Source of the DNA: Thermoguttaceae bacterium
GTDB taxonomy: Bacteria; Planctomycetota; Planctomycetia; Pirellulales; Thermoguttaceae
DNA length: 64,000 nt
Direction: 5' to 3'
Assembly: GCA_040766885.1 (NCBI GenBank)
Contig: JAXGPP010000008.1
Location: 373,659-437,658, forward strand
The first letter of the stretch is position 1; every line of letters begins with the position of its first letter. Below, piece by piece: positions 1 to 64,000 of this stretch. A program made the translations under genes and the position numbers. The notes below the pieces were generated by a model, which saw only the letters and a program-made list of their open reading frames with translations, did not search any database and was not told the DNA's origin.

Positions 1-320
1 TTGGCTGAGGATGTAGCTTGTAGCGAGAGTGTCGCTGGCGGCGGCCCGGCGGTCGGTGATCAAGATCGCTCGGTCGGCGCCCCGGTACAAGCAAGCGCGA
101 AGCACGTCCCCCGCCTTGGGCGGACCCATGCTCACCGCGGTTACCGTCCCGCCGAAACGGTCGCGGACCTCCAGGGCGGTCTCCAGGGCGTTTAAATCTT
201 CAGGATTGAAGATCGCCGGCAGCGCCGCACGGTTCACCGTCCCGTCTTCCTTCATGGAGTCGGCGGTCACGTTCGCCGTGTCGGGAACCTGTTTGACCAG
301 CACAATACTGTCGTAAGCCA
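1..320 (-). CDS. etfB: Electron transfer flavoprotein beta subunit (EtfB/FixA-like). N-terminal part only; the gene continues beyond the window start.
   Basis: The reverse-strand translation from a GTG at 320 reads VAYDSIVLVKQVPDTANVTADSMKEDGTVNRAALPAIFNPEDLNALETALEVRDRFGGTVTAVSMGPPKAGDVLRACLYRGADRAILITD. This is the classic EtfB N-terminus (KQVPD ... NP.DL.ALE.AL). Confidence 0.6.
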
Positions 321-658
321 CAGATAGCGCTCCGCAAGCCGCGTTAGGTGAAAGTTGGGAAAATATCAGGCATCTACGGGTCGGTCAAGAGCCGATCGCT
401 GTGGCCTTAGGGCAAATTGGATAATTTGTTGGCTGTAGGAAGAATGCGGCCGCGCAGGTAGCCCTGCATGCGTACAAGAACTACCTCTGCGGCAGCGTTC
501 TCAACTCGAAAGGGTCCATCTTAGCCTCTAATCCTCGGTTGGGGCATGCATCTAATTGAGTTGCTATGCGAGGTCACATGTCCTAAAATCGACACCTTCA
601 GGTGACATCGGTTTGATTCAGCATTGCTAGCTCTTCTTTTTCACTATCCACCCTACAG

Positions 659-2599
659 ATGCATAACTCCCCTGATCTCACCTCTGCAGCCTCTGGTGGC
701 CATTGGTCGCCGACGTCCTGTGCAGCTATTACCGAGGTATTGTGGCTGGCGGGCCAAGCGACGGATCGAGGTGCGTTTCTCGGCACGGCTTTGCCGGTGG
801 TGGTTTCTGCAGTGGCGGCCGACTCGGCTGTGGTGATAACCGCGGTTTCGGGCCGGTGGAACATAGGGAGCCAGATCGGTCCGCGTCAGGTGCTTCCCAC
901 CGATCTCCTGGCCGATGCCCTCGACCGCGAGCAGTTGCGGACCGACGGCCTCTGGGTGGCGGCGCCGCTGCCTGGCGAGCGTGAGGCGGCCGAGTCGTTA
1001 GCCCTGCACTTTGGCAGCACGGCGGCCGCACGGCAGGGTGTGGAGATTGCGAGGGAACTCGTGCCGGTGTTGGCCGAAAGCCTGCGGGCGGTGGACCGGC
1101 GCCAGCGCGATTCGCGGCGACTTGAGCGCCTGGAGGCGATTCTGGAAATCGCCGGGCACTGGAACCGTTCCACGCAACTCGAACCGCTACTCATTGCCAT
1201 GGCTGAGGCCGCTACGCGGCTGTTCGGCGCCGACCGGGCAAGTATTTTTCTCTGGGACCGCGCCAGCCGCACTCTCGTCGGGCGGCCCGCTCTGGGCGCA
1301 CCGGGTGGCGAGCTTCGCATACCCGACAATCGCGGCATCGTCGGGCAGGTGATCCAATCGGGTGAGCCGCGGCGGGCCGACACCGCCACCGCCGCCAAAG
1401 AAATCGACCGCCAGGTCGATCAGAAACTGGGATACCAAACGCGGACTCTCCTCTGCGTGCCGCTCCGCAGCCGAGCAGGCGAACTGTTCGGAGCTTTCGA
1501 GCTCATCAACAAGCTATCGGGCAACTTCACGGCCGATGACGAGGAGGGGCTCATCGAGCTGGCGGACCACGCCGCCACCGCGCTGGAAAACGTCCGCGAT
1601 CGGGAACACCTGCTGCTCACGAGCCGACAGCTCAGCGAGCAGGCCGCCGGCAAGGTGCAGCTCATCGGGCAGAGCAAGGCGATCGATGCGCTGCGGTCGG
1701 TCGTCCGCCGCATCGCCGACACGGAACTGGCCGTGCTCGTCCTCGGCGAAAATGGCACCGGCAAAGAGGTGGTCGCGCAGTCCATTCATTACCTTAGCCG
1801 CCGACGGAATAAACCTTTCATTGCCGTCAACTGTGCAGCGATCCCCGACACGCTCGCCGAGAGTGAGCTGTTCGGCCATGAAAAAGGCGCCTTCACCGAC
1901 GCCCACGAGCCGCGGCTGGGCAAGTTCGAACTAGCCGCCGATGGCACGCTCTTTCTCGACGAGATCGGCGATCTCAGTCTCGCCGGGCAGGCCAAGCTCC
2001 TCCGCGTGCTTGAGGAGAAGGTTCTCGTCCGCGTCGGCGGCTCCCGACCGATCCACACCGACGCCCGTGTCTTGGCCGCCACGAACCAGGACCTTGCCGA
2101 AATGGTTCGGCAGAAGAAGTTCCGCGAGGACCTCTATTTCCGTCTCAACGTGGTGACGCTCGACATCCCGCCGTTGCGTGAGCGGCCGGAAGACATCATG
2201 CTATTGGCCGATTTCTTCCTGCAGGACTTTTGCCGCAAAGCCCGCCGGGCCGTTCCCCAATTCACTGCTGCCGCGCGCACTCGGCTTGAATCGCATTCCT
2301 GGCCGGGCAATGTCCGCGAACTGCGGAACCTCATGGAGCGGCTGGCGTACCTTTCTTCCGAGGACCGCATCGAAGCCAACGACGTGGCCTTTATTCTCTC
2401 TCCGCGCGGCGCCGCCGAGCCCAGTTTCCATGTCGACCGCCCCCTGGCCGACGCCACATCCGATTTTCAGGCCGAGTACATCCGCCGGGCAATCGAACGC
2501 TGCGGCGGCAACATGAGCCACGCCGCCACCCTCCTCGGCCTGCACCGCTCCAACCTCTATCGCAAGATGCGCCAACTCGGCATGCCCACTCCCAACTGA
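659..2599 (+). CDS. Sigma-54-dependent transcriptional activator (NtrC family): N-terminal GAF-like sensor region, AAA+ sigma-54 interaction domain, C-terminal Fis-type HTH.
   Basis: ORF of 646 aa. Motifs present: ELAVLVLGENGTGKEVVAQSIH (Walker A), ESELFGHEKGAFTDA (GAFTGA-type sigma-54 contact), DEIGDLSLAGQAKLLRVLEE and RLNVVTLDIPPLRERPEDI. The C-terminus has the Fis-like HTH NMSHAATLLGLHRSNLYRKMRQLG. The true start may lie downstream of 659. Confidence 0.8.
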   Translation: MHNSPDLTSAASGGHWSPTSCAAITEVLWLAGQATDRGAFLGTALPVVVSAVAADSAVVITAVSGRWNIGSQIGPRQVLPTDLLADALDREQLRTDGLWVAAPLPGEREAAESLALHFGSTAAARQGVEIARELVPVLAESLRAVDRRQRDSRRLERLEAILEIAGHWNRSTQLEPLLIAMAEAATRLFGADRASIFLWDRASRTLVGRPALGAPGGELRIPDNRGIVGQVIQSGEPRRADTATAAKEIDRQVDQKLGYQTRTLLCVPLRSRAGELFGAFELINKLSGNFTADDEEGLIELADHAATALENVRDREHLLLTSRQLSEQAAGKVQLIGQSKAIDALRSVVRRIADTELAVLVLGENGTGKEVVAQSIHYLSRRRNKPFIAVNCAAIPDTLAESELFGHEKGAFTDAHEPRLGKFELAADGTLFLDEIGDLSLAGQAKLLRVLEEKVLVRVGGSRPIHTDARVLAATNQDLAEMVRQKKFREDLYFRLNVVTLDIPPLRERPEDIMLLADFFLQDFCRKARRAVPQFTAAARTRLESHSWPGNVRELRNLMERLAYLSSEDRIEANDVAFILSPRGAAEPSFHVDRPLADATSDFQAEYIRRAIERCGGNMSHAATLLGLHRSNLYRKMRQLGMPTPN

Positions 2600-2755
2600 T
2601 CCCACCGATGGTGAGGTTGGCCAACCGCCGAACAAGAACCAGTTGCCGCAACCCGCCCGCCATCTTTCACTAAACCTCCCCGCTTCACCCGCCCGCCAAA
2701 AACCAAATCGAACCCTTGAGCGCCGCCCTGAAACGGGTATCATTAACCTTTTCCC

Positions 2756-2828
2756 GCCCCCTTAGCTCAATCGGCAGAGCATCTGACTCTTAATCAGAGG
2801 GTTGATGGTTCGAGTCCATCAGGGGGCA
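2756..2828 (+). tRNA. tRNA-Lys(CTT), canonical
   Basis: Acceptor GCCCCCT/AGGGGGC. D-arm TAGCTCAATCGGCAGAGCA. Anticodon stem TCTGA/TCAGA with loop CTCTTAA (CTT). T-arm GATGGTTCGAGTCCATC. Discriminator A; no encoded CCA. Confidence 0.85.
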
Positions 2829-3396
2829 CTCAACACAAAGCCTTTCGCAGAAATGATTTGCGAATGGCTTTTTCTGTGCGCTTGCCAAGGGCGTTGGATT
2901 CGCCATCTAATGCAGCTTGCCGATTGCCTGTCCGGAAGAGGGGGGCGGCAACTACATCCCGCCTGACTCCCGACGACGAACCAGCGCGGCACCGCGCCCC
3001 CTGTCGGTCTCCCCCTGCTGGAACTCGTGTCGTTGGATGCTGATCTCCCGCAGCTGCCGAAACTTGGCCCATCGTCGGCGGCAGAACGGCCGGATGATTT
3101 TCGTGCACCGGTGGGAATACACACCCGTCGAAGCGCGTCCTTATAAGAGGTGCAGCCGCTTCTGCACAAAAGCCGACGAACCTTTTCGTAGTTCGCGGCG
3201 TCTATCAGTATCAGACGGGTGGAGAGAGTTTCAGGCGATCCAAGAGACTGCGAGAAGGGTGATGACTTCGTTCCGGTTGGGTATTACGAGCGAACCAGGA
3301 TGCAAAGGGCGATATGCCGATCAACCGGCGAATACCCTGCCCATGCATCCTTTGCGCTTGTGACGCTTGACCTTACGTCAGCGAGGGAAATAGAAA

Positions 3397-3428
3397 CCCG
3401 GCGTCACAAACGACGCCGGGTTTTTTGT
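3397..3428 (+). terminator. Intrinsic (rho-independent) terminator: hairpin followed by a T-run, separating the upstream non-coding stretch from the tRNA array.
   Basis: CCCGGCGTC-acaaa-GACGCCGGG forms a 9-bp GC stem, followed by TTTTTTGTT. Confidence 0.6.
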
Positions 3429-3429
3429 T

Positions 3430-3502
3430 GGGCTGGTAGCTGAGACGGTGTAGCGCCTGGCTGAAGACCAGGAGACGAGGGTTCGATTCACCTCCCGGCC
3501 CA
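3430..3502 (+). tRNA. tRNA-Phe(GAA)-like with a non-canonical D-loop and T-loop
   Basis: Acceptor GGGCTGG/CCGGCCC (one G-U). Anticodon stem CCTGG/CCAGG with loop CTGAAGA (GAA). T region GAGG-GTTCGATTCA-CCTC, i.e. an enlarged loop. Discriminator A. Confidence 0.55.
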
Positions 3503-3560
3503 CTGCGATCCGCCTGCGCGCCACCAGTAATTTGGCCACGTGGAATGTGCGCGCCGACAC

Positions 3561-3634
3561 GGCTCGTTCGTCTATCGGTACGAGGACGCCGGCCCTTCAA
3601 GCCGGAAAGGCGGGTTCAACTCCCGCACGAGCTA
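3561..3634 (+). tRNA. tRNA-Glu(TTC)
   Basis: Acceptor GGCTCGT/ACGAGCT. Anticodon stem CCGGC/GCCGG with loop CCTTCAA. T-arm GCGGG-TTCAACT-CCCGC. Confidence 0.65.
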
Positions 3635-3744
3635 CTGAGGACCGAACGGGGCAAAGGAAAGGGTATCGCCTGGTCGTTGGGAGCACGTAGACGCAACCTT
3701 CGAGACCTGCCATCCCGACTGGATTGGCAACGACTTTGGCACAT

Positions 3745-3816
3745 GGTAGTCGAGGGCCGGTTGCCCGAACACGGCTGATAACCGCGTAGTGCTGAGTTCG
3801 ACTCTCAGGGCTACCA
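3745..3816 (+). tRNA. tRNA-Ile(GAT)-like
   Basis: Acceptor GGTAGTC/GGCTACC (one G-U). D-arm GGGC-CGGTT-GCCC. Anticodon loop CTGATAA on a 4/5-bp stem. T-arm CTGAG-TTCGACT-CTCAG. Confidence 0.55.
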
Positions 3817-3881
3817 CTGGACGCGAGGAGCAATGGCATGACACATAGACGACTCAAACGCATACATCCGGCCCGAATTTC

Positions 3882-3953
3882 GGGGTCGTGGTGCAATGGC
3901 AGCACACCGGACTTTTAATCCGGCAGGTGAAGGTTCAAGTCCTTTCGGCCCCA
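3882..3953 (+). tRNA. tRNA-Lys(TTT)
   Basis: Acceptor GGGGTCG/CGGCCCC. D-arm TGGTGCAATGGCAGCACA. Anticodon stem CCGGA/TCCGG with loop CTTTTAA. T-arm GAAGG-TTCAAGT-CCTTT. Confidence 0.65.
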
Positions 3954-3963
3954 CTCATGAGCG

Positions 3964-4036
3964 TGCAGGCCAAAAGAAGAGCAGATTCGTTGGAATAGCG
4001 TGGCCGGAAGTTCGACTCTTCCCGCGCCTGCTGCCA
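3964..4036 (+). ncRNA. Aberrant tRNA-like element: acceptor plus an extended T-arm, with an encoded 3' CCA, but no recognisable D-arm or anticodon arm.
   Basis: T-arm GCCGGAAG-TTCGACT-CTTCCCGC. The 3' side GCCTGCT-G-CCA pairs with the 5' TGCAGGC. The 32-nt body does not fold into D and anticodon arms. Confidence 0.35.
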
Positions 4037-4052
4037 ACGACATGTACAGAAA

Positions 4053-4125
4053 GGGATCAAGGTGTTAGCGGCAGCATAGCGGACTCTTAATCCGCGAGGT
4101 GAGGGTTCAAGTCCCTCTGGTCCCA
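4053..4125 (+). tRNA. tRNA-Lys(CTT), second copy
   Basis: Acceptor GGGATCA/TGGTCCC. Anticodon stem GCGGA/TCCGC with loop CTCTTAA. T-arm GAGGG-TTCAAGT-CCCTC. Confidence 0.7.
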
Positions 4126-4136
4126 CTGAGAGAATC

Positions 4137-4208
4137 GCACTGGTCGTCCAGTGGCAAGGACACCGCACTCGTAACGCGGCAACGTGGGTTCGACTCCCAC
4201 CCGGTGCT
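4137..4208 (+). tRNA. tRNA-Thr(CGT)-like
   Basis: Acceptor GCACTGG/CCGGTGC (one G-U). T-arm GTGGG-TTCGACT-CCCAC. Anticodon loop CTCGTAA on a 4/5-bp stem CCGCA/CGCGG. Confidence 0.55.
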
Positions 4209-4240
4209 CTTGATCTTTGACAATCCGACACGCTTGTAGC

Positions 4241-4311
4241 GCGCCCATGATGTAGCGGCAGCCTGCCGCCTTGCCGAGGCGGAAGTGCGGGTTCAACTCC
4301 CGCTGGGCGCT
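4241..4311 (+). tRNA. tRNA-Gly(GCC)
   Basis: Acceptor GCGCCCA/TGGGCGC. Anticodon stem CCGCC/GGCGG with loop TTGCCGA. T-arm GCGGG-TTCAACT-CCCGC. Confidence 0.65.
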
Positions 4312-4320
4312 CTTGATCGA

Positions 4321-4414
4321 CAGGACGTAGGAAAGTCTGGTATTCCGCCGGGCACCGACGCGCAGCGTTGGTTGCGGGCGCACGAGATCGCCGGTTCAAA
4401 TCCGGCCGTCCTGA
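4321..4414 (+). tRNA. Class-II-length (94-nt) tRNA-like gene; anticodon arm not resolvable
   Basis: Perfect 7-bp acceptor CAGGACG/CGTCCTG. D-arm GGAA-AGTCTGGTA-TTCC. T-arm GCCGG-TTCAAAT-CCGGC. The internal 40 nt does not give a canonical anticodon stem-loop. Confidence 0.4.
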
Positions 4415-4421
4415 CTCTCGT

Positions 4422-4496
4422 TGCGGTGGGACCCGTGCTGGTACGGGTAGGCGGCTGTTAACCGCCCCGACGCAGGTTCGATTCCTGCCACCGCAG
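4422..4496 (+). tRNA. tRNA-Asn(GTT)
   Basis: Acceptor TGCGGTG/CACCGCA. D-arm CCCG-TGCTGGTA-CGGG. Anticodon stem GGCGG/CCGCC with loop CTGTTAA. T-arm GCAGG-TTCGATT-CCTGC. Confidence 0.7.
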
Positions 4497-4559
4497 CCTT
4501 TGGGAGAAAACAGAAGGTCAAGCCGGACCACCGCCGCGCGGCAGCACCCGCGATGCCAC

Positions 4560-4616
4560 TACGTTCGAAGCGGGACGAGCTTTGCGGTCTGGAGGGTTCG
4601 GCTCCCTCACCTTCCG
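4560..4616 (+). ncRNA. Truncated tRNA-like fragment (T-arm plus a short acceptor-like helix)
   Basis: T-arm GAGGG-TTCGGCT-CCCTC. The flanking AAGCGGG ... CCGCTT could pair as a minihelix. No D or anticodon arms. Confidence 0.3.
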
Positions 4617-4624
4617 CTTGCGAC

Positions 4625-4697
4625 GCGCCCTTGGCCGATCGGCACGAGGCATCAGCCTTCCACGCTGAACAGGCGGGTTCGACTCCCGCAGGGCGCT
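4625..4697 (+). tRNA. tRNA-Gly(TCC)
   Basis: Acceptor GCGCCCT/AGGGCGC. Anticodon stem TCAGC/GCTGA with loop CTTCCAC. T-arm GCGGG-TTCGACT-CCCGC. Confidence 0.65.
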
Positions 4698-4713
4698 CTC
4701 GCAGCGACAATGA

Positions 4714-4784
4714 TCGGGGATCGGCTAGCGGCAGGCCATCTGGCTTTGAACCAGAAAGTGGAGGTTCGACCCCTCCTCCCCGAA
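4714..4784 (+). tRNA. tRNA-Gln(TTG)
   Basis: Acceptor TCGGGGA/TCCCCGA. Anticodon stem TCTGG/CCAGA with loop CTTTGAA. T-arm GGAGG-TTCGACC-CCTCC. Confidence 0.65.
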
Positions 4785-4822
4785 CATGCAGGCGGACGAC
4801 TGTGTCTCGATAGGCAACACAA

Positions 4823-4893
4823 TGCGGGATCATCCAACGGCAGGATGCGACGCTCTGAACGTCGTCATGTTGGTTCGAGTCCAGCTCCCGCAG
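4823..4893 (+). tRNA. tRNA-Gln(CTG)
   Basis: Acceptor TGCGGGA/TCCCGCA. Anticodon stem CGACG/CGTCG with loop CTCTGAA. T-arm GTTGG-TTCGAGT-CCAGC. Confidence 0.65.
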
Positions 4894-5003
4894 CTTGGTA
4901 TGACGAACAACAAAGTCCGTGAGGGCCTGGAAATCGCGAAACCCGAATAATGACGCGCAACTCTGTTGTTCATTATTCGTCATCCGAATTCCTGCTTCCC
5001 CTC

Positions 5004-5074
5004 GGGGTCATGGTCCAACAGGACGACGCTGGCTCCGCAAGCCAGAGATCCGGGTGCGATTCCCGGTGACTCCA
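5004..5074 (+). tRNA. tRNA-Ala(CGC)-like; the T-loop reads TGCGATT rather than TTC...
   Basis: Acceptor GGGGTCA/TGACTCC (one G-U). Anticodon stem CTGGC/GCCAG with loop TCCGCAA. T-arm CCGGG-TGCGATT-CCCGG. Confidence 0.6.
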
Positions 5075-5085
5075 CTTGAAAGCGC

Positions 5086-5157
5086 AGCCCCGTGGTCCAA
5101 CGGCCACGACGCCTGGCCTACACCCAGGAAACGATGGTTCAACTCCATCCGGGGCTA
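5086..5157 (+). tRNA. tRNA-Val(TAC)
   Basis: Acceptor AGCCCCG/CGGGGCT. Anticodon stem CCTGG/CCAGG with loop CCTACAC. T-arm GATGG-TTCAACT-CCATC. Confidence 0.7.
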
Positions 5158-5253
5158 CTGTGGCAATGATGGAGTAGCAGCGCTGAATGATGAAACGTGA
5201 GCTCCCCCTGGGCACTTCATCATTCATCCTTCGATATTCATCATTCTGCGTCC

Positions 5254-5328
5254 GTCCTCGTGGAGCAGTCCGGAGTGCTCGCCTGCCTGTCACGCAGGAG
5301 ATCGCGGGTTCAAATCCCGTCGAGGGCG
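5254..5328 (+). tRNA. tRNA-Asp(GTC)
   Basis: Acceptor GTCCTCG/CGAGGGC (one G-U). D-arm GAGC-AGTCCGGAGT-GCTC. Anticodon stem CCTGC/GCAGG with loop CTGTCAC. T-arm GCGGG-TTCAAAT-CCCGT. Confidence 0.65.
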
Positions 5329-5342
5329 CTTTCGACAGTAGC

Positions 5343-5417
5343 GGCGCGGTACGCAAACCGGCAAAGCGGCGAAGCTCAAATCTTCGTGACCTGCGGGTTC
5401 GACTCCCGCCTGCGCCA
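5343..5417 (+). tRNA. tRNA with a Leu anticodon (CAA) but a type-I body (short variable loop)
   Basis: Acceptor GGCGCGG/CTGCGCC (one G-U). Anticodon stem CGAAG/CTTCG with loop CTCAAAT. Variable region only ~6 nt. T-arm GCGGG-TTCGACT-CCCGC. Confidence 0.55.
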
Positions 5418-5427
5418 CTGAGAACAT

Positions 5428-5511
5428 GCGTCGGCTGGGCATCGGCGTGCCCAACTGCCTGTAAAGCAGCCAGCCCGCAAGGCTATGCAGGTTCAACTCC
5501 TGCCCGGCGCA
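5428..5511 (+). tRNA. tRNA-Tyr(GTA), class II with a long variable arm
   Basis: Acceptor GCGTCGG/CCGGCGC (one G-U). Anticodon loop CTGTAAA. Long variable arm CCAGCCCGCAAGGCTAT. T-arm GCAGG-TTCAACT-CCTGC. Confidence 0.7.
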
Positions 5512-5521
5512 CTTTCAACAT

Positions 5522-5594
5522 GGCCCGTTCATCTATTGGCGAAGGACATCGGCCCCTCACGCCGGAAAGGCGGGTTCGATTCCCGCACGGGCTG
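5522..5594 (+). tRNA. tRNA-Glu(CTC)
   Basis: Acceptor GGCCCGT/ACGGGCT. Anticodon stem TCGGC/GCCGG with loop CCCTCAC. T-arm GCGGG-TTCGATT-CCCGC. Confidence 0.65.
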
Positions 5595-5602
5595 CTGAGC
5601 AT

Positions 5603-5684
5603 GACCAAGTGGCGCAACTGGAAGACGCGCGACGCTCAGAACGTCGTGCCGCAAGGCATGGGAGTTCGAATCTCCCCTTGGTCA
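5603..5684 (+). tRNA. tRNA-Leu(CAG), class II
   Basis: Acceptor GACCAAG/CTTGGTC. Anticodon stem CGACG/CGTCG with loop CTCAGAA. Long variable arm TGCCGCAAGGCAT. T-arm GGGAG-TTCGAAT-CTCCC. Confidence 0.7.
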
Positions 5685-5793
5685 CTCTTGGTTACGTGGT
5701 TGGTTGTGCGGCACTTCCCTGCGGTCTCGACCGCGAAGCCGGGCTCGTTACACTCGCCCTTGCCTCATTCTCGGCCCGGCAACCAAAAGGCAT

Positions 5794-5863
5794 TGCAGGC
5801 GCGGCAGGTGCCGAACTGGCTCCCATAAGGCCGGTGCGCCCGGTTCGATACCGGGGCCTGCAA
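5794..5863 (+). tRNA. tRNA with a CAT anticodon (Met or Ile2), with an unusual CC at positions 32-33
   Basis: Acceptor TGCAGGC/GCCTGCA. Anticodon stem TGGCT/GGCCG (two G-U) with loop CCCATAA. T-arm CCCGG-TTCGATA-CCGGG. Confidence 0.55.
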
Positions 5864-5879
5864 CTTTGAAAAACACGCT

Positions 5880-5948
5880 GCGGGTGGGCGCAGGCTCAAC
5901 CGGGCTTCATAAGCCTGGAATGTCGGGTGCAACTCCCGGACCCGCCAC
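5880..5948 (+). tRNA. Second CAT-anticodon tRNA-like gene (69 nt, degenerate)
   Basis: Acceptor TGCGGGT/ACCCGCC (one mismatch). Anticodon region GGC-TTCATAA-GCC. T-arm TCGGG-TGCAACT-CCCGG. Confidence 0.45.
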
Positions 5949-5953
5949 TTGCG

Positions 5954-6027
5954 ACCGGGTACGCGAATTGGCATAGCGACGAGGTCGAGGGCCTCGTGTC
6001 TGTGGGTTCGACTCCCACTCCGGTCAC
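5954..6027 (+). tRNA. tRNA with a Leu anticodon (GAG) but a type-I body
   Basis: Acceptor GACCGGG/TCCGGTC (one G-U). Anticodon stem (A)CGAGG/CCTCG(T) with loop TCGAGGG. 5-nt variable loop. T-arm GTGGG-TTCGACT-CCCAC. Confidence 0.55.
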
Positions 6028-6040
6028 TGACTGCACGACG

Positions 6041-6111
6041 GGCTCGTGGTCCAACGGGACGACACCAGCGCGGCATGCTGGAAACGCGGGTTCAACTCCC
6101 GCCGGGTCCAT
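6041..6111 (+). tRNA. tRNA-Ala(GGC)-like
   Basis: Acceptor GGGCTCG/CGGGTCC (two G-U). Anticodon stem CCAGC/GCTGG with loop GCGGCAT. T-arm GCGGG-TTCAACT-CCCGC. Confidence 0.55.
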
Positions 6112-6117
6112 TGGTTA

Positions 6118-6215
6118 AAAGCAATCAGCTTTCAGCTTTCAGCTTTCAGCTTTCAGTGATGAGTGTAAATCGGACGGCTGAAAGCTGACCGCTGAGAGCT
6201 GATAGCTGCCCATAT
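6118..6215. repeat. Heptamer tandem repeat (TCAGCTT)x4 followed by its imperfect inverted complement, which could form a long hairpin
   Basis: The sequence is cagctttcagctttcagctttcagctttcag ... ggctgaaagctgaccgctgagagctgatagctg. Confidence 0.7.
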
Positions 6216-6290
6216 GGTGTTCGTGGTGTAGCGGTCGCTGCATGGCTGGCTGTGAACCAGCAGGTGGGAGTTCGACTCTCCCCGGGCACC
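6216..6290 (+). tRNA. tRNA-His(GTG) with the G-1:C73 hallmark
   Basis: An extra 5' G(-1) at 6216 faces discriminator C6290. Acceptor GTGTTCG/CGGGCAC. Anticodon stem GCTGG/CCAGC with loop CTGTGAA. T-arm GGGAG-TTCGACT-CTCCC. Confidence 0.75.
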
Positions 6291-6311
6291 CCTTTCGGAA
6301 AGGAGATCACG

Positions 6312-6908
6312 ATGGTCGCCAAGGTACTTGAGCAACCGACGCTGGTGCTGAACCGCAACTGGCAGCCGGTCCACGTGGCAACCGTGGAGCGTGCGCTCGT
6401 GCTGCTCTGGAACGACTCGGCCCGCGTGGTCGATCCGGCCGACTTTCAGCTCTACGACTGGGCCGACTGGTCGAAGCTGCAGCCTGGCCATGGCGAGGCG
6501 TTCGTCCAGGCGGTCCGGTTCAAGCTGCGCGTGCCGGAGGTCGTTGTCCTCAGCGGCTACGACCGCCTGCCGGTGGCCCGCGTGACGTTCAGCCGGCGCA
6601 ACATCTTCAAGCGCGACCACTACACCTGCCAATACTGTAGCGCCCGACCGGGCAGCGAGGAATTGACCGTGGACCACGTGGTGCCGCGGGCGCAGGGTGG
6701 TGTATCAAGCTGGGAGAACTGCGTGCTGGCCTGCACGGCCTGCAACAAGCGGAAGGCCGACCGCACGCCGGAGCAGGCGGGCATGAAACTTCGCAAGAAG
6801 CCGGTCCGCCCGGAGTGGAAGCCGCTTTACGCGGACCGCGAGGTGCGGATCGCCAGTTGGTCGAAGTTCATCAGCGAAGCCTACTGGAACGTGGCACTGC
6901 GCGAGTAG
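6312..6908 (+). CDS. HNH endonuclease embedded in the tRNA array
   Basis: Strong RBS GGAAAGGAG 6 nt before the ATG at 6312. The HNH motif reads DHYTCQYCSARPG ... LTVDHVVPRAQGG ... NCVLACTACNKRKADRT (His-Asn-His with CxxC/CxxC zinc ligands). Confidence 0.85.
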   Translation: MVAKVLEQPTLVLNRNWQPVHVATVERALVLLWNDSARVVDPADFQLYDWADWSKLQPGHGEAFVQAVRFKLRVPEVVVLSGYDRLPVARVTFSRRNIFKRDHYTCQYCSARPGSEELTVDHVVPRAQGGVSSWENCVLACTACNKRKADRTPEQAGMKLRKKPVRPEWKPLYADREVRIASWSKFISEAYWNVALRE

Positions 6909-6916
6909 TGCCGTTA

Positions 6917-6948
6917 CGCCCGGTCCCCGATCACTGATCGGGGACCAC
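6917..6948 (+). terminator. Perfect 11-bp GC-rich hairpin immediately after the HNH stop; no T-run (likely a terminator or RNA-processing hairpin)
   Basis: GGTCCCCGATC-actg-GATCGGGGACC. Confidence 0.45.
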
Positions 6949-6951
6949 TAC

Positions 6952-7021
6952 AGGAGTGTCCTCCTGGGAGAGGAAGCGGTCTCCAAAGCCGCCCGACAGG
7001 GTTCGAATCCTTGCACTCCTG
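6952..7021 (+). tRNA. tRNA-Trp(CCA)
   Basis: Acceptor AGGAGTG/CACTCCT. Anticodon stem GCGGT/GCCGC (one G-U) with loop CTCCAAA. T-arm CAGGG-TTCGAAT-CCTTG. Confidence 0.65.
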
Positions 7022-7047
7022 CTTTTGGAAGATGAGAACGAAGAACT

Positions 7048-7119
7048 GCCGGCGTGGCCGAACAGCGAGGCGGCGGTCCTGTAAACCGCACAATGCTGGT
7101 GCAATTCCAGCCGTCGGCT
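7048..7119 (+). tRNA. tRNA-Thr(TGT); T-loop TGCAATT
   Basis: Acceptor GCCGGCG/CGTCGGC (one G-U). Anticodon stem GCGGT/ACCGC with loop CCTGTAA. T-arm GCTGG-TGCAATT-CCAGC. Confidence 0.65.
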
Positions 7120-7187
7120 CTGAAAAGAGCTCTCAGCAGTCCTGATTTGAGCTGATCGCTGAGGGTTGGCGGCTCACGGGCCGCGAT

Positions 7188-7259
7188 GTCCCGATAGTGT
7201 AGCGGATCGCATCGGAGCCTCCGAAGCTCCAGGCCCTGGTTCGAATCCAGGTCGGGATA
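7188..7259 (+). tRNA. tRNA-Arg(CCG)
   Basis: Acceptor GTCCCGA/TCGGGAT. D region TAGTGTAGCGGATCGCAT. Anticodon stem GGAGC/GCTCC with loop CTCCGAA. T-arm CCTGG-TTCGAAT-CCAGG. Confidence 0.7.
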
Positions 7260-7301
7260 CTCAAGAGGGTGAGACATCGTTGTGCATCCACTCTACTGCT
7301 T

Positions 7302-7374
7302 GTCCTCGGAGTGTGCCGGATCAGCACGCGACCGTGCGAAGGTCGTAGACCAGGTTCGACTCCTGGCGAGGACG
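7302..7374 (+). tRNA. tRNA-Arg with an unusual GCG anticodon
   Basis: Acceptor GTCCTCG/CGAGGAC. Anticodon stem CGACC/GGTCG with loop GTGCGAA. T-arm CCAGG-TTCGACT-CCTGG. Confidence 0.6.
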
Positions 7375-7422
7375 TTTTCGAAGCGTGCGGCCACCGCGAA
7401 ACGGCGGCGGTCGCACGCGAAG

Positions 7423-7494
7423 GGCGCTGGAGCCAGACGGCAAGGCAACCGCCTGCAAAGCGGTTTTACGCGGGTTCGACTCCCGCCTGCGCCT
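7423..7494 (+). tRNA. tRNA-Cys(GCA)
   Basis: Acceptor GGCGCTG/CTGCGCC (one mismatch). Anticodon stem ACCGC/GCGGT with loop CTGCAAA. T-arm GCGGG-TTCGACT-CCCGC. Confidence 0.65.
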
Positions 7495-8075
7495 CTGAGG
7501 CGGTCCGACTGCCGGTTCAGACTACATCCGTTGAAAAGGTGAACCGGTCCGAACCAATTCTCGTCGGCCTTCCTCTAACAAAGATGTCCAACTGCCTGCC
7601 GGGACTACATTCACTGTAACTGAACCGTCTCGGCGAAAACTTCGTTGGGCGTTGTGAGAACACATCGGGCGACTGCCCGGTTGGAGTACATATCGGTTCA
7701 AATCCGGTCGCCCCGACTGAACACTTGCGCGAGCGGGGCGTGGCTCAACGGTAGAGCACCTCTGGCCACCACCTCGTCGCCTATTGAATACAGACCGACT
7801 GCCGGTTGGAGTACATGCCTGAAGAGCCGGGGGTTGTGGGTTCGAATCCCACCAGCGCCACTCACTCACTTGAGCGCTGTAGCTCAATGGTAGAGCACCG
7901 TAAAGTTCTCTGACCAACCCCTCGTCGGTCCTTTTGAGACAACAGGAGACACGACCCGACTGACCGAGTGGAGTACATCCACCATCACCAAGCCTGGGAG
8001 GCGGGAGCTTCCCAATACGGACGGATCTGCGGATTCGACCGTACGGCGCCTCTGCTCATCCCTCGTCGGGTCATG
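7495..8075 (+). ncRNA. Cluster of 4-5 repeated tRNA-like modules sharing a bipartite conserved motif; candidate Y-RNA (YrlA-like) genes directly upstream of the Ro60/Rsr gene
   Basis: The motif GACTGCCGGTTGGAGTACAT and its variants occur at 7507, 7591, 7671, 7797 and 7958. Each is preceded 25-37 nt upstream by CTCGTCGG-like boxes at 7561, 7640 (variant), 7772, 7921 and 8063. Units C (about 7734-7860) and D (about 7872-8050) carry canonical D-arms (GCTCAACGGTAGAGC and GCTCAATGGTAGAGC). Unit C has a T-arm GTGGG-TTCGAAT-CCCAC and an acceptor-like pairing GGCGTGG/CAGCGCC around a ~78-nt insert in place of the anticodon arm. Unit B (about 7675-7726) is an acceptor (TCGGGCG/CGCCCCG) plus T-arm (ATCGG-TTCAAAT-CCGGT) mini-structure. 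GGTCCGA occurs twice in unit A. Confidence 0.4.
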
Positions 8076-8091
8076 CTATGTGAAGGAGGTC

Positions 8092-9723
8092 ATGATGGCC
8101 AACAAGAACCTGTTCGCCAGCCTGAAGAGCCGTTTCGTCCGGGCCGATGCTCGGAATGAGGCAGGAGGCCGCGCGTACGCGCTGGAGCCGAAGCACGCCC
8201 TGGCGCAGCTTGCCGCCACGGGCTGCTTCAACGGCGCCTACTACGCCGGCGCCGACGAGCAATTGGCCACGCTGAAGACGCTCGTCGAGCAGGTGGCCGA
8301 CAATGCCTTCCTCGCGAAGCTGGCGGTTTACAGCCGCCAGCGGGCGATGATGAAGGACATGCCGGTGGCCTTGCTGGTCGTGCTGTCGAAGCGCGATCCG
8401 GCCTTGTTCCGCAAGGCGTTCAATCGCGTGGTGGACAACGGCCGTACCCTGCGCACGATGGTGCAATTCGTCCGCTCGGGCCAGTTCGGCCGCAAGAGCC
8501 TGTCGTACGCCCTGCAGCGGGCTGTCCAGCGGTGGCTGAACTCGGCTTCGGTCGAGAAGCTGCTGTCGGCCTCGATCGGCAACGATCCGAGCCTGCGGGA
8601 CGTGCTGCGGCTGGCGCGGCCGACCCCGGCCGACAACGCTCGGCGTGCCCTGTTCGGCTGGCTGACCGATAAGCCGGTTGAGAAGTGGGCGCCGGCCACC
8701 GAGGCCGACCTGCCGGAGGAGGTCCGTGCGCTAGAGGCGTTCCGCCAGGCGGAGACGGCCGAGGTGCAACTCCAGGCTCTCGGCAAGCTGCGCGCTCGCT
8801 GGGACCTCTTGGCCGATGCGGCCAAGGGTCCGGCGGTTTGGGCGGAGGTTGCCCGGAAGATGGGGCCGCAGGCGCTGCGGATGAACCTCAACACGCTGGT
8901 CCGCCAGGGCGTCATCGGCCCGGATGCCAAGGGAGAGATGGTCGACTATGTGGCGGCGCGGCTGGCCGATGCCGAGGAGATCCGCCGCTCGCGGCAGTTC
9001 CCGTACCAGTTCCTCGCTGCATACCTTAACGTCGGTGACGGCGTTCCGCAGAAGATCAAGTCCGCCCTGCACAAGGCGGCGGAGATCGCCTGCGGCAACG
9101 TGCCGGAATTGCCGGGTCCGATCGTGATCGGACTCGACGTATCGGGCTCGATGAGCATGCCGGTTACGGGTAACCGCGGCCGGGGCGCGACGAGCAAGAT
9201 GCGCTGCGTGGACGTAGCGGCCCTGTTCGCCGCTGCCATCCTGCGCCGCAATCCGGAGAGCGTGGTCATCCCGTTCGACACGTCGGCTTACGAGGCCAAG
9301 GTTGATCCGAGCGACTCGGTCCTCAGCCTGGCCGATCGGCTGGCCCGTTTCGGTGGTGGCGGCACGAACTGCTCGCTGCCGTTGGCCGCGGCCAATGGCT
9401 GGTACGCAAGCCGGAAGTTCGCCGGCTGTGTGCTGGTGAGCGACAACGAGAGCTGGGTCGGCACAGGCCGCGGCGGCTCAACGGCCGTCATGACCGAGTG
9501 GCAGGCGTTCGTCCGCAACCAGGTGCGGTTGCACGGCCGGGGTTTTTCAGGCCCGAAGCTGGTCTCGATCGACCTCCAGCCGTACACCACGACCCAGGCC
9601 CCGGAGCGCAGCGACATCCTGAACGTCGGCGGCTTCAGTGACGCCGTGTTCAGCGTCGTGGCTGCCTTCCTGGCCGGCGACGGCGGCCGGTTCGTCGCCG
9701 AGGTCGAAGCGGTCGAGCTGTAG
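8092..9723 (+). CDS. rsr: Ro60/Rsr orthologue: TROVE-domain ribonucleoprotein with a C-terminal von Willebrand A (MIDAS) domain
   Basis: Strong RBS AAGGAGG at 8083-8089; the ORF opens with a GTG at 8080 and in-frame ATGs at 8092 and 8095. The N-terminal ~350 aa has a Ro60-like pattern ([22 protein letters not shown] ... [33 protein letters not shown]). The C-terminus is vWA-like with [14 protein letters not shown] ... GGGT ... SDNESW. Confidence 0.7.
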
Positions 9724-9744
9724 ACCGGCAGAACCTGATGCAAG

Positions 9745-9778
9745 TCAGCCAGCGCCCATTCGGGGCGCTGGCTGACAC
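9745..9778. terminator. 14-bp perfect hairpin between the convergent rsr and glycoside hydrolase genes (bidirectional terminator-like)
   Basis: GTCAGCCAGCGCCC-attcg-GGGCGCTGGCTGAC. Confidence 0.5.
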
Positions 9779-9803
9779 ATCAGCCGCAGTAGAGAGACCA
9801 CGT

Positions 9804-11816
9804 TCACTCGACCGGCACGACTTCAAAAACCGCTGTCTCAAACGGCGCCAGTTCGACCCTCGCCGACTCTCCGGCTCGAACGGTCATCTCCGACCGCGGT
9901 GGACTGCCGCTCCACGGCCAGACCAGCCGGTACTCGCGCGCGGCGCCCTCGGGTAGCTCCAGCGCACCTCCGATGTCGAGCGAGAAATTTGCCGGCGACG
10001 CGGACGGGTTGCGTAGCATGAGCGTGCCCAGACGCGGCGACCAGGCCGCAAATCCGTAGACTTGCCCCTCCGCCGGATCGCCTCCGATCCAGTGCGCGTC
10101 CACGAGCACGTCGGCATTCTTCCGCAACCAGGCCGCCCCCTCGGCCAGCGAGTCCCACATCTCGGGCGTCAGCTTCTGCGGCGTGATGTATAGCTCCTGG
10201 AGCTGCGTGCCGGTGGCGAAGAACGAGCGGACTTCGTCGTTCCAGTCTTTCAGCTCGGTGCTCATCCGGGCGGCGGGGCCCAGTTGCGCGTGGACGATCC
10301 CCTGCGTCATCAGCGAGTTGACCGGATAGAGCGGCGCCCGCCGGACGATGCCCTTGTAGGTGTGCATGTCGCGGTAGGTGATCCACTGCTGCCGCATCGT
10401 GCCCGGTCCGAAGAAGTCCATATCGCTGCCGTTGCGCCACACCGAGTCGCCAAAGAACAGCCAGTAGGGCGACGGCCACGTACCGGTAGTGATGCTCAGA
10501 TAGAGATCGGGGCGCAGGCCGCGCAGCTCGCGGCAAAGTCGCAGCAGTGCGTCGACGTCGGCGGCAAATGACTCACCCGCACCGGTGGAAGAAAGCCCCT
10601 GGGCAATGCCGTCGAATTTGAAGTAGTTTACGCCGTAACGCTCGACCATCTCACGGCAAACCTCACGGAAACGGCCGTAGTATTTCGGGCCGGCCAGCGC
10701 AAATCCGCGGGCGTTGGTTTCGAATCCCTGCGTCTTGCCGTACTCCATCCGTTCGGCCTTCGCCCCACCGTACCCTCCCCACGGCGAGAGCCACACACCG
10801 ACGGCCGTCTGGTGCCGTGCGGCGGCTGCGGAGAGCGGCGAAAAACCGTGCGGGAAACCGTCATGGAACCGCCACAACGTGCGGTTGTCGTCCCAGCCGT
10901 CGTCGAAGACGGCCGAATCGAGCTTGCCTCCCCGTCGATCGACAAACTCGCGCCCGAAGGCCTCGATCACCTCGATGCACTGGGCTTCGTTCATCTTTCG
11001 ATCGCCCCAGGCGATGTCGTACCACGAGTTGTAGTGCAAGAACGGCGCGTAGGGCCGCGGCCGCTCGCGCTCCAGGTAGTAAAGAAACCCGCGGCGCAAC
11101 TGGCCCGGCGGTACAACTCCCACGACGGTGCTCCGTACACACTCTCGCGGCTCGTCGGCGTTGGGGTATGTGCCCACGCTGCAAACGATCCGCCCTTCGT
11201 CGACGCGATTGGAAGCCATTGGGTGCTCGCAAGCCAGGAATAAGTTGCCGCAGACCACCGGCGAGCCGTCCACTTCGCCCGCCACGCGGGCCTCGGTCGC
11301 CGGCAGATCAATAAGCAACAGGCGTTCGACTTTGGCCGCTTCCGGCGAAGGCAGCAGCGTGACTTCCTGGCGGATGTAGTTCGAATCGTCGCGAAGCACT
11401 GCCTTCCATCGCAACCGAACCGCGTCGCTGCCGAGACTCAGGTTCGCTATTGCGCTGAACCCGCCTGAGCGTTCCGCGGCCGAGACGGCATCGGCACGGG
11501 AAGCGATGCGTTCGATCCGCAGTCCGTCGACTACACGGGCGGCGGAGAGCTTCAACGTCGCACCGTCCGCCGGCCCGGAATCGTTCGCGCCCGCGCGAAG
11601 TACGCTTCCGGTGGCCAGGTCGGCCACTTCCATCAGCGTCAGCCGCCCGTCGGCCAGGCTCCAAGTGGCCGCGAGCAACTGGTTTCTCATCACGAGCCGT
11701 CCCTCCTTCAGCTCGGCGGTCGCGGCGCCGGGCCTCGCACCCGGCAGTTCCAGAGCGCCGGCGGCCGTGGCGCCAAAGATCGTGACTACGCTTACGCCAA
11801 TGAGCAGGCTTCGCAT
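9804..11816 (-). CDS. Secreted glycoside-hydrolase-like protein (TIM-barrel, GH27/GH36-like); family uncertain
   Basis: ORF of 670 aa. N-terminal signal peptide MRSLLIGVSVVTIFGATAAGA. Internal NYFKFDGI and WLSPWGGYG motifs are reminiscent of the melibiase-type catalytic region. Confidence 0.55.
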   Translation of the reverse strand: MRSLLIGVSVVTIFGATAAGALELPGARPGAATAELKEGRLVMRNQLLAATWSLADGRLTLMEVADLATGSVLRAGANDSGPADGATLKLSAARVVDGLRIERIASRADAVSAAERSGGFSAIANLSLGSDAVRLRWKAVLRDDSNYIRQEVTLLPSPEAAKVERLLLIDLPATEARVAGEVDGSPVVCGNLFLACEHPMASNRVDEGRIVCSVGTYPNADEPRECVRSTVVGVVPPGQLRRGFLYYLERERPRPYAPFLHYNSWYDIAWGDRKMNEAQCIEVIEAFGREFVDRRGGKLDSAVFDDGWDDNRTLWRFHDGFPHGFSPLSAAAARHQTAVGVWLSPWGGYGGAKAERMEYGKTQGFETNARGFALAGPKYYGRFREVCREMVERYGVNYFKFDGIAQGLSSTGAGESFAADVDALLRLCRELRGLRPDLYLSITTGTWPSPYWLFFGDSVWRNGSDMDFFGPGTMRQQWITYRDMHTYKGIVRRAPLYPVNSLMTQGIVHAQLGPAARMSTELKDWNDEVRSFFATGTQLQELYITPQKLTPEMWDSLAEGAAWLRKNADVLVDAHWIGGDPAEGQVYGFAAWSPRLGTLMLRNPSASPANFSLDIGGALELPEGAAREYRLVWPWSGSPPRSEMTVRAGESARVELAPFETAVFEVVPVE

Positions 11817-12007
11817 GGCTGTGCACCTCGCTTGCAGGACAGGCCTTCGCCCCGGTTCACGCCGGCAGTCGCCCGGCGCGTCCTATCCTGGCAGGCGGTC
11901 GAGCACAATTCAAGCGGGCACGACCGAACGAATTGCCGCCACCGGTGCGGTGTGTTACCGTGGTGACGCGCGTTATCGCCGAATTCTGACCGAGAGGAGC
12001 CCTCGCC

Positions 12008-14836
12008 ATGTCTATCCGACGCGGCATCGTGATTGCTGTCCTGGCCGGCATCTGCGGCTTTCCCGCGCCGTTGTCTTCGGCAGCTTCGGCTGAACCGCCG
12101 GCCGCGGGCCGTATCGACTCTCTGGAATCCATTCCCGACGCCCGTTGGCAGCTTGAGGGCTTCGTCGGCCGCCGCGTCCAGGCCAATGTCGACCACTGGC
12201 TGATCCCCGCGCCCGCCAACAATCCGGGCTTGCTCGAGATGTTCGCCCGCCGCGACAGCGGCACTCCGCCCGACCTGGTGCCCTGGGCCGGTGAATTCGT
12301 GGGCAAATATCTCATTTCGGGCGCGCAGGCCATGCGCATGTCGGACAGCCCGGAGCTCAGAGCCACGCTTGAGCAAGTCGTCGGGCGGCTACTCTCGCTG
12401 CAGGACGCCGACGGCTATCTGGGGCCCTGGCCCAAGGACCAGCGGCTCCGCGGCCAATGGGACCTGTGGGGCCACTACCACATCATGCTCGGGCTGCTCC
12501 TCTGGCACGACGAGACGGGCGACAAGAAGGCCGAAGAGGCGGCACGGCGCATCGCTGATCTCGTTTGTAGCACCTGCTCCGGCGGCGACTTCCGCGTCAT
12601 CGATGCCGGGTCGCACGAAATGAACATGAGCATCCTGCACGGCCTCACCATCCTCTACCGGCGAACCGGCGAAGACCGCTACCTGGCCATGGCCCGCGAG
12701 GTGCTCAAGGATATCGAGCGGGCCGGCGACTATCACCGGGTCGGGCTGGAGGGACGCGAGTTCTTCCGCTCGCCGCGGCCGCGCTGGGAGAGCCTGCACT
12801 GCCTGCAAGGTCTGGCCGAGATGCATCGCATCACGGGCGACCCGGCGTTCCGCCAGTCGTTTCTCCACCATTGGGCGAGTATTCGCCGCTTCGATCTCCG
12901 CAATACGGGCGGATTCTCTTCCGGCGAACAGGCCACCGGCAACCCGTTCGTCAACGACGCCATCGAAACCTGTTGCGTCATCGCCTGGCAGGCAGTGATG
13001 ATCGATGCCCTGGCACTGACTGGCCAATCCTTGATCGCCGACGACCTTGAACGGGCCACGCTCAATGCGGCGCTCGGAGCCCAGCACCCATCGGGCGCTT
13101 GGTGCACCTACAATTCGCCCATGGCCGGACAGCGAATCCCCTCGCACATCGACATCAGCTTCCAGGTTCGACCCGGCACGCCACACCTCAATTGCTGCTC
13201 CGTCAATGGCCCGCGCGGCTACGGCTCGATTAGCGACTGGGGCCTGATGCGAACGGCTGACGGCCTGGCACTCAACTATTATGGTCCGGGCACGATCCGG
13301 GCCAACCTCGCCGATGGCACGCCGCTCGCCATTCGCCAACAGACCGATTACCCCATTAGCGGCCGCGTGATCGTGAGCTTCGAGATGGCGGCGGCCAGCC
13401 CGTTTGAGCTCGCATTGCGGATCCCGGCCTGGTCGCGCACCACCGGCGTTCGCATCAACGGCGAGCTTGTATCAGGCGTCGTGCCGGGCGAATACCTGAA
13501 GCTCGCACGAACGTGGCAGCCGAGCGACGAGATCACGCTCGATCTCGACATGCAGACCCGGTACGAGCCGGGTGATCGGGAGCAGTTCGGCAAGGCTTCT
13601 TTCTATCGCGGCCCGATCCTGCTGGCTGCCGACAGTCGCATCGAACAACAAGACGGCCTCACGAATGTCGATGAACTGCCCGTGATCGACGTCAATCAAA
13701 TCGACAAGACTCGGCTCGTGGAGCCACCGGTCGGCGGCGACTCTCCATGGGTCACGGTCGACGTCCCGGCATCCGGCGGCACGATCCGGCTGATCGATTT
13801 CGCCAGCGCCGGAAAGACGACACTGGAAGGCCAGCCGCAGAGCCGATACGCAACCTGGCTGCCGGCCGCCAACATGCGTCCGCCGCTTCCCGTCGCCTGG
13901 ATACCCGCCGACGGTGCGGCAGTCGGCACGGGCGACATCCTTTTTGCGTGGCGACAGCCTGCGCACGACGACACGGCCCGGCGCCATGCGGTGGTAATCG
14001 CCGATTCGCCCGCGTTCGACCATGAGCTGTTGCGATATGGCGACGAGGGGGGCTCGTCGCTGGTGCTGCCGGTCAACGCGGCGACGGCGCTCAAGCCGCA
14101 TGCCGTGTATTACTGGAAGATCGTCGCCCGCAATGAGCATGGGCGGGCAGAGAGCATCGCGCCGCACAAGCGATTTCGGATCGATCCCTCGGCTCCACCT
14201 TCGCCCACGAACTGGCCGTACGGCCAGCGCAAAGAAGACTCGATGCTGGTCGCAGCGACGCTCGCCGGAGATGTCGAGCCGTCGTACGGCACGCTCGAAG
14301 ACGCCCGCGGCTGGAAGCCGGCGACGGGACCAGACGGCGCCCCCGCCAGCGCCATCGAGCTTGATGGTCAGAGCGGCATGGTGCGGTACAGGCTGTCGGC
14401 TTTTCCCGACAAAGACTACACCGTGGCAATCCGCGTCTGCGTCAGTCCCGCCCAGAGCGATCGCTTCGGCCAGATCTTCAGCGGTTGGTCCCGCGGCATG
14501 GATGATCCGCTTCGGGTATGTCTTGCCGGTGGCAAGCTGGCAGCGCGAATCGAGGCCGGCCGATTCTTCAGCACCCCGACCGTTCCGCTGGAGATCGGCC
14601 GGTGGCACCATGTGGCTGCCGTCAAGAATGGCGACAAGCTCATCCTCTATCTCGACGGCCAGCCGGCCGGCACGGCCGCCGTGCCGACGCGGATCTCGAC
14701 CGCGACGGAAGTCGTTGCCATCGGCGGCAACCCGCTTTACACGGGCGGACCGGAGTATCTCGCCGGCCGCTTTACCGACTTGCGCCTGTTTGCCCGCGCC
14801 TTGACCGATGACGAAGTAAGGAAGCTCGCCGAATAA
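12008..14836 (+). CDS. GH127-family (DUF1680, beta-L-arabinofuranosidase-like) glycoside hydrolase with a C-terminal LamG/concanavalin-like domain
   Basis: ORF of 942 aa with a signal peptide. It has the E-x-C (ETCCV) and adjacent Cys-Cys (NCCSVNG) features typical of the GH127 Cys-Glu zinc site, plus WDLWGHYH. The C-terminal LamG signature reads GNPLYTGGPEYLAGRFTDLRLFARALTDDEV. Confidence 0.6.
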   Translation: MSIRRGIVIAVLAGICGFPAPLSSAASAEPPAAGRIDSLESIPDARWQLEGFVGRRVQANVDHWLIPAPANNPGLLEMFARRDSGTPPDLVPWAGEFVGKYLISGAQAMRMSDSPELRATLEQVVGRLLSLQDADGYLGPWPKDQRLRGQWDLWGHYHIMLGLLLWHDETGDKKAEEAARRIADLVCSTCSGGDFRVIDAGSHEMNMSILHGLTILYRRTGEDRYLAMAREVLKDIERAGDYHRVGLEGREFFRSPRPRWESLHCLQGLAEMHRITGDPAFRQSFLHHWASIRRFDLRNTGGFSSGEQATGNPFVNDAIETCCVIAWQAVMIDALALTGQSLIADDLERATLNAALGAQHPSGAWCTYNSPMAGQRIPSHIDISFQVRPGTPHLNCCSVNGPRGYGSISDWGLMRTADGLALNYYGPGTIRANLADGTPLAIRQQTDYPISGRVIVSFEMAAASPFELALRIPAWSRTTGVRINGELVSGVVPGEYLKLARTWQPSDEITLDLDMQTRYEPGDREQFGKASFYRGPILLAADSRIEQQDGLTNVDELPVIDVNQIDKTRLVEPPVGGDSPWVTVDVPASGGTIRLIDFASAGKTTLEGQPQSRYATWLPAANMRPPLPVAWIPADGAAVGTGDILFAWRQPAHDDTARRHAVVIADSPAFDHELLRYGDEGGSSLVLPVNAATALKPHAVYYWKIVARNEHGRAESIAPHKRFRIDPSAPPSPTNWPYGQRKEDSMLVAATLAGDVEPSYGTLEDARGWKPATGPDGAPASAIELDGQSGMVRYRLSAFPDKDYTVAIRVCVSPAQSDRFGQIFSGWSRGMDDPLRVCLAGGKLAARIEAGRFFSTPTVPLEIGRWHHVAAVKNGDKLILYLDGQPAGTAAVPTRISTATEVVAIGGNPLYTGGPEYLAGRFTDLRLFARALTDDEVRKLAE

Positions 14837-15025
14837 CGGGCGGGCAGAGCCGAGGGACGCGGCCTTAAACACGCCCACGCCCGACCGAGTCGGCGACGCC
14901 GCCGTGCTCGGCGGGCACCTCCCATACCCTTGTATCGCTTCTCGCGGCTCGCCACAATGAGGGCCGATCGCGCCGTTTGTGGCGCACGTACACTCATTCG
15001 CACCTCAGTCTGCCGGGAGGGGATT

Positions 15026-16591
15026 ATGAGCGGGTCCGATCGTCGTCACGACCAACCGGGGCATTGCTTGTGCTGCTCCGGCGACGGGCATTTCGCCGGC
15101 GGTGAACCGTTCACCCGGCGTGTGTTTCTGGCTACCGGTTCGGCCGCGGCGGCCACCTGGATGCTGGCTTCGGCCCCGGCGGCCGCCGGCGAGGCGACTC
15201 GCCGCCAGCGCGAGCGACCGCCGGTGAAGCCCCTCCGCGTGCAACCGGTCTTCAATTGCGAGATCTACGAGCCCAAGCCGGCGACGAGTTGGCGGGTCAC
15301 CGGTGCGATCCAGAACGAAGACGAACTGCGCCAGGAGGAGGAGCACATTCGCCACGATCTGGCGGCCATGGCTGCCGCCGCCGAATTTCCGCTCGAGATG
15401 CTCCCTCTCGTCACGGTGCGGAACGTCGAGCAGGCGTCTGCCGTCCCCAAGGGAGAGTACGATGTGCTCATCATCTACGCGGCCCGGCGGAATCTCCCGG
15501 TACTCGAAGCACTTGCCGTCCCCGACCGCTGGAACCTGATGTTCGTCCGCCACCGCAGCGGTCCCCTGTACTACATGTATATCGGCGCCCATACCCACTT
15601 CCTCCGCAAGCGGACCGACGAGATGCTTCATCCGGGTATGGATGTCAACGACATTGTCGTCGACGACCATGGTGAACTGCTGTGGCGGCTGCGATCCTTC
15701 TTCGCACTCAAAAACACGCTTGGCAAACGGATTGTCGCGGTGGGCGGGCCGGGCGGATGGGGAGCCGACGGGCGGGCAGCGCCGGACCGGGCCCGGCAAA
15801 CCTGGCGATTCGACATCCGCGACGTCACCTACGCCGATCTGGAAACGCGGATCGTGGCCGCGCGGCAGAACGCACCGCTCGTGGCACGCTGCCGTGCCGA
15901 CGCCCAGGCCTATCTCGCCGCGCAGGGGGTGACGCTTGATACGACCCACGAGTTCGTCGAGAAGGCGTTTGTGCTCAACGAGGTGTTTCTCGATCTCCTC
16001 GAAGAAGCCGAAGCCGACGCGATCACGATCAACAACTGCATGAGCACGATCATGCCCGTCTCGGAGACGACGGCTTGCCTGCCGCTGACGTTGTTGAACG
16101 ACGACGGCTACCTGGCGTTCTGTGAATCGGATTTCGTCGCCATCCCGGCGGGCGTGCTTATGCACCACGTATGCGACAAGCCGGTCTTTCTCTGCAATCC
16201 ATCGATGCCCCACCGCGGCGTGCTCACTGTTTCTCACTGCACGGCGCCGCGGCGGATGGACGGCAAGACGCTCGAGCCGGTTCGTGTGCTGACGCACTAC
16301 GAGTCGGACTTCGGCGCGGCCACGAAGGTCGAGATGCGCAAAGGGCAGGCAATCACGGTGATCGATGCCGATTTCTCCGGCCGCCGCTGGCTGGGCTTCG
16401 AAGGGGAGATCATCGACACCCCCTTCTTTCCCATCTGCCGCACCCAGCTCGATATGCGGATCAAGGGAGACTGGCAGCGGCTGGCTGAAGAGATCCGCGG
16501 CTTCCACTGGATGGTGGCCTACGGCAGCCATCTCCGCGAGTTCGGCTACGCCGTGAAGAAAGCCGGCTTGGACTGGCTGACGCTGACATGA
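15026..16591 (+). CDS. Hypothetical exported protein with a TAT-type signal (TRRVFLATGSAAAA)
   Basis: RBS GGGAGGGG lies 4 nt before the ATG at 15026. Twin-arginine motif plus a hydrophobic stretch and an AxA cleavage-like site. No recognisable catalytic family. Confidence 0.55.
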   Translation: MSGSDRRHDQPGHCLCCSGDGHFAGGEPFTRRVFLATGSAAAATWMLASAPAAAGEATRRQRERPPVKPLRVQPVFNCEIYEPKPATSWRVTGAIQNEDELRQEEEHIRHDLAAMAAAAEFPLEMLPLVTVRNVEQASAVPKGEYDVLIIYAARRNLPVLEALAVPDRWNLMFVRHRSGPLYYMYIGAHTHFLRKRTDEMLHPGMDVNDIVVDDHGELLWRLRSFFALKNTLGKRIVAVGGPGGWGADGRAAPDRARQTWRFDIRDVTYADLETRIVAARQNAPLVARCRADAQAYLAAQGVTLDTTHEFVEKAFVLNEVFLDLLEEAEADAITINNCMSTIMPVSETTACLPLTLLNDDGYLAFCESDFVAIPAGVLMHHVCDKPVFLCNPSMPHRGVLTVSHCTAPRRMDGKTLEPVRVLTHYESDFGAATKVEMRKGQAITVIDADFSGRRWLGFEGEIIDTPFFPICRTQLDMRIKGDWQRLAEEIRGFHWMVAYGSHLREFGYAVKKAGLDWLTLT

Positions 16592-19005
16592 GCATCCGGA
16601 GAAACCCAATGCATTGGCGAGTGTTGACTATCGTCGCCGTAATGTCTGTCGCTCTCTGCGATAGGCCGCTGGTTCTGGCCGCGGCAGCCGATCCGGAGGG
16701 CAAGGTCGAAGTGATCCGCGACCGCTGGGGCATCCCGCACGTGTCTGCCGAGACCGACGCCGGGGCGATGTACGGCTTGGGCTACGCGGCGGCCGAAGAG
16801 CGGTCGTTCCAGATGTACTACAACCTGCGGATCATTCAAGGACGGCTGGCAGAGATCCTGGGAGACCGGCCCGCGGGGCGGGAGGATTCGCCTGTTGAAC
16901 ATGACCGCATGATGCGAACGTTCGGTTTCTATCGTGCCGCCAAAGTGGTTGCGGAGCGGCTCGACGCCGACACCCGGGCGATGCTCTCCGCGTATTCCGA
17001 CGGCGTCAATCGCTACATCGAAGAGCATCGCGACGCGCTGCACCCGATGTTCGAGATCATGGACTTGGAGCCGGAACCCTGGACGCCGGCCGACTGCATC
17101 GCAAGCTGGTGGCACCTGGGACAGTTCTTCGCCACCGACGGCACCCGGGAGTTGATCCAGTACCGCAACCGGCAACAGCCGGCTGCCGCGGCTCGCGGCG
17201 GGCCCGGGGGGCGCGGAGCAGTGGCCCCACCAAAGCCGCTGCCTACCTGGTACGACGACGAGGCCGCGGTTGTCCAGCGCGCCGACGTGTCCGACGAGTG
17301 GCTCGACCGGGTCAATGCCTTCTCCCGACAAGCTGGCTCCCAAGATGCCGCGGCCCGGTCGGCGGGGCCGCGGTTCAGCCACGCCTGGGTCGTGGGCAAG
17401 GCAAAGACGAGCACCGGTTCTGCCGTGCTGGTGAGCGATCCGCAGACCACGGTCTGGGCGCCTTCGCTGTTTCACGAGTTCCATGTTTGCGGCAAGACGT
17501 TCAACGCCCGCGGCGTGGGCGTGCCCGGCTCGCCTGCGCTGCTCATCGGTTTCAGTCGCCACTTCGCCTGGGGCGCCACGGCACTCGGAGCCGACCAGGC
17601 CGACCTCTTCCGGCTCACGACCGATGCCGACCACCCAAACCAGTACCTGCTCGACGGGCAGTGGCAGCCGATGGAAGTGATCCGCGAGACGATTCAAGTT
17701 AAGGATGGCCGGCCGGTTGAGCTGGCGATCCGCGAGACGGTCTTCGGCCCGGTTGTCACGCCGTTCGCCTTCGCCGCGCTCGGCGATCCCGAAGTAGCCC
17801 TGCGCCGCGTGCCTGTCTGCCAGACCGACCGCGAGACGATCCAGGCTGCGCTTGGCATGATGCGAGCCCAGAGTCTCGACGACTTCACCCGGGCCATCGC
17901 CGCCTGGCAGTTCCCCAGTCTGAATCTGGTATTCGGCGACCGCGAGGGCAACATCGGTTACTGGCTCCTTGCCGCGATACCCGTTCGCTCGCCCCTGGAT
18001 CGCGAGGCCGGCACGGCGACGACCGACGGCAGCACTTCCGAGAGTGCGTGGCGGAGCTTCGTGCCGCACGATCTCCTGCCGCACGTTGTCAACCCGGGCC
18101 GCGGCTGGATCGCCAGCGCCAATCATCGTGCGATCGGCTCGTTCTATCCGGTAACGCTGGGACTAAGCACCGGCAGCATGGGGCATACGGTCCGCTCGTG
18201 GCGGCTCTACGAGCGCCTGTCGGCACGCGAGTCGTTCACGCCGGAAGAGGTTCTCGACATCCATTTCGACTGCGTCAATCCGGCACGGCGGCACCTCGTT
18301 CAAATGGGTCTTGCGCTCCGCGGCCAGTCCGACCGCCGTCTGTCGCCCGATGCCGCCAAAGCGCTGGAACGCCTGGAGGCATGGCATGCGGCGGGAGCAC
18401 GATCCGATCTGAACCAGCCCGGTGCGGCATTGGCCGGCGAGATCCCCACGATGTTCCGCTTCGTGACCACGCCTCTGGCCGAACGCTACGGCGGCGGAGA
18501 ATCGGGGCTCGTGCGGTTCCTGCGCAACCTGGAAGACCGGCAAGCTCGCGACCCGAAGTCCGAAATCACGGCCGAAGAGGCAGCCTTCATCGACCTCTGC
18601 CTGTCGGGCGCATGGAGATCGGCCCAGGCGAAGTTTGGCGCCGACCCGGCGGCGTGGGACGAAACGGCTCGCCGGCAGGTTGGCCAGCGTCGTCTGGAGT
18701 ATTTCGGCAGCCTTGACGGATTCGGCTCGCTCGCCCCGGCCCACGATGTCGCCATGCCGGCGCTGGAGTGCGTGGACGGCGGAACGATCCGCTCGCAGGC
18801 GGCGCAGTCCTACACGCAGTATGTGCCGCTGGACGATGTTGACCGAGCGCTCAGCCTGCTGCCGCCCGGTCATTCGGATCGGCCCAACGATCCACATTGG
18901 ACCAGCACGATGGAAACGTGGGCCGCCGGCCAACTGCACCCGGCGCCCCTCTCCCGCGAGGCGGTCGAACGTATCGCCGGCAGCCGGATCGAGTTGGAGC
19001 GGTAG
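16588..19005 (+). CDS. Penicillin amidase / acyl-homoserine-lactone acylase family (Ntn-hydrolase, S45)
   Basis: ORF of 805 aa with a signal peptide. The family signature is VIRDRWGIPHVSAETDAGAMYGLGYAAAEERSFQM. The size matches the alpha/beta precursor. Confidence 0.8.
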   Translation: MSIRRNPMHWRVLTIVAVMSVALCDRPLVLAAAADPEGKVEVIRDRWGIPHVSAETDAGAMYGLGYAAAEERSFQMYYNLRIIQGRLAEILGDRPAGREDSPVEHDRMMRTFGFYRAAKVVAERLDADTRAMLSAYSDGVNRYIEEHRDALHPMFEIMDLEPEPWTPADCIASWWHLGQFFATDGTRELIQYRNRQQPAAAARGGPGGRGAVAPPKPLPTWYDDEAAVVQRADVSDEWLDRVNAFSRQAGSQDAAARSAGPRFSHAWVVGKAKTSTGSAVLVSDPQTTVWAPSLFHEFHVCGKTFNARGVGVPGSPALLIGFSRHFAWGATALGADQADLFRLTTDADHPNQYLLDGQWQPMEVIRETIQVKDGRPVELAIRETVFGPVVTPFAFAALGDPEVALRRVPVCQTDRETIQAALGMMRAQSLDDFTRAIAAWQFPSLNLVFGDREGNIGYWLLAAIPVRSPLDREAGTATTDGSTSESAWRSFVPHDLLPHVVNPGRGWIASANHRAIGSFYPVTLGLSTGSMGHTVRSWRLYERLSARESFTPEEVLDIHFDCVNPARRHLVQMGLALRGQSDRRLSPDAAKALERLEAWHAAGARSDLNQPGAALAGEIPTMFRFVTTPLAERYGGGESGLVRFLRNLEDRQARDPKSEITAEEAAFIDLCLSGAWRSAQAKFGADPAAWDETARRQVGQRRLEYFGSLDGFGSLAPAHDVAMPALECVDGGTIRSQAAQSYTQYVPLDDVDRALSLLPPGHSDRPNDPHWTSTMETWAAGQLHPAPLSREAVERIAGSRIELER

Positions 19006-19134
19006 TCGAGCCCCATCGGCGGACAATCATGTGAACCATGAAGGCATCGAGCACGTCTACTACGAGTCGGAGGAATCAACGTGAGTGCGGGAGCATTCTG
19101 AACTTGAAGGCCAGGGCAGTCATCGTGGAAGGAC

Positions 19135-19869
19135 GTGATGGAAACGCGTGAAACCAGTCAAGTACACCAGTGGCCTGCATGGCAATGGAACGAGATTCAG
19201 CAGGTCGGCACCGACTATGCGGATGTCGCGGAAGTCGAGCGCTACGAGCAGCGGATGGGAGAATTCCGCAATCTGCCGGCCGAGGATGCCGCTATTCTCG
19301 ATCGACTCTCTTTGCCTGCCGGATCGCACATTCTGGAGATCGGTACCGGGACGGGGCATTTTGCCCGCGCGGCGGCACGCGCCGGTTATCGCGTCACGGC
19401 CCTGGACGTCTCGCCGGCCATGCTGCGATACGCCGCAGATCGCGCGAAGGCCGACCGACTGGCCGGCATCGAATTCTGCCACGCCGGGTTTCTCACCTTC
19501 ACCGCCGCGCCGGCCACGTTCGATGCGGCCGTCTCGGTCGCCGTGCTGCACCATCTGCCCGACCTGTGGAAGGCCGCGGCACTCGGCAACATCCACCGCG
19601 CCTTGAAGCCTGGAGGCCTGTTTCTCTTGTGCGACGTGGTCTTCTCGACGCAGCACGGCGATCCGTGCTCGCAATTCGAAGCCTTTATCGACGCCGTGCC
19701 CCAATCCATGCGTGACGGGGCGATCGGCCATATTGCACGGGAATACAGCACGCTGGATTGGATCATGGAAGGCTTGCTCACTCGCGCCGGCTTCACGATC
19801 GAGCGCATGGTGGACTCTCAAGCTCCGCTCGTTCAGTACCAGTGCAAGGTCGCAGGCCAGTTTGCGTGA
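19135..19869 (+). CDS. Class I SAM-dependent methyltransferase
   Basis: Motif I ILEIGTGTGHFARAAARAGYRVTALDVSPAML, and post-I LFLLCDVVF. Confidence 0.75.
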   Translation: MMETRETSQVHQWPAWQWNEIQQVGTDYADVAEVERYEQRMGEFRNLPAEDAAILDRLSLPAGSHILEIGTGTGHFARAAARAGYRVTALDVSPAMLRYAADRAKADRLAGIEFCHAGFLTFTAAPATFDAAVSVAVLHHLPDLWKAAALGNIHRALKPGGLFLLCDVVFSTQHGDPCSQFEAFIDAVPQSMRDGAIGHIAREYSTLDWIMEGLLTRAGFTIERMVDSQAPLVQYQCKVAGQFA

Positions 19870-19905
19870 CGGGACGTGCCGTGAGCCGTTACGGCAAGGA
19901 GACCG

Positions 19906-20541
19906 TTGCAGCCCCAGGGGTTGCCGGGAGGAATGATGGACGATTCGGTCAACGTGATTCAACGGGCACAGCATCGTCGGCAGACGGCCGAGGCCATTCT
20001 GCGAGACCTGGACCTGATGAGTCGATGGCGGCAATTCGGCCGGCCGGTCCTGGTAGGCGCGTTGTCGTTCGATCTGGCGGTCGCCCCCGATATCGACATG
20101 GAAGTCTACTGCCCCGAGCTCAAGATTGAACACGGGTTTGAGGTTCTCCGCGAATGCGCGCTGAACGCCCGCGTCACGTCCGCCTTGTTCCTCAACGCCC
20201 TGAACACTCCCGACCAGGCCCTGTATTGGCAACTGAAGTGTCGCGGCGACGATGGCGCGGAGTGGAAGATCGACATGTGGTCCGCGCCCGAGGATTATCC
20301 GCTTCCTCGCGGTGAGCACTTTGTCGGGCCGATGCAGCAGGCCCTGACGCCGGAAACCCGCATGGCGATTCTGACCCTGAAGGAAGCCCGGGCGGCGGGC
20401 GAGTTGCCAGGATTCCTTTCCATCGATCTCTACCGCGCGGTCATTGACGACGGCGTCCGCACCACCGACCAGTGGCGCCAGTGGCAGCAAACCCACGAGA
20501 CGGGTGTGTTGACCGCCTGGAAGCCGGCCCCTGTGGCATAG
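19906..20541 (+). CDS. Nucleotidyltransferase-fold protein (minimal NTase-like); function unknown
   Basis: GALSFDLAVAPDIDMEVYC resembles the GS-x(n)-D-x-D NTase core. The start is uncertain; 19933 is an alternative. Confidence 0.4.
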   Translation: MQPQGLPGGMMDDSVNVIQRAQHRRQTAEAILRDLDLMSRWRQFGRPVLVGALSFDLAVAPDIDMEVYCPELKIEHGFEVLRECALNARVTSALFLNALNTPDQALYWQLKCRGDDGAEWKIDMWSAPEDYPLPRGEHFVGPMQQALTPETRMAILTLKEARAAGELPGFLSIDLYRAVIDDGVRTTDQWRQWQQTHETGVLTAWKPAPVA

Positions 20542-20582
20542 CCGCTGACACGCATGCAGGAACCAACTCGGTCACCTTTTTC

Positions 20583-20900
20583 GGCCCTCGGCCCGGTGGC
20601 ACTGGCGCAGCCAGTGCTCTTCCCGTCCGTCTCTTGCAGCCAAGAACTGGCAACAACGCGTCCGCGAGGAGCGAAACCGTTCCAGGGGGCTTTCTCCTAG
20701 TATGATCGGGTGACACTGGCGAAGCCAGTGCTCTTCACGTGCGTCTCTTGCAGCCAAGAATTGCCGGAAACACGTCCGCGAAGATCGAAACCGTTCCAGG
20801 GAACTTTATCCTAGTATGATCTGGTGCCACTGGCGAAGCCAGTGCTCTTCCCATGCGTCTCTTGCAGCAAGAATTGCCGGAAATGTCTCCGCGTAGTCTA
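20583..20900. repeat. ~120-bp tandem repeat, 2.7 copies, each with an internal 7-bp hairpin
   Basis: Unit: GGTGnCACTGGCGmAGCCAGTGCTCTTCnCGTnCGTCTCTTGCAGCCAAGAAyTGsC...CGTCCGCGA.G..CGAAACCGTTCCAGGG..CTTT.TCCTAGTATGATC. Copies start at about 20583, 20707 and 20827. The hairpin is CACTGGC-gca-GCCAGTG. Confidence 0.8.
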
Positions 20901-21667
20901 GTCCTTTCCGCCAGGGACGGCATGAAGGGCCGAAACAGATCTCCCTCAGTTCCGGCTGCCATGAAACAGCCGGGTGTCCAAGACGACCCTCCACTCTCCC
21001 CCCAAAACATTCAACTCCGGCGGCTGCCACCTTTGTCGTCCCCGATAGGGCTGAATACTGCCGCTTAGCGGCAACTGCATGATTAGCCGGGTGTGCAGCG
21101 GAGCGCACGCCGCCACCCATCCCCATCGGCCTTGCCCGCCTCCGCTCATCCCTCTCCCAGCCGCGCACGCGGCGGCAGCCAATAGCCCACGGCGTAAGCC
21201 GTGGGACCCCGGCCCCGAAAGACGTTTTCTTCCCAAGCCCCATCAGGGGCGACAGCCTACACCGCCGAGCCGAGAACGCGCCGCGTGCCATGTCCTCGGC
21301 TCCGCCGTAGACATGCAGGAACCGCCGCGACCAACTCGCCGCGGAGGCTTTCAGAATCGACCTCCAACTCGCCGCCAGTCCGCTTGGGCAAGAGGAACAG
21401 AACCTTGCGCCAGGCCGTCGCGAAGGCCGCCGCCGTGACGGGGAAGTCTACTTCCGCATGGTTCGCGTTCTCCAGGTAGACGTACTGCCATCCCCGTTCG
21501 TGATCCCCCGAGTGTCTTACACCGGTGTAATAGCCCGTCAAGAGAGCCCCGGGCGTGTTCTGCCGCCGCGTTGGGCGGCATAGCACGCCGGCCCCGTGGG
21601 GCGTTGCTCCGCAACTGTTATCGTAGCCGTGACTTGTGCGGGCACGGACGAGAAGTCCTGGGAGTGT

Positions 21668-21700
21668 TCTGCCGCTCGGTCCGGCGGCAGAACACCCCGC
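21668..21700. promoter_or_regulatory. 12-bp perfect palindrome in a ~1-kb GC-rich ORF-less region, with repeated GCATAGCACGC and GTGTTCTGCCGC words
   Basis: GTGTTCTGCCGC-tcggtccg-GCGGCAGAACAC. The flanking repeats are gtgttctgccgccgcgttgggcggcatagcacgcc and cgcatagcacgctggcc. Confidence 0.4.
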
Positions 21701-21944
21701 CAAGTACAGGAGGCCTTCCGACGGGTAGTGAGGTCACAGGTGGGCTGCGTGTTCTACGCACCGCATAGCACGCTGGCCCACCTTGGGCGACGGGGCGCAA
21801 CTACTTGACTGGTGGGGATTTCAGAGTGAGAATGCGGGCCGTGGTATGGGTGCGATATGTTGCCGGAATCGCCGCGATAAAGAATGACCACGGTTCGCCG
21901 CCGGCGGCAGAATTACACAGTTATGTGCCCGAGGAAGCGTCAGC

Positions 21945-22397
21945 ATGTCCGACAACTGGATCGCGCTCGTGCCGGATGATCCGCGATTCGTTCCCGACGC
22001 GGCGAAACAGCGCAGGGCGCGTGATCGTCTGGCCGAGATTGCTCCTGATGCGGACGAAATCGAGATCAAGGTTTCTGAGAAAGTCGAGTTCTTCGATTGC
22101 GGTGCGAACTTGGAGCGCATTTGCTGTCCATCATGCGGCGCGGAGATTCCGGTCGATTGGTGGCAAGACCGAATGGATGAGGATTACGCCGACGGCTTTA
22201 AGCTGGCGTCCTATGCCACCCCGTGCTGCGGCAAGGAATCAACATTGCATGCACTTGTTTATGAATGGCCACAGGGCTTCGGCCGCTTCGCGCTCGATGC
22301 AATGAATCCCAACATTGGCAAACTATCCGACAAATACAAGCGCGAGTTCGAGAAAATCCTTGGCACAAAGTTGCGGGTCATCTATCAGCACATTTGA
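21945..22397 (+). CDS. Hypothetical small Cys-rich (zinc-ribbon-like) protein
   Basis: 150 aa. Cys motifs CCPSCGAE and TPCCGKE. No family assignable. Confidence 0.45.
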   Translation: MSDNWIALVPDDPRFVPDAAKQRRARDRLAEIAPDADEIEIKVSEKVEFFDCGANLERICCPSCGAEIPVDWWQDRMDEDYADGFKLASYATPCCGKESTLHALVYEWPQGFGRFALDAMNPNIGKLSDKYKREFEKILGTKLRVIYQHI

Positions 22398-22594
22398 CTT
22401 CCGAACACAACCAGCGGCTGAAGCTGACCCGGGCCGCCATCCTGGTTTCCGAAATTCAACGTTCTTGCGGGCGGCCCCGGCAGCTTAGCCGCATCGTTCG
22501 GCTCACCCCTGCTCGCTGCAACGATACGCTGGCGCACGCAAGTAGCGTTGGGGTGTTTAACGATCTGGTCAACGTCGACAGACGGGCTGCCTGG

Positions 22595-23020
22595 TCAGAA
22601 CGCTGCCTCCCAAATCCCTTGCCGGCCCGGCATCGACACCAGCTCGTCGAGCGCTTGCGCGTCTTCCAGGAGCCAGCACACTGGGCCGCTGGCCAGCGGA
22701 TGGGCCAGCCGCTCGTCGGGCCACAACTCGCCGGAGCCCTTACGGACGCAGTCGACCAGCTCCACCGTTCCGACGATCGCCGATCGTGGGACGTCGTCGG
22801 GAACCTTCACGCCCAGGCGTGCCAACTCGGCCCAGGCCCACTCGCCCTCGGCCGGATTGCCGCGCCCCGCGTGAATCGCAAGCCGCCCCGGTACTTGACC
22901 GGCCAGGCGCGGCACTGCACCGGCTTGTGACCGTACACCACCGCCCAGCCGCAGGCCGGATGCGGCGCAGGCGTTTTCACCGTGGCACTCCGACACTGCA
23001 AACCATCGCTCGCCGCCTGA
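22595..23020 (-). CDS. Hypothetical protein with an ASCH/PUA-like C-terminal region (start uncertain)
   Basis: The C-terminal ~100 aa read AIHAGRGNPAEGEWAWAELARLGVKVPDDVPRSAIVGTVELVDCV ... GPVCWLLEDAQALDELVSMPGRQGIWE. The upstream part of the listed 214-aa ORF is low-complexity. Confidence 0.35.
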   Translation of the reverse strand, partial: SGGERWFAVSECHGENACAASGLRLGGGVRSQAGAVPRLAGQVPGRLAIHAGRGNPAEGEWAWAELARLGVKVPDDVPRSAIVGTVELVDCVRKGSGELWPDERLAHPLASGPVCWLLEDAQALDELVSMPGRQGIWEAAF

Positions 23021-24375
23021 ATCCTCTCCCGAAATGCCCGAGGATTTCCTGTTGACATTTAGGCCACGCATCATGTATATCCGTATACTTACGAGCGCCG
23101 GGGTCGCGACACACGCGCGCCGGCATCTGAAGAGCCCCTCGCCGGGCCCGCGCTCAACCTGCGCGCCCGGCCCCCAATAATTCACCCCGAGATGAAAACA
23201 CCTACGATTCACGGAGCGACTCACCCATGTCCACTTCACCTCTTGCCTGCACCCGGCACGCGTCTCCCGCTGCCATCCCTGCCGGTTACAACTCCCCTCC
23301 CCGCAACCCTTTACAGCCGTCTAGAACCGCGCACACCTCTAGAGACTTCAACACTCGACCCAAAGGTGGCAGAAAACTTACGTCCGCGTCCCAGGTGCGA
23401 AAACCCTTTTCCGCAAGCACTTACCGCGACGCCCCTCGCCCAAGTCAACCGAAACACCCACGCATATTGTTTCGCTTCGATGGTACAAAGTACCATCCGC
23501 CGGCTGCCGAGATCGATCGGGTCGCCTCCCGGACCGGGCGCTGCCCGGCGCCACCGCCGTTCTCCGCGAAGTGCAGCGGGCTCGCTGGCGGCTCGAATGG
23601 GGGAACCTCGACCCGCGGTCGCTTCCGTTGGTCGCAGTCCTGCTGCCAAGGCCGCTCAGAGCCGATCCGATGCCGCAGCAGTGGTGCGCATGACGTCCGA
23701 TCTGCTCCGCCACTACCGCGAGGCCCGGTTGGCCGACTTCGCCAAAGCTCAGAATCCGGTGCACAAGCGGTGCAAAAGGCGGTGCAGCGACCTTCCGCGG
23801 CCATTCGAGAGCAACCGCAAGAAACGACGCAAGCCCTTGGATTTACAAGGGCTTGTGCTGATTCCTGCGAGTTGTCGCTGATCCCTGCCAGATCATCAGC
23901 GGAGAGGACAGGACTCGAATCGCTTGCCGTAACGACATGCAGCCAAGCAATTTACAGGATAGCGGCAAGCCGGGCGCTGCTGCCGGCGCTGCTATCGACG
24001 CACCAATCCCCACCGTAGACGACGAACTGGGCGAGGTGATAGCGGCGTGGGCGGGGCTGCCCTTGAGCATCCGGCAGGCGGTGCTGCGACTAGTGCGAGA
24101 GGCAAGCGGAAGTAAGGCATCGCAAGGGGACGTAAGGGGGTGAGTCTCACGGTAAGGAACAGCACCCGGCAGCAAGGGCACGACCGCTAACGCACAACCG
24201 AAGCGACAACGCCCCTTGCCCTACGGGCAGGCAACCCCGCCCCCGGCAGCCCCCCAATCGCAAGCCTGTATCATCTACCTTGACTGAGGGGATTTTTTTT
24301 ACCCCAAAAACCGTGAAGATAGGCAACCTGTTTACAACCCAATCACAACCCAGAGGCAATGGAAAGGCCAAAACG

Positions 24376-24660
24376 ATGCAGCCTGTAACGACAACGGAAG
24401 AGTACGAAACTTTCGCCGTGGTGGTGCGGAACGAGGTGAAGTCGCTGCGTGATTCAAAAGGCCGTGCCGTCCGCTTCGCCGAGAGGCTGAATCAGATGTA
24501 TCGGGAATATGGTGATTTGGAACGGGCATTCGTGCGGAGGGTGAGAGTCAAATACACAGTCACAAAGGTTTTGGAGTTTTGTGACGCTGACGGCTTGGAG
24601 TGGAGCGACGACGAGGCCCCGGCGGGCAGTGAAGCCGGGGATCACGTTGAAGGGGCCTGA
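24376..24660 (+). CDS. Hypothetical protein (island cargo)
   Basis: 94 aa from MQPVTTTEEYETFAVVVRNEVKSLRDSKGRAV. No family. Confidence 0.4.
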   Translation: MQPVTTTEEYETFAVVVRNEVKSLRDSKGRAVRFAERLNQMYREYGDLERAFVRRVRVKYTVTKVLEFCDADGLEWSDDEAPAGSEAGDHVEGA

Positions 24661-24888
24661 CGCATCGTCAGACGCGATCGGGCCCGAGGGGGCGGCTGCT
24701 GGGCCATGGTAGCCGGCGGGACGCTCCTGGGGCCAGCGTTGACGATCGGACGGGCAAGGGGATAGGCTACGACGATCAAACAACCCCGCGGTGGTAGCTC
24801 CCCGCGGCGGGCTGGCCCGGCCGGCGCGAAGTATCTTGCCTTTCGCTTCGCGCTGGCTGGCCGGCATTGAAAGAAAGGCAACTCTCCC

Positions 24889-25773
24889 ATGCGAGTGGAT
24901 CAAAGCCCGATCTTCACCGAGGACGGCACGGCCCTGTACCGATTCGCCTACCTTGCGGCGAAGGAATTGCTTGCGACCGTCCAGGAATGGCGGAACACAA
25001 TCGAGGGCAGTCGGCCGGCTGACTACTCCCGGGCGAGAGATGAACTTAAGGCTCTCTTGCGTCACCTTGAGTCATGGCTGTGCCCGCCAGTGCGGGACGG
25101 GGAACCGATCGACCCCCGCGATACGCCCGATTGGCGAGACCTGCCCGGCGTCTCGCAACTGAACCTCCGGGAGGAGTTTGTTCAAACTCGCAATGCTGTT
25201 TGCAGCGGATTGGGATTCTCGGCACTCTGCGCGCATGAGGTTGTCTGCGAGCTTGCGTTTGAAACGATCAGGGCCGTGACCATGTTGGCTGCCACAAAGG
25301 ATCGGGCAACCCTCGATTTCCTGCTGGGCCCGAAGTCTCCCCTCCGATTGAGCGGCGGTCTCGGGCCGATCGACCAGAAGGACGCGGAGCGGCTCGAAGC
25401 TGAGTGCTTGCAGGAAGCGGAGGAGGCTTGGCGGGCATCTCGGCCGGGCAAAAAGACGAAGGAGACGGCGCCCGTGGCATCCAAAGAAGCATCCCCGGTG
25501 GCCGCGAGTGTATGCGTGAAACTGTACGGGCTGAATGATTCGCCGATTGTCAACGGCAAGAAGAAACGCCGCCTGACTAGAGCGCGGTACGATCTCGTGT
25601 TGGCACTTGTTGAGGCCGGCGAAAACGGCCTGACAGGAGATGAACTAGTCAAAGCGAGCGGGCACGGCGATTCCGTGAAGACTATGAAGCGGCTGGCCGA
25701 CAGCGATACCGACTGGGAAGCCGTGCTGGTCTTCCCAGTCACAAACTACAGCGGCGGCTATCGCATCAAGTAG
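24889..25773 (+). CDS. Hypothetical protein (island cargo), possibly with a C-terminal winged-helix
   Basis: 294 aa. The C-terminus reads RARYDLVLALVEAGENGLTGDELVKASGHGDSVKTMKRLA. Confidence 0.45.
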   Translation: MRVDQSPIFTEDGTALYRFAYLAAKELLATVQEWRNTIEGSRPADYSRARDELKALLRHLESWLCPPVRDGEPIDPRDTPDWRDLPGVSQLNLREEFVQTRNAVCSGLGFSALCAHEVVCELAFETIRAVTMLAATKDRATLDFLLGPKSPLRLSGGLGPIDQKDAERLEAECLQEAEEAWRASRPGKKTKETAPVASKEASPVAASVCVKLYGLNDSPIVNGKKKRRLTRARYDLVLALVEAGENGLTGDELVKASGHGDSVKTMKRLADSDTDWEAVLVFPVTNYSGGYRIK

Positions 25774-25891
25774 GCGGCGAGCCTCGACCAGTCCCCACGT
25801 CTGCCCACCTTTTCCCCACCTTTTCGCCCACGTCTGCCCACCGCCGCGCGCCGTAAGTTACCTCCAGACATTTGCGACCCGTTGTCTGGAG

Positions 25892-26095
25892 GTGCTTATG
25901 AGTGACATGTTGACCGCGAAGGAACTGGCCGCGCGACTGCGCGTGACGGTGCCCACCGTACACGCGTGGCATCGACGCGGTTGGATTCCCTGTCTGCGAG
26001 CGGGCCAGCGGCCGGTGTTGTTCGACCTGCCGGCCGTGGAGTCAGCATTGCGAGAGCGCGCCGAAAGGCGGCAGGGGGCGGCCGATGCAAGCTGA
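25892..26095 (+). CDS. AlpA/MerR-like HTH excisionase-family protein
   Basis: LTAKELAARLRVTVPTVHAWHRRGWIPCLRAGQRPVLFDLPAVESAL. Confidence 0.65.
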   Translation: MLMSDMLTAKELAARLRVTVPTVHAWHRRGWIPCLRAGQRPVLFDLPAVESALRERAERRQGAADAS

Positions 26096-26294
26096 CCCCA
26101 CCCACACAATCAAGCTCCTGCTTTCGGCGCGCGAAGCGGCGAAAGCCCTATCCATTTGCGAGAAATCGCTATGGTCGGCGACTGCCCCGCGCGGTCCGGT
26201 CCCCTGCGTCCGCATCGGTGCGCGGGTGCTCTACGCGGTATCCGATCTTGAGCGGTGGATTGATGGCGCGAAAGGAAACAGCGATGAGCGGTAA
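26085..26294 (+). CDS. Second AlpA-like HTH excisionase-family protein
   Basis: LLSAREAAKALSICEKSLWSATAPRGPVPCVRIGARVLYAVSDLERWI. Confidence 0.6.
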   Translation: MQADPTHTIKLLLSAREAAKALSICEKSLWSATAPRGPVPCVRIGARVLYAVSDLERWIDGAKGNSDER

Positions 26295-26484
26295 GCTAAC
26301 GGCGATCATCCAGTCAGCCCATGCCACGGCGCGCGAGTGCGACGAGCGGGAAATTAGACGGCTCCTTTCCACCGACGCTGCGCTTTTGATGGGGGCGGCG
26401 ATTCTGGCCGACGCGATCGACCGCGCGGCTGAGCGAATTTCGGACGCGATCAAAACCAGCGGAGGGCGGCGCAATGGCAAATAA
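26284..26484 (+). CDS. Hypothetical small protein
   Basis: 66 aa, MSGKLTAIIQSAHATARECDEREIRRLL..., translationally coupled with its neighbours. Confidence 0.35.
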   Translation: MSGKLTAIIQSAHATARECDEREIRRLLSTDAALLMGAAILADAIDRAAERISDAIKTSGGRRNGK

Positions 26485-28615
26485 TGAGACACTGCTGGCC
26501 GATGATCGGCCCGCCGATATTCTCCCGCATCATTGGACGAAACTACTAGGGTCTGACCTGACCGCGGAAATCGTACGGGCGGCGGGCATTCGCTCCGAAA
26601 CGGAGGCCCCGAGGGCTTCCGCCATGCTGGGCGTCCCGCGATTCTCCCCGCGATGCCTGCCGGCGCTAGTGATCCCTTACCGGGATGCGGCCGGGCAGAA
26701 CGGCTATTGTCGGCTTCGCCCTGATCATCCCCGGACCAGCGGCGGGAAGCCCGTCAAGTACGAGAGCCCGCGCGGCCGGCCCAACGAAGTCTACATCCCG
26801 CCGGGCGTGCATCCGGTTCTGCCCGACCCGCAACGCGAGTTGCTTATTACCGAGGGCGAGTTGAAGGCCCTGGCAGCGGTGCGAAATGGTTTCCCGTGCA
26901 TCGGGCTGGTGGGTGTGTTCGGCTGGAAGCCGAAGAAGCGGGAAACGCTACTGGCCGCGCTGGAGCAAATTGCGTGGCGCGGCCGGCTGGTATACATCGT
27001 TTTTGACAATGACGGCGACGGCTTGAAGCCCGAGGTAGCGGACGCGGTAAGCCGGCTGGCCGCGCAGTTGGTGAACCGTGGGGCGGTGGTTCGCGTGGTG
27101 CGACTACCGGCCGGCGAGCCTGGCGCCGACGGCAAACAGACCAAGATGGGCCTGGACGATTTTTTGGTATCGTGCCGAGCCCGCGGTTTGGATCCGGCCG
27201 GCGAATTGCGGGCCCTGCTGGACGCGGCGGAAGACCCCGAGCCGGTGGAGGGCGGGCGGGCAAAGGAACCGGCAAGCAGCTGTGACGCGGTGTTGTCGGC
27301 AAGCGACCTATTGGCCAAGACTACACGGGATGGTGTGCCCAAGCTGCGATTTTGGCGCGGCGACTGGTGGTATTGGCAGGCCGGCGCTTACCGCGAAATG
27401 CCGGCTTCCGAGGTTCGGGGTATTGTGATTGAACATCTGGATAAGTCCTACTACAAAATCACCACCGGGACGACAACCAACGTACTCGATGCGCTGAAGG
27501 CGAAGGCTCGGCTGTCCCATCGCGTTGTGCCCCCGGCATGGATCGGCGGCGATCCGCCCGAGGGTTGGAGGCCGGGGGATGTGCTTGTGGCCAAGAACGG
27601 GGTGATTCACCTACCTACGTTGACGGCCGGCGGGGATGACTACATCCGGTTTGCCACCCCGCGGTTATTCACGACCTGCGCTGTCGATTACGAGTTTCGC
27701 ATCGACGCCCCGGAGCCGGCGGCTTGGCTAGGGTTCCTCGACCAACTATGGGGCCGTGACCCCGAGAGCATAGAAACGCTGCAAGATTGGTTCGGGCTTT
27801 GCTTGACCCCTGATACCAGCTTCCAAAAGGTCTGCCTACTCATTGGCCCCACGCGATGCGGCAAGGGAACTATTAGCCGTGTGCTGCGGGCAATGATTGG
27901 CCCCGAGAACGTATGCGGTCCGACCCTGGCGTCTCTCGGCGGCAACTTCGGGCTTGAGCCCCTGCTGGGCAAATCGTTGGCGGTGATTAGTGACGCACGG
28001 CTGGGACATCGCACGGACCAATCGATTGTCACCGAACGGCTGCTGTCTATTTCGGGCGAGGATGCGCTTACGGTAGACCGCAAAAATCGGGAGTCGGTGA
28101 CCTGCAAACTCGATTCTCGGTTGATGATTCTCAGCAACGAGCTTCCCCGATTGTCCGATGGGAGCGGGGCGCTGGCGGGGCGAATGATCATTCTCCGGTT
28201 TACGGAGAGTTTTTACGGGCGTGAGGATCGGGAGCTAACCGACAAACTGCTTGCCGAGTTGCCCGGCATTTTGTTGTGGGCGATTGCCGGCTGGCAACGA
28301 CTGCGGGAGCGGGACCACTTGATTGAGCCGGCGAGTGCGAGGCAACTGGCCGGCGATCTGGCCGACTTGGCTTCCCCAATTTCAGCTTTCGTGCGGGACC
28401 GCTGCATCGTCTCGCCCGGCTACCGCGTGCCCACCGATGACCTCTATGCAGCGTGGCGGCGGTGGTGCGAGGCTAACGGGCGGCGGGAGCCGGGAACGGT
28501 TCAGACGTTCGGCCGCGATCTGCTGGCAGCGGTACCAGGTTTGGAAGGTACTCGGCCGCGCGACGGCGACGCGCGGTACAGAGCCTATGAGGGCATCGGG
28601 CTGGTGGCTGGATAG
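26474..28615 (+). CDS. Phage/plasmid primase-helicase (P4/D5 family: N-terminal primase-like, C-terminal SF3 NTPase)
   Basis: 713 aa. Acidic DNDGDG motif. Walker A LLIGPTRCGKGTISRV and Walker B MILSNELP. Confidence 0.75.
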   Translation: MANNETLLADDRPADILPHHWTKLLGSDLTAEIVRAAGIRSETEAPRASAMLGVPRFSPRCLPALVIPYRDAAGQNGYCRLRPDHPRTSGGKPVKYESPRGRPNEVYIPPGVHPVLPDPQRELLITEGELKALAAVRNGFPCIGLVGVFGWKPKKRETLLAALEQIAWRGRLVYIVFDNDGDGLKPEVADAVSRLAAQLVNRGAVVRVVRLPAGEPGADGKQTKMGLDDFLVSCRARGLDPAGELRALLDAAEDPEPVEGGRAKEPASSCDAVLSASDLLAKTTRDGVPKLRFWRGDWWYWQAGAYREMPASEVRGIVIEHLDKSYYKITTGTTTNVLDALKAKARLSHRVVPPAWIGGDPPEGWRPGDVLVAKNGVIHLPTLTAGGDDYIRFATPRLFTTCAVDYEFRIDAPEPAAWLGFLDQLWGRDPESIETLQDWFGLCLTPDTSFQKVCLLIGPTRCGKGTISRVLRAMIGPENVCGPTLASLGGNFGLEPLLGKSLAVISDARLGHRTDQSIVTERLLSISGEDALTVDRKNRESVTCKLDSRLMILSNELPRLSDGSGALAGRMIILRFTESFYGREDRELTDKLLAELPGILLWAIAGWQRLRERDHLIEPASARQLAGDLADLASPISAFVRDRCIVSPGYRVPTDDLYAAWRRWCEANGRREPGTVQTFGRDLLAAVPGLEGTRPRDGDARYRAYEGIGLVAG

Positions 28616-28623
28616 GCATTGGT

Positions 28624-28741
28624 CCGCGATGGTCCGCGGACCACTTATCTATATGGCAACTTTGGTAGTAAGAAATAAAATTCCCGCGAACATATGTGTG
28701 TAAAGAGAAGAGTGGACCGCGGACCACTGCGGACCAACTGG
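28624..28741. promoter_or_regulatory. Pair of perfect palindromes TGGTCCGCGGACCA flanking a short AT-rich stretch downstream of the primase; putative operator or origin
   Basis: Sequence: gatggtccgcggaccacttatctatatggcaactttggtagtaagaaataaaattcccgcgaacatatgtgtgtaaagagaagagtggaccgcggaccactgcggacc. Confidence 0.45.
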
Positions 28742-29117
28742 CCGCCCCCGTGGCTGCCTGCCGGTCCGGCAACTGCCCCCGAGCCGGCGAAAATCGAGCC
28801 CGTGGCGGCGGTTTCCGCCCCGATTCTCCCGCCCGCCCCGAGCGATCCGCCCCGGCTATCCCTGCCCATTCCGGCGGCCGGCGGCGGGCGACCTGCCCCG
28901 CAGTGGCCGGCGGCGCTGGCTGACTGGGCGTTGCTTCTCACCCCTGACGATCTCCCCGAGCGGCTCCGGCTGCGTCCGGGAACCGTGGTGATTGACCGGC
29001 GGCGATTCCTGGCATGGCTGCGGGCTGACATCCTCCGGGGACCAGAGGGGCCGCGGGCCATGTACGGGGCGATCCAGTCCGACTTGCGTTGTCTGCGCAA
29101 GGCTTTGATTCCAGACC

Positions 29118-30251
29118 GTGAGGAACCCTATGTTGAATGAACCAGTAATTCAAACCTCGAAAGACGGCCGGCGCATGGTTTCGGTCCTTAACCCGCCCAT
29201 GCGATCGACGGGCCCGAGACAGTACCAGCCCTGGCGGTTTACTGATCTTCAGCCCGGCCGGTGGCGAGTCTACGCAACCTGGCTGCCCGATCCGGCGTAT
29301 GCCACCAATGCGCCGTTTGCGATCATCGACGGCCGCGAGCGCCTTGGCGTGGTCCGGGTCAACCAGCGATTGGCGCCGAGCGATCTTGTCGCCACGGCTG
29401 CCGACGCGGCACCTTGGGCCCTCCTGGGCGCGTTCGACATCTTGAGTGGGACGCTGCAAGTCATCCTGACGACCAGCGAAGCCGATGGCGTGGTCAACGG
29501 CGAGGCTGTCATGATCGCTTACGACGGCCCGATTCTCACGGCAAGCCGCCCTCTCCTGGCTGCCTCCCCGCTCGATAGCCCGGGCACCATTGCGGGCGAG
29601 TGGCAGAAGCTCCCCCCGCCCTGTGAGTTGCGCAACCTCGACGTGAGTTGGCATATCGTGCGGGATCCTTACGACCCTTTGCAGGATCTCGACATCACGA
29701 TCCGCTGTGCGACATGCGGCGAGGATTGCGGGCCGTCCGACAACGCCGAATGCCAGTGCGACGATGGTATCACCCAGCGGCGGTTGCCGAAAAACCTGAC
29801 GCTGACGCTGACCAACAAGCTGTTCTGTAGCCGGCTCGACGGCTCGTATCCAATGACCTACCACACCGACCCCGAGCCGCCGACACCGGGGTCAAGCTTC
29901 TTTGAGTTTTGGGATTCGCCAATCTTCCAATGCCACTTCAACACCGGGTTCTTCTTGCGTCTGTTCTGCGCCGAAGCCGGGGTCCAGAGTTTCATCCTGC
30001 AAGCGATTGTCGCCCCCGGCGCGACGCTTCATACGATGTACTTCGCCAATGAGTGCAACGGGGCATTCACGCAAGACCAGACCAGCGATTCCGCCTGGGC
30101 CTGCGCGGCGAGTACCTGTGACCCCCTGCGAATCGTTTTCCCCGACCTGTTGGAAGAGGGCGTTTCGGGCGGTTTTGCCAACAACTGTTGCCAAGAGGAT
30201 CACGAGGGGGACGACCGAGAGCCTCGTCTAGCCGTGGAGATTACCGAATGA
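29118..30251 (+). CDS. Hypothetical Cys-rich protein (island cargo); no recognisable family
   Basis: 377 aa. Multiple Cys clusters: RCATCGEDCGPSDNAECQCDDG and FANNCCQEDHEGDD. Confidence 0.5.
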   Translation: MRNPMLNEPVIQTSKDGRRMVSVLNPPMRSTGPRQYQPWRFTDLQPGRWRVYATWLPDPAYATNAPFAIIDGRERLGVVRVNQRLAPSDLVATAADAAPWALLGAFDILSGTLQVILTTSEADGVVNGEAVMIAYDGPILTASRPLLAASPLDSPGTIAGEWQKLPPPCELRNLDVSWHIVRDPYDPLQDLDITIRCATCGEDCGPSDNAECQCDDGITQRRLPKNLTLTLTNKLFCSRLDGSYPMTYHTDPEPPTPGSSFFEFWDSPIFQCHFNTGFFLRLFCAEAGVQSFILQAIVAPGATLHTMYFANECNGAFTQDQTSDSAWACAASTCDPLRIVFPDLLEEGVSGGFANNCCQEDHEGDDREPRLAVEITE

Positions 30252-30772
30252 ACATGGGCCGTTGTCGTGATTGTCCGGTTCCACCGGAGGGTGAGCGGTT
30301 TTGGTGCCAGCGACATGGGGTCTGGAAGACCGCGCATCACCGGGAGCTATGCCGCACGAAGCCGAGCTACTTTGCCGCGTGGGAACGCGGCGATGGGCCG
30401 GGGCAGCCCGGCTGGCCGATCCGCCCGAAGTGGGCGTCCATTGGCTGGCCGGAGTTGCTGTACGCCTATCTGCGGCGTGGTGACGAGTGGATCGAATTTC
30501 GGATGGAGTTTCGGGCCGGCTGGTTCAGCGGTGCGGTGGACGCGGCCGGCAAACGGCTGGCCGTCTGGCTGTCCACCGAGGAACCCAAGCTAGTGTACGC
30601 GATTGGCGCCGAGCCGACCGACGATCCTCCCGCCGATGCCCCGACGATCTTGCTACCGCTGGCCGCGGACGGGCAAACGTGGAATCCCGAGGTTTCGTCG
30701 CTCTGGCCGGACCCTCCAATCCTCTGGGCGAGAGACGTTGGCGGATTCGGCGGGGTGATTGCGACGGTCTGA
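30248..30772 (+). CDS. Hypothetical protein (island cargo)
   Basis: 174 aa from MNMGRCRDCPVPPEGERFWCQRHGVW. Overlaps the previous stop codon. Confidence 0.4.
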   Translation: MNMGRCRDCPVPPEGERFWCQRHGVWKTAHHRELCRTKPSYFAAWERGDGPGQPGWPIRPKWASIGWPELLYAYLRRGDEWIEFRMEFRAGWFSGAVDAAGKRLAVWLSTEEPKLVYAIGAEPTDDPPADAPTILLPLAADGQTWNPEVSSLWPDPPILWARDVGGFGGVIATV

Positions 30773-30823
30773 AACGGACGATTCCCCCTGCGGTTGACAA
30801 TTGGACAAGTAACGGATAGGATA

Positions 30824-31045
30824 ATGTCGATGAGCAAAAAACCGCGACTACTCACCGAGCAACTGCGGCAAGCGATCCTCGATGCCGGGGAAACTCGCTA
30901 CGCGATCTGCAAGGCGACGGGTATCGGGCAGGACGTGTTGAGCCGATTTATGAGCGGCGAGCGCGGCCTGTCGAACCGCGTCATGGATCGGCTGGGCGAG
31001 TACCTTAAGTTGGAACTGGTGAGCCGGCGGCAGAAAGGCAGGTGA
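30824..31045 (+). CDS. Small HTH DNA-binding protein (phage regulatory/XRE-like)
   Basis: MSKKPRLLTEQLRQAILDAGETRYAICKATGIGQDVLSRFMSGERGLSNRVMDRLGEYL. Confidence 0.55.
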   Translation: MSMSKKPRLLTEQLRQAILDAGETRYAICKATGIGQDVLSRFMSGERGLSNRVMDRLGEYLKLELVSRRQKGR

Positions 31046-31049
31046 CACG

Positions 31050-32381
31050 ATGGCGAGCATTCTGGGACGCAACGGCCGCCGAAGCGTGCAATTCTACGGG
31101 CCCGACGGCGCCCGCAAGACGCTTTCGCTTGGCAAGGTTTCTCAGCGGCAGGCGGAAACCGTCCGGCTGAAAGTCGAATCCCTCCTGGCGTCGGCAATCA
31201 CGGGCTGCGCTCCAGACCGGGAAACGGCGGCTTGGCTGACCACGCTGGACGACGTGATGACTGACAAACTGGCGAGCGCTGGCTTGATTGCCCGGCGATC
31301 GTCGGCGACCCTGGGGGGCTTCCTTGCCGAGTACCTGACAAGCCGGATCGACGTGAAGCCGGCAACCCGGGAAGTTTGGTCGCAAGTCGAGCGAAACCTC
31401 AAAGAGCATTTCAGCGAAGGCCGGGCGCTGCGGACGATCACTCCCGGCGATGCGGAAGGCTTCCGGTTGTACTTGGTGGCCCAAGGACTAGCCCCGACCA
31501 CGGTTTCCAAGCGGCTGCAATTCGCCCGGCAATTCTTCCGCGCGGCGATGAAACACAAGCTGATCACCGAGAACCCGTTTGCCGAAGTGCGATCGAAGGC
31601 GGCGACGGATTCGGGCCGGCAGCGGTTCATCAGCCGGGACGACACGGCGAAGCTACTGGAAGCCTGCCCGTCCCTGGATTGGCGGCTGATCGTCGCCCTT
31701 GCCCGTTACGGCGGGCTGCGGTGCCCGAGCGAAGTCCTGTCGCTCCGCTGGCAGGACGTGGACGCGGCCCGCGGCCGGCTGACCGTGACGAGCCCCAAAA
31801 CCGAGCATCACCCGGGCAAGGATACGCGGGTCATTCCCCTGTTCCCCGAACTGCGGTCGATCCTCCAGGATGCTTTCGACGCGGCTCCTGACGGATCCGT
31901 GTACGTCGTCAACGAACGGTTCCGGCAATCGTCCCAAGGCAAGGCCGGCTGGAGGAACTGCAACCTCCGCACCAGCTTTGAGAAGATCATCCGGCGGGCC
32001 GGGCTGACCCCCTGGCCCCGGCTGTTCCACAACCTGCGATCCTCCCGCGAAACGGAACTGGTCCAGGCTTATCCCGTCCAGGTGGTCACGGCTTGGCTGG
32101 GCAACACCCCGGCGATCGCTTTGAAACACTACCTCCAGACAACGGATGAGCACTTCGCCCAAGCGTTGTCCGGCAGCGCGCTGCTGCCGGCGCTGCCGTA
32201 CCCGTCCGCAAACGTCACCCCGAGCGGAACATTGCCCGTCGTAACCTGTGGTAAGGCTTCGCAAGAAAACGAAACAACCCCTTGCGAAACAAGGGGTTGT
32301 ACTGAAACTTACGACCGTTTACCAAGCCTTACGAAAATCATCAGCGGAGAGGACAGGATTCGAACCTGCGGACCCCTTTGA
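31050..32381 (+). CDS. int: Tyrosine-type site-specific recombinase / phage integrase
   Basis: 443 aa. The catalytic region has RLIVALARYGGLRCPSEVLSLRWQDV, HNLRSSRETELVQ and AWLGNTPAIALKHYLQ (R..H..R..Y). The 3' end abuts tRNA-Ser. Confidence 0.85.
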   Translation: MASILGRNGRRSVQFYGPDGARKTLSLGKVSQRQAETVRLKVESLLASAITGCAPDRETAAWLTTLDDVMTDKLASAGLIARRSSATLGGFLAEYLTSRIDVKPATREVWSQVERNLKEHFSEGRALRTITPGDAEGFRLYLVAQGLAPTTVSKRLQFARQFFRAAMKHKLITENPFAEVRSKAATDSGRQRFISRDDTAKLLEACPSLDWRLIVALARYGGLRCPSEVLSLRWQDVDAARGRLTVTSPKTEHHPGKDTRVIPLFPELRSILQDAFDAAPDGSVYVVNERFRQSSQGKAGWRNCNLRTSFEKIIRRAGLTPWPRLFHNLRSSRETELVQAYPVQVVTAWLGNTPAIALKHYLQTTDEHFAQALSGSALLPALPYPSANVTPSGTLPVVTCGKASQENETTPCETRGCTETYDRLPSLTKIISGEDRIRTCGPL

Positions 32382-32443
32382 GGAGGTCACGGGTTTAGCA
32401 AACCCGCGCTTTCGACCACTCAGCCACCTCTCCAAGTGCGTGC
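32355..32443 (-). tRNA. tRNA-Ser(GCT), class II; integration target
   Basis: The reverse complement reads GGAGAGGTGGCTGAGTGGTCGAAAGCGCGGGTTTGCTAAACCCGTGACCTCCTCAAAGGGGTCCGCAGGTTCGAATCCTGTCCTCTCCG. Acceptor GGAGAGG/CCTCTCC, anticodon loop TTGCTAA, long variable arm. Confidence 0.8.
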
Positions 32444-32676
32444 GGCTCAGCCAAGGGGCTGTGCCCTCTTTATTGTATCGCTTCAGGCACCACCCGCAAG
32501 TCGGCACGTCCCCACCCAACCGTTCCGTGACGGGGTGTTGGCGGCCAGCTCGCGTCTGGCAGAACAAAGGCGAATAAATTATGATTAAGGTTCGGCGGAA
32601 CAACAGTTTTCGCTCATTCTTCCGTGGGGAGACGCCTGGGCGCCCGACGGCAAAACCATTACTCCGAGGGGTTTGC

Positions 32677-32988
32677 ATGGCTCGTAACCGAATCGTCAAT
32701 CGCAAGGAGTTGCGGGCAGTCAACGAAGCCGCCGAGCAGAAGGGGGCCGCGGCGGCAAAGGCAAGCCCGGTGGCCAAGAAGGCGCCAGCCAAGCGAAAGC
32801 CTCGCACCAAGGTGGTCAAGGAGGTCCGGCTGAAGGCATTCTGGGGCGTCTTCAGCCAGTCGATGACTCCGGTGGTGATGTTCGAGTACAGCCAGCGAAA
32901 AGAAGCCGACCAGAAAGCCGCCGAGCTCTCCGAATCACGGAAGACGCCGCATTTCGTGCAGTTGGTCAAGAAAGTGATCGAGGAATAG
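32677..32988 (+). CDS. Hypothetical basic, Lys/Ala-rich protein
   Basis: MARNRIVNRKELRAVNEAAEQKGAAAAKASPVAKKAPAKRKPRTKVVKEVRLKAFWGVF..., histone-like composition. Confidence 0.4.
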   Translation: MARNRIVNRKELRAVNEAAEQKGAAAAKASPVAKKAPAKRKPRTKVVKEVRLKAFWGVFSQSMTPVVMFEYSQRKEADQKAAELSESRKTPHFVQLVKKVIEE

Positions 32989-33401
32989 TCTGGGGTCGGG
33001 ACATTCCCCGTGGCGACGCACTTCGCCGGGCCATGCCGGGAGATCTGTCTGGCAGGACGATCCCCTGCGGCATGCTCCACCTCGCCGCTTTCGGCGCCAG
33101 CCCAGCCGGCTACCCGATAAGCTCCTTGACGCGCACGATCGGCCCCGATTAGCCTATTGATTCCGTGGTTAATTGCCGAGCACTGCGGTCGGTATCGGCC
33201 GGAAGATCGGGCCCGTCTCAGTTGTCTTCGTTCTGCAATCAATCCGGGACCGGGTGAAGGACCGAAATTGCCGGTGCGCCTTGTTGAAGACAGCACTGGA
33301 AGCGGTTGCACGGCCCCGCCTTCCATTGCAGACCGGCACTGTAGCTTCGGGGTCCATATCCCAGGCGAACACCGATCGACGCACGAGCCATCGAGGGAGA
33401 G

Positions 33402-34979
33402 GTGACGATGTTTTTCAAAGACGGCCAGACAGTGGGGATCGACCTGGGTACGACCTATTCGACGGTGGCTCAGGTGAACGACGATGGGCAACCCGTGGCT
33501 CTGCCCAACGACGATGGCGATGTCGAGACCGCCAGCGTGATCCTGCTGGCCGCCAATGGGCACGTGGTCGTGGGCCCCAACCGCATGCGGGCCGCGATGG
33601 AAGACCCTGAGAATGTGGTCGAACGGGTGAAGCGCTACATGGGCTCGATTGAGTTCCAGCGGACGTTCGACGGCCGCGAGATCACCCCGGAGTTCTTCTC
33701 AGCGCTGATCCTCAAGAAGCTCCGCCAGGACGGGGAGAAGCGGATCGGCACCATCGGCAACGCGGTGATCACCGTGCCCTACTACTTCAACGACGCCCGC
33801 CGCAAGGCCACCCAGGACGCGGGGCGGATCGCCGGCGTCAACGTCGTCGACATCATCAACGAGCCAACCGCGGCCACGTTGACCTACGCCTGGCACAAGG
33901 GAGAGTTGGGCGTGGGGAGCGAAGACAACCCGAAGCGGGTGTTGATTTACGACCTGGGCGGCGGCACGTTCGACGTAACCGTGGTCCAGTACACGCCGAC
34001 CCACTTCCAGGTGCTGGCCACCGATGGCGACGTTCAATTGGGCGGCGTCGATTGGAACGATCGCTTGCTGGACTACGTTGCCGACGAGTTCAAATCCCGG
34101 CACGGCGCCGATCCGCGCGAGTCGGCGCAGACCGTGCAGATGCTCCGTAACGACTGCGATCTGGCCAAGATGGAGCTCACGGAGAAGCCGGAGACCACGA
34201 TCACCTGCCGCCATGGCGGCAGGGCGACCACCGTGAAGATCACCGCCGAACAATTCGAGAACCTCACCGCCGACCTGCTGCAGCGGACGGCGGACACCAC
34301 GCACCTGGTGATCGACCAGGCCGGCCTCAAGCCCCAGCAGCTCGACGCCATTGTGCTCGTCGGCGGCTCGACGCTGATGCCGCCGGTGCGGCGGATGATC
34401 AAGCAGGTGACGGGCATCGAGCCGTACACGGGTCTCTCGCCATACACTTCCGTCGCCCAGGGAGCGGCAATCCACGCCGCGATCCTGGAGGTGAAGCACC
34501 GCGGCGACGCCAGCGGGATGTCGGAGAAAGTCCGCAAACTGCTCGGCAATATCAGGCAGGAGAACGTCAATTCGCACGGCCTGGGAGTGGCGGCGGTGAA
34601 TCCCAAGTCGGGCAAGCTGATCAACCACGTCATGATCCCGCGGAACACGCGGCTTCCCGTGCAGGCCAGCCAGGTGTTCAAGACCACTCGAGACAATCAG
34701 GAGCGCGTCAGCGTGCAGGTCCTGGAGGGAGACGCTCCCGATCCGGCCGCCTGCTCGCTGCTGGGCAAGTGCCGCATCACGGAGTTGCCGGGCGACCTGC
34801 CGCGCGGTTCGTTGATTGAAGTTACCTATGCGTTTGACGCCTCGGGGCGGATTACCGTCAAGGCCCGCGACAAGACGGGCGGCAAAGAAGCACGGATCTC
34901 CATTGAGCGCCGCGGCCGGCTCACCGAGGAGCAGGTCGACGCCTACGGCAAGCTGGCCTCGGAGTACCACGTGGAGTAG
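33402..34979 (+). CDS. Hsp70-family ATPase (DnaK/HscC-like, short form)
   Basis: [22 protein letters not shown] and LVGGSTLMP motifs. 525 aa with a truncated lid. Confidence 0.8.
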
Positions 34980-34989
34980 TGAACGACCC

Positions 34990-36006
34990 ATGCCCAAACA
35001 GCAGATCGACGTCTACCGCGATTGGCTCGGCATCAAGGAATCGGCCCGGCCGCTGAACTATTACCAGATCCTGCGGCTGAAGCAGTTCGAGGACAATGTC
35101 GAGAAGATCCGCGAACACTACCGCAAGATGAACGCGCACGTGCGGAAGTTCTCCACGGGCGAGTTCGCCACCGAGTCGCAGCAGTTGCTCAACGAACTGG
35201 CCCGAGCAATGCTCGGACTCACCGACCAGCAGCGGAAGCGGGAGTACGACGCCAGCCTCGGCCGGCAGCAGGCCGAGGAGGGACGCCGCCGGACCTTGGA
35301 AGAGATTCTGCTGGCCAACAAGGCGCTCACCCAGGAGCAACTGGCCAAAGCTCGCAACTTCGCGAATGCCGTGGGGCTCGATACCCGCGACGCAATCCTG
35401 CAGCAGAAACTCGCCACGCCGGAAACCGTCTGGCTCGCCTACGCGGAGTCGGTGGGCCTGCCCTATCTGGAGTTGGAAGATATCGGCGTCGATGAGAGTC
35501 TCGTGCCGGCCGTCCCGGCGCCCCTGGCACGGCAGCATTCATTCGTGCCGGTCATGGTCGATCGCGGGCAACTGCTGGTCGCTTCGCCCAATCCGGTCGT
35601 GCCTGATGTGGAGGAGGAACTCCGTCTGCGGATGGGCATGCCGGTACGGTCTATTCTCTGCACGCCGTCGCGGATCAACGACGCGATCACCAGGTATTAC
35701 GGCAAAGACGCGCCGATTGTGGCCGCTCCCGTGATCGGCAAGGCCACGGCGGCGCCGGCGGCAGCAGCGCCCGCCGCCACCGTCGAGCCCGCCGGCCCGG
35801 CCCTCTCGGCGCAGGAGCAGATGAAACGGTACGGCATGTTCGCGCTGATCGCATTCAACATCACCGTGGTGGCCTTCGTCTTTGGCAGTGCCCTGCTGAC
35901 CGGGCCGCTGGCCGGGCGATTCACCGGCGTAGCCATAATGGCGATCATCGCGGGGCTGGTCGTGGGCGGGATCACTTTCGTCACTGCCAAATCGCTCAGG
36001 CTGTAG
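34990..36006 (+). CDS. J-domain-like N-terminus, GspE/MshE N-terminal (T2SSE_N) domain, C-terminal membrane anchor
   Basis: [24 protein letters not shown] is J-like. [48 protein letters not shown] is T2SSE_N. Two C-terminal TM helices. Confidence 0.6.
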
Positions 36007-36047
36007 CACGGCTTGTCTGGCAGCCGGTTCGTGCGATACTTGTCGGC

Positions 36048-37283
36048 ATGAACCAACACCCTGGCGCCTCCTCGCACCCCGCCCCGGCCGGTCTGCCTGA
36101 CGCCCTGCGCTCGCTCGTCGGCCAGCCGCTCATGTGGCTGCTGGCCGCGATCCCGTTGGCGGTTGGATTGGAACTGGCGCATGTCGGCGAGCTGTGGGTC
36201 TTCATCGCCTCGGCGGTGGCGATCATTCCCTTGGCCGGATTGATGGGGAGGGCCACCGAGAATCTCGCCGAGACGCTCGGCGCGGCGGTCGGCGGCCTGC
36301 TCAACGCCACGTTCGGCAATGCCGCCGAGCTGATTATCGCCCTGATCGCGATCTCGAAGGGGCCGGCGATGTATCCGCTCGTGAAGGCTTCGATCACGGG
36401 TTCGATCATCGGCAACGTCCTGTTGGTGCTCGGCCTGTCGATTCTGCTGGGCGGGCTCAAATTCGACCGCCAGCAGTTCAATCGCACTGCGGCCAGCATG
36501 GGAGCGACCCTGCTGGCCCTGGCGGCGATCGGGCTGTTGATGCCCACGATGTTCTTCTATCAGTCGCGGTTCAACCTCGACCAGATTGAAAAGACCGCGC
36601 CCGCCGCGTCGCAGGCGGAAGCTGGACCCGAGGATGCCGGAGTGGCCACGGTCGACCAAGCGAGCCTTGTCCACCTGAGCGAGGAGATCGCCGGCATCCT
36701 GGCCTTCATCTACCTGCTCAGCCTGGTGTTCTCGTTGCGTACGCACCAGCATCTCTTCGCCGGTCCTCAGGAGAGCCTGCCGACGACCGGCGCCCATCAC
36801 CAGCCTGAGTGGAGCCGCACCACTTCGATCACCATGCTGGTCATTTCGACGGCCGGAGTGGCGTGGATGAGCGAATTGCTGGTCGGCTCAGTGGAACATG
36901 CCGGGCACGCCCTGAGTATGAACGCCGTGTTCGTCGGCGTAATCGTGGTGGCGGTGATCGGCAACGCGGCCGAGCACTCGACCGCAGTCCTGGTGGCAAT
37001 GAAGGACAAGATGGATTTGGCCGTGAACATCGCCGTCGGCAGCGGCATCCAGATCGCCCTGTTTGTCGCCCCGGTGCTCGTCTTCGCCAGCCTGTTGATG
37101 AACGACCAGCCGCTCGACCTGCATTTCACCGTTCTGGAGATGGTCACGGTGATCCTGGCGGTGGGCGTGTTGGCCTTGGTATGCCAGGACGGCGAGACCC
37201 ACTGGATGGAAGGCGTCATGCTGTTGGGCGTGTACGTGATCCTCGGATTGGGGTTCTATCATCTCCCCTCCGCGAATCCGTAG
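36048..37283 (+). CDS. Ca2+/H+ antiporter (CaCA family, ChaA-like)
   Basis: Two GNAAEL/GNAAEH alpha-repeat motifs and 10-11 TM segments. Confidence 0.8.
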
Positions 37284-38687
37284 CGAGTCGATACTTCGCT
37301 CTCACGGCGGTCGACGTGCGCGACTCGATCGTCTTGCCGGTCCGTTTCGCCCGGTTTCGGAAAGCTTGTCTGCTGGTGAAATCCTGCGCCCGGTCGGGCC
37401 GTGACGCGATGCAAAGTTTTTCTCAAGTCGCAAGCCGCTTCGATTCCGGCACTTAGCGCTGCGAGGCGTGCAAGCGACAAAGAAATCCGAAAAGCGTTCT
37501 TTGACTTTGCGTCTGCGTCGTGTATATCCACTTGCCGGAGGACAACGACGCACGAAAGCCCGAATTCGAAAGCGTGACGGCGTGTCTTCTTTATTAGCCG
37601 ACGTTTGGTGAAAGGAACCAGCGATGCGGTGCACGTGCTCGGCCCGCGTTCTGCGGGCGACGATGTCGCCAAGGAGACGTTTCCGCTCCGGGCCTGGGTA
37701 GCGGGCGTCCGGTCAAGAATGGCCGGATGCCCCTGACGACGGTGGTCGCCAACCCAATCCCAACGCCAGGAGCCACGAGTCGTTCACAAGTACCAACCGC
37801 TTTCCGCCGGCTGTCGTGCGGGTGTACGGCTTCGTCCGCCCGATGCAAGATTGCCGGCCCAGCCTGGTCGAGCCCACGGGCTCCCAGGCTGCCGCAACAC
37901 GCGCCCAACAGGCGATGCAGGTGCGACGCAAGTCGTCCGGCGGTGGCAGCGGAAGGCGGTTGGCGGGCGGGTTGCCGCGTGACACGTGCAAGCGCATTCG
38001 GCCTCGCCAGAGCCGACTTCCAAAGGCCGTTTTGGCCCGGCGGAACCGGCGAAAAATCGCTTATTTTTGCGCTTGCCATCGATTCGTTCGGCGTTAGAAT
38101 GAAGTCGTTGCCAGGGTTAAAGTCGCCCGGCCACATCTGAGTGCCAGCCATTCGGCTTCCCTCTGATGGGTTCTGCGGCGAAGTGACTCAATATCCTGGC
38201 ACGGCTGGAATAAACGAGGGTGCTCATCATGGTAATGAGGTTCGCCCGTTCCTGTCCGCTTTTTTAGGCACTCGGCAATCGTACCGGGTGCCTTCTCGTC
38301 CGCCGACGCTGGCGGAGCATGCACGCAGCTCTCGGCGACAAATCCGGCGCGAGCCGGTGGCCGGCAACGCGGGCGTGGCTGATCACCTCGTCTCGAAGCC
38401 CGGTTTGGCTCCTTCATTTTGGCCTTGTATTGAGGAGTCGCACGTTTAACCCTGCTTTAGTGGATTTGTCGGCGCGTTTGGCGCTTGTGGACGAGATCGG
38501 TTACGGCTGGGTTATGCCCTCTTAGGTGTGGCACGACCCCGACAACATGCGAGTGCATGTGACCCGTCCCCCGCGTCAAACGCGCCTATCTTTTATCTTT
38601 TTGCGCAGATTGAACCCCTGAAAACGTAGGTGGCGAGTCCCCGGGCAACGGCTCAAGACGCTTCGCGGACGACACTGCAAACGCCGT

Positions 38688-39830
38688 CTATTTCACCTCA
38701 AGCATGCGCTCGAGCGCCACCAACGCGTCCGACGCAGTCTGGTCGTCGACGCGGATCACGTTGACTGGAGTGCCGGCCTCCAGGCTCTCCAGCGCCCAGC
38801 AGAGATGCGCCAAGTCGATGCGGTACATCGTCGCGCACATGCAGACCAGCGGCGACAGGAAATGGATTTCCTGTTCCGGGTGTTCGTGCTTGAGCCGGTT
38901 CACCAGGTGAAGTTCGGTGCCGATAGCCCACTGTGTACCCGGCGGGGCCTCGCGAACGGCGGCGATGATCCTGCCGGTTGAGCCGATGACGTCGGCTTTT
39001 CCCACAACCTCCATCGTGCATTCGGGGTGAACCAGAATCCTGATCCCCGGATACTTCGCGCGGAACTGGTCGACGTGTTCCGGGCGGAACATCTGGTGAA
39101 CACTGCAGTGCCCGCGCCACAAGACCACACGGCTGGACTGAATCGCCGCAGGGGAGTTGCCGCCAAGTTTTTCCTGATGCGGATCCCATACGGGCATTTC
39201 ATCGACCCCGATGCCCAGTCCGAGGGCCGTATTGCGGCCCAGGTGCTGGTCGGGGAAGAACAGCACGCGACGCCGGCGCGCAAACGACCACTCCAGCACC
39301 GCCCGGGCGTTGGCCGAGGTGCAGACAATCCCGCCGTGCTGCCCGCAGAATGCCTTCAGGCTGGCCGCCGAGTTGACGTAAGTGACAGGCATGACGTCAT
39401 CGGCATCGATCACTTCGCCCAGTTGCCGCCAGCAGTCCTCGACCTGTTCGATCTCGGCCATGTCCGCCATGGAGCACCCGGCACTCAGATCAGGCAGGAC
39501 AACCGTCACCCGCTCGCCTCCGCGCGAGGCCAACCGTTGTGGCCGGTTGGCGAGAATGTCGGCAGTCTCGGCCATGAAGTGCACGCCGCAGAAGGCGATC
39601 GCGCGGCACTCCTCGTTGGCGGCCGCCAAGGCGCTGAGCTGGTAACTGTCTCCGCGGAGATCCGACAGCGCGATCACCTCGTCGCGCTGGTAGTGGTGGC
39701 CGAGGATCAGCAGCCGCTGTCCCATCCGTTGCTTGACTGCCTTGATGCGTGCCGTCAGCACGCCGTCCTCCAGGGACTTGTACTCGCGCAAATGGGAAGC
39801 AGATGCCGCGTGATCGGCCAGAGTGCTCAT
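38688..39830 (-). CDS. nadA: Quinolinate synthase NadA
   Basis: 380 aa. LILGHHYQRDEVIALSDLRGDSYQLS ... AFCGVHFMAETADIL ... conserved Cys ligands. Confidence 0.85.
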   Translation of the reverse strand: MSTLADHAASASHLREYKSLEDGVLTARIKAVKQRMGQRLLILGHHYQRDEVIALSDLRGDSYQLSALAAANEECRAIAFCGVHFMAETADILANRPQRLASRGGERVTVVLPDLSAGCSMADMAEIEQVEDCWRQLGEVIDADDVMPVTYVNSAASLKAFCGQHGGIVCTSANARAVLEWSFARRRRVLFFPDQHLGRNTALGLGIGVDEMPVWDPHQEKLGGNSPAAIQSSRVVLWRGHCSVHQMFRPEHVDQFRAKYPGIRILVHPECTMEVVGKADVIGSTGRIIAAVREAPPGTQWAIGTELHLVNRLKHEHPEQEIHFLSPLVCMCATMYRIDLAHLCWALESLEAGTPVNVIRVDDQTASDALVALERMLEVK

Positions 39831-39909
39831 GCTATTTCAAACGGGCGTGAATGTGGCGAATTGGAACCTTCTGGGTACAACATGGCCTGCCGGCAATTGG
39901 GACGCAGAC

Positions 39910-40335
39910 CTACTCAATATCAATAATATCGTCTTCGGACCGATAGGGCGCTGTTCGCGGGACGGCGCGCACGATCAGCTTCGAGGCTACCCGCCGGGCA
40001 ACATAGCGGCGAATGCGCCGACGGATCGCCGGCACCAACAGCAGAAGCGCTGCCGCGTCGGTGATCACTCCGGGAGTGACGAGCAGGACACTCGCCAGCA
40101 ACACCATAACGCCGTCAAACAGCGAATCCGCCGGCAATTCGCCGCGTGTGGTCTCCGCCTTGATCCTCCTCCAACACCGCAGCCCTTCCCGCCGGGCCAA
40201 CCATGCCCCGGTGAACCCGGTACCGATCACGATCACTAGGGGAACCCACCAACTCGTGTTGCCGCCGATCCAGAGCAGCAGGACCAGCTCCAGAAAAGGG
40301 ACGACGGTGAATAATACCAGGAGTCGAAGCAGCAC
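39910..40335 (-). CDS. fxsA: FxsA family membrane protein
   Basis: MLLRLLVLFTVVPFLELVLLLWIG... Confidence 0.7.
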   Translation of the reverse strand: MLLRLLVLFTVVPFLELVLLLWIGGNTSWWVPLVIVIGTGFTGAWLARREGLRCWRRIKAETTRGELPADSLFDGVMVLLASVLLVTPGVITDAAALLLLVPAIRRRIRRYVARRVASKLIVRAVPRTAPYRSEDDIIDIE

Positions 40336-40542
40336 AGGCGCGCCATCGGGGGTTTCCTTATTCTATTCTCCGTTCAGGTGGGGTCAATTGAACGCCAAAT
40401 CGCGTGTATGCGGCGAATGCTGCGGAAACGAGCCCCGACGAGGCGTCCTAGCTGTGTTGACTACCGGCAGCCGGACCATTGCGATTTATGCCCTCAGGAG
40501 CCAGAATGGCAGAGCCGTATTGTTACTGCGGGAGGCGATGCA

Positions 40543-42306
40543 ATGACGACGAGGGCGGAAAGGGCCGATCCCCGGGCGCAAGCACTGCCGAAGTGCCCGA
40601 CAGGCATTCGGGGGTTCGATGAGATTACCGATGGCGGGCTGCCGCGGGGGCGGCCGACACTCGTCTGCGGGGCGGCCGGTTGCGGCAAGACGCTCCTGGC
40701 GATGGAATTCCTGCTCCGCGGCATCCTCGATTATGGCGAGCCGGGAGCCTTTGTCGCCTTCGAGGAAACGGCCGAGGAACTGGCCAGCAACGTTCGCTCG
40801 CTGGGCTTCGACCTCAACGCGCTGGTCGCCCAAGACAAGCTCCTGGTGGATCACGTCCGCGTCGAGCGGAGCGAGATCGAGGAGACGGGCGAATATGACC
40901 TGGAAGGGCTTTTCATCCGACTCGGCCTGGCGATCGACACGGTAGGCGCCAAGCGGATCGTGCTCGACACGTTGGAATCGCTGTTCAGCGGCTTTTCCAA
41001 CACGGCGATCCTGCGGGCCGAACTGCGGCGGCTCTTCCGCTGGCTCAAGGACCGGGGTGTCACGGCGGTCATCACCGGCGAGCGGGGCGACGGCGCCCTG
41101 ACGCGCCACGGGTTGGAAGAATATGTCTCCGATTGTGTGATTCTCCTGGACCATCGCGTCAACGAGAATATCTCCACGCGGCGGCTCCGCGTGGTGAAGT
41201 ACCGCGGGTCCACGCATGGGACGAATGAGTACCCGTTCCTTATCGACGAAGACGGGATTTCGGTAGTTCCGATCACGTCGCTAGGCCTGACGCACGCGGC
41301 TTCCGAAGAGCGAATCCCAACCGGCGTGTCGCGGCTGGACACGATGCTGGGAGGCGAAGGGTTCTACCGGGGAAGCAGTGTCCTGGTCTCCGGCACGGCG
41401 GGCACCGGCAAGACAAGCCTTGGGGCGCACTTCGCCGCCGAGACCTGCCGCCGCGGCGAGCAGTGCCTGTACTTCGCCTTCGAGGAATCGGCCAGCCAGT
41501 TGGTACGGAACATGCGGTCGATCGGGATCGATCTCCAGCCGCATATCGATGCGGGGCGGCTCAGGTTCCATGCCTCCCGGCCGACGCTGCACGGCCTGGA
41601 GATGCACCTGGCGCAGATCCATCGCGAGGTCGAGCGGTACCAACCCCGGGTAGTGGTCATCGATCCGATAACCAATTTCACCTCGGCCGGCAGCACGCGG
41701 GAAGTGAACTCGATGCTGCTGCGGATCATCGACTTTTTCAAGGCCCGGCAGATCACCGCGATGTTCACCAGCTTGATGGCGGGGGGCGAGGCGATCGAGA
41801 GCACCGAGGTGGGCGTCTCGAGCCTGATGGATACCTGGCTGCTGCTCAAGATGCTGGAAACCAACGGCGAGCGGAACCGCGTTCTGTACGTGCTCAAGTC
41901 GCGGGGCATGTCGCATTCCCGCCAGGTTCGCGAGTTCTTGCTGACCGAACGAGGCATCGAACTGGTCGACGTGTACACCGGCCCGGAGGGCGTGCTCACC
42001 GGATCGGCACGGCTGGCGCAGGAGACCCGCGGCCGCCTGGCAGAGCAACAAGAGTGCGAGGAGATGGAGCGGCGGAGACGCGAACTGAGTCGCAAGAGAC
42101 AGGTGATCGAGTCGCAGATTGCCGATATGCAGGCTGAGCTCGAGGCCCAGGAAGAGGAGTTTGCCCAGGCGGAGGCAGAGCGTCAGGCGCACCGCAAACA
42201 GAAGGAGGCTGGTCGCCAGGCGATGGCGGCGTTTCGCCAAGCGGATGGCGGCAACGGTGATGCGAGCGCTGATCGTGGCACGAAAGAAGAGGTGATCAAT
42301 GAGTGA
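40543..42306 (+). CDS. kaiC: KaiC (double RecA-like domain) with a C-terminal coiled-coil extension
   Basis: RBS GGGAGG 8 nt before the ATG at 40543. Two Walker A motifs, [14 protein letters not shown] and [14 protein letters not shown]. The last ~80 aa are [43 protein letters not shown]. Confidence 0.85.
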
Positions 42307-42640
42307 CTCGACACGCACCGCACCGTTCGAAGAGCTGGGAGGACCGGCAGTCCTGGGCCAGGAGCACTGGGACTTGCGGCTCTATGTGGCGGGTCAGACG
42401 CCCAAGTGCGTCACGGCCTTCATGAACCTGAAGCGGATCTGCGAGGAGCACCTGGCAGGCCGCTACCATATCGAGGTCGTCGACCTGCTGGAGCATCCGC
42501 AATTGGCGCGAGGCGATCAGATCCTGGCCGTGCCCACGCTGGTTCGCAAGTTGCCCGAGCCGGTGCGGAAGATTATCGGCGACTTATCCAATGCGGAGCG
42601 CGCGCTGGTCGGCCTCGATCTCCGCCCCCACCGTGCATGA
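42299..42640 (+). CDS. kaiB: KaiB (thioredoxin-like)
   Basis: [57 protein letters not shown]. Confidence 0.8.
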
Positions 42641-42653
42641 AAGAAGGCGGTTT

Positions 42654-43049
42654 ATGACCGACGAGCCGAGCACCGATTCCGACGAGCATAGCCGCAAACC
42701 ACTCGATAAGAGTTGCGACTTCGAAGCGATCCTGGCCCACCGCGATGGCGACCGCTACCGGTTGCGGTTGTTCGTCACGGGGATGACCGCACGGTCGATC
42801 CGGGCGATTTCCAACCTCAAGGCGATCTGCGAGGAGTGGCTCCCCGGCCGCTATGACCTGGAAGTGCTCGACATCCATCAGCACCCCGAGATGGCCCGCG
42901 AGCAGGACGTTATCGCGGCGCCGACGCTGGTCAAGGAATTACCGCCGCCGCTGCGGCGGCTGATCGGCGACCTGTCGGACAGCGAGCGGGTGCTCGCCGG
43001 GTTGGGGCTGGAGAAGATACCCGGTTCGCATCCGACGGATGAGGCATGA
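42654..43049 (+). CDS. kaiB: KaiB paralogue
   Basis: LRLFVTGMTARSIRAISNLKAICEEWLPGRYDLEVLDIHQHPEMAREQDVIAAPTLV. Confidence 0.75.
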   Translation: MTDEPSTDSDEHSRKPLDKSCDFEAILAHRDGDRYRLRLFVTGMTARSIRAISNLKAICEEWLPGRYDLEVLDIHQHPEMAREQDVIAAPTLVKELPPPLRRLIGDLSDSERVLAGLGLEKIPGSHPTDEA

Positions 43050-45487
43050 CGAACGAGGCCACCACCAACGCGAGCCTTCAGCGCGAGCTCGACGACGTCC
43101 GGCAGCGGTTGGTCGAGGCGGAAGAGCTGATTGCGGCGATCCGCGCCGGCGCGGTGGACGGGTTAGTCGTGGATGGCCCGGCCGGTGACCAGGTCTTTCT
43201 GCTTCACGACGCCGACCGGCCGTACCGTGTGTTCGTCGAGGAAATGCAGCAAGGCGCGCTCACGCTGAGCGCCGAGGGGACGATTTATCACTGCAACCGC
43301 CGGATGGCCGAGATTCTGCGGCTGCCGGTGGAACGCCTTCGCGGCCGCACATTGGCCGAGTTTGCTGCATCCGGCAAGCGCAACGAACTCCAGGCCCTGC
43401 TCAAAAAGGCGGGCAGCGGCCGTTACCAGGCCGAGCTTGTGCTGGCGGCCGACGATGGGGGGGAGGTGCCGGCTTACGTGACGGCCAACCCGCTTCCCGG
43501 TGGCGAGGCGGCCATCTGCCTGGTGGTGACTGACTTGACCGAACAGAAGCGCCACGAACAACTCGTGGACAGCGAGGCCTTGACGCGGTCGGTACTTGAG
43601 CAGGCGGTAGACCCGATGATCGTCTGCGACCGCACGGGCACGATCATCCGGGCCAACGAAGCGGCGCGGCAGTTGTGCGGTGCGAACCCACTTTGGCAGC
43701 CCTTTCACGCCGCGTTTGCGCTCGAAGAGGCGGTTGGAGGCTGCGAAACCGGCGAGCGCCCAGGCAAGCCAGTTTCGCTGGCGCCGCTCTACCAGGGCCA
43801 AACGGTCGCCGGGTGCGAAGTCTGCCTGAAGGGCCCGGTCCAGAACCGCGACCTTCTGCTGAATGCCGCGCCTCTGCACCGCGGCGATTCGGGCACGATC
43901 GAAGGTTTCGTAATCTCGCTCGTCGATGTGACCCCGCTACGGGCGGCGCAGCGTGCGGTCGCCGCCTCTCAGCGCGAGGTGCAAGAGATACTGACCAGCA
44001 TCACCGATGCGTTCTTTGCGCTCGATCGCCAATGGCGGTTCCAGGAAATCAATCCGGCCGCTGAGAGAGTATTCGGCAAGCCGCGCCAGGAACTGCTGGG
44101 CGCGGTGTTCTGGGAGCTGTTTCCGTCGGCGGTCGGTAGCGAGTTCTACCGGCAGTACCATCGTGCGATGGCCGAGCAGCGGACAGTGCATTTCGAGGCG
44201 GTTTCGAAAATCGCGCCGGGCTGCTGGTACGAGGCCCACGCCTATCCCAATCCGGAGCGGCTTACGGTCTACCTTCGCGACGTCACCGATCGCAAGCGGG
44301 CCGAAGAGGAACTTCGCGCCCTTAACGAAGACCTGGAGCGGCGGGTCGCCGAGCGGACCGCGCTGGCCGAGCGGCGGTCGGAGCAACTGCGTGCCCTGGC
44401 GGCCGAACTGACGCAGGCCGAGCAGCGCGAGCGCCGCCGCCTGGCACAAGTGCTCCACGACCACCTCCAGCAATTGCTCGTGGCGGCGAGGATGAAAATG
44501 GGCTCGCTGGCGCGCCGCATCACCGAGCCCAAGCTCCAGGCGTCGCTCGGCCAGATCGATCACCTGGTGGGCCAGTGCCTCACTGAATCCCGATCGCTGA
44601 CCGTTGAACTCTGCCCCCCCGTGCTCTACGACGGCGGCCTGGTGGCCGCCGTGGAATGGCTCGCCCGGAGGATGGAGGAACAGCATTCGCTGCGCGTCGA
44701 CGTGCGGGCATGCGATGACGTGGAGCCGCTCGACGAGACCATCCGCCTGCTGCTGTTTCAAGGGGCGCGCGAGCTGCTATTCAACGTGGTGAAGCATGCC
44801 AAGGCCGAACGGGCGGAAATCGAGCTGCAATGCGATGGGCCGGACTCGGTATGCCTGACCATTCGTGACCGCGGTGTCGGATTTGACTCCGCCAAGATCG
44901 ACGGCCAGGGGGCCAATCGCGGCTTTGGGCTGTTCAGCATCCGCGAACGGGTCGAACTGCTGGGTGGAAGGATGGAGGTCGAGACCGTTGCGGGCCAGGG
45001 GACGCAAGTCCGCCTGGTCGTCATGCGCCAGACCCCGGCGGCCGCCGCTCTCACCGCCGCCGACGATACACCAGCAATGAAACGCCGCACGACGAAGCCC
45101 AAACCCACCGAAGGCACGCGGCGGATCCGCGTGCTTCTGGCCGATGATCACGAGATCCTCCGCGACGGTCTGGCGGGCGTGTTGCAGGAAGAGCCGGATC
45201 TCGAGCTGGTCGGCGAGGCGGCCGATGGCCAGGAAGCCGTGGAACTCGCTTTAATCACCCAACCCGATGTCGTGCTAATGGACATTACCATGCCGCGGGT
45301 CAACGGCATCGAGGCCACGCGCATGATTACGGCTCGTCATGCGGAAGTGCGCGTCATTGGTCTTTCCATGCACGACGATCCCAGTCTCACCGAGAGGATG
45401 TACGAGGCGGGGGCCGTGGCCTATATCAGCAAGAGCGGTCCGACCACGGAACTGATCAAAGTAATCCGCAGCCTGGGACCCGCATGA
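43046..45487 (+). CDS. PAS-domain hybrid sensor histidine kinase (HisKA_3 / HATPase_c) with a C-terminal NarL-type receiver
   Basis: 813 aa with multiple PAS repeats. H-box LHDHLQQLLVAARMKM. ATPase DRGVGFD ... GFGLFSIRERVELLGG. Receiver IRVLLADDHEILRDGL ... VVLMDITMP. Confidence 0.8.
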   Translation: MTNEATTNASLQRELDDVRQRLVEAEELIAAIRAGAVDGLVVDGPAGDQVFLLHDADRPYRVFVEEMQQGALTLSAEGTIYHCNRRMAEILRLPVERLRGRTLAEFAASGKRNELQALLKKAGSGRYQAELVLAADDGGEVPAYVTANPLPGGEAAICLVVTDLTEQKRHEQLVDSEALTRSVLEQAVDPMIVCDRTGTIIRANEAARQLCGANPLWQPFHAAFALEEAVGGCETGERPGKPVSLAPLYQGQTVAGCEVCLKGPVQNRDLLLNAAPLHRGDSGTIEGFVISLVDVTPLRAAQRAVAASQREVQEILTSITDAFFALDRQWRFQEINPAAERVFGKPRQELLGAVFWELFPSAVGSEFYRQYHRAMAEQRTVHFEAVSKIAPGCWYEAHAYPNPERLTVYLRDVTDRKRAEEELRALNEDLERRVAERTALAERRSEQLRALAAELTQAEQRERRRLAQVLHDHLQQLLVAARMKMGSLARRITEPKLQASLGQIDHLVGQCLTESRSLTVELCPPVLYDGGLVAAVEWLARRMEEQHSLRVDVRACDDVEPLDETIRLLLFQGARELLFNVVKHAKAERAEIELQCDGPDSVCLTIRDRGVGFDSAKIDGQGANRGFGLFSIRERVELLGGRMEVETVAGQGTQVRLVVMRQTPAAAALTAADDTPAMKRRTTKPKPTEGTRRIRVLLADDHEILRDGLAGVLQEEPDLELVGEAADGQEAVELALITQPDVVLMDITMPRVNGIEATRMITARHAEVRVIGLSMHDDPSLTERMYEAGAVAYISKSGPTTELIKVIRSLGPA

Positions 45488-46089
45488 TTTCCGATTCGGC
45501 GCGCTTCGATGCGGCGATCGCTGCTTTCGACTCCGCCAATGCCGGCGATCGCAACCACGTGCGCTATCACGGCCAGGAATTTCCGGAGCAGTTGTTCTAC
45601 GGCCAGCGGATGACGTGGTGGCTGGAGCACCTGGAGTCGGACCCTTCGGAGGCGTTGCGGCTGGCGGCGCGGTCGCAACACATCCGGCGATGGGAAATAC
45701 CCCGCGACAGCTATCCTCGCGATCGCCAGGGCTATCACCGCTGGCGGCAGCGGCTCTATGAGTTCCACGCGGAAACAGCCGGCGAGATCCTGCGGCGCGT
45801 CGGCTACGACGAGCCGATCGTGGCCCGCGTGCAGGAGCTGCTGCGCAAGAAGGGGCTCAAGACCGATCCGGAGATGCAGATTCTGGAGGACGTGATCTGT
45901 CTCGTCTTCCTGGAGCACTACCTGGCCGGCTTCTCCCAACAGCACGATCGCGCGACCTTGCTGCGCATCCTCCGCAAGACGTGGGGCAAGATGTCGGCCC
46001 GGGGGCGTGACGCGGCCAGGCACCTCGAGCTGCCGGACGCGGCCCGCCAGCTGGTTGCCGAGGCGGTGGAAGACGCGGAGGAGCGGTGA
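45484..46089 (+). CDS. DUF4202-family protein
   Basis: 201 aa, MISDSARFDAAIAAFDSANAGD ... WWLEHLESDPSEALRLAARSQHIRRWEIPR. Confidence 0.5.
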   Translation: MISDSARFDAAIAAFDSANAGDRNHVRYHGQEFPEQLFYGQRMTWWLEHLESDPSEALRLAARSQHIRRWEIPRDSYPRDRQGYHRWRQRLYEFHAETAGEILRRVGYDEPIVARVQELLRKKGLKTDPEMQILEDVICLVFLEHYLAGFSQQHDRATLLRILRKTWGKMSARGRDAARHLELPDAARQLVAEAVEDAEER

Positions 46090-46138
46090 CGCCGCGCACT
46101 CGTTGACAAGCCCGGCAGAGTTGCCGGAAACACTCCCT

Positions 46139-47200
46139 TCACTCCCGGACAACGACAAGGTCGTGTTCGCCGCGCGGAAGAACCTCGCCGATCCGCCACC
46201 AGGATTCGTTGCGGCGCGACATTTCGGCGGTGAACGAATCGATGCTCTCGCTGGGCAAGGCGATGAGCAGGCCTCCACTTGTCTGTGCGTCGAACAGAAG
46301 CATCTGCTCCGGCTCGCTCACACCGGGGCCAAAAGCGGTTCCGCCGCCGAAGTGTCGGCGGTTGTCTCGCGAACCGCCCGGGAAGACGGCCTGGTCGGCA
46401 TACTGGCGGGCGCCCGTCATCAGCGGGATCGCATCGCAATCCAGTTGCAGCGTCACGCCGCTCGCGCGGGCCATTTCGCTGGCGTGCCCCAGGAGGCCGA
46501 ATCCTGTGACGTCGGTGGCGCTGCGCCCCCCGACCGCCAAAGTCGCCTCGCTGGCGGCGCCGTTCAGCCGCATCATCCATTCGACGGCCTCGGCCACGTG
46601 GGCCGCCTCGGCCTGCTGCAGCTTCGCCGCCGTGGTGATCGTGCCGGTGCCGAGCGGCTTGGTGAGCACCAGCGCATCGCCGGGCCGGGCGCCGCCCTTG
46701 GTCAGCAGGCGGTCGGGATGAGCCAGCCCGATGACCACCAGTCCGAACTTCGGCTCGCGATCCTGAGCGCTGTGGCCGCCGGCGATCACCGCCCCCGCCT
46801 GCCGGACCTTCTCGGCGGCGCCGCGGAAGATCCCGCCGGTGACGTGCTCCGGCAGATCGTTGGGCAGGGCCGCGAGGTTCAAAGCCAGGATCGGCCGGCC
46901 GCCGGTCGCGTAGACGTCGCTCAGGGAGTTGGCGGCGGCGATGGCGCCGAAATCGTAGGAATTGTCGACGATCGGCGTAAAGAAATCGGCCGTGACGACC
47001 AGCGCCTGCTGGGCATCGAGTCGATAGACTGCGGCGTCGTCCGGCTCCCCGAGCCCGACGAGCAGATCGGGGTGCTCGCCCGGCGGAAACATCGACTGTA
47101 GGGGACGCAGGACCTGCGCCAGGGCCGCGGGCGCCAGCTTCGACGCTCAGCCCGCGCACGCCGTGAGGGCGGTCAGTTTGAAGATCTCTTCGCGTGTCAT
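46139..47200 (-). CDS. selD: Selenide, water dikinase SelD; a selenoprotein with an in-frame TGA (Sec) at codon 18
   Basis: The listed ORF (start at 47092) lacks the conserved N-terminus. Reading from the ATG at 47200 gives MTREEIFKLTALTACAG-U-ASKLAPAALAQVLRPLQSMFPPG..., with TGA at 47149-47147 at the canonical Cys/Sec site. Downstream is AIR-synthase-related domain sequence (DAAVYRLD ... VVTADFFTPIVDNSYDFGAIAAANSLSDVYA). Confidence 0.7.
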
Positions 47201-47204
47201 GTGC

Positions 47205-48491
47205 CTACTCGCCTGAGAACCGTTCCACGATCAGCGAAATGTTCTGGCCGCCGAAGCCGAAACTGTTCGACAGGGCAACGTCGCAACGGGCTTCGCGGGC
47301 CTGGTTCGGCACGTAATCCAGATCGCATTCGGGATCGGGATTCTCGTAGTTGATCGTCGGCGGGAGGACGTTGTCGCGGATCGCCAGCAGGCAGATGATC
47401 AGCTCGGTCGCTCCGGCGGCGGCGATCAGGTGGCCCATCATGCTCTTCGTGCTCGAGACGGGCAGCTTCCGGGCGTAGTCGTTGAAAGTCTGCTTGATGG
47501 CGAGAGTCTCGACGCGATCGTTCACCGCGGTGCTCGTGCCGTGGGCGTTGACGTAATGGACGTCCTCCGGATTCCGTCCCGCGTCGCGCAGAGCCATCTT
47601 CATGCAACTGATTGCGCCGCGTCCCTCGGGATGCGTGTCGGTGATGCGGTAGGCGTCGGCCGTCGATCCGTAGCCGGTAAGCTCGCCGTAGATCTTCGCG
47701 CCGCGGGTCCGGGCATGCTCCAATTCCTCGAGCATGAGCATTCCCGCCCCTTCTCCGAGCACGAACCCGTCGCGGAGCCGGTCGAAGGGCCGCGATGCCT
47801 TCTCCGGCGGATCGTTGGAGGTACTCAGCGCGGTGAGAAGCACGAACCCGCTGACGCCGAAGGGGTGGATCATTGTATGGGTGCCGCCGGCCAGCATCAC
47901 GTCGGCCTCACCCCGGCGAATCAATTCCGACGCTTCGCCGACGGCCTGGCTGCTGGCCGCGCAGGCGGTCAGGCAGTTGAGATTCGGCCCCTGGGCGCCG
48001 AACAGGCTCGCCAGGTGACCCGCCGGCATGTTCGGTTCCTGCTCCAACTCGATGGTGGGATGGAGGATCTCGAGCCCCTTCTTAGTGAACTTGGCGATGT
48101 CGAGCGTGCCATCCTCCAGCGCGGCGACCATCATCTGGGTGAAGCTGTCGAAGTCCTGCTGGCCCTCGCCGCTGCCGGTGTAGACGCCAAACCGCGTGGG
48201 GTCGAGCGGCCGGTCGAGAATCCCGGAATCCGCGACCGCCTTCTTGGCCGCGCCGACGGCAAACCGGGTGTGGCGACCCTGGAATTTCCAGTCCTCGGGG
48301 TCTTCTCCAACGTCGGAGACGTCCCAGTCGCGCACTTCGGCCGAGATCTTCGTGGGAAAGTTGCTGGCATCGAACAGGCTGATGTAGCCGACGCCCGACT
48401 CGCCCTTGAGCAGCCGCTTCCAGACCTGCTCCACCTCGGCGCCCATGGGCGTGACGCAGCCGACGCCGGTGACTACAACCCGTCTTCTCAT
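47205..48491 (-). CDS. fabF: Beta-ketoacyl-ACP synthase II (FabF-like)
   Basis: MRRRVVVTGVGCVTPMG ... catalytic Cys (NLNCLTACAASS) and His-His (NAHGTST, SMMGHLIAAAG). Confidence 0.85.
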   Translation of the reverse strand: MRRRVVVTGVGCVTPMGAEVEQVWKRLLKGESGVGYISLFDASNFPTKISAEVRDWDVSDVGEDPEDWKFQGRHTRFAVGAAKKAVADSGILDRPLDPTRFGVYTGSGEGQQDFDSFTQMMVAALEDGTLDIAKFTKKGLEILHPTIELEQEPNMPAGHLASLFGAQGPNLNCLTACAASSQAVGEASELIRRGEADVMLAGGTHTMIHPFGVSGFVLLTALSTSNDPPEKASRPFDRLRDGFVLGEGAGMLMLEELEHARTRGAKIYGELTGYGSTADAYRITDTHPEGRGAISCMKMALRDAGRNPEDVHYVNAHGTSTAVNDRVETLAIKQTFNDYARKLPVSSTKSMMGHLIAAAGATELIICLLAIRDNVLPPTINYENPDPECDLDYVPNQAREARCDVALSNSFGFGGQNISLIVERFSGE

Positions 48492-48510
48492 CGCTACCCA
48501 GTCCGTTAAG

Positions 48511-49056
48511 CTATTGGTTCCTGCCGAGCGCGGACGAATTGCCCACGCCGCCTTCGTCCACATCGGGCTCCCTCAGTGGCGAGCCATCGGCCGCGATTCC
48601 CACCTCAAACACCCTCAGGATCCGCATCATGTGCAGCAGCATCCGCGGATCGAACAGCGTCTTCGCCTGATAACCGCTGTTGAGATGGGCGAAAACGATC
48701 TCCATTTCGGCCTGCAGCTCAGCGCCGCGATGGCTGGTGGCGGTAACCATCGCGCCATCCTTATGGATGTAGTCGACCGTCGTGGTGTAGACGAGCGTAT
48801 CGCCCGGCCTGGCTTCAAGGTAGAACCGGGCGCGGGGCACCTTCGCGAGCACGACCTTCTCCCGCAGGTGGTTGTGCTCGCAAACCAGTAGCCCGCCCGT
48901 CTGCGCCAGTCCCTCGATGATCAGGGAATTCGGCATCACCGGGTAACCGGGAAAATGGTCGTGCAGGTGATCCTCGGCGAGGGAAACGTTTTTGATCGCC
49001 CGGGCCCGCCGCCCGCTCTCGAACTCAATGAATCGGTCGATCCAATACCAGCGCAT
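48511..49056 (-). CDS. FabZ/FabA-like hotdog dehydratase
   Basis: HLHDHFPGYPVMPNSLIIEGLAQTGGLLV. Confidence 0.7.
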   Translation of the reverse strand: MRWYWIDRFIEFESGRRARAIKNVSLAEDHLHDHFPGYPVMPNSLIIEGLAQTGGLLVCEHNHLREKVVLAKVPRARFYLEARPGDTLVYTTTVDYIHKDGAMVTATSHRGAELQAEMEIVFAHLNSGYQAKTLFDPRMLLHMMRILRVFEVGIAADGSPLREPDVDEGGVGNSSALGRNQ

Positions 49057-49170
49057 GGCGATTGTTCGTTACCTGAAGCCTGTCGGGCGAACGACGACGC
49101 CGCGCGATCCTGGGCTGGCCCGGGATCGCGCCCGCAATGACGGCCTCCGGGTGAGACGCGCCGGCGCGCT

Positions 49171-49572
49171 TCACCCGGTCACTTCGACCTTGGTTTCGAC
49201 AAAGCGGCACATATCGGCCACCGTCAGCACGTTGCCGAAGTCCTGGACGACCGGGTTCTTGGCGAAGTCGTCTAGATTGGCGAACGGCATACGGCGGCGC
49301 AATTCAGCCAGTCCGGCGTCGGTAACCTTTCCGTCCTGGATGTATTCGGCGTTGGTGAGCACGTCCTCGGGAAACAGCTCGCCGCGTGGGATCTTGATGT
49401 CGAAGGCCTTCTCCAGGCGGAACACGATATCGAGGAAATCGATGGACTCGGCGCCCAGGTCGCCGACCAGCGTGGCCTCGGGGGTCACTTCGTCCTCGTC
49501 CACGCCCAGGGCTTCGACCAGGGCATTGCGGATCTTTTCAAAGATCTCGTCCTTTGTCGGCATGTCGCTCAA
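49171..49572 (-). CDS. Acyl carrier protein (long form, 133 aa)
   Basis: The phosphopantetheine site is LGAESIDFLD. A ~50-aa C-terminal extension follows. Confidence 0.65.
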   Translation of the reverse strand: MSDMPTKDEIFEKIRNALVEALGVDEDEVTPEATLVGDLGAESIDFLDIVFRLEKAFDIKIPRGELFPEDVLTNAEYIQDGKVTDAGLAELRRRMPFANLDDFAKNPVVQDFGNVLTVADMCRFVETKVEVTG

Positions 49573-49644
49573 CCTCCAAGCCGCAATGTGTAGTAATTCC
49601 GTTGCGCCGGCACATCGACTTGCGGCGCGACCAATCTTCCACGA

Positions 49645-50397
49645 TCAGTATCCACCCAGACTCAGCCCGCCATCCACGCGCAGCACCTGGCCGGTCATGT
49701 AGCTCGAATCGTCGCTGGCCAGGAAGGCCACCACGCGGGCGATCTCCTCCGCCTGCCCGATCCGTTTCATGGGGATGACTTCCTTGATCTTGTCGCCAGC
49801 CAGCCCGCGAACCGCCTTGCTCATGTCGGTTTCAATCATGCCAGGGGCCACGGCGTTCACTCGCACCTTGCGCGGCGCCAGCTCCTTGGCCATGGCCCGG
49901 GTGAGGCCATCGATACCACCCTTGCTGGCCGCGTAGTTCACCTGGCCCCGCGATGCGAACTCGGAGGCAGTGCTGGAAAGGTTCACCACCGCCCCGCTCC
50001 GCTGATACATCATCTGCTGCACAGCCGCGCGGCAGTAGTTGTACGTTCCGAAGAGGTTGGTCTCCAGCACGTCTCGCCATTGCGCCGCGGTCATGGAACC
50101 CAACAACCCGTCCTGCACGATCCCCGCCGAATTCACCAGCACGTCGAGCCGGTTGCGGGTCTCGACGAGCTGATCGACGATCTCTTGCGCCCGCTGCGGA
50201 TCGCGGACGTCGGCCTGCTCGGCGCGGACCGTGCGCCCCTGGGCCTGAAGTTCGGCCGCCAACGCTTCGGCAACTTCACGGTTGCTGTTGTAGAGAAACA
50301 GCACCTCAGCCCCCTCTGCGGCAAGCTCGACCACGCAGGCGCGGCCGATGCCTCGGCTGCCGCCGGTTACCAGGGCTATCTTTCCTTCGAGTCGCAT
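49645..50397 (-). CDS. fabG: 3-oxoacyl-ACP reductase (FabG, SDR family)
   Basis: From the ATG at 50397: MRLEGKIALVTGGSRGIGRA. The catalytic motif is NYAASKGG ... PGMIETDM. Confidence 0.85.
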   Translation of the reverse strand: MRLEGKIALVTGGSRGIGRACVVELAAEGAEVLFLYNSNREVAEALAAELQAQGRTVRAEQADVRDPQRAQEIVDQLVETRNRLDVLVNSAGIVQDGLLGSMTAAQWRDVLETNLFGTYNYCRAAVQQMMYQRSGAVVNLSSTASEFASRGQVNYAASKGGIDGLTRAMAKELAPRKVRVNAVAPGMIETDMSKAVRGLAGDKIKEVIPMKRIGQAEEIARVVAFLASDDSSYMTGQVLRVDGGLSLGGY

Positions 50398-50494
50398 CGG
50401 CCGTGTCGCTGTTTCTCGGTTTGTATTGTGTTTGATATCGCGTACGGCGGAAACGGTCCGCACTACGAGATTCGCGCTCGAGCCGCCCGTCGTC

Positions 50495-51013
50495 TCAGAC
50501 CGGTGACCGCCGCGTTGCCTCCCCGTTGGCCAGAGCCCCGCTGCCGGGCTGCCAGAGCAGGGCGAACATCTCGCGCATCTGGTGGCGGACAATCGCGTCG
50601 GCTGCCGCCTGCTCCGGATGGGCCTCCGTCAGGTTATATCGCTCAAGCACCAACCGCGCGCTGACTGTGGATCGGTCGCCCACCATTCCGCGCGTCTTGA
50701 CGACCGTCTCGCGTTCCGTCTGACTGACCATCTCGGCGGTGACGCTGAGCGTCTGGCCCGGTTCGACAAACTGGCCATACTTGACGTTGCGGGCTTCCTT
50801 GAGCACTACCATGCTGTGCTCGAAATCCTCGCTGGCGCGGACCAGCCAGGCCGCAGCCTGGGTCATCGCCTCGAGCATCAGCACGCCCGGCATCACGGGA
50901 AATCCGGGGAAGTGGTCGGCCAGGTATTCCTCGGCCATCGACAGCGCTTTGACCGCGGTGAGCTTCACCCCTGGCTCAAGCTCATCAATCCGGTCTATGA
51001 GCGAGAATCGCAT
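50495..51013 (-). CDS. Second FabZ/FabA-like hotdog dehydratase
   Basis: YLADHFPGFPVMPGVLMLEAMTQAAAWLV. Confidence 0.7.
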   Translation of the reverse strand: MRFSLIDRIDELEPGVKLTAVKALSMAEEYLADHFPGFPVMPGVLMLEAMTQAAAWLVRASEDFEHSMVVLKEARNVKYGQFVEPGQTLSVTAEMVSQTERETVVKTRGMVGDRSTVSARLVLERYNLTEAHPEQAAADAIVRHQMREMFALLWQPGSGALANGEATRRSPV

Positions 51014-51375
51014 GGCAAACCTGACACCATCCCCCAGGGCGGCCCTACCAGGGGCGTCCGCCGCCCAATTAAGCTATCCAGTATAGTTTTCCAACTCGGT
51101 TGTCACAACCGGCCCACAGAATAACCGCCCGGCAGGTTTAAAGTCAACGCCACTAATGGCTTACATTCGTCCCATCATTCAAGCTCGATCGCTGCCAGAA
51201 TGGCAGTCCTGGATTAAGGGGGGTTCGCCTGCGAGTGCCTAAATTCTTTCGCCCATGCAGGTTACCGCTTCACCTCAAGACGGTATGTGCTTTGCATAAA
51301 GCTGCCGTGTGGCCTAGCGGCCGATGAAGTCCCGGCTTCTGCCGATGTTTCTTCGCACGAAGGAGGATCTGCGCA

Positions 51376-51815
51376 TGGTACCGCGTACCCCTGGCTTCCG
51401 ACATCCGCTCCAAGACTTTCGGCGCGAAATGGACCGCTTGATGTCCGACGTCCTCCAGGCCGCTTCGGAAAGCGGTTGGCCGTTTCCCGCCCGCAATCAG
51501 CCGGCCGTCAACATGTGGGAGACGGCGGATTCCCTGCATCTCGAGGTCGAGGTGCCGGGCATCAAGGCCGACCAACTGGATATTTCGGTCGTCGGCAACG
51601 AGGTCACACTCCGCATCGCGCGGGTCGATACGGCGGATGAGAATGTGACCTATCACCGCCGCGAGCGGCCGGTGGGAGAGTTCTCGCGGATCTTGCGGCT
51701 GCCGACGGAGGTGGACGCCGATCACATCTCGGCCGAACTTCGCAACGGGGTGCTTACCGTAACGCTTCCCAAAGCTCAGGCCGCGCGGCCGCGCAAGATT
51801 CAGGTTAGTGGTTAG
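51376..51815 (+). CDS. Hsp20/alpha-crystallin family small heat-shock protein
   Basis: RBS GAAGGAGG 10 nt upstream of the ATG at 51376. ACD signature VNMWETADSLHLEVEVPGIKADQLDISVVGNEVTLRIA ... GVLTVTLPKA. Confidence 0.75.
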
Positions 51816-51870
51816 CGATCCGTTCGGTAGGGTTCATTCCATAAACTGACTTGCCACACGAGGTCCATCC

Positions 51871-52272
51871 ATGGCTGACGAAACCCCCATCACCAAACCA
51901 GAGGCCCCTGAAGCACAAGGGGCGGAATACACCCGAGGCGGGAACATCTACCGTCCCAATGTCGACATCGTGGAACGCGAGGATGAATTGCTGGTTCTGG
52001 CCGACATTCCCGGCACGGCCGGCGATCTGATCGATATCGATTTCGAGGACGGCGACCTGACGATCCATGCCCGCGTTCCCCCGCGGCAGCAGTCGGGGGC
52101 CGAGTACCTGTTGCGGGAGTATGGTGTCGGCGACTATCTCCGCACGTTCCGCGTGAGCGAGAAGATCGACGCCACCAGGATCAGTGCCGAATATGGCGAT
52201 GGCGTATTGACGCTGCACCTGCCCAAGGCCGAGGCATTGCGGCCGAGAAAAATTTCCGTACGAGCCGAGTAG
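51871..52272 (+). CDS. Hsp20 family protein
   Basis: PNVDIVEREDELLVLADIPGTAGDLIDIDFEDGDLTIHA ... GVLTLHLPKA. Confidence 0.8.
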   Translation: MADETPITKPEAPEAQGAEYTRGGNIYRPNVDIVEREDELLVLADIPGTAGDLIDIDFEDGDLTIHARVPPRQQSGAEYLLREYGVGDYLRTFRVSEKIDATRISAEYGDGVLTLHLPKAEALRPRKISVRAE

Positions 52273-52297
52273 CGCGATTTGCACAAGGAGAGGGAAC

Positions 52298-52822
52298 ATG
52301 AGCGGAATTCCGTGGCGAGGCAAACAGCGCACAGGAGCCCAAGGCGAGATGTCCCCCTTGGCGGCGCTGCGCGCCGAGATGGACCGCCTGTTGGAGACCT
52401 ACGTTCGCGAACCGGTGGCCGGCTTCGAGTGGCCGTTCGGCGACCGCGGATGGTCGCCGCCCATCGATGTCGGCGAGAACGAGCAGGAAGTCATCGTTCG
52501 AGCCGAGGTGCCCGGCATGTCACCCAGCGACATCCAGGTGACCGTCTCAGGCGGGCAATTGGTGCTGGCCGGCGAGAAGAAACCGCCCGTCGAGCAGGCC
52601 AAGGACTTCTATCAGACGGAAAGCCGTTACGGAACGTTCCGGCGCAGCGTGCCGTTGCCTGAATCGGCTGATCCGGACGGAGTCGACGCCGAGTATTCCG
52701 GCGGTGTGCTTCTGGTCCGAATCAGGAAGACGGTGTCGACGCCGCCCAAGCGGGTCGAGGTGAAGGTCAAACCGGAAGCGGCCGGCGCTACTCCCGTCGA
52801 AGTGGCGCCACCGCCGGCCTGA
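52298..52822 (+). CDS. Hsp20 family protein
   Basis: PPIDVGENEQEVIVRAEVPGMSPSDIQVTVSGGQLVLAGEKK ... GVLLVRIRK. Confidence 0.8.
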   Translation: MSGIPWRGKQRTGAQGEMSPLAALRAEMDRLLETYVREPVAGFEWPFGDRGWSPPIDVGENEQEVIVRAEVPGMSPSDIQVTVSGGQLVLAGEKKPPVEQAKDFYQTESRYGTFRRSVPLPESADPDGVDAEYSGGVLLVRIRKTVSTPPKRVEVKVKPEAAGATPVEVAPPPA

Positions 52823-52970
52823 AACCGGCCGCGCCGATCGCGAACGATCCAACGTGCGATGCGGTTGGCCATTGGCCGTCTTACGAGTGTAAGGCGGCCC
52901 TGGGATTCCGCGGATCGGTGTCATACACTGGTGGTTATTCGATCGAGGTATCGACTGCCAGCAGGAGAAG

Positions 52971-53426
52971 ATGATGCCGTGCCGTGGAATCCGGGGGGCG
53001 ACAACCGCCGACGACAACACGGGCGAAGCGATCCTCAAGGCGACGCGGGAACTGCTCGCACTGTTGATTCGGCAGAATGACATCCAACCGGAGGATGTGG
53101 GCAGCGCGATTTTTACCACCACTTTCGACCTGGATGCCGAGTTTCCCGCCTTGGCTGCCCGCCAATTGGGCTGGATGAACGTAGCCCTCATGTGCGGCCA
53201 CGAGATGGATGTGCCCGGCTCCCTGCGTCACTGCATCCGGGTGCTCATCCTCTGGAACACCGACCGCAGCCCGGAGGAAATTGTCCACGTCTATATCAAG
53301 GGCGCCTCGAAATTGCGCCCGGATCTTTGTGATATCCCCCCCGTAGATTGGGCAGAATTGGAAGGCTGGATCAATTCGCACCTGAACCAATCGGCCAGGC
53401 CCATTCGGCAAGGGAGTGACCAGTGA
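52971..53426 (+). CDS. aroH: AroH-class monofunctional chorismate mutase
   Basis: RGIRGATTADDNTGEAILKATRELLALLIRQNDIQPEDVGSAIFTTTFDLDAEFPALAAR ... CIRVLILWNT. Confidence 0.7.
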   Translation: MMPCRGIRGATTADDNTGEAILKATRELLALLIRQNDIQPEDVGSAIFTTTFDLDAEFPALAARQLGWMNVALMCGHEMDVPGSLRHCIRVLILWNTDRSPEEIVHVYIKGASKLRPDLCDIPPVDWAELEGWINSHLNQSARPIRQGSDQ

Positions 53427-53765
53427 CCAGACCACAGCCCGCCCGGTCATAGAGCCGACGAGTGGCATCCTGGTAATTGGAGTTTCATCTCGTCGCTTGC
53501 TTTCGCGGTACGCAACGCCTCAACTAACCCCCTCTTCCGTACTATCGTCGTTTGACAAACCGGGTGGAACACCGCAGTATACTGTTATTGCCAAGCGGGG
53601 CGGCCGGATGCCGGCAAGATCGGCAGTCAAGGGGCGAATAGCTCTTCAAACTGAGAGTCTTCGCCGGATTTGCCCCGGCGGATGTTCGCCCGGTCTGCGG
53701 CGTGTCCATGCTGTCACACCTCTCGGTCGCTGGCCACGATCGCGGCCCTAATCGGAGAATTGCGC

Positions 53766-54461
53766 ATGACCACGCTCACCGTCCTGTTTCTCGTCTGTGC
53801 CGCACTAGGCGGCACCATCCTGGTGTGCCAGTTCGTTCTCACGGCAATCGGCTTGGGAGGCGATCTGGAAGTGCACGACGGCGGGGGCGGCGACATGCTC
53901 CATGGCGACATGGGAGGTCACGGCGGCGCGGATTTCTCTGGCCATACCGATGTCGACGGCTCCGGGCTGCACCCCGATGGCGGCGCGGCCTATGAAGCGC
54001 ACGCCAATGCCACCAGCCACGCCTCCAGCCATTTGCTGGGGATGATCTCGTTTCGCACCGTGGTCGCGGCGCTGGCCTTCTTCGGCATCGGCGGCTTGGC
54101 CTCGCAAGGCGCGGGACTGTCAGCTCCCTGGACTGTAGTGATTGCAGTGACCGCCGGCTTCGGCGCGATGTACGGTGTTTACTGGGTGATGCGAAGCCTG
54201 TGGCTCTTGCAGGCCGAAGGCACGGCTCGCGTGCAGGGGGCAGTGGGGAAGCTGGGCGCCGTCTACCTTCGCGTGCCAGGTTACAACCAGGGCAGCGGGA
54301 AGATCCAGATCAATCTGCAGAATCGGACTATGGAGTACACCGCGGTCACGGCGGGCGACGCGATCCCCACGGGAGCTAAAGTTGTCGTAGTCGACGTGGT
54401 TTCACCCGATACGGTCGAAGTTGAGCCGGCCTTGGAGCCGGAAAGGATCGAAAATGCTTAG
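53766..54461 (+). CDS. NfeD-like membrane protein (flotillin partner)
   Basis: N-terminal TM helices and Gly-rich linker. The C-terminal beta-barrel reads GAVGKLGAVYLRVPGYNQGSGKIQINLQNRTMEYTAVTAGDAIPTGAKVVVVDV. Directly upstream of the flotillin gene. Confidence 0.6.
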   Translation: MTTLTVLFLVCAALGGTILVCQFVLTAIGLGGDLEVHDGGGGDMLHGDMGGHGGADFSGHTDVDGSGLHPDGGAAYEAHANATSHASSHLLGMISFRTVVAALAFFGIGGLASQGAGLSAPWTVVIAVTAGFGAMYGVYWVMRSLWLLQAEGTARVQGAVGKLGAVYLRVPGYNQGSGKIQINLQNRTMEYTAVTAGDAIPTGAKVVVVDVVSPDTVEVEPALEPERIENA

Positions 54462-56055
54462 TCCCCTCTTCGCACAAGAGCTTGAGCTTGGCGGTGCCGT
54501 CATGTGGATCGTGGTCGGCGTGATCCTGGTGGCGATGATGACCGTCACCGTCTTCGGCCTGATCAGCCGGCAGTATAAACGTTGCCCGAGCAACCGCATC
54601 CTGGTGATCTATGGTCGGTCCGGGCGTGGCGAAGCGGCCACGTGTGTGCACGGCGGCGCGAGGCTGGTGATCCCGTTGCTGCAAGACTACGGCTGGTTGA
54701 GCCTGGAGCCGATGCAGATCGAGATCCCGCTCCGCGGCGCGCTGTCGATGGAGAACATCCGCGTCAACGTGCCGAGCGTGTTCACCGTGGCCATCGGCAC
54801 CACGCCCGAGTTGATGCAGAATGCGGCCATCCGCCTCTTGGGCCTGGGCAACCAGGAGATCAAGAAGCAGGCCGAGGACATCATCTTCGGCCAGTTGCGC
54901 CAAGTGATTGCCTCGATGCTCATCGAGGACATCAACCGCGACCGCGACAAGTTCCTGGAAGCGATCCAGAGTTCGCTCGAGCCTGAATTGAAGAAGATTG
55001 GCCTGGTGCTGATCAACGTCAATATCACCGACATTACCGACGAGTCGGGCTACATCGAAGCCATCGGCCAGAAAGCCGCTTCGCAGGCTATCCAGAAGGC
55101 CCGCGGCGACGTGGCCGACAACGAGAAGATGGGCGAGATTCGCGTCGCCGAAGCCGAACGCGAGAAGGCCGTGCAGGTGGCGGGCAATACCAAGATTAAA
55201 GCGGTCGGCGTTCGCGAGGCAGCCCGCGATCAGGCGATTTCGATCGCCACCATGGACAAAGAGCAGCAGGTCGGCGAGCAGCGGGCCGCGTTCGAACGCG
55301 AGGCGTCGGTGAAGGACGCCGAACGCGAGATGCGGATCAAGCTGGCCGAGGCCAACGCCCGCGCGGTCGAAGGCGAAAACACGTCCAAGGCGGCCATCGC
55401 CGCCTCGCAAGCGGAACTTCAGGTCAAGCAGGCCGAAGCCTACCAGGTCGGCGAGACCCGGCAGCGCGTGGCGCAGGCCGCCGTGCTTGAAGCCCAGCAC
55501 CGCGCCATGGCCAAGGCGGCACTGGCCGAAGCCGAGGAGATCGAGGCCAAGCGGCGCGCGGAACTGGAAGCCCCGGCCAAGGCCGAGAAGGCCCGCGTGA
55601 TCGTCGATGCCGAGGCCGTCGCCGAGCGCCGGCGACTGGAGGCCGAAGGCGAGGCGAAGGCGATCTTCGCCAAACTGGAAGCCGAGGCCCGCGGCCAGTA
55701 CGAGATCCTCGCCAGGAAGGGCGAAGGTCTGCGGCAAATCATCGACGCCTGCGGCGGCGCCGAGGAAGCGTTCAAGATGCTTATGCTCGAACACTTCGAT
55801 AACCTGGTCGAGGCCTCGGCCAAGGCGATCTCGAACATCAAGTTCGATAAGGTGGTCGTGTGGGAAGGCAATGGCCAGAACGGGACCACCGCCACGGCCA
55901 ACTGGCTGCACAACATGGCCCGCACCCTGCCTCCAATGATGCAGGTGATGAAGGACATCGGCGGTGTGGAGATTCCTGAGACGCTGGCCAACTTGGCCGG
56001 CGTCCAAAAGGAAGGGGCGGCGGTGAGCGACCACATTTCGCCCGACGGCAAGTAA
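54454..56055 (+). CDS. Flotillin (SPFH/Band-7 family)
   Basis: An N-terminal TM helix, an SPFH domain, and a long Ala/Glu-rich coiled-coil (EAxxEAE repeats). Confidence 0.8.
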   Translation: MLSPLFAQELELGGAVMWIVVGVILVAMMTVTVFGLISRQYKRCPSNRILVIYGRSGRGEAATCVHGGARLVIPLLQDYGWLSLEPMQIEIPLRGALSMENIRVNVPSVFTVAIGTTPELMQNAAIRLLGLGNQEIKKQAEDIIFGQLRQVIASMLIEDINRDRDKFLEAIQSSLEPELKKIGLVLINVNITDITDESGYIEAIGQKAASQAIQKARGDVADNEKMGEIRVAEAEREKAVQVAGNTKIKAVGVREAARDQAISIATMDKEQQVGEQRAAFEREASVKDAEREMRIKLAEANARAVEGENTSKAAIAASQAELQVKQAEAYQVGETRQRVAQAAVLEAQHRAMAKAALAEAEEIEAKRRAELEAPAKAEKARVIVDAEAVAERRRLEAEGEAKAIFAKLEAEARGQYEILARKGEGLRQIIDACGGAEEAFKMLMLEHFDNLVEASAKAISNIKFDKVVVWEGNGQNGTTATANWLHNMARTLPPMMQVMKDIGGVEIPETLANLAGVQKEGAAVSDHISPDGK

Positions 56056-56251
56056 CCCGGCGGCAAGGGCACGGGTAAGTACGACAGGGTGTGCCTCGGC
56101 AGCGAGACACACCCTGTCGGTGTTTCTTGGGGCATGTCGGCTCCCGGGTCGGCTTGGCCATTAACGGGAAGTGCCTGGGATGCGGTGCGCTCCAAGGGGT
56201 GGTCTTGCCCCACACACATGCTCATCCGGCTTCACTGGGAGGATTTCTCTG

Positions 56252-57604
56252 ATGGTCCCGGTCGGGTGTTTTGAGCGCGCTGCGATCGCGTCGCTCGTTT
56301 GCGCCGTGATTGCCGCTTCGTGCTCGGCGGTCATGGCCCAGAATGATTTGCGGCTGATGAGGGTTCCCGATCCGCTCTCGGGCGAGAATCCGCCCCTGCG
56401 GCTGTTGCCGCAACCGGTGCCATTGCCGGGGGTACCTTCTGTCGACTCCCGTTTCGGCACGCAACTGACTCGCGTCACGCGCCAGCCGGGCATCCGGCAC
56501 GAATACGCGCGCTTCGACCCGTTTAACAAGGACCAGTCGCTGATCATGCTGCTCGTTCCGTCGGCGGGCGAATTCCGCGTATACCGCACCTATCCGCTCC
56601 CATTCGACGATGCAGGCAACTTCGTTCGCACCGTCGATTTTGAGGAGCCGCGGTGGGATCCGTACAACGCGAATCTGCTGTGGGGATTACGTGAGTTCCG
56701 CATCGTGACTTTCGACGTAACGACTGGTGAGACCACGACGGTCAAGGATTTTGCGCTCGATCCGCGAATCGGCCCCCTGCTCCGGTCCGAACCCGACCTC
56801 TACCGGATCACCACCAAGGGCGAAGGGGAGTCATCGCGCGACAACCGTTACTGGGCCTTGATGCTGCAAGGAAGCAAGGACGATTACAACCCGCGTTACG
56901 TGTTTGTCTGGGATCGGCGGCAGGATCGGGCCCTGGGCCTGCACGCGCTGCCGCCGGGCGGACGGGAAGTCGATTGGGTGGGAATGTCGCCCCTGGGCAA
57001 CTGGGTTCTTCTCGGTGGCGAACCGGACAACGGCGGCCAGATCGTCGGACAGCAGATTTCCAACCCGCTGCTCACCGAGTTCCATCAAATCGACGCCGCG
57101 GGTGGTCACGGCGATGTCGGCCTCGACGCCGACGGCCGTGAGGTGTTCGTGGTACAGAACTCGCGGACCGATTACATCGACATGCTTCCTTTGAGCGGCT
57201 CAACAAAGGCCATCACGGACGGAAACGAGGGCTGCGAAGGGACGAACCGCATACCGCTGGTTCGCCTTTTCTATGCCTCGGATTCACCGGTCGGTTTCAA
57301 CAGCGGCGTTCACATCTCGTGCAACTGCCCGGGCTGGTGCGTCGTTTCAACGTACATCGAGCCCGGCACGGAAGCGCGGAATTGGCTGGACCGCAGCCTG
57401 ATCCTTGTTCGGTTGGATGCCCGGCATCCCGAAGCCTTTTACCTGGCCAAACTGCACAACACGACGGGCACCTACTGGGAAGAGACGCACGCCACGATCA
57501 GCAATGACGGCGCACGAGTGGTCTGGGCCGATAACTGGGGACAGTCTGTCGGCCAGGAGAAATGCTTCCTCATGCAACTCGACAGGCCGCCTGCCGGCCG
57601 ATGA
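56252..57604 (+). CDS. Hypothetical secreted protein
   Basis: Signal peptide MVPVGCFERAAIASLVCAVIAASCSAVMAQ. No family assignable. Confidence 0.5.
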   Translation: MVPVGCFERAAIASLVCAVIAASCSAVMAQNDLRLMRVPDPLSGENPPLRLLPQPVPLPGVPSVDSRFGTQLTRVTRQPGIRHEYARFDPFNKDQSLIMLLVPSAGEFRVYRTYPLPFDDAGNFVRTVDFEEPRWDPYNANLLWGLREFRIVTFDVTTGETTTVKDFALDPRIGPLLRSEPDLYRITTKGEGESSRDNRYWALMLQGSKDDYNPRYVFVWDRRQDRALGLHALPPGGREVDWVGMSPLGNWVLLGGEPDNGGQIVGQQISNPLLTEFHQIDAAGGHGDVGLDADGREVFVVQNSRTDYIDMLPLSGSTKAITDGNEGCEGTNRIPLVRLFYASDSPVGFNSGVHISCNCPGWCVVSTYIEPGTEARNWLDRSLILVRLDARHPEAFYLAKLHNTTGTYWEETHATISNDGARVVWADNWGQSVGQEKCFLMQLDRPPAGR

Positions 57605-57629
57605 TGCCAGGCTCGGCGATCGGACACTG

Positions 57630-58928
57630 TTACGGCGCGCGATTCCAATAGATCACCAGGTTGTGTGTCGAGCGGCCGCTGGCGATGATGTCGAGGCGGG
57701 AATCGCCGTCGAGGTCGGCCACTTGCAGGTCTTCGCAGGCCATCGCATTGTCATCGACGGTTTGAGATGCCCATCGCTCACCCGAATCGTCGCTCGGCTG
57801 GAATAGCCTGATTCCCACCTTGCCATCCGCGTTCGGCCGACGCCAGCCAACGACAATCTGGTCGGAGCCAAGGCCGAGCAGGTCGGCGCACGCCAGGGCA
57901 TGGCCTTCCTTGAGATCTTCAGTGATCGCGATGCGGCGGTAGGTCGCGCCGTCGCTCTGCGGCAGGTAGATGGCGAGCGTGTTGCCATGCAGCGGTTCGA
58001 TCGTGGCGAAGAAGTGAAGGCCATGCAGTCGACCGAACCGGACTTCGCTCACGCCGCCATGTTCTCCGGAGCCAATCAAGCGTTTTTCCCAGCCGGTTGC
58101 CGAGCGGTTCAAGAGGCTGATTCCCTCGCGTGCGCCGATCGCGACTTCCTCATCGGAGTCGCGGTCCCACTGGAACACATCAAGGTTGTGGGTGACGTGC
58201 AGCGAGTCGTCGATCAACGAGGTGGTTGTGCGGGCGGGGTCGTCAAGCGGGATATCGTAGGCCAGTGTCCGAACGCCTGCCCCTTGGCCCTCGTTATTCC
58301 CGCGGCCATGAAGCGGGACAACCACAAGCCGGTACTCTCCCTTTCCATCGCGGACCCATCGCATCCGGTGCACGGTAGGCTCGTGGGGTAGCCGGACCGG
58401 GCGCCAGGGCTGGTGTGGGTCGTCGGGTCGGACCATGTGGAAGACCGCGCCGCTCGCCTCGAGATCGGCGGTCTCGCCTGGATTCCAGTTGGCGCCGACG
58501 GCGATCTCAACGCGATTGTCGCCGTCGAGGTCCCGGGCGGCGATGCACACATTGTCGCGAACGGTAAGGTTCTCGGCGATGACCGACTTTTTCCAGTCGC
58601 CATTGCGATACCAGACGATGCGCGACTTGTCGGCCAGGAGGATGTCGGGCCCGCCATCCCCATCGACGTCCCCGACAGCCAGTCCATAACCAATCGCAAC
58701 ATCGGCATCAATCGTCTGGGGCTCGAAGCGTACGGGCGGATCGGCAGCCTCGCCGGATCCTCCAACGAAGCTTGCCAGCGCCACCGCGATTGCGCCGATA
58801 CCCGATACATGGAACCTGTCTGGCCGATTGGACATCGCAAGAGACTCCCAGGACGCGAAAAGCGGATCGGGGGAATCATAGACGCCGAGCGGGATTCGGC
58901 CAGTTCCGCGAAGCTTTCGCCCGCTCAA
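57630..58928 (-). CDS. FG-GAP repeat (beta-propeller) protein
   Basis: Repeated D-x-D-G-D-G motifs: VGDVDGDGGPDILLADK, ARDLDGDNRVEIAVG and ADLDGDSRLDIIASG. Confidence 0.7.
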   Translation of the reverse strand: MSGRKLRGTGRIPLGVYDSPDPLFASWESLAMSNRPDRFHVSGIGAIAVALASFVGGSGEAADPPVRFEPQTIDADVAIGYGLAVGDVDGDGGPDILLADKSRIVWYRNGDWKKSVIAENLTVRDNVCIAARDLDGDNRVEIAVGANWNPGETADLEASGAVFHMVRPDDPHQPWRPVRLPHEPTVHRMRWVRDGKGEYRLVVVPLHGRGNNEGQGAGVRTLAYDIPLDDPARTTTSLIDDSLHVTHNLDVFQWDRDSDEEVAIGAREGISLLNRSATGWEKRLIGSGEHGGVSEVRFGRLHGLHFFATIEPLHGNTLAIYLPQSDGATYRRIAITEDLKEGHALACADLLGLGSDQIVVGWRRPNADGKVGIRLFQPSDDSGERWASQTVDDNAMACEDLQVADLDGDSRLDIIASGRSTHNLVIYWNRAP

Positions 58929-60406
58929 TCAGCCGATGGAAGCGCGACCCGGACGGCGTCCAGGAGCATCTGGGCCTGACGCTGCTGGTCTTCGCTGGGG
59001 GCGGAAGTCGGCGGGGGGAGCACGCCGTTGTCGAGCACGCCGTCCGGCCCCAGCACGTGGATGGAACCGCCACCCGGCAGATCGAGAATGAGTTTTCCGG
59101 GCGTCTCGCGCGGCGTGGACCGTTCGGCCGCGGCTTGATCCAGGATCTGGCCGATCGCCCCGTTCTCATCCCAGAGGAGTTGGCGTTCCGCGTTCAGAAT
59201 GAGGATGTTCTTTCCGTCCCGAAGGTGTCGCGCAGCCGCTTGAGCCACGCTGGTTTCGACCTTCTGTTCGTTGAAGGCGAAGACCACCAGGTCGGCAGGC
59301 GCCGACAGGTCGTCGCTGGCGAATGTCCAGTAGTGCCGGCTCAAGAGAACGAGACTGTTGTAGAGTCCCTGCGGTTCGCAATTGCCGAAGACAGGGTCAT
59401 CGGCCGGTTCATGGAGCACGATTCGCGGCCGGCGCCATTGCCGATAGGCAGAGGCATCGCGGAGGCGTTCGTCGTGCAACAGCCACGCCACAATATTGAG
59501 CCAGAGCCGGTAGTTGTCGGCATAGTGCAGAAAGCTCTCGCCAAAGAGGTTCTGATCGCCGACGATGACGATCCGGCCGCGCTCGAACTCCTTGGCCAGA
59601 ACGATGCCCAGCGGGCCGGCGGGCTCGTCGGCATCGGCGACGAAGTTGCCGTAGAAACCGGGGGCGTTCTCCTCGCCGAAAGGCCCGCTGATCCAGGCAT
59701 CGGCCCAGGACTGGTCGCTGGACCATGCCACGGCCCAACGCGAGTCCACCGGCCCGCCCGTCTGCAGCGCGATTCGCCGCAGGCCCTCGGTCACCGGGTG
59801 CGGATCAAACCGGGTAACAGTGATCCAGCCGGGACCTTTGGCGAGCGTATGGGGCGGCTGGTCGCAGGCCGTGTCGGTATACGACTCGATGCCCAATTCT
59901 GTCAGCAGCGGCTTGAGCCGCCAGGCGTGATAGTAGCAGTTGGTGTGGTCCGTGATCACGAGCATCGATCCGCCCCGGGCGATGAACGACCGGATGGCCG
60001 CGATCTCGGACACCAGCAGCGGAGGCCGCTCCGCCGACACGAGGTTGACAAACAGCATCCGGTAGCCGGCCAGCCGCTCGACATCGAGCACCCCTTCCGT
60101 GACGCGGTCGTAGCGTATGCCCTGGGCGCGGAGGTACTCGAACGGCCGTTGATAACCGGCCGTCTCATGGTACGCGTAAACGTCGGATCGCAGCCCCACG
60201 GTCGTCAGGTCATTCGCGTGGATTCCGTCGATCAGGACGCCCGTGCCCATGAGTGAATCCACCGGCAACTTCTCGTCCGCCAGACCGGTAGCCGCCATCG
60301 TCACGAGCAAGGCCAGACACACCCCTGCGCTGCCGCGGGCGGCCTTGTCACAAAGAACAGTGGGATGGGTTTCGGTCATCGATCGAGCCCTCGAGTGCCT
60401 ACACAA
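58925..60406 (-). CDS. Hypothetical exported protein
   Basis: 493 aa with an N-terminal hydrophobic segment. No recognisable catalytic motif. Confidence 0.45.
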   Translation of the reverse strand: MCRHSRARSMTETHPTVLCDKAARGSAGVCLALLVTMAATGLADEKLPVDSLMGTGVLIDGIHANDLTTVGLRSDVYAYHETAGYQRPFEYLRAQGIRYDRVTEGVLDVERLAGYRMLFVNLVSAERPPLLVSEIAAIRSFIARGGSMLVITDHTNCYYHAWRLKPLLTELGIESYTDTACDQPPHTLAKGPGWITVTRFDPHPVTEGLRRIALQTGGPVDSRWAVAWSSDQSWADAWISGPFGEENAPGFYGNFVADADEPAGPLGIVLAKEFERGRIVIVGDQNLFGESFLHYADNYRLWLNIVAWLLHDERLRDASAYRQWRRPRIVLHEPADDPVFGNCEPQGLYNSLVLLSRHYWTFASDDLSAPADLVVFAFNEQKVETSVAQAAARHLRDGKNILILNAERQLLWDENGAIGQILDQAAAERSTPRETPGKLILDLPGGGSIHVLGPDGVLDNGVLPPPTSAPSEDQQRQAQMLLDAVRVALPSAD

Positions 60407-60642
60407 GAATAGCCCACGGCAGTGGTCAAGAGACGCTGCTTCCGCGATTGGCGGCGGCGCGGTAGGCTACTCGCAGCCCGCGAGTCGAGGGCTGGCCCCC
60501 TCCGCCGCATCTGCCGCCCCCGGCGGAGCCCAGCTGCCGTGGATCATTGTTTTTCATCTGCTGGCCCGTCTGTTGGCTGACCACACCACGGCTTTTGTCA
60601 ACAATACACAGACTCCACTCGAATAACCTCCCGGAGAATGAT

Positions 60643-61797
60643 ATGCCCCCTCGCATCCTCGTGCTCTCCGCCTCGGTTGGCGCGGGACATCTCCGCGCGG
60701 CTCAGGCCGTCGAATTGGCGCTTCGCGAACTCGACCCGGCGGCGACGGTGAAGAACCTCGACGTCATGGAGCACACCACCGCCGCATTCCGCAAGGTGTA
60801 CTGCCGCGCGTACCTCGACCTGGTCAACAAGGCCCCGTACGTGCTCGGCTATTTCTACGACCTCATGGATCGCGAGCCCTCGCCACACCGCAAACGGGAT
60901 CAGCTCCGGCTGCTCGTCGAAAGGATCAATCTGCGGTCGTTCGTCCGCGTGCTCGAGGAAGAACCGTGGGACGTGATCGTCAACACGCACTTCCTGCCGG
61001 CGGAAATGATCGCCGTGCTGCGTCGCGAGGATCGGATCGCCACGCCCCAGTTCACCGCGACGACCGATTTCGAGACGCACCGGCTGTGGATCAACCAGCC
61101 CTGCGATCACTACTTCACCGCGACCGCCGAAGGGGCGGCAAACCTGGCGCGCTGGGGGGTGCCCGAGGCTGATATCACGGTCACGGGCATCCCGATCCAT
61201 CCGGCATTTGCGACCGCCAAAGACCGCGCGGCGTGCCTCGCCCGGCAGGGGCTGGTCGGCGACCGTCCGGTGCTCCTGCAACTGGCGGGCGGCTTTGGAG
61301 TCGGGCCGGTGGAGCAGATTCTCGACGAACTGCTCCGGATCGAGACGCCACTGGAGATCGCCGTGGTCGCCGGGCGGAACGAGGAACTGAAGAGTCGTCT
61401 CGAAGCGATTGCTCCGCCTGACCGCCACCGCGTGAAGGTATTCGCGTTCACCACCGAGATCGACGAACTGATGACCGCGGCCGACGTCGTGTTGTCGAAG
61501 CCCGGCGGGCTGACCAGCTCCGAGGCACTTGCCCGCGGCACGGCGATGGTGGTGATCAACCCAATCCCCGGCCAGGAGAGCCGCAACAGCGATTTCCTGC
61601 TTGAGAATGGAGCGGCCATCAAGGCGAATAACCTCGCCACGCTCGGATTCAAGCTCGGCGAGCTTCTACGCGACCCCGCCCGGCTCGCTCAGTTGCGGCA
61701 AAACGCCACCCGGATCGGCCGGCCGCAAGCGGCGTTTGAAATCGCACGAATGGCGCTCCAGTGGGCGCAGCGGGCCCGCTCAGGAAAGGAAAGTTAG
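60643..61797 (+). CDS. MGDG-synthase-family glycosyltransferase (GT28; processive diacylglycerol glycosyltransferase-like)
   Basis: MPPRILVLSASVGAGHLRAAQAVELAL ... C-terminal SKPGGLTSSEALARGTAMVVINPIPGQE. Confidence 0.75.
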   Translation: MPPRILVLSASVGAGHLRAAQAVELALRELDPAATVKNLDVMEHTTAAFRKVYCRAYLDLVNKAPYVLGYFYDLMDREPSPHRKRDQLRLLVERINLRSFVRVLEEEPWDVIVNTHFLPAEMIAVLRREDRIATPQFTATTDFETHRLWINQPCDHYFTATAEGAANLARWGVPEADITVTGIPIHPAFATAKDRAACLARQGLVGDRPVLLQLAGGFGVGPVEQILDELLRIETPLEIAVVAGRNEELKSRLEAIAPPDRHRVKVFAFTTEIDELMTAADVVLSKPGGLTSSEALARGTAMVVINPIPGQESRNSDFLLENGAAIKANNLATLGFKLGELLRDPARLAQLRQNATRIGRPQAAFEIARMALQWAQRARSGKES

Positions 61798-61871
61798 TGG
61801 AACAGAAGAGCGGGGAAACGGCTGGACGCCGCTTCCCCGTTTTCGATGGGCGAACAGAAGGCAGTTGCCCG

Positions 61872-62429
61872 CTATTCGGCCTTCTTCGCTTTGCCTTTGC
61901 CCTTGCCGGGCTTCTTCGCCTTCACCTGGCCGTCGACGAATTCCTGCAGGCTGATCTTCTTGTCGCCGTTCGTGTCCATCCGATTGAAGTTCTTCTCGGT
62001 CCGTTCAATCGCTTCGGGTTTCTGCTGCCTTCCCTTCATCTCCTCCAACGTCAAAACGCCGTCGCCGTCGCTGTCCATCATCTTGAAGCGGGCCTCCGCC
62101 GGCTTGTCAGTGAACTCCTGGAGGTTGAGCGTGCCGTTGCCGTCTTTGTCGAGCAACTTGAACACCTCTTCGGCCATCGCAACCGCCTCCGCCTTGCGGC
62201 GTCGCCCCTTGAATTCATCGACCGTCAACTGACCGTTGCCATCGGTATCCAACTTCTTGAACTGCTCCGCGGCCGCTTTCGCCGCCGGATTTTCGGCCGC
62301 CTGCTTCTCCGCCGCCGGTTTCTCCGCCGCCGGCTTGTCCTGCGCAAGCGCGCTGCCAGACGCGACCACGCCGGCGATTATCGCCGCCGTCACAACCCAT
62401 CCGATTCGCACCATGACTGCAACTCCCAT
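61872..62429 (-). CDS. Secreted EF-hand calcium-binding protein (4 EF-hand loops)
   Basis: DTDGNGQLTVDEF, DKDGNGTLNLQEF, DSDGDGVLTLEEM and DTNGDKKISLQEF, after an N-terminal signal peptide. Confidence 0.75.
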   Translation of the reverse strand: MGVAVMVRIGWVVTAAIIAGVVASGSALAQDKPAAEKPAAEKQAAENPAAKAAAEQFKKLDTDGNGQLTVDEFKGRRRKAEAVAMAEEVFKLLDKDGNGTLNLQEFTDKPAEARFKMMDSDGDGVLTLEEMKGRQQKPEAIERTEKNFNRMDTNGDKKISLQEFVDGQVKAKKPGKGKGKAKKAE

Positions 62430-63253
62430 TGAGGTTGGTGTTGGAAATGAAGTCCCTGCGCAGCGGGGCCGGAACTGCGGGCGAAAACCATTGCGGCAGC
62501 GATCATTCCAACCGGATACCGAAAACGCCCACGAAGATCAAACGGGAAACCGCGGGTCGATCGCCCTCTGCCGGGGCGGCGACGCACGGCTGCCATGCCA
62601 TGCCATCATAACTCAGGCAAGGCGGGCAACAACTGCCCGTGCGCTTTTTTGTCGCCGGTCCGCCGCGGCGGATGAAATGGGGCAGCGATGGGGAGGCGCG
62701 TGGTGCACCGGATAGATGATGGGCCGGCCCGGCCCCCGGACGCTCACGTTCAAGCAGCCTGCTCTGCGGCTTCTTCCGTCACGTCCTTGATGCCCAGGAG
62801 GCGCCCCCCCGCACGGAAGAACACTACAATGCGGCGTCCGGGCAGCCATACTGCCCGGTTTGCACCACAGTGGTAACGATATCCCGCGGAGTGTGAACGT
62901 CCACCCACCTTGATGCCATCGAAATCCGGCGTGGGGAACGCAGGATCTGCCGCGCCCCCGCGTGGAGCGAAAGAAGCGTCGGCGTGGTACATGAGAGACT
63001 CCCACCCGCAATCGGTGTTGGTTCCGTTCGCAAACTCGCAGTCGTCTACTGGAAGTGCTATTCGCACCACACGGTGGATTCTTGGCTCCCAAGCGATCGC
63101 TATGCCCTTCCCTGGAGGGAAGTGCGGCGGGCAGGACGCCGTACTGCGATCGCAAGTGAAGACACGAACTCGGCGACGCCGGTTCGCTGGAGCCGTGTGT
63201 CCGTCATTCTGGAACGCGACGCCTGCCCATGGGAAGACAGCGTCTGGCTCGTG

Positions 63254-63865
63254 TCATTTCTTGGGGCGCATCACGTAGGTGATCTCTTCCGCCGGCCAGA
63301 GCCAGCAGAAGCGCCGTTCATAGGCGTGCTGAGTGGCGAAACTCAGGTTGACCGCCGCCCGGACTAGACGCCCCAGCACGGCATCGATCGCACCGTGGCG
63401 GAAGAAGTTGATGCGCACGCGGTCGACAAAGAAGCGGGTGGGTGCATAGTGCGTTGGCACCCGGCGGCGAGGTTGATCCTCCGGATCGCAGAAATAGTAC
63501 ATGCTGAACAGGCCGAACTGGCGCACGTGCGTCGGATCAGACCAGGCGTAGGGATTGGAAAAGTGCGGCACGGTGACGGCGATCCGGCCGTCGCGGCGGA
63601 CGATGCGGTGCAACTCGGCCAAGAGCGGCACGAGGTTCTCGATGTGCTCCAGCGTGTGCCGGCTAACCACTTCGATCGCGCAATCGTCCGGCAGGGCGTC
63701 AAGCGGCCGATTCAGGTCGGCGACGATGTCGACGTTGTCCAGCGCGGCAACGTCGAGATTGTAGAAGCCGTCGCGGTTTCGCGGGCCGCTGCCCAGGTTC
63801 AGCCGCAGTCCGAATCCGGCGCGGAGGTCATCCAGGACAGCCGCGTTGACAATTCGCATCGCCAC
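63254..63865 (-). CDS. Class I SAM-dependent methyltransferase (type 11)
   Basis: LRLNLGSGPRNRDGFYNLDV ... LEHIENLVPLLAELHRIVRRDGRIAVTVP. Confidence 0.65.
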   Translation of the reverse strand: MAMRIVNAAVLDDLRAGFGLRLNLGSGPRNRDGFYNLDVAALDNVDIVADLNRPLDALPDDCAIEVVSRHTLEHIENLVPLLAELHRIVRRDGRIAVTVPHFSNPYAWSDPTHVRQFGLFSMYYFCDPEDQPRRRVPTHYAPTRFFVDRVRINFFRHGAIDAVLGRLVRAAVNLSFATQHAYERRFCWLWPAEEITYVMRPKK

Positions 63866-64000
63866 GGCCCGTCACCACGAACGCTCGGAAGACGCGCCGT
63901 CGCATGGAAACTCGACAGTGATCCGTGTTCCGTGCCCGGGTGCGCTGTCGACGACGGCGCGGCCGCCGACGGCCGCAGCCCGAGCGCGGAGTCCGGACAC

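Follow-up and report, generated by a model that had tools for sequence, protein, structure and literature searches.

A KaiC2-type, probably KaiA-independent kaiBC operon with two KaiB paralogues and a PAS sensor kinase, probably from a planctomycete

We find that the kai locus in this 64,000-nucleotide stretch of DNA (the window) very likely encodes a KaiA-independent, KaiC2-type hourglass KaiBC timer that is transcribed together with a PAS sensor kinase of its own, a reading to which we give a probability of about 80%. The locus is an ordinary example of the bacterial KaiC/KaiB hourglass operons without KaiA, a family that is widespread and known from earlier work, with structure and mechanism worked out in a 2023 publication, and as one more case, probably planctomycete, it adds little in itself. 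The survey of its relatives is of some value to research on primordial clocks, giving concrete testable constructs: among the closest species-level relatives that we sampled, most KaiC2 operons carry two KaiBs, each from its own old clade, whereas the one system studied by biochemistry has a single KaiB; a conserved N-terminal module, and not the kinase type, defines the partner sensor; and short N-terminal KaiB motifs track which paralogue is present. In the literature searched we found no paper treating the second-KaiB clade, its FE motif or the sensor module, though such papers may exist.

The features of the locus are as follows.

39910-40335, minus strand: fxsA, the divergent neighbour of kaiC
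40336-40542, plus strand: presumed promoter and 5' UTR of kaiC, intergenic between divergent fxsA and kaiC
40543-42306, plus strand: kaiC, 587 aa, two Pfam KaiC domains
42001-42243, plus strand: predicted helix of the KaiC tail (aa 487-567), a homologue of the R. sphaeroides KaiC coiled-coil tail
42244-42303, plus strand: end of KaiC, aa 568-587, predicted disordered by AlphaFold2
42299-42640, plus strand: kaiB-a, 113 aa, Pfam KaiB
42654-43049, plus strand: kaiB-b, 131 aa, Pfam KaiB
43046-45487, plus strand: hybrid sensor histidine kinase, 813 aa, Pfam PAS, HisKA_3, HATPase_c and receiver
43046-43570, plus strand: Kai-linked N-module of the sensor, LRxRLxEAEE..AIRxGxVDxLVV and PYR, then a PAS fold
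45484-46089, plus strand: DUF4202 gene, 201 aa, Pfam PF13875 (E 1e-72)

The kaiC ATG at 40543 carries a GGGAGG Shine-Dalgarno sequence 8 nt upstream, and within 40336-40542 a consensus scan of the plus strand found no sigma-70-like site and Rfam gave no match. kaiC overlaps kaiB-a by 8 nt, a 13-nt gap separates the two kaiB genes, and the kaiB-b/kinase and kinase/DUF4202 junctions are both ATGA overlaps in which a start lies on a stop, indicating a single translationally coupled operon. Purifying selection acts on each of the five genes (dN/dS 0.06-0.47 against the nearest relative, L081). DUF4202 (dN/dS 0.35) occupies the same place in L081 and is absent from all 80 species-level loci surveyed and from L086; on this distribution we regard it as a lineage-specific operon addition, coupled to the kinase. 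The nearest homologues of KaiB-b and of the sensor are from Thermoguttaceae. The original prediction had described a non-cyanobacterial module of a double-domain KaiC with both Walker A motifs, two divergent KaiB paralogues and an 813-aa multi-PAS HisKA_3 kinase with its own receiver, without kaiA. Open reading frames for this gene set lie exactly where it had placed them, Pfam detected no KaiA domain in the 45 open reading frames scanned in the 64-kb window, and each component is borne out below; only its view of the KaiC tail fell. An Hsp70-like gene (33402-34979) and two Hsp20 genes (51324-52272) also lie near the operon.

KaiC contains two Pfam PF06745 KaiC domains (E 4e-113), CI at aa 18-244 and CII at aa 258-486, followed by a tail at aa 487-587; a 587-aa product is also on record in NCBI. 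Its best PDB match is Rhodobacter sphaeroides KaiC (KaiC-RS; 8DBA, E 3e-215 over query residues 13-565, with 8FWI likewise at the top), to which it is 60% identical, C-terminal helix included. It passes the NCBIfam model NF006799 (756 bits versus a cutoff of 408) and fails the cyanobacterial KaiC equivalog TIGR02655 (357 bits versus 546). Mapped onto Synechococcus elongatus KaiC, a reference confirmed identical to 1U9I, the Walker A residues K49/T50 and K290/T291 align with K52/T53 and K294/T295, and the catalytic glutamates E74/E75 of CI and E314/E315 of CII correspond to E77/E78 and E318/E319, both pairs being invariant in 20 homologues. D142 and D374 were also mapped. Phosphosites S426/S427 stand at the S431/T432 positions and T421 at T426; the serine pair is invariant in the homologue alignment (A1) and aligns with the KaiC-RS pair changed to Glu-Glu in the 8FWI phosphomimetic. 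Judged by these residues and family scores, the protein is a genuine KaiC of the KaiC2 type with a Ser-Ser phosphosite.

The KaiC tail, which the original prediction had called atypical, is typical of this group. It aligns to residues 476-554 of the 8DBA chain; the best 120 database homologues of KaiC are all 566-629 aa long; and the segment after the G..GxLTG motif measures 100 aa here compared to a median of 94 aa in 72 related KaiCs and 78 aa in KaiC-RS. The KaiC2 clade is marked by a C-terminal extension of about 50 aa, whose coiled coil links a pair of hexamers and stands in for KaiA (Pitsawong et al., 2023, PMC10076222). An AlphaFold2 monomer model predicts one continuous helix over aa 487-567 (block pLDDT 64-87), and residues 487-566 include 16 E, 12 Q, 13 R and 14 A. 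A heptad a/d pattern is found only at aa 508-549 and a simple test on the whole segment is not significant (p=0.30), so that the case for coiled-coil formation rests on homology and the predicted long helix. By analogy with the solved structures, we infer that the tail here would form a coiled coil and a dodecamer.

Both KaiBs exceed the Pfam KaiB cutoff of 27 bits (94.1 for KaiB-a and 82.6 for KaiB-b), share 50% identity over the core domain, and have R. sphaeroides KaiB (8FWJ_M) as best PDB match (E 2e-29 and 2e-28, respectively). Both score below the NCBIfam KaiB equivalogs (101 and 88 bits versus 110 for NF006798; 96 and 88 versus 145 for TIGR02654), in line with 'KaiB family protein' as the RefSeq name; a 131-aa KaiB-b product is on record in NCBI. 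Clade HMMs assign KaiB-a to a B1 clade (166 bits versus 119 for B2), as the orthologue of the single R. sphaeroides KaiB, and KaiB-b to a B2 clade (135 versus 116 for B1), that of the second-position KaiBs, which by its tree position is old and separate. KaiB-a has an N-terminal 'PFEEL' motif at aa 9-13. The N-terminal extension of KaiB-b contains 'DFEAIL' (aa 22-27), whose F lies 14 residues before strand beta-1, and the single KaiB of one-KaiB systems often shows a related motif, 'SLxEI', in this place.

In the sensor kinase, Pfam identified three PAS regions, HisKA_3 at 462-526 with H471 within HDHLQQ, HATPase_c at 569-659 and a receiver at 696-807, and NCBIfam similarities are of the NarL/UhpB type. 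Both the acidic pocket and the phospho-acceptor context of the receiver are intact (LADDH 698-702, with the DD pair at 700-701; VLMDITMP 743-750; S774; K796). The N-terminus consists of a coiled coil plus PAS module at aa 1-175, two further PAS regions coming after it. The kinase is not of the SasA type, as Pfam detects no KaiB-like domain in it and its N-terminus is the coiled coil and PAS, nor of the CikA type, as Pfam detects no GAF and the receiver, unlike the pseudo-receiver of CikA, keeps its phospho-acceptor Asp.

From 593 relatives in GTDB species genomes we surveyed 80 loci, 77 of them informative. kaiB followed kaiC in 79 of the 80, the exception having only 43 bp of downstream sequence. 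The order kaiC-kaiB-kaiB-sensor was found in 43 of the 77 informative loci and kaiC-kaiB-sensor in the other 34. Pararhizobium qamdonense has the two-KaiB form. Across the 80 loci and the window, a profile of the sensor N-module matched 76 genes directly after kaiB at 61-262 bits, whereas other PAS proteins in the flanks scored 21-73 bits, except two inside kai clusters. In the reverse direction, four of four homologues lay directly after kaiC-kaiB. On the R. sphaeroides KD131 plasmid the module occurs in an HWE kinase (97.6 bits) following kaiC-kaiB. Regardless of the output domain of the downstream sensor, profile matches in the sampled loci indicate that it always keeps this coiled-coil/PAS module at its N-terminus.

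What we observed is the gene content, the conservation of residues, the homology and the conserved order of the genes; the dodecamer, the hourglass mode of action, the contact between Kai proteins and sensor and the role in the cell are proposals, the mechanism being drawn from homology to KaiC-RS. The KaiC C-terminal helix of about 80 residues would pair with the tails of a second hexamer, and the resulting dodecamer would keep the A-loop exposed, allowing KaiC to autophosphorylate on S426/S427 without KaiA at high ATP. KaiB-a, the B1 protein, would bind the CI ring of phosphorylated KaiC and favour dephosphorylation as ATP:ADP falls, so that KaiC phosphorylation would follow the energy or day-night state of the cell and would not run freely. 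The N-terminal coiled-coil/PAS module of the sensor is most likely the contact with the Kai complex, and the HisKA_3 core with its fused NarL-type receiver may relay the Kai state or bring a signal in.

A day-night role is not obvious here, since the host is probably a non-phototrophic planctomycete, and the same proteins may possibly serve a stress or energy-state response, with KaiC reporting ATP:ADP or redox stress and the kinase switching on a protective regulon; we hold this to be somewhat less probable than an even chance. The several PAS regions of the sensor point to a ligand or redox signal as input, and Legionella KaiB (Lpp1115, 4KUN) is related to both KaiBs (E 1e-13 for KaiB-a and 2e-16 for KaiB-b) and belongs to a kai operon reported to be a stress-response system, its KaiB having been crystallised in the fold-switched state (PMC10808063); the neighbouring Hsp70-like and Hsp20 genes are weak, circumstantial support. 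However, a stress role is no rival at the molecular level, given that the ATP:ADP ratio also drives the hourglass of R. sphaeroides (PMC10076222), and KaiC is far closer to KaiC-RS than to the characterised stress-only KaiCs. Nothing in the sequence separates the two roles.

Doubts about the proteins themselves carry less weight. The original prediction had named its own alternative, a RadA/Sms-like paralogue devoid of the phosphosites or EE residues, and weak Pfam and NCBIfam side matches to RecA, DnaB_C and RadA do occur at the CII P-loop. Yet the double domain, both EE pairs, the Ser-Ser site and T421 are present, the sms score is 69 bits versus a cutoff of 403 while NF006799 is passed by a wide margin, and the match to solved KaiC and the kaiB that follows in 79 loci leave a RadA/Sms- or RecA-like repair ATPase accompanied by coincidental thioredoxin-fold proteins vanishingly improbable; residue mapping and family scores rule out RadA/Sms-like identity. 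That the second kaiB is instead a recent, redundant or decaying tandem duplicate without a role of its own has somewhat more to recommend it: KaiB-b evolves faster than KaiB-a (dN/dS 0.47 versus 0.06 against L081), mean identity is 55% within B2 compared to 70% within B1, and 34 of the 77 loci lack the gene. But KaiB-b still has a dN/dS below 1, and in the KaiB tree second-position copies from Planctomycetota, Bacteroidota, Acidobacteriota, Verrucomicrobiota, Proteobacteria, Nitrospira and archaea form one group distinct from every first-position or single KaiB, sharing diagnostic residues and keeping the KaiB core motifs. B2-type proteins also make up 112 of the best 120 database matches of KaiB-b, and an FE motif with constant spacing to beta-1 occurs in 24 of 43 second-position KaiBs versus 1 of 45 first-position KaiBs. 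We therefore regard mere duplication as quite improbable. In our view KaiB-b would most likely be a second regulator that binds KaiC or the sensor, perhaps via its N-terminal FE helix; its AF2 model (pLDDT 57.8) is too low in confidence for the preferred fold to be read. A bolder and rather unlikely proposal makes it the third working part of many KaiC2 timers, the FE helix docking on the sensor N-module or on KaiC, such that one KaiB would set the KaiC phosphorylation state and the other carry that state to the kinase; or KaiB-b might antagonise KaiB-a and thereby supply the delay missing from a simple hourglass. On this proposal, the 'SLxEI' motif of single KaiBs would hint that two jobs of one ancestral KaiB were divided between the paralogues.

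Set beside known systems, the KaiA-independent timer that we favour most resembles the KaiBC hourglass of R. sphaeroides KD131 (8DBA, 8FWI, 8FWJ), sharing its Ser-Ser phosphosite, the lack of an adjacent kaiA, and the order kaiC, kaiB, followed by a sensor kinase that bears this N-module. R. sphaeroides, however, has one KaiB of 89 aa without an N-terminal extension and a 478-aa HWE kinase, whereas the window has an extra KaiB of a separate clade and an 813-aa protein combining three PAS regions, HisKA_3 and a fused receiver, so the circuit may behave differently from the model; the window also adds DUF4202, and its KaiC tail is 22 aa longer after G..GxLTG. Ma et al. (2016, PMC4794148) described a kaiC-kaiB-PAS/HK operon in both R. 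palustris and R. sphaeroides. As described there, the proto-circadian timer of R. palustris is similar in its one-promoter kaiC-kaiB-PAS/HK arrangement, longer KaiC C-terminus, TSS-type phosphosites and lack of KaiA, but has one KaiB to the window's two. KaiABC of S. elongatus PCC 7942 shares the double-domain KaiC, the Walker, EE and phosphosite positions and the KaiB family; its KaiC is 37% identical and 68 aa shorter, with Ser-Thr in place of Ser-Ser, the gene order is kaiB-kaiC in cyanobacteria and kaiC-kaiB here, and kaiA is absent from the window. The kai operon of Legionella pneumophila is likewise a KaiA-less kaiBC in a non-phototroph, although its KaiB is much more distant from the window KaiBs than are the R. 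sphaeroides proteins. The KD131 locus lies on plasmid pRSKD131A, and the window locus on a 437,658-bp contig.

The kai genes lie in a run of five head-to-tail ORFs, all on the + strand and spanning 40543-46089 of the window:

40543-42306, + strand: kaiC, 587 aa, with GGGAGG preceding its ATG
42299-42640, + strand: kaiB-a, the first-position kaiB, 113 aa, with its ATG 8 nt within the 3' end of kaiC
42654-43049, + strand: kaiB-b, the second-position kaiB, 131 aa, starting 13 nt past the kaiB-a stop
43046-45487, + strand: sensor kinase, 813 aa, with an ATGA overlap with kaiB-b
45484-46089, + strand: DUF4202 gene, 201 aa, with an ATGA overlap with the kinase

NCBI records hold 587-, 131- and 813-aa products from a contig of 437,658 bp, so the starts used here agree with independent gene calls. 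Upstream are fxsA and nadA in the opposite orientation, and downstream are fatty-acid synthesis genes and unannotatable ORFs; the head-to-tail ORFs and these flanking genes together indicate that the operon comprises kaiC, kaiB-a, kaiB-b, the kinase and the DUF4202 gene. The coordinates and domain calls given in the original prediction are right, and its gene list of kaiC, two kaiB and a kinase overlooked only the fifth gene. Scans of the operon gave neither a + strand sigma-70 match ahead of kaiC nor a convincing terminator, and Rfam returned no RNA family.

The window KaiC carries two KaiC domains (Pfam, E 4e-113) and passes the general KaiC model of NCBIfam (756 bits versus a cutoff of 408), fails the cyanobacterial equivalog TIGR02655 (357 bits versus a cutoff of 546), and scores 69 on the RadA model against a cutoff of 403. 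We aligned it with the R. sphaeroides protein, KaiC-RS, and with an S. elongatus reference that matches PDB 1U9I exactly at all 519 residues, and found that all functional positions of the S. elongatus protein are retained (K52/T53 as K49/T50, E77/E78 as E74/E75, D145 as D142, K294/T295 as K290/T291, E318/E319 as E314/E315, D378 as D374, T426 as T421, and S431/T432 as S426/S427). A Ser-Ser pair at the last of these positions is the signature of KaiC2 (PMC10076222, PMC4794148). The window protein is thus a true KaiC and belongs to the KaiC2 type; because it keeps the functional residues and the Ser-Ser pair, the alternative raised beforehand, a RadA/Sms-like paralogue lacking the phosphosites or EE catalytic residues, is ruled out by the residue mapping together with the family scores.

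The C-terminal tail, originally called atypical, proved to be a known hallmark of its clade. Pitsawong et al. described a large clade of kaiC whose C-terminal tail is longer by about 50 aa and, in their crystal structure, forms a 12-helix coiled-coil bundle that links two hexamers and keeps the A-loop exposed, allowing KaiA-independent autophosphorylation (PMC10076222). The closest solved structures to the window KaiC are three R. sphaeroides KaiC entries (8DBA, 8FWI and 8DB3, E 3e-215 to 3e-207), and full-length 8DBA aligns to residues 13-565, tail included. More than 8000 database proteins match the window KaiC at E < 1e-50, and every one of the best 120 is 566-629 aa long; past the G..GxLTG motif the window protein extends 100 aa, versus a median of 94 aa in 72 related KaiCs. 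AlphaFold2, run with a shallow 20-sequence alignment (mean pLDDT 66.5), predicted a single helix at residues 487-567 followed by a disordered end. In a crude heptad test of residues 487-566, a/d enrichment in the best register did not exceed that of shuffles (p=0.30), with a heptad-like a/d pattern clear only in residues 508-549, and heptad periodicity was not kept as a separate line of proof for a coiled coil. Given this result, the coiled-coil claim rests on homology to 8DBA and the predicted 81-residue helix, from which we infer that the tail forms a coiled coil.

On its sequence, the locus is best described as a KaiC2-type, KaiA-independent KaiBC module with a dedicated PAS sensor, and it falls in one class with the R. 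sphaeroides hourglass and the R. palustris proto-circadian system, both published. The main interpretation of the original prediction, a non-cyanobacterial, KaiA-less KaiC/KaiB module, is upheld. The names of the closest homologues of KaiB-b and of the sensor point to a Thermoguttaceae-like host, probably a planctomycete. In this host such a module might time day and night or might report energy or stress state, and sequence does not separate the two; the R. sphaeroides KaiBC mechanism is driven by ATP:ADP (PMC10076222), so that both readings share one molecular mechanism.

To place the locus among its relatives, we scanned one genome per GTDB species with a 20-sequence KaiC alignment, which returned 593 relatives, and analysed the best 80 as loci (59-72% identity). 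These come from Planctomycetota, Acidobacteriota, Bacteroidota, Verrucomicrobiota, several proteobacterial classes, Nitrospira, Chloroflexota, Gemmatimonadota and two archaea. When their ORFs were searched with the window proteins, two tandem kaiB were present in 43 and one kaiB in 34 of the 77 loci with 900 bp or more past kaiC, and in 75 the next gene was a homologue of the window kinase on the same strand. Cultured two-KaiB organisms among the loci include Mucilaginibacter, Spirosoma, Dyadobacter and Flavihumibacter, and RefSeq annotates kaiC, kaiB, a 'KaiB family protein' and a 'response regulator' on a Pararhizobium qamdonense plasmid (PLSDB). Plasmid pRSKD131A of the model organism R. 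sphaeroides KD131 encodes kaiC, a single 89-aa KaiB and an HWE kinase. The KaiC neighbour-joining tree was star-like and poorly resolved, with two-KaiB loci widely scattered and one-KaiB loci in a few groups, and was rejected for dating the two-KaiB state on account of this topology. A metagenomic contig carries three tandem kaiB between kaiC and the sensor (L089, 3917-4993), and a deltaproteobacterial locus carries two full kaiC-kaiB clusters next to each other (L049, 4300-9015).

The relatives closest to the window (L081, L085 and L086) have two KaiBs each, and only the nearest, L081, has the DUF4202 gene, coupled there (4628-5233) as in the window by an ATGA overlap to the Kai-linked kinase. 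A role for DUF4202 as a conserved Kai component was rejected, as the gene occurs in 0 of the 80 species-level loci and is absent from L086; it is a passenger of the operon, specific to this lineage, and evolves under purifying selection (dN/dS 0.35).

As many as four KaiB copies, their role unknown, occur in some bacteria (PMC10808063), and we found nothing specific on tandem kaiB in non-cyanobacterial operons in the searchable literature. In a neighbour-joining tree built from 127 KaiB domains, first-position KaiBs all grouped with single KaiBs and the R. sphaeroides protein, KaiB-RS (clade B1), and second-position KaiBs (clade B2) fell outside this group except that of locus L019, mostly on longer branches apart from it. 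Within B1 the mean identity is 70% and within B2 it is 55%, versus 49% between them, and diagnostic columns distinguish the two (for example LRLYVAG versus LRLYVTG, IEV versus LEV, and TLVRK versus TLVKK). Clade HMMs placed KaiB-a in B1 (166 versus 119 bits), KaiB-b in B2 (135 versus 116 bits) and KaiB-RS in B1; 112 of the 120 best database matches to KaiB-b are B2-type, and KaiB-a and KaiB-b are similarly good matches to KaiB-RS (8FWJ chain M; E 2e-29 and 2e-28). By these measures the two window KaiBs belong to different, old clades. Compared with L081, dN/dS was 0.06 for KaiB-a and 0.47 for KaiB-b, a noisy estimate from a single pair, suggesting that KaiB-b is freer than KaiB-a yet still constrained. 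KaiB-b was modelled with AF2 from an alignment of B2 proteins alone, and the model (pLDDT 57.8) was too low in confidence for interpreting fold preference.

Which KaiB paralogue is present is reflected in short motifs at the N-terminus. The motif xFE..(A/L) precedes strand beta-1 in 24 of 43 B2 proteins (shuffles: mean 3.3, maximum 9), with its Phe exactly 14 residues ahead of beta-1 in 21 of the 24, and occurs in only 1 of 45 first-position KaiBs of two-KaiB loci; among the 43 B2 proteins, those of Bacteroidota lack it. Half of the single KaiBs (17/34) instead carry (S/T)LxE(I/L/V) about 16 residues before beta-1 (shuffles: mean 0.4). The window proteins contain:

42323-42337, + strand: PFEEL in KaiB-a, at the distance of the single-KaiB motif
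42717-42734, + strand: DFEAIL in KaiB-b, at the canonical distance to beta-1

As a rule, first-position KaiBs of two-KaiB operons carry neither motif, and PFEEL in KaiB-a is an unusual exception. In a B2 alignment built around KaiB-b, its F23 and E24 reach 90% conservation or more, and the low-confidence AF2 model has a short helix at this FE motif.

The window kinase consists of an N-terminal coiled coil, three PAS regions, HisKA_3 (H471 in HDHLQQ), HATPase_c and a NarL-type receiver whose acidic pocket is intact. We compared 69 complete genes downstream of kaiB and found output domains of HisKA (38), HisKA_3 (17), HisKA_2 or HWE (a few), GGDEF-EAL (1) and HD (1), with a receiver in 24. The first ~175 residues, comprising the coiled coil and a PAS (the N-module), were alignable in all 69 (LRxRLEEAEE..AIRxGxVDALVV...PYR...PAS). 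A profile of this module matched 76 genes that immediately follow kaiB, at 61-262 bits, and other PAS proteins in ~1 Mb of flanks at only 21-73 bits with the coiled-coil part missed; the two exceptions to these low flank scores both lie inside kai clusters. The KD131 HWE kinase also carries the module (97.6 bits). In a reverse look-up of 4 of 24 database homologues, all four came immediately behind kaiC-kaiB, kaiC-kaiB-kaiB or, in the case of L089, a set of three kaiB. A sequence search of solved structures gave only a generic PAS match (3MFX, E 9e-4). Its conserved linkage to kai genes in both forward and reverse searches makes the N-module a good candidate for the part of the sensor that faces Kai. 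We found no treatment of either the second KaiB clade with its motif or this Kai-linked sensor module in the searchable literature, and together they are the remaining lead from this locus.

Elsewhere in the window, ARAGORN identified 28 tRNA genes in ~4.7 kb (2756-7495, + strand), 22 of which were also found by Rfam. Most amino acids are represented, and Lys, Gly, Gln, Glu, Leu, Thr and Arg more than once; an ORF for an HNH endonuclease (6252-6908) sits between tRNA-His and tRNA-Trp, and GC content (0.60-0.62) is slightly below that of neighbouring DNA. The dense cluster looks like a tRNA array unit of possible mobile origin. Just downstream is a TROVE and Ro60-vWA ORF (bacterial Ro60/Rsr-like; 8080-9723, + strand), near which Rfam found no Y-RNA-like family at gathering threshold. 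The region ~21000-32433, which includes a run of ORFs without a Pfam match, is a probable integrated mobile element:

26474-28615: DUF3854/DUF5906 primase-like protein
31050-32381: tyrosine integrase, abutting an opposite-strand tRNA gene (32345-32433)

Stress-type genes also lie ~10 kb or less to either side of the kai operon, which may be coincidence:

33402-34979: Hsp70-like protein
51324-52272: two adjacent Hsp20 genes
54421-56055: SPFH/Band 7 protein

Finally, the Acido-Lenti-1 small RNA family (RF01687) matched at 21159-21205 on the - strand with 42 bits, compared to a gathering score of 37.
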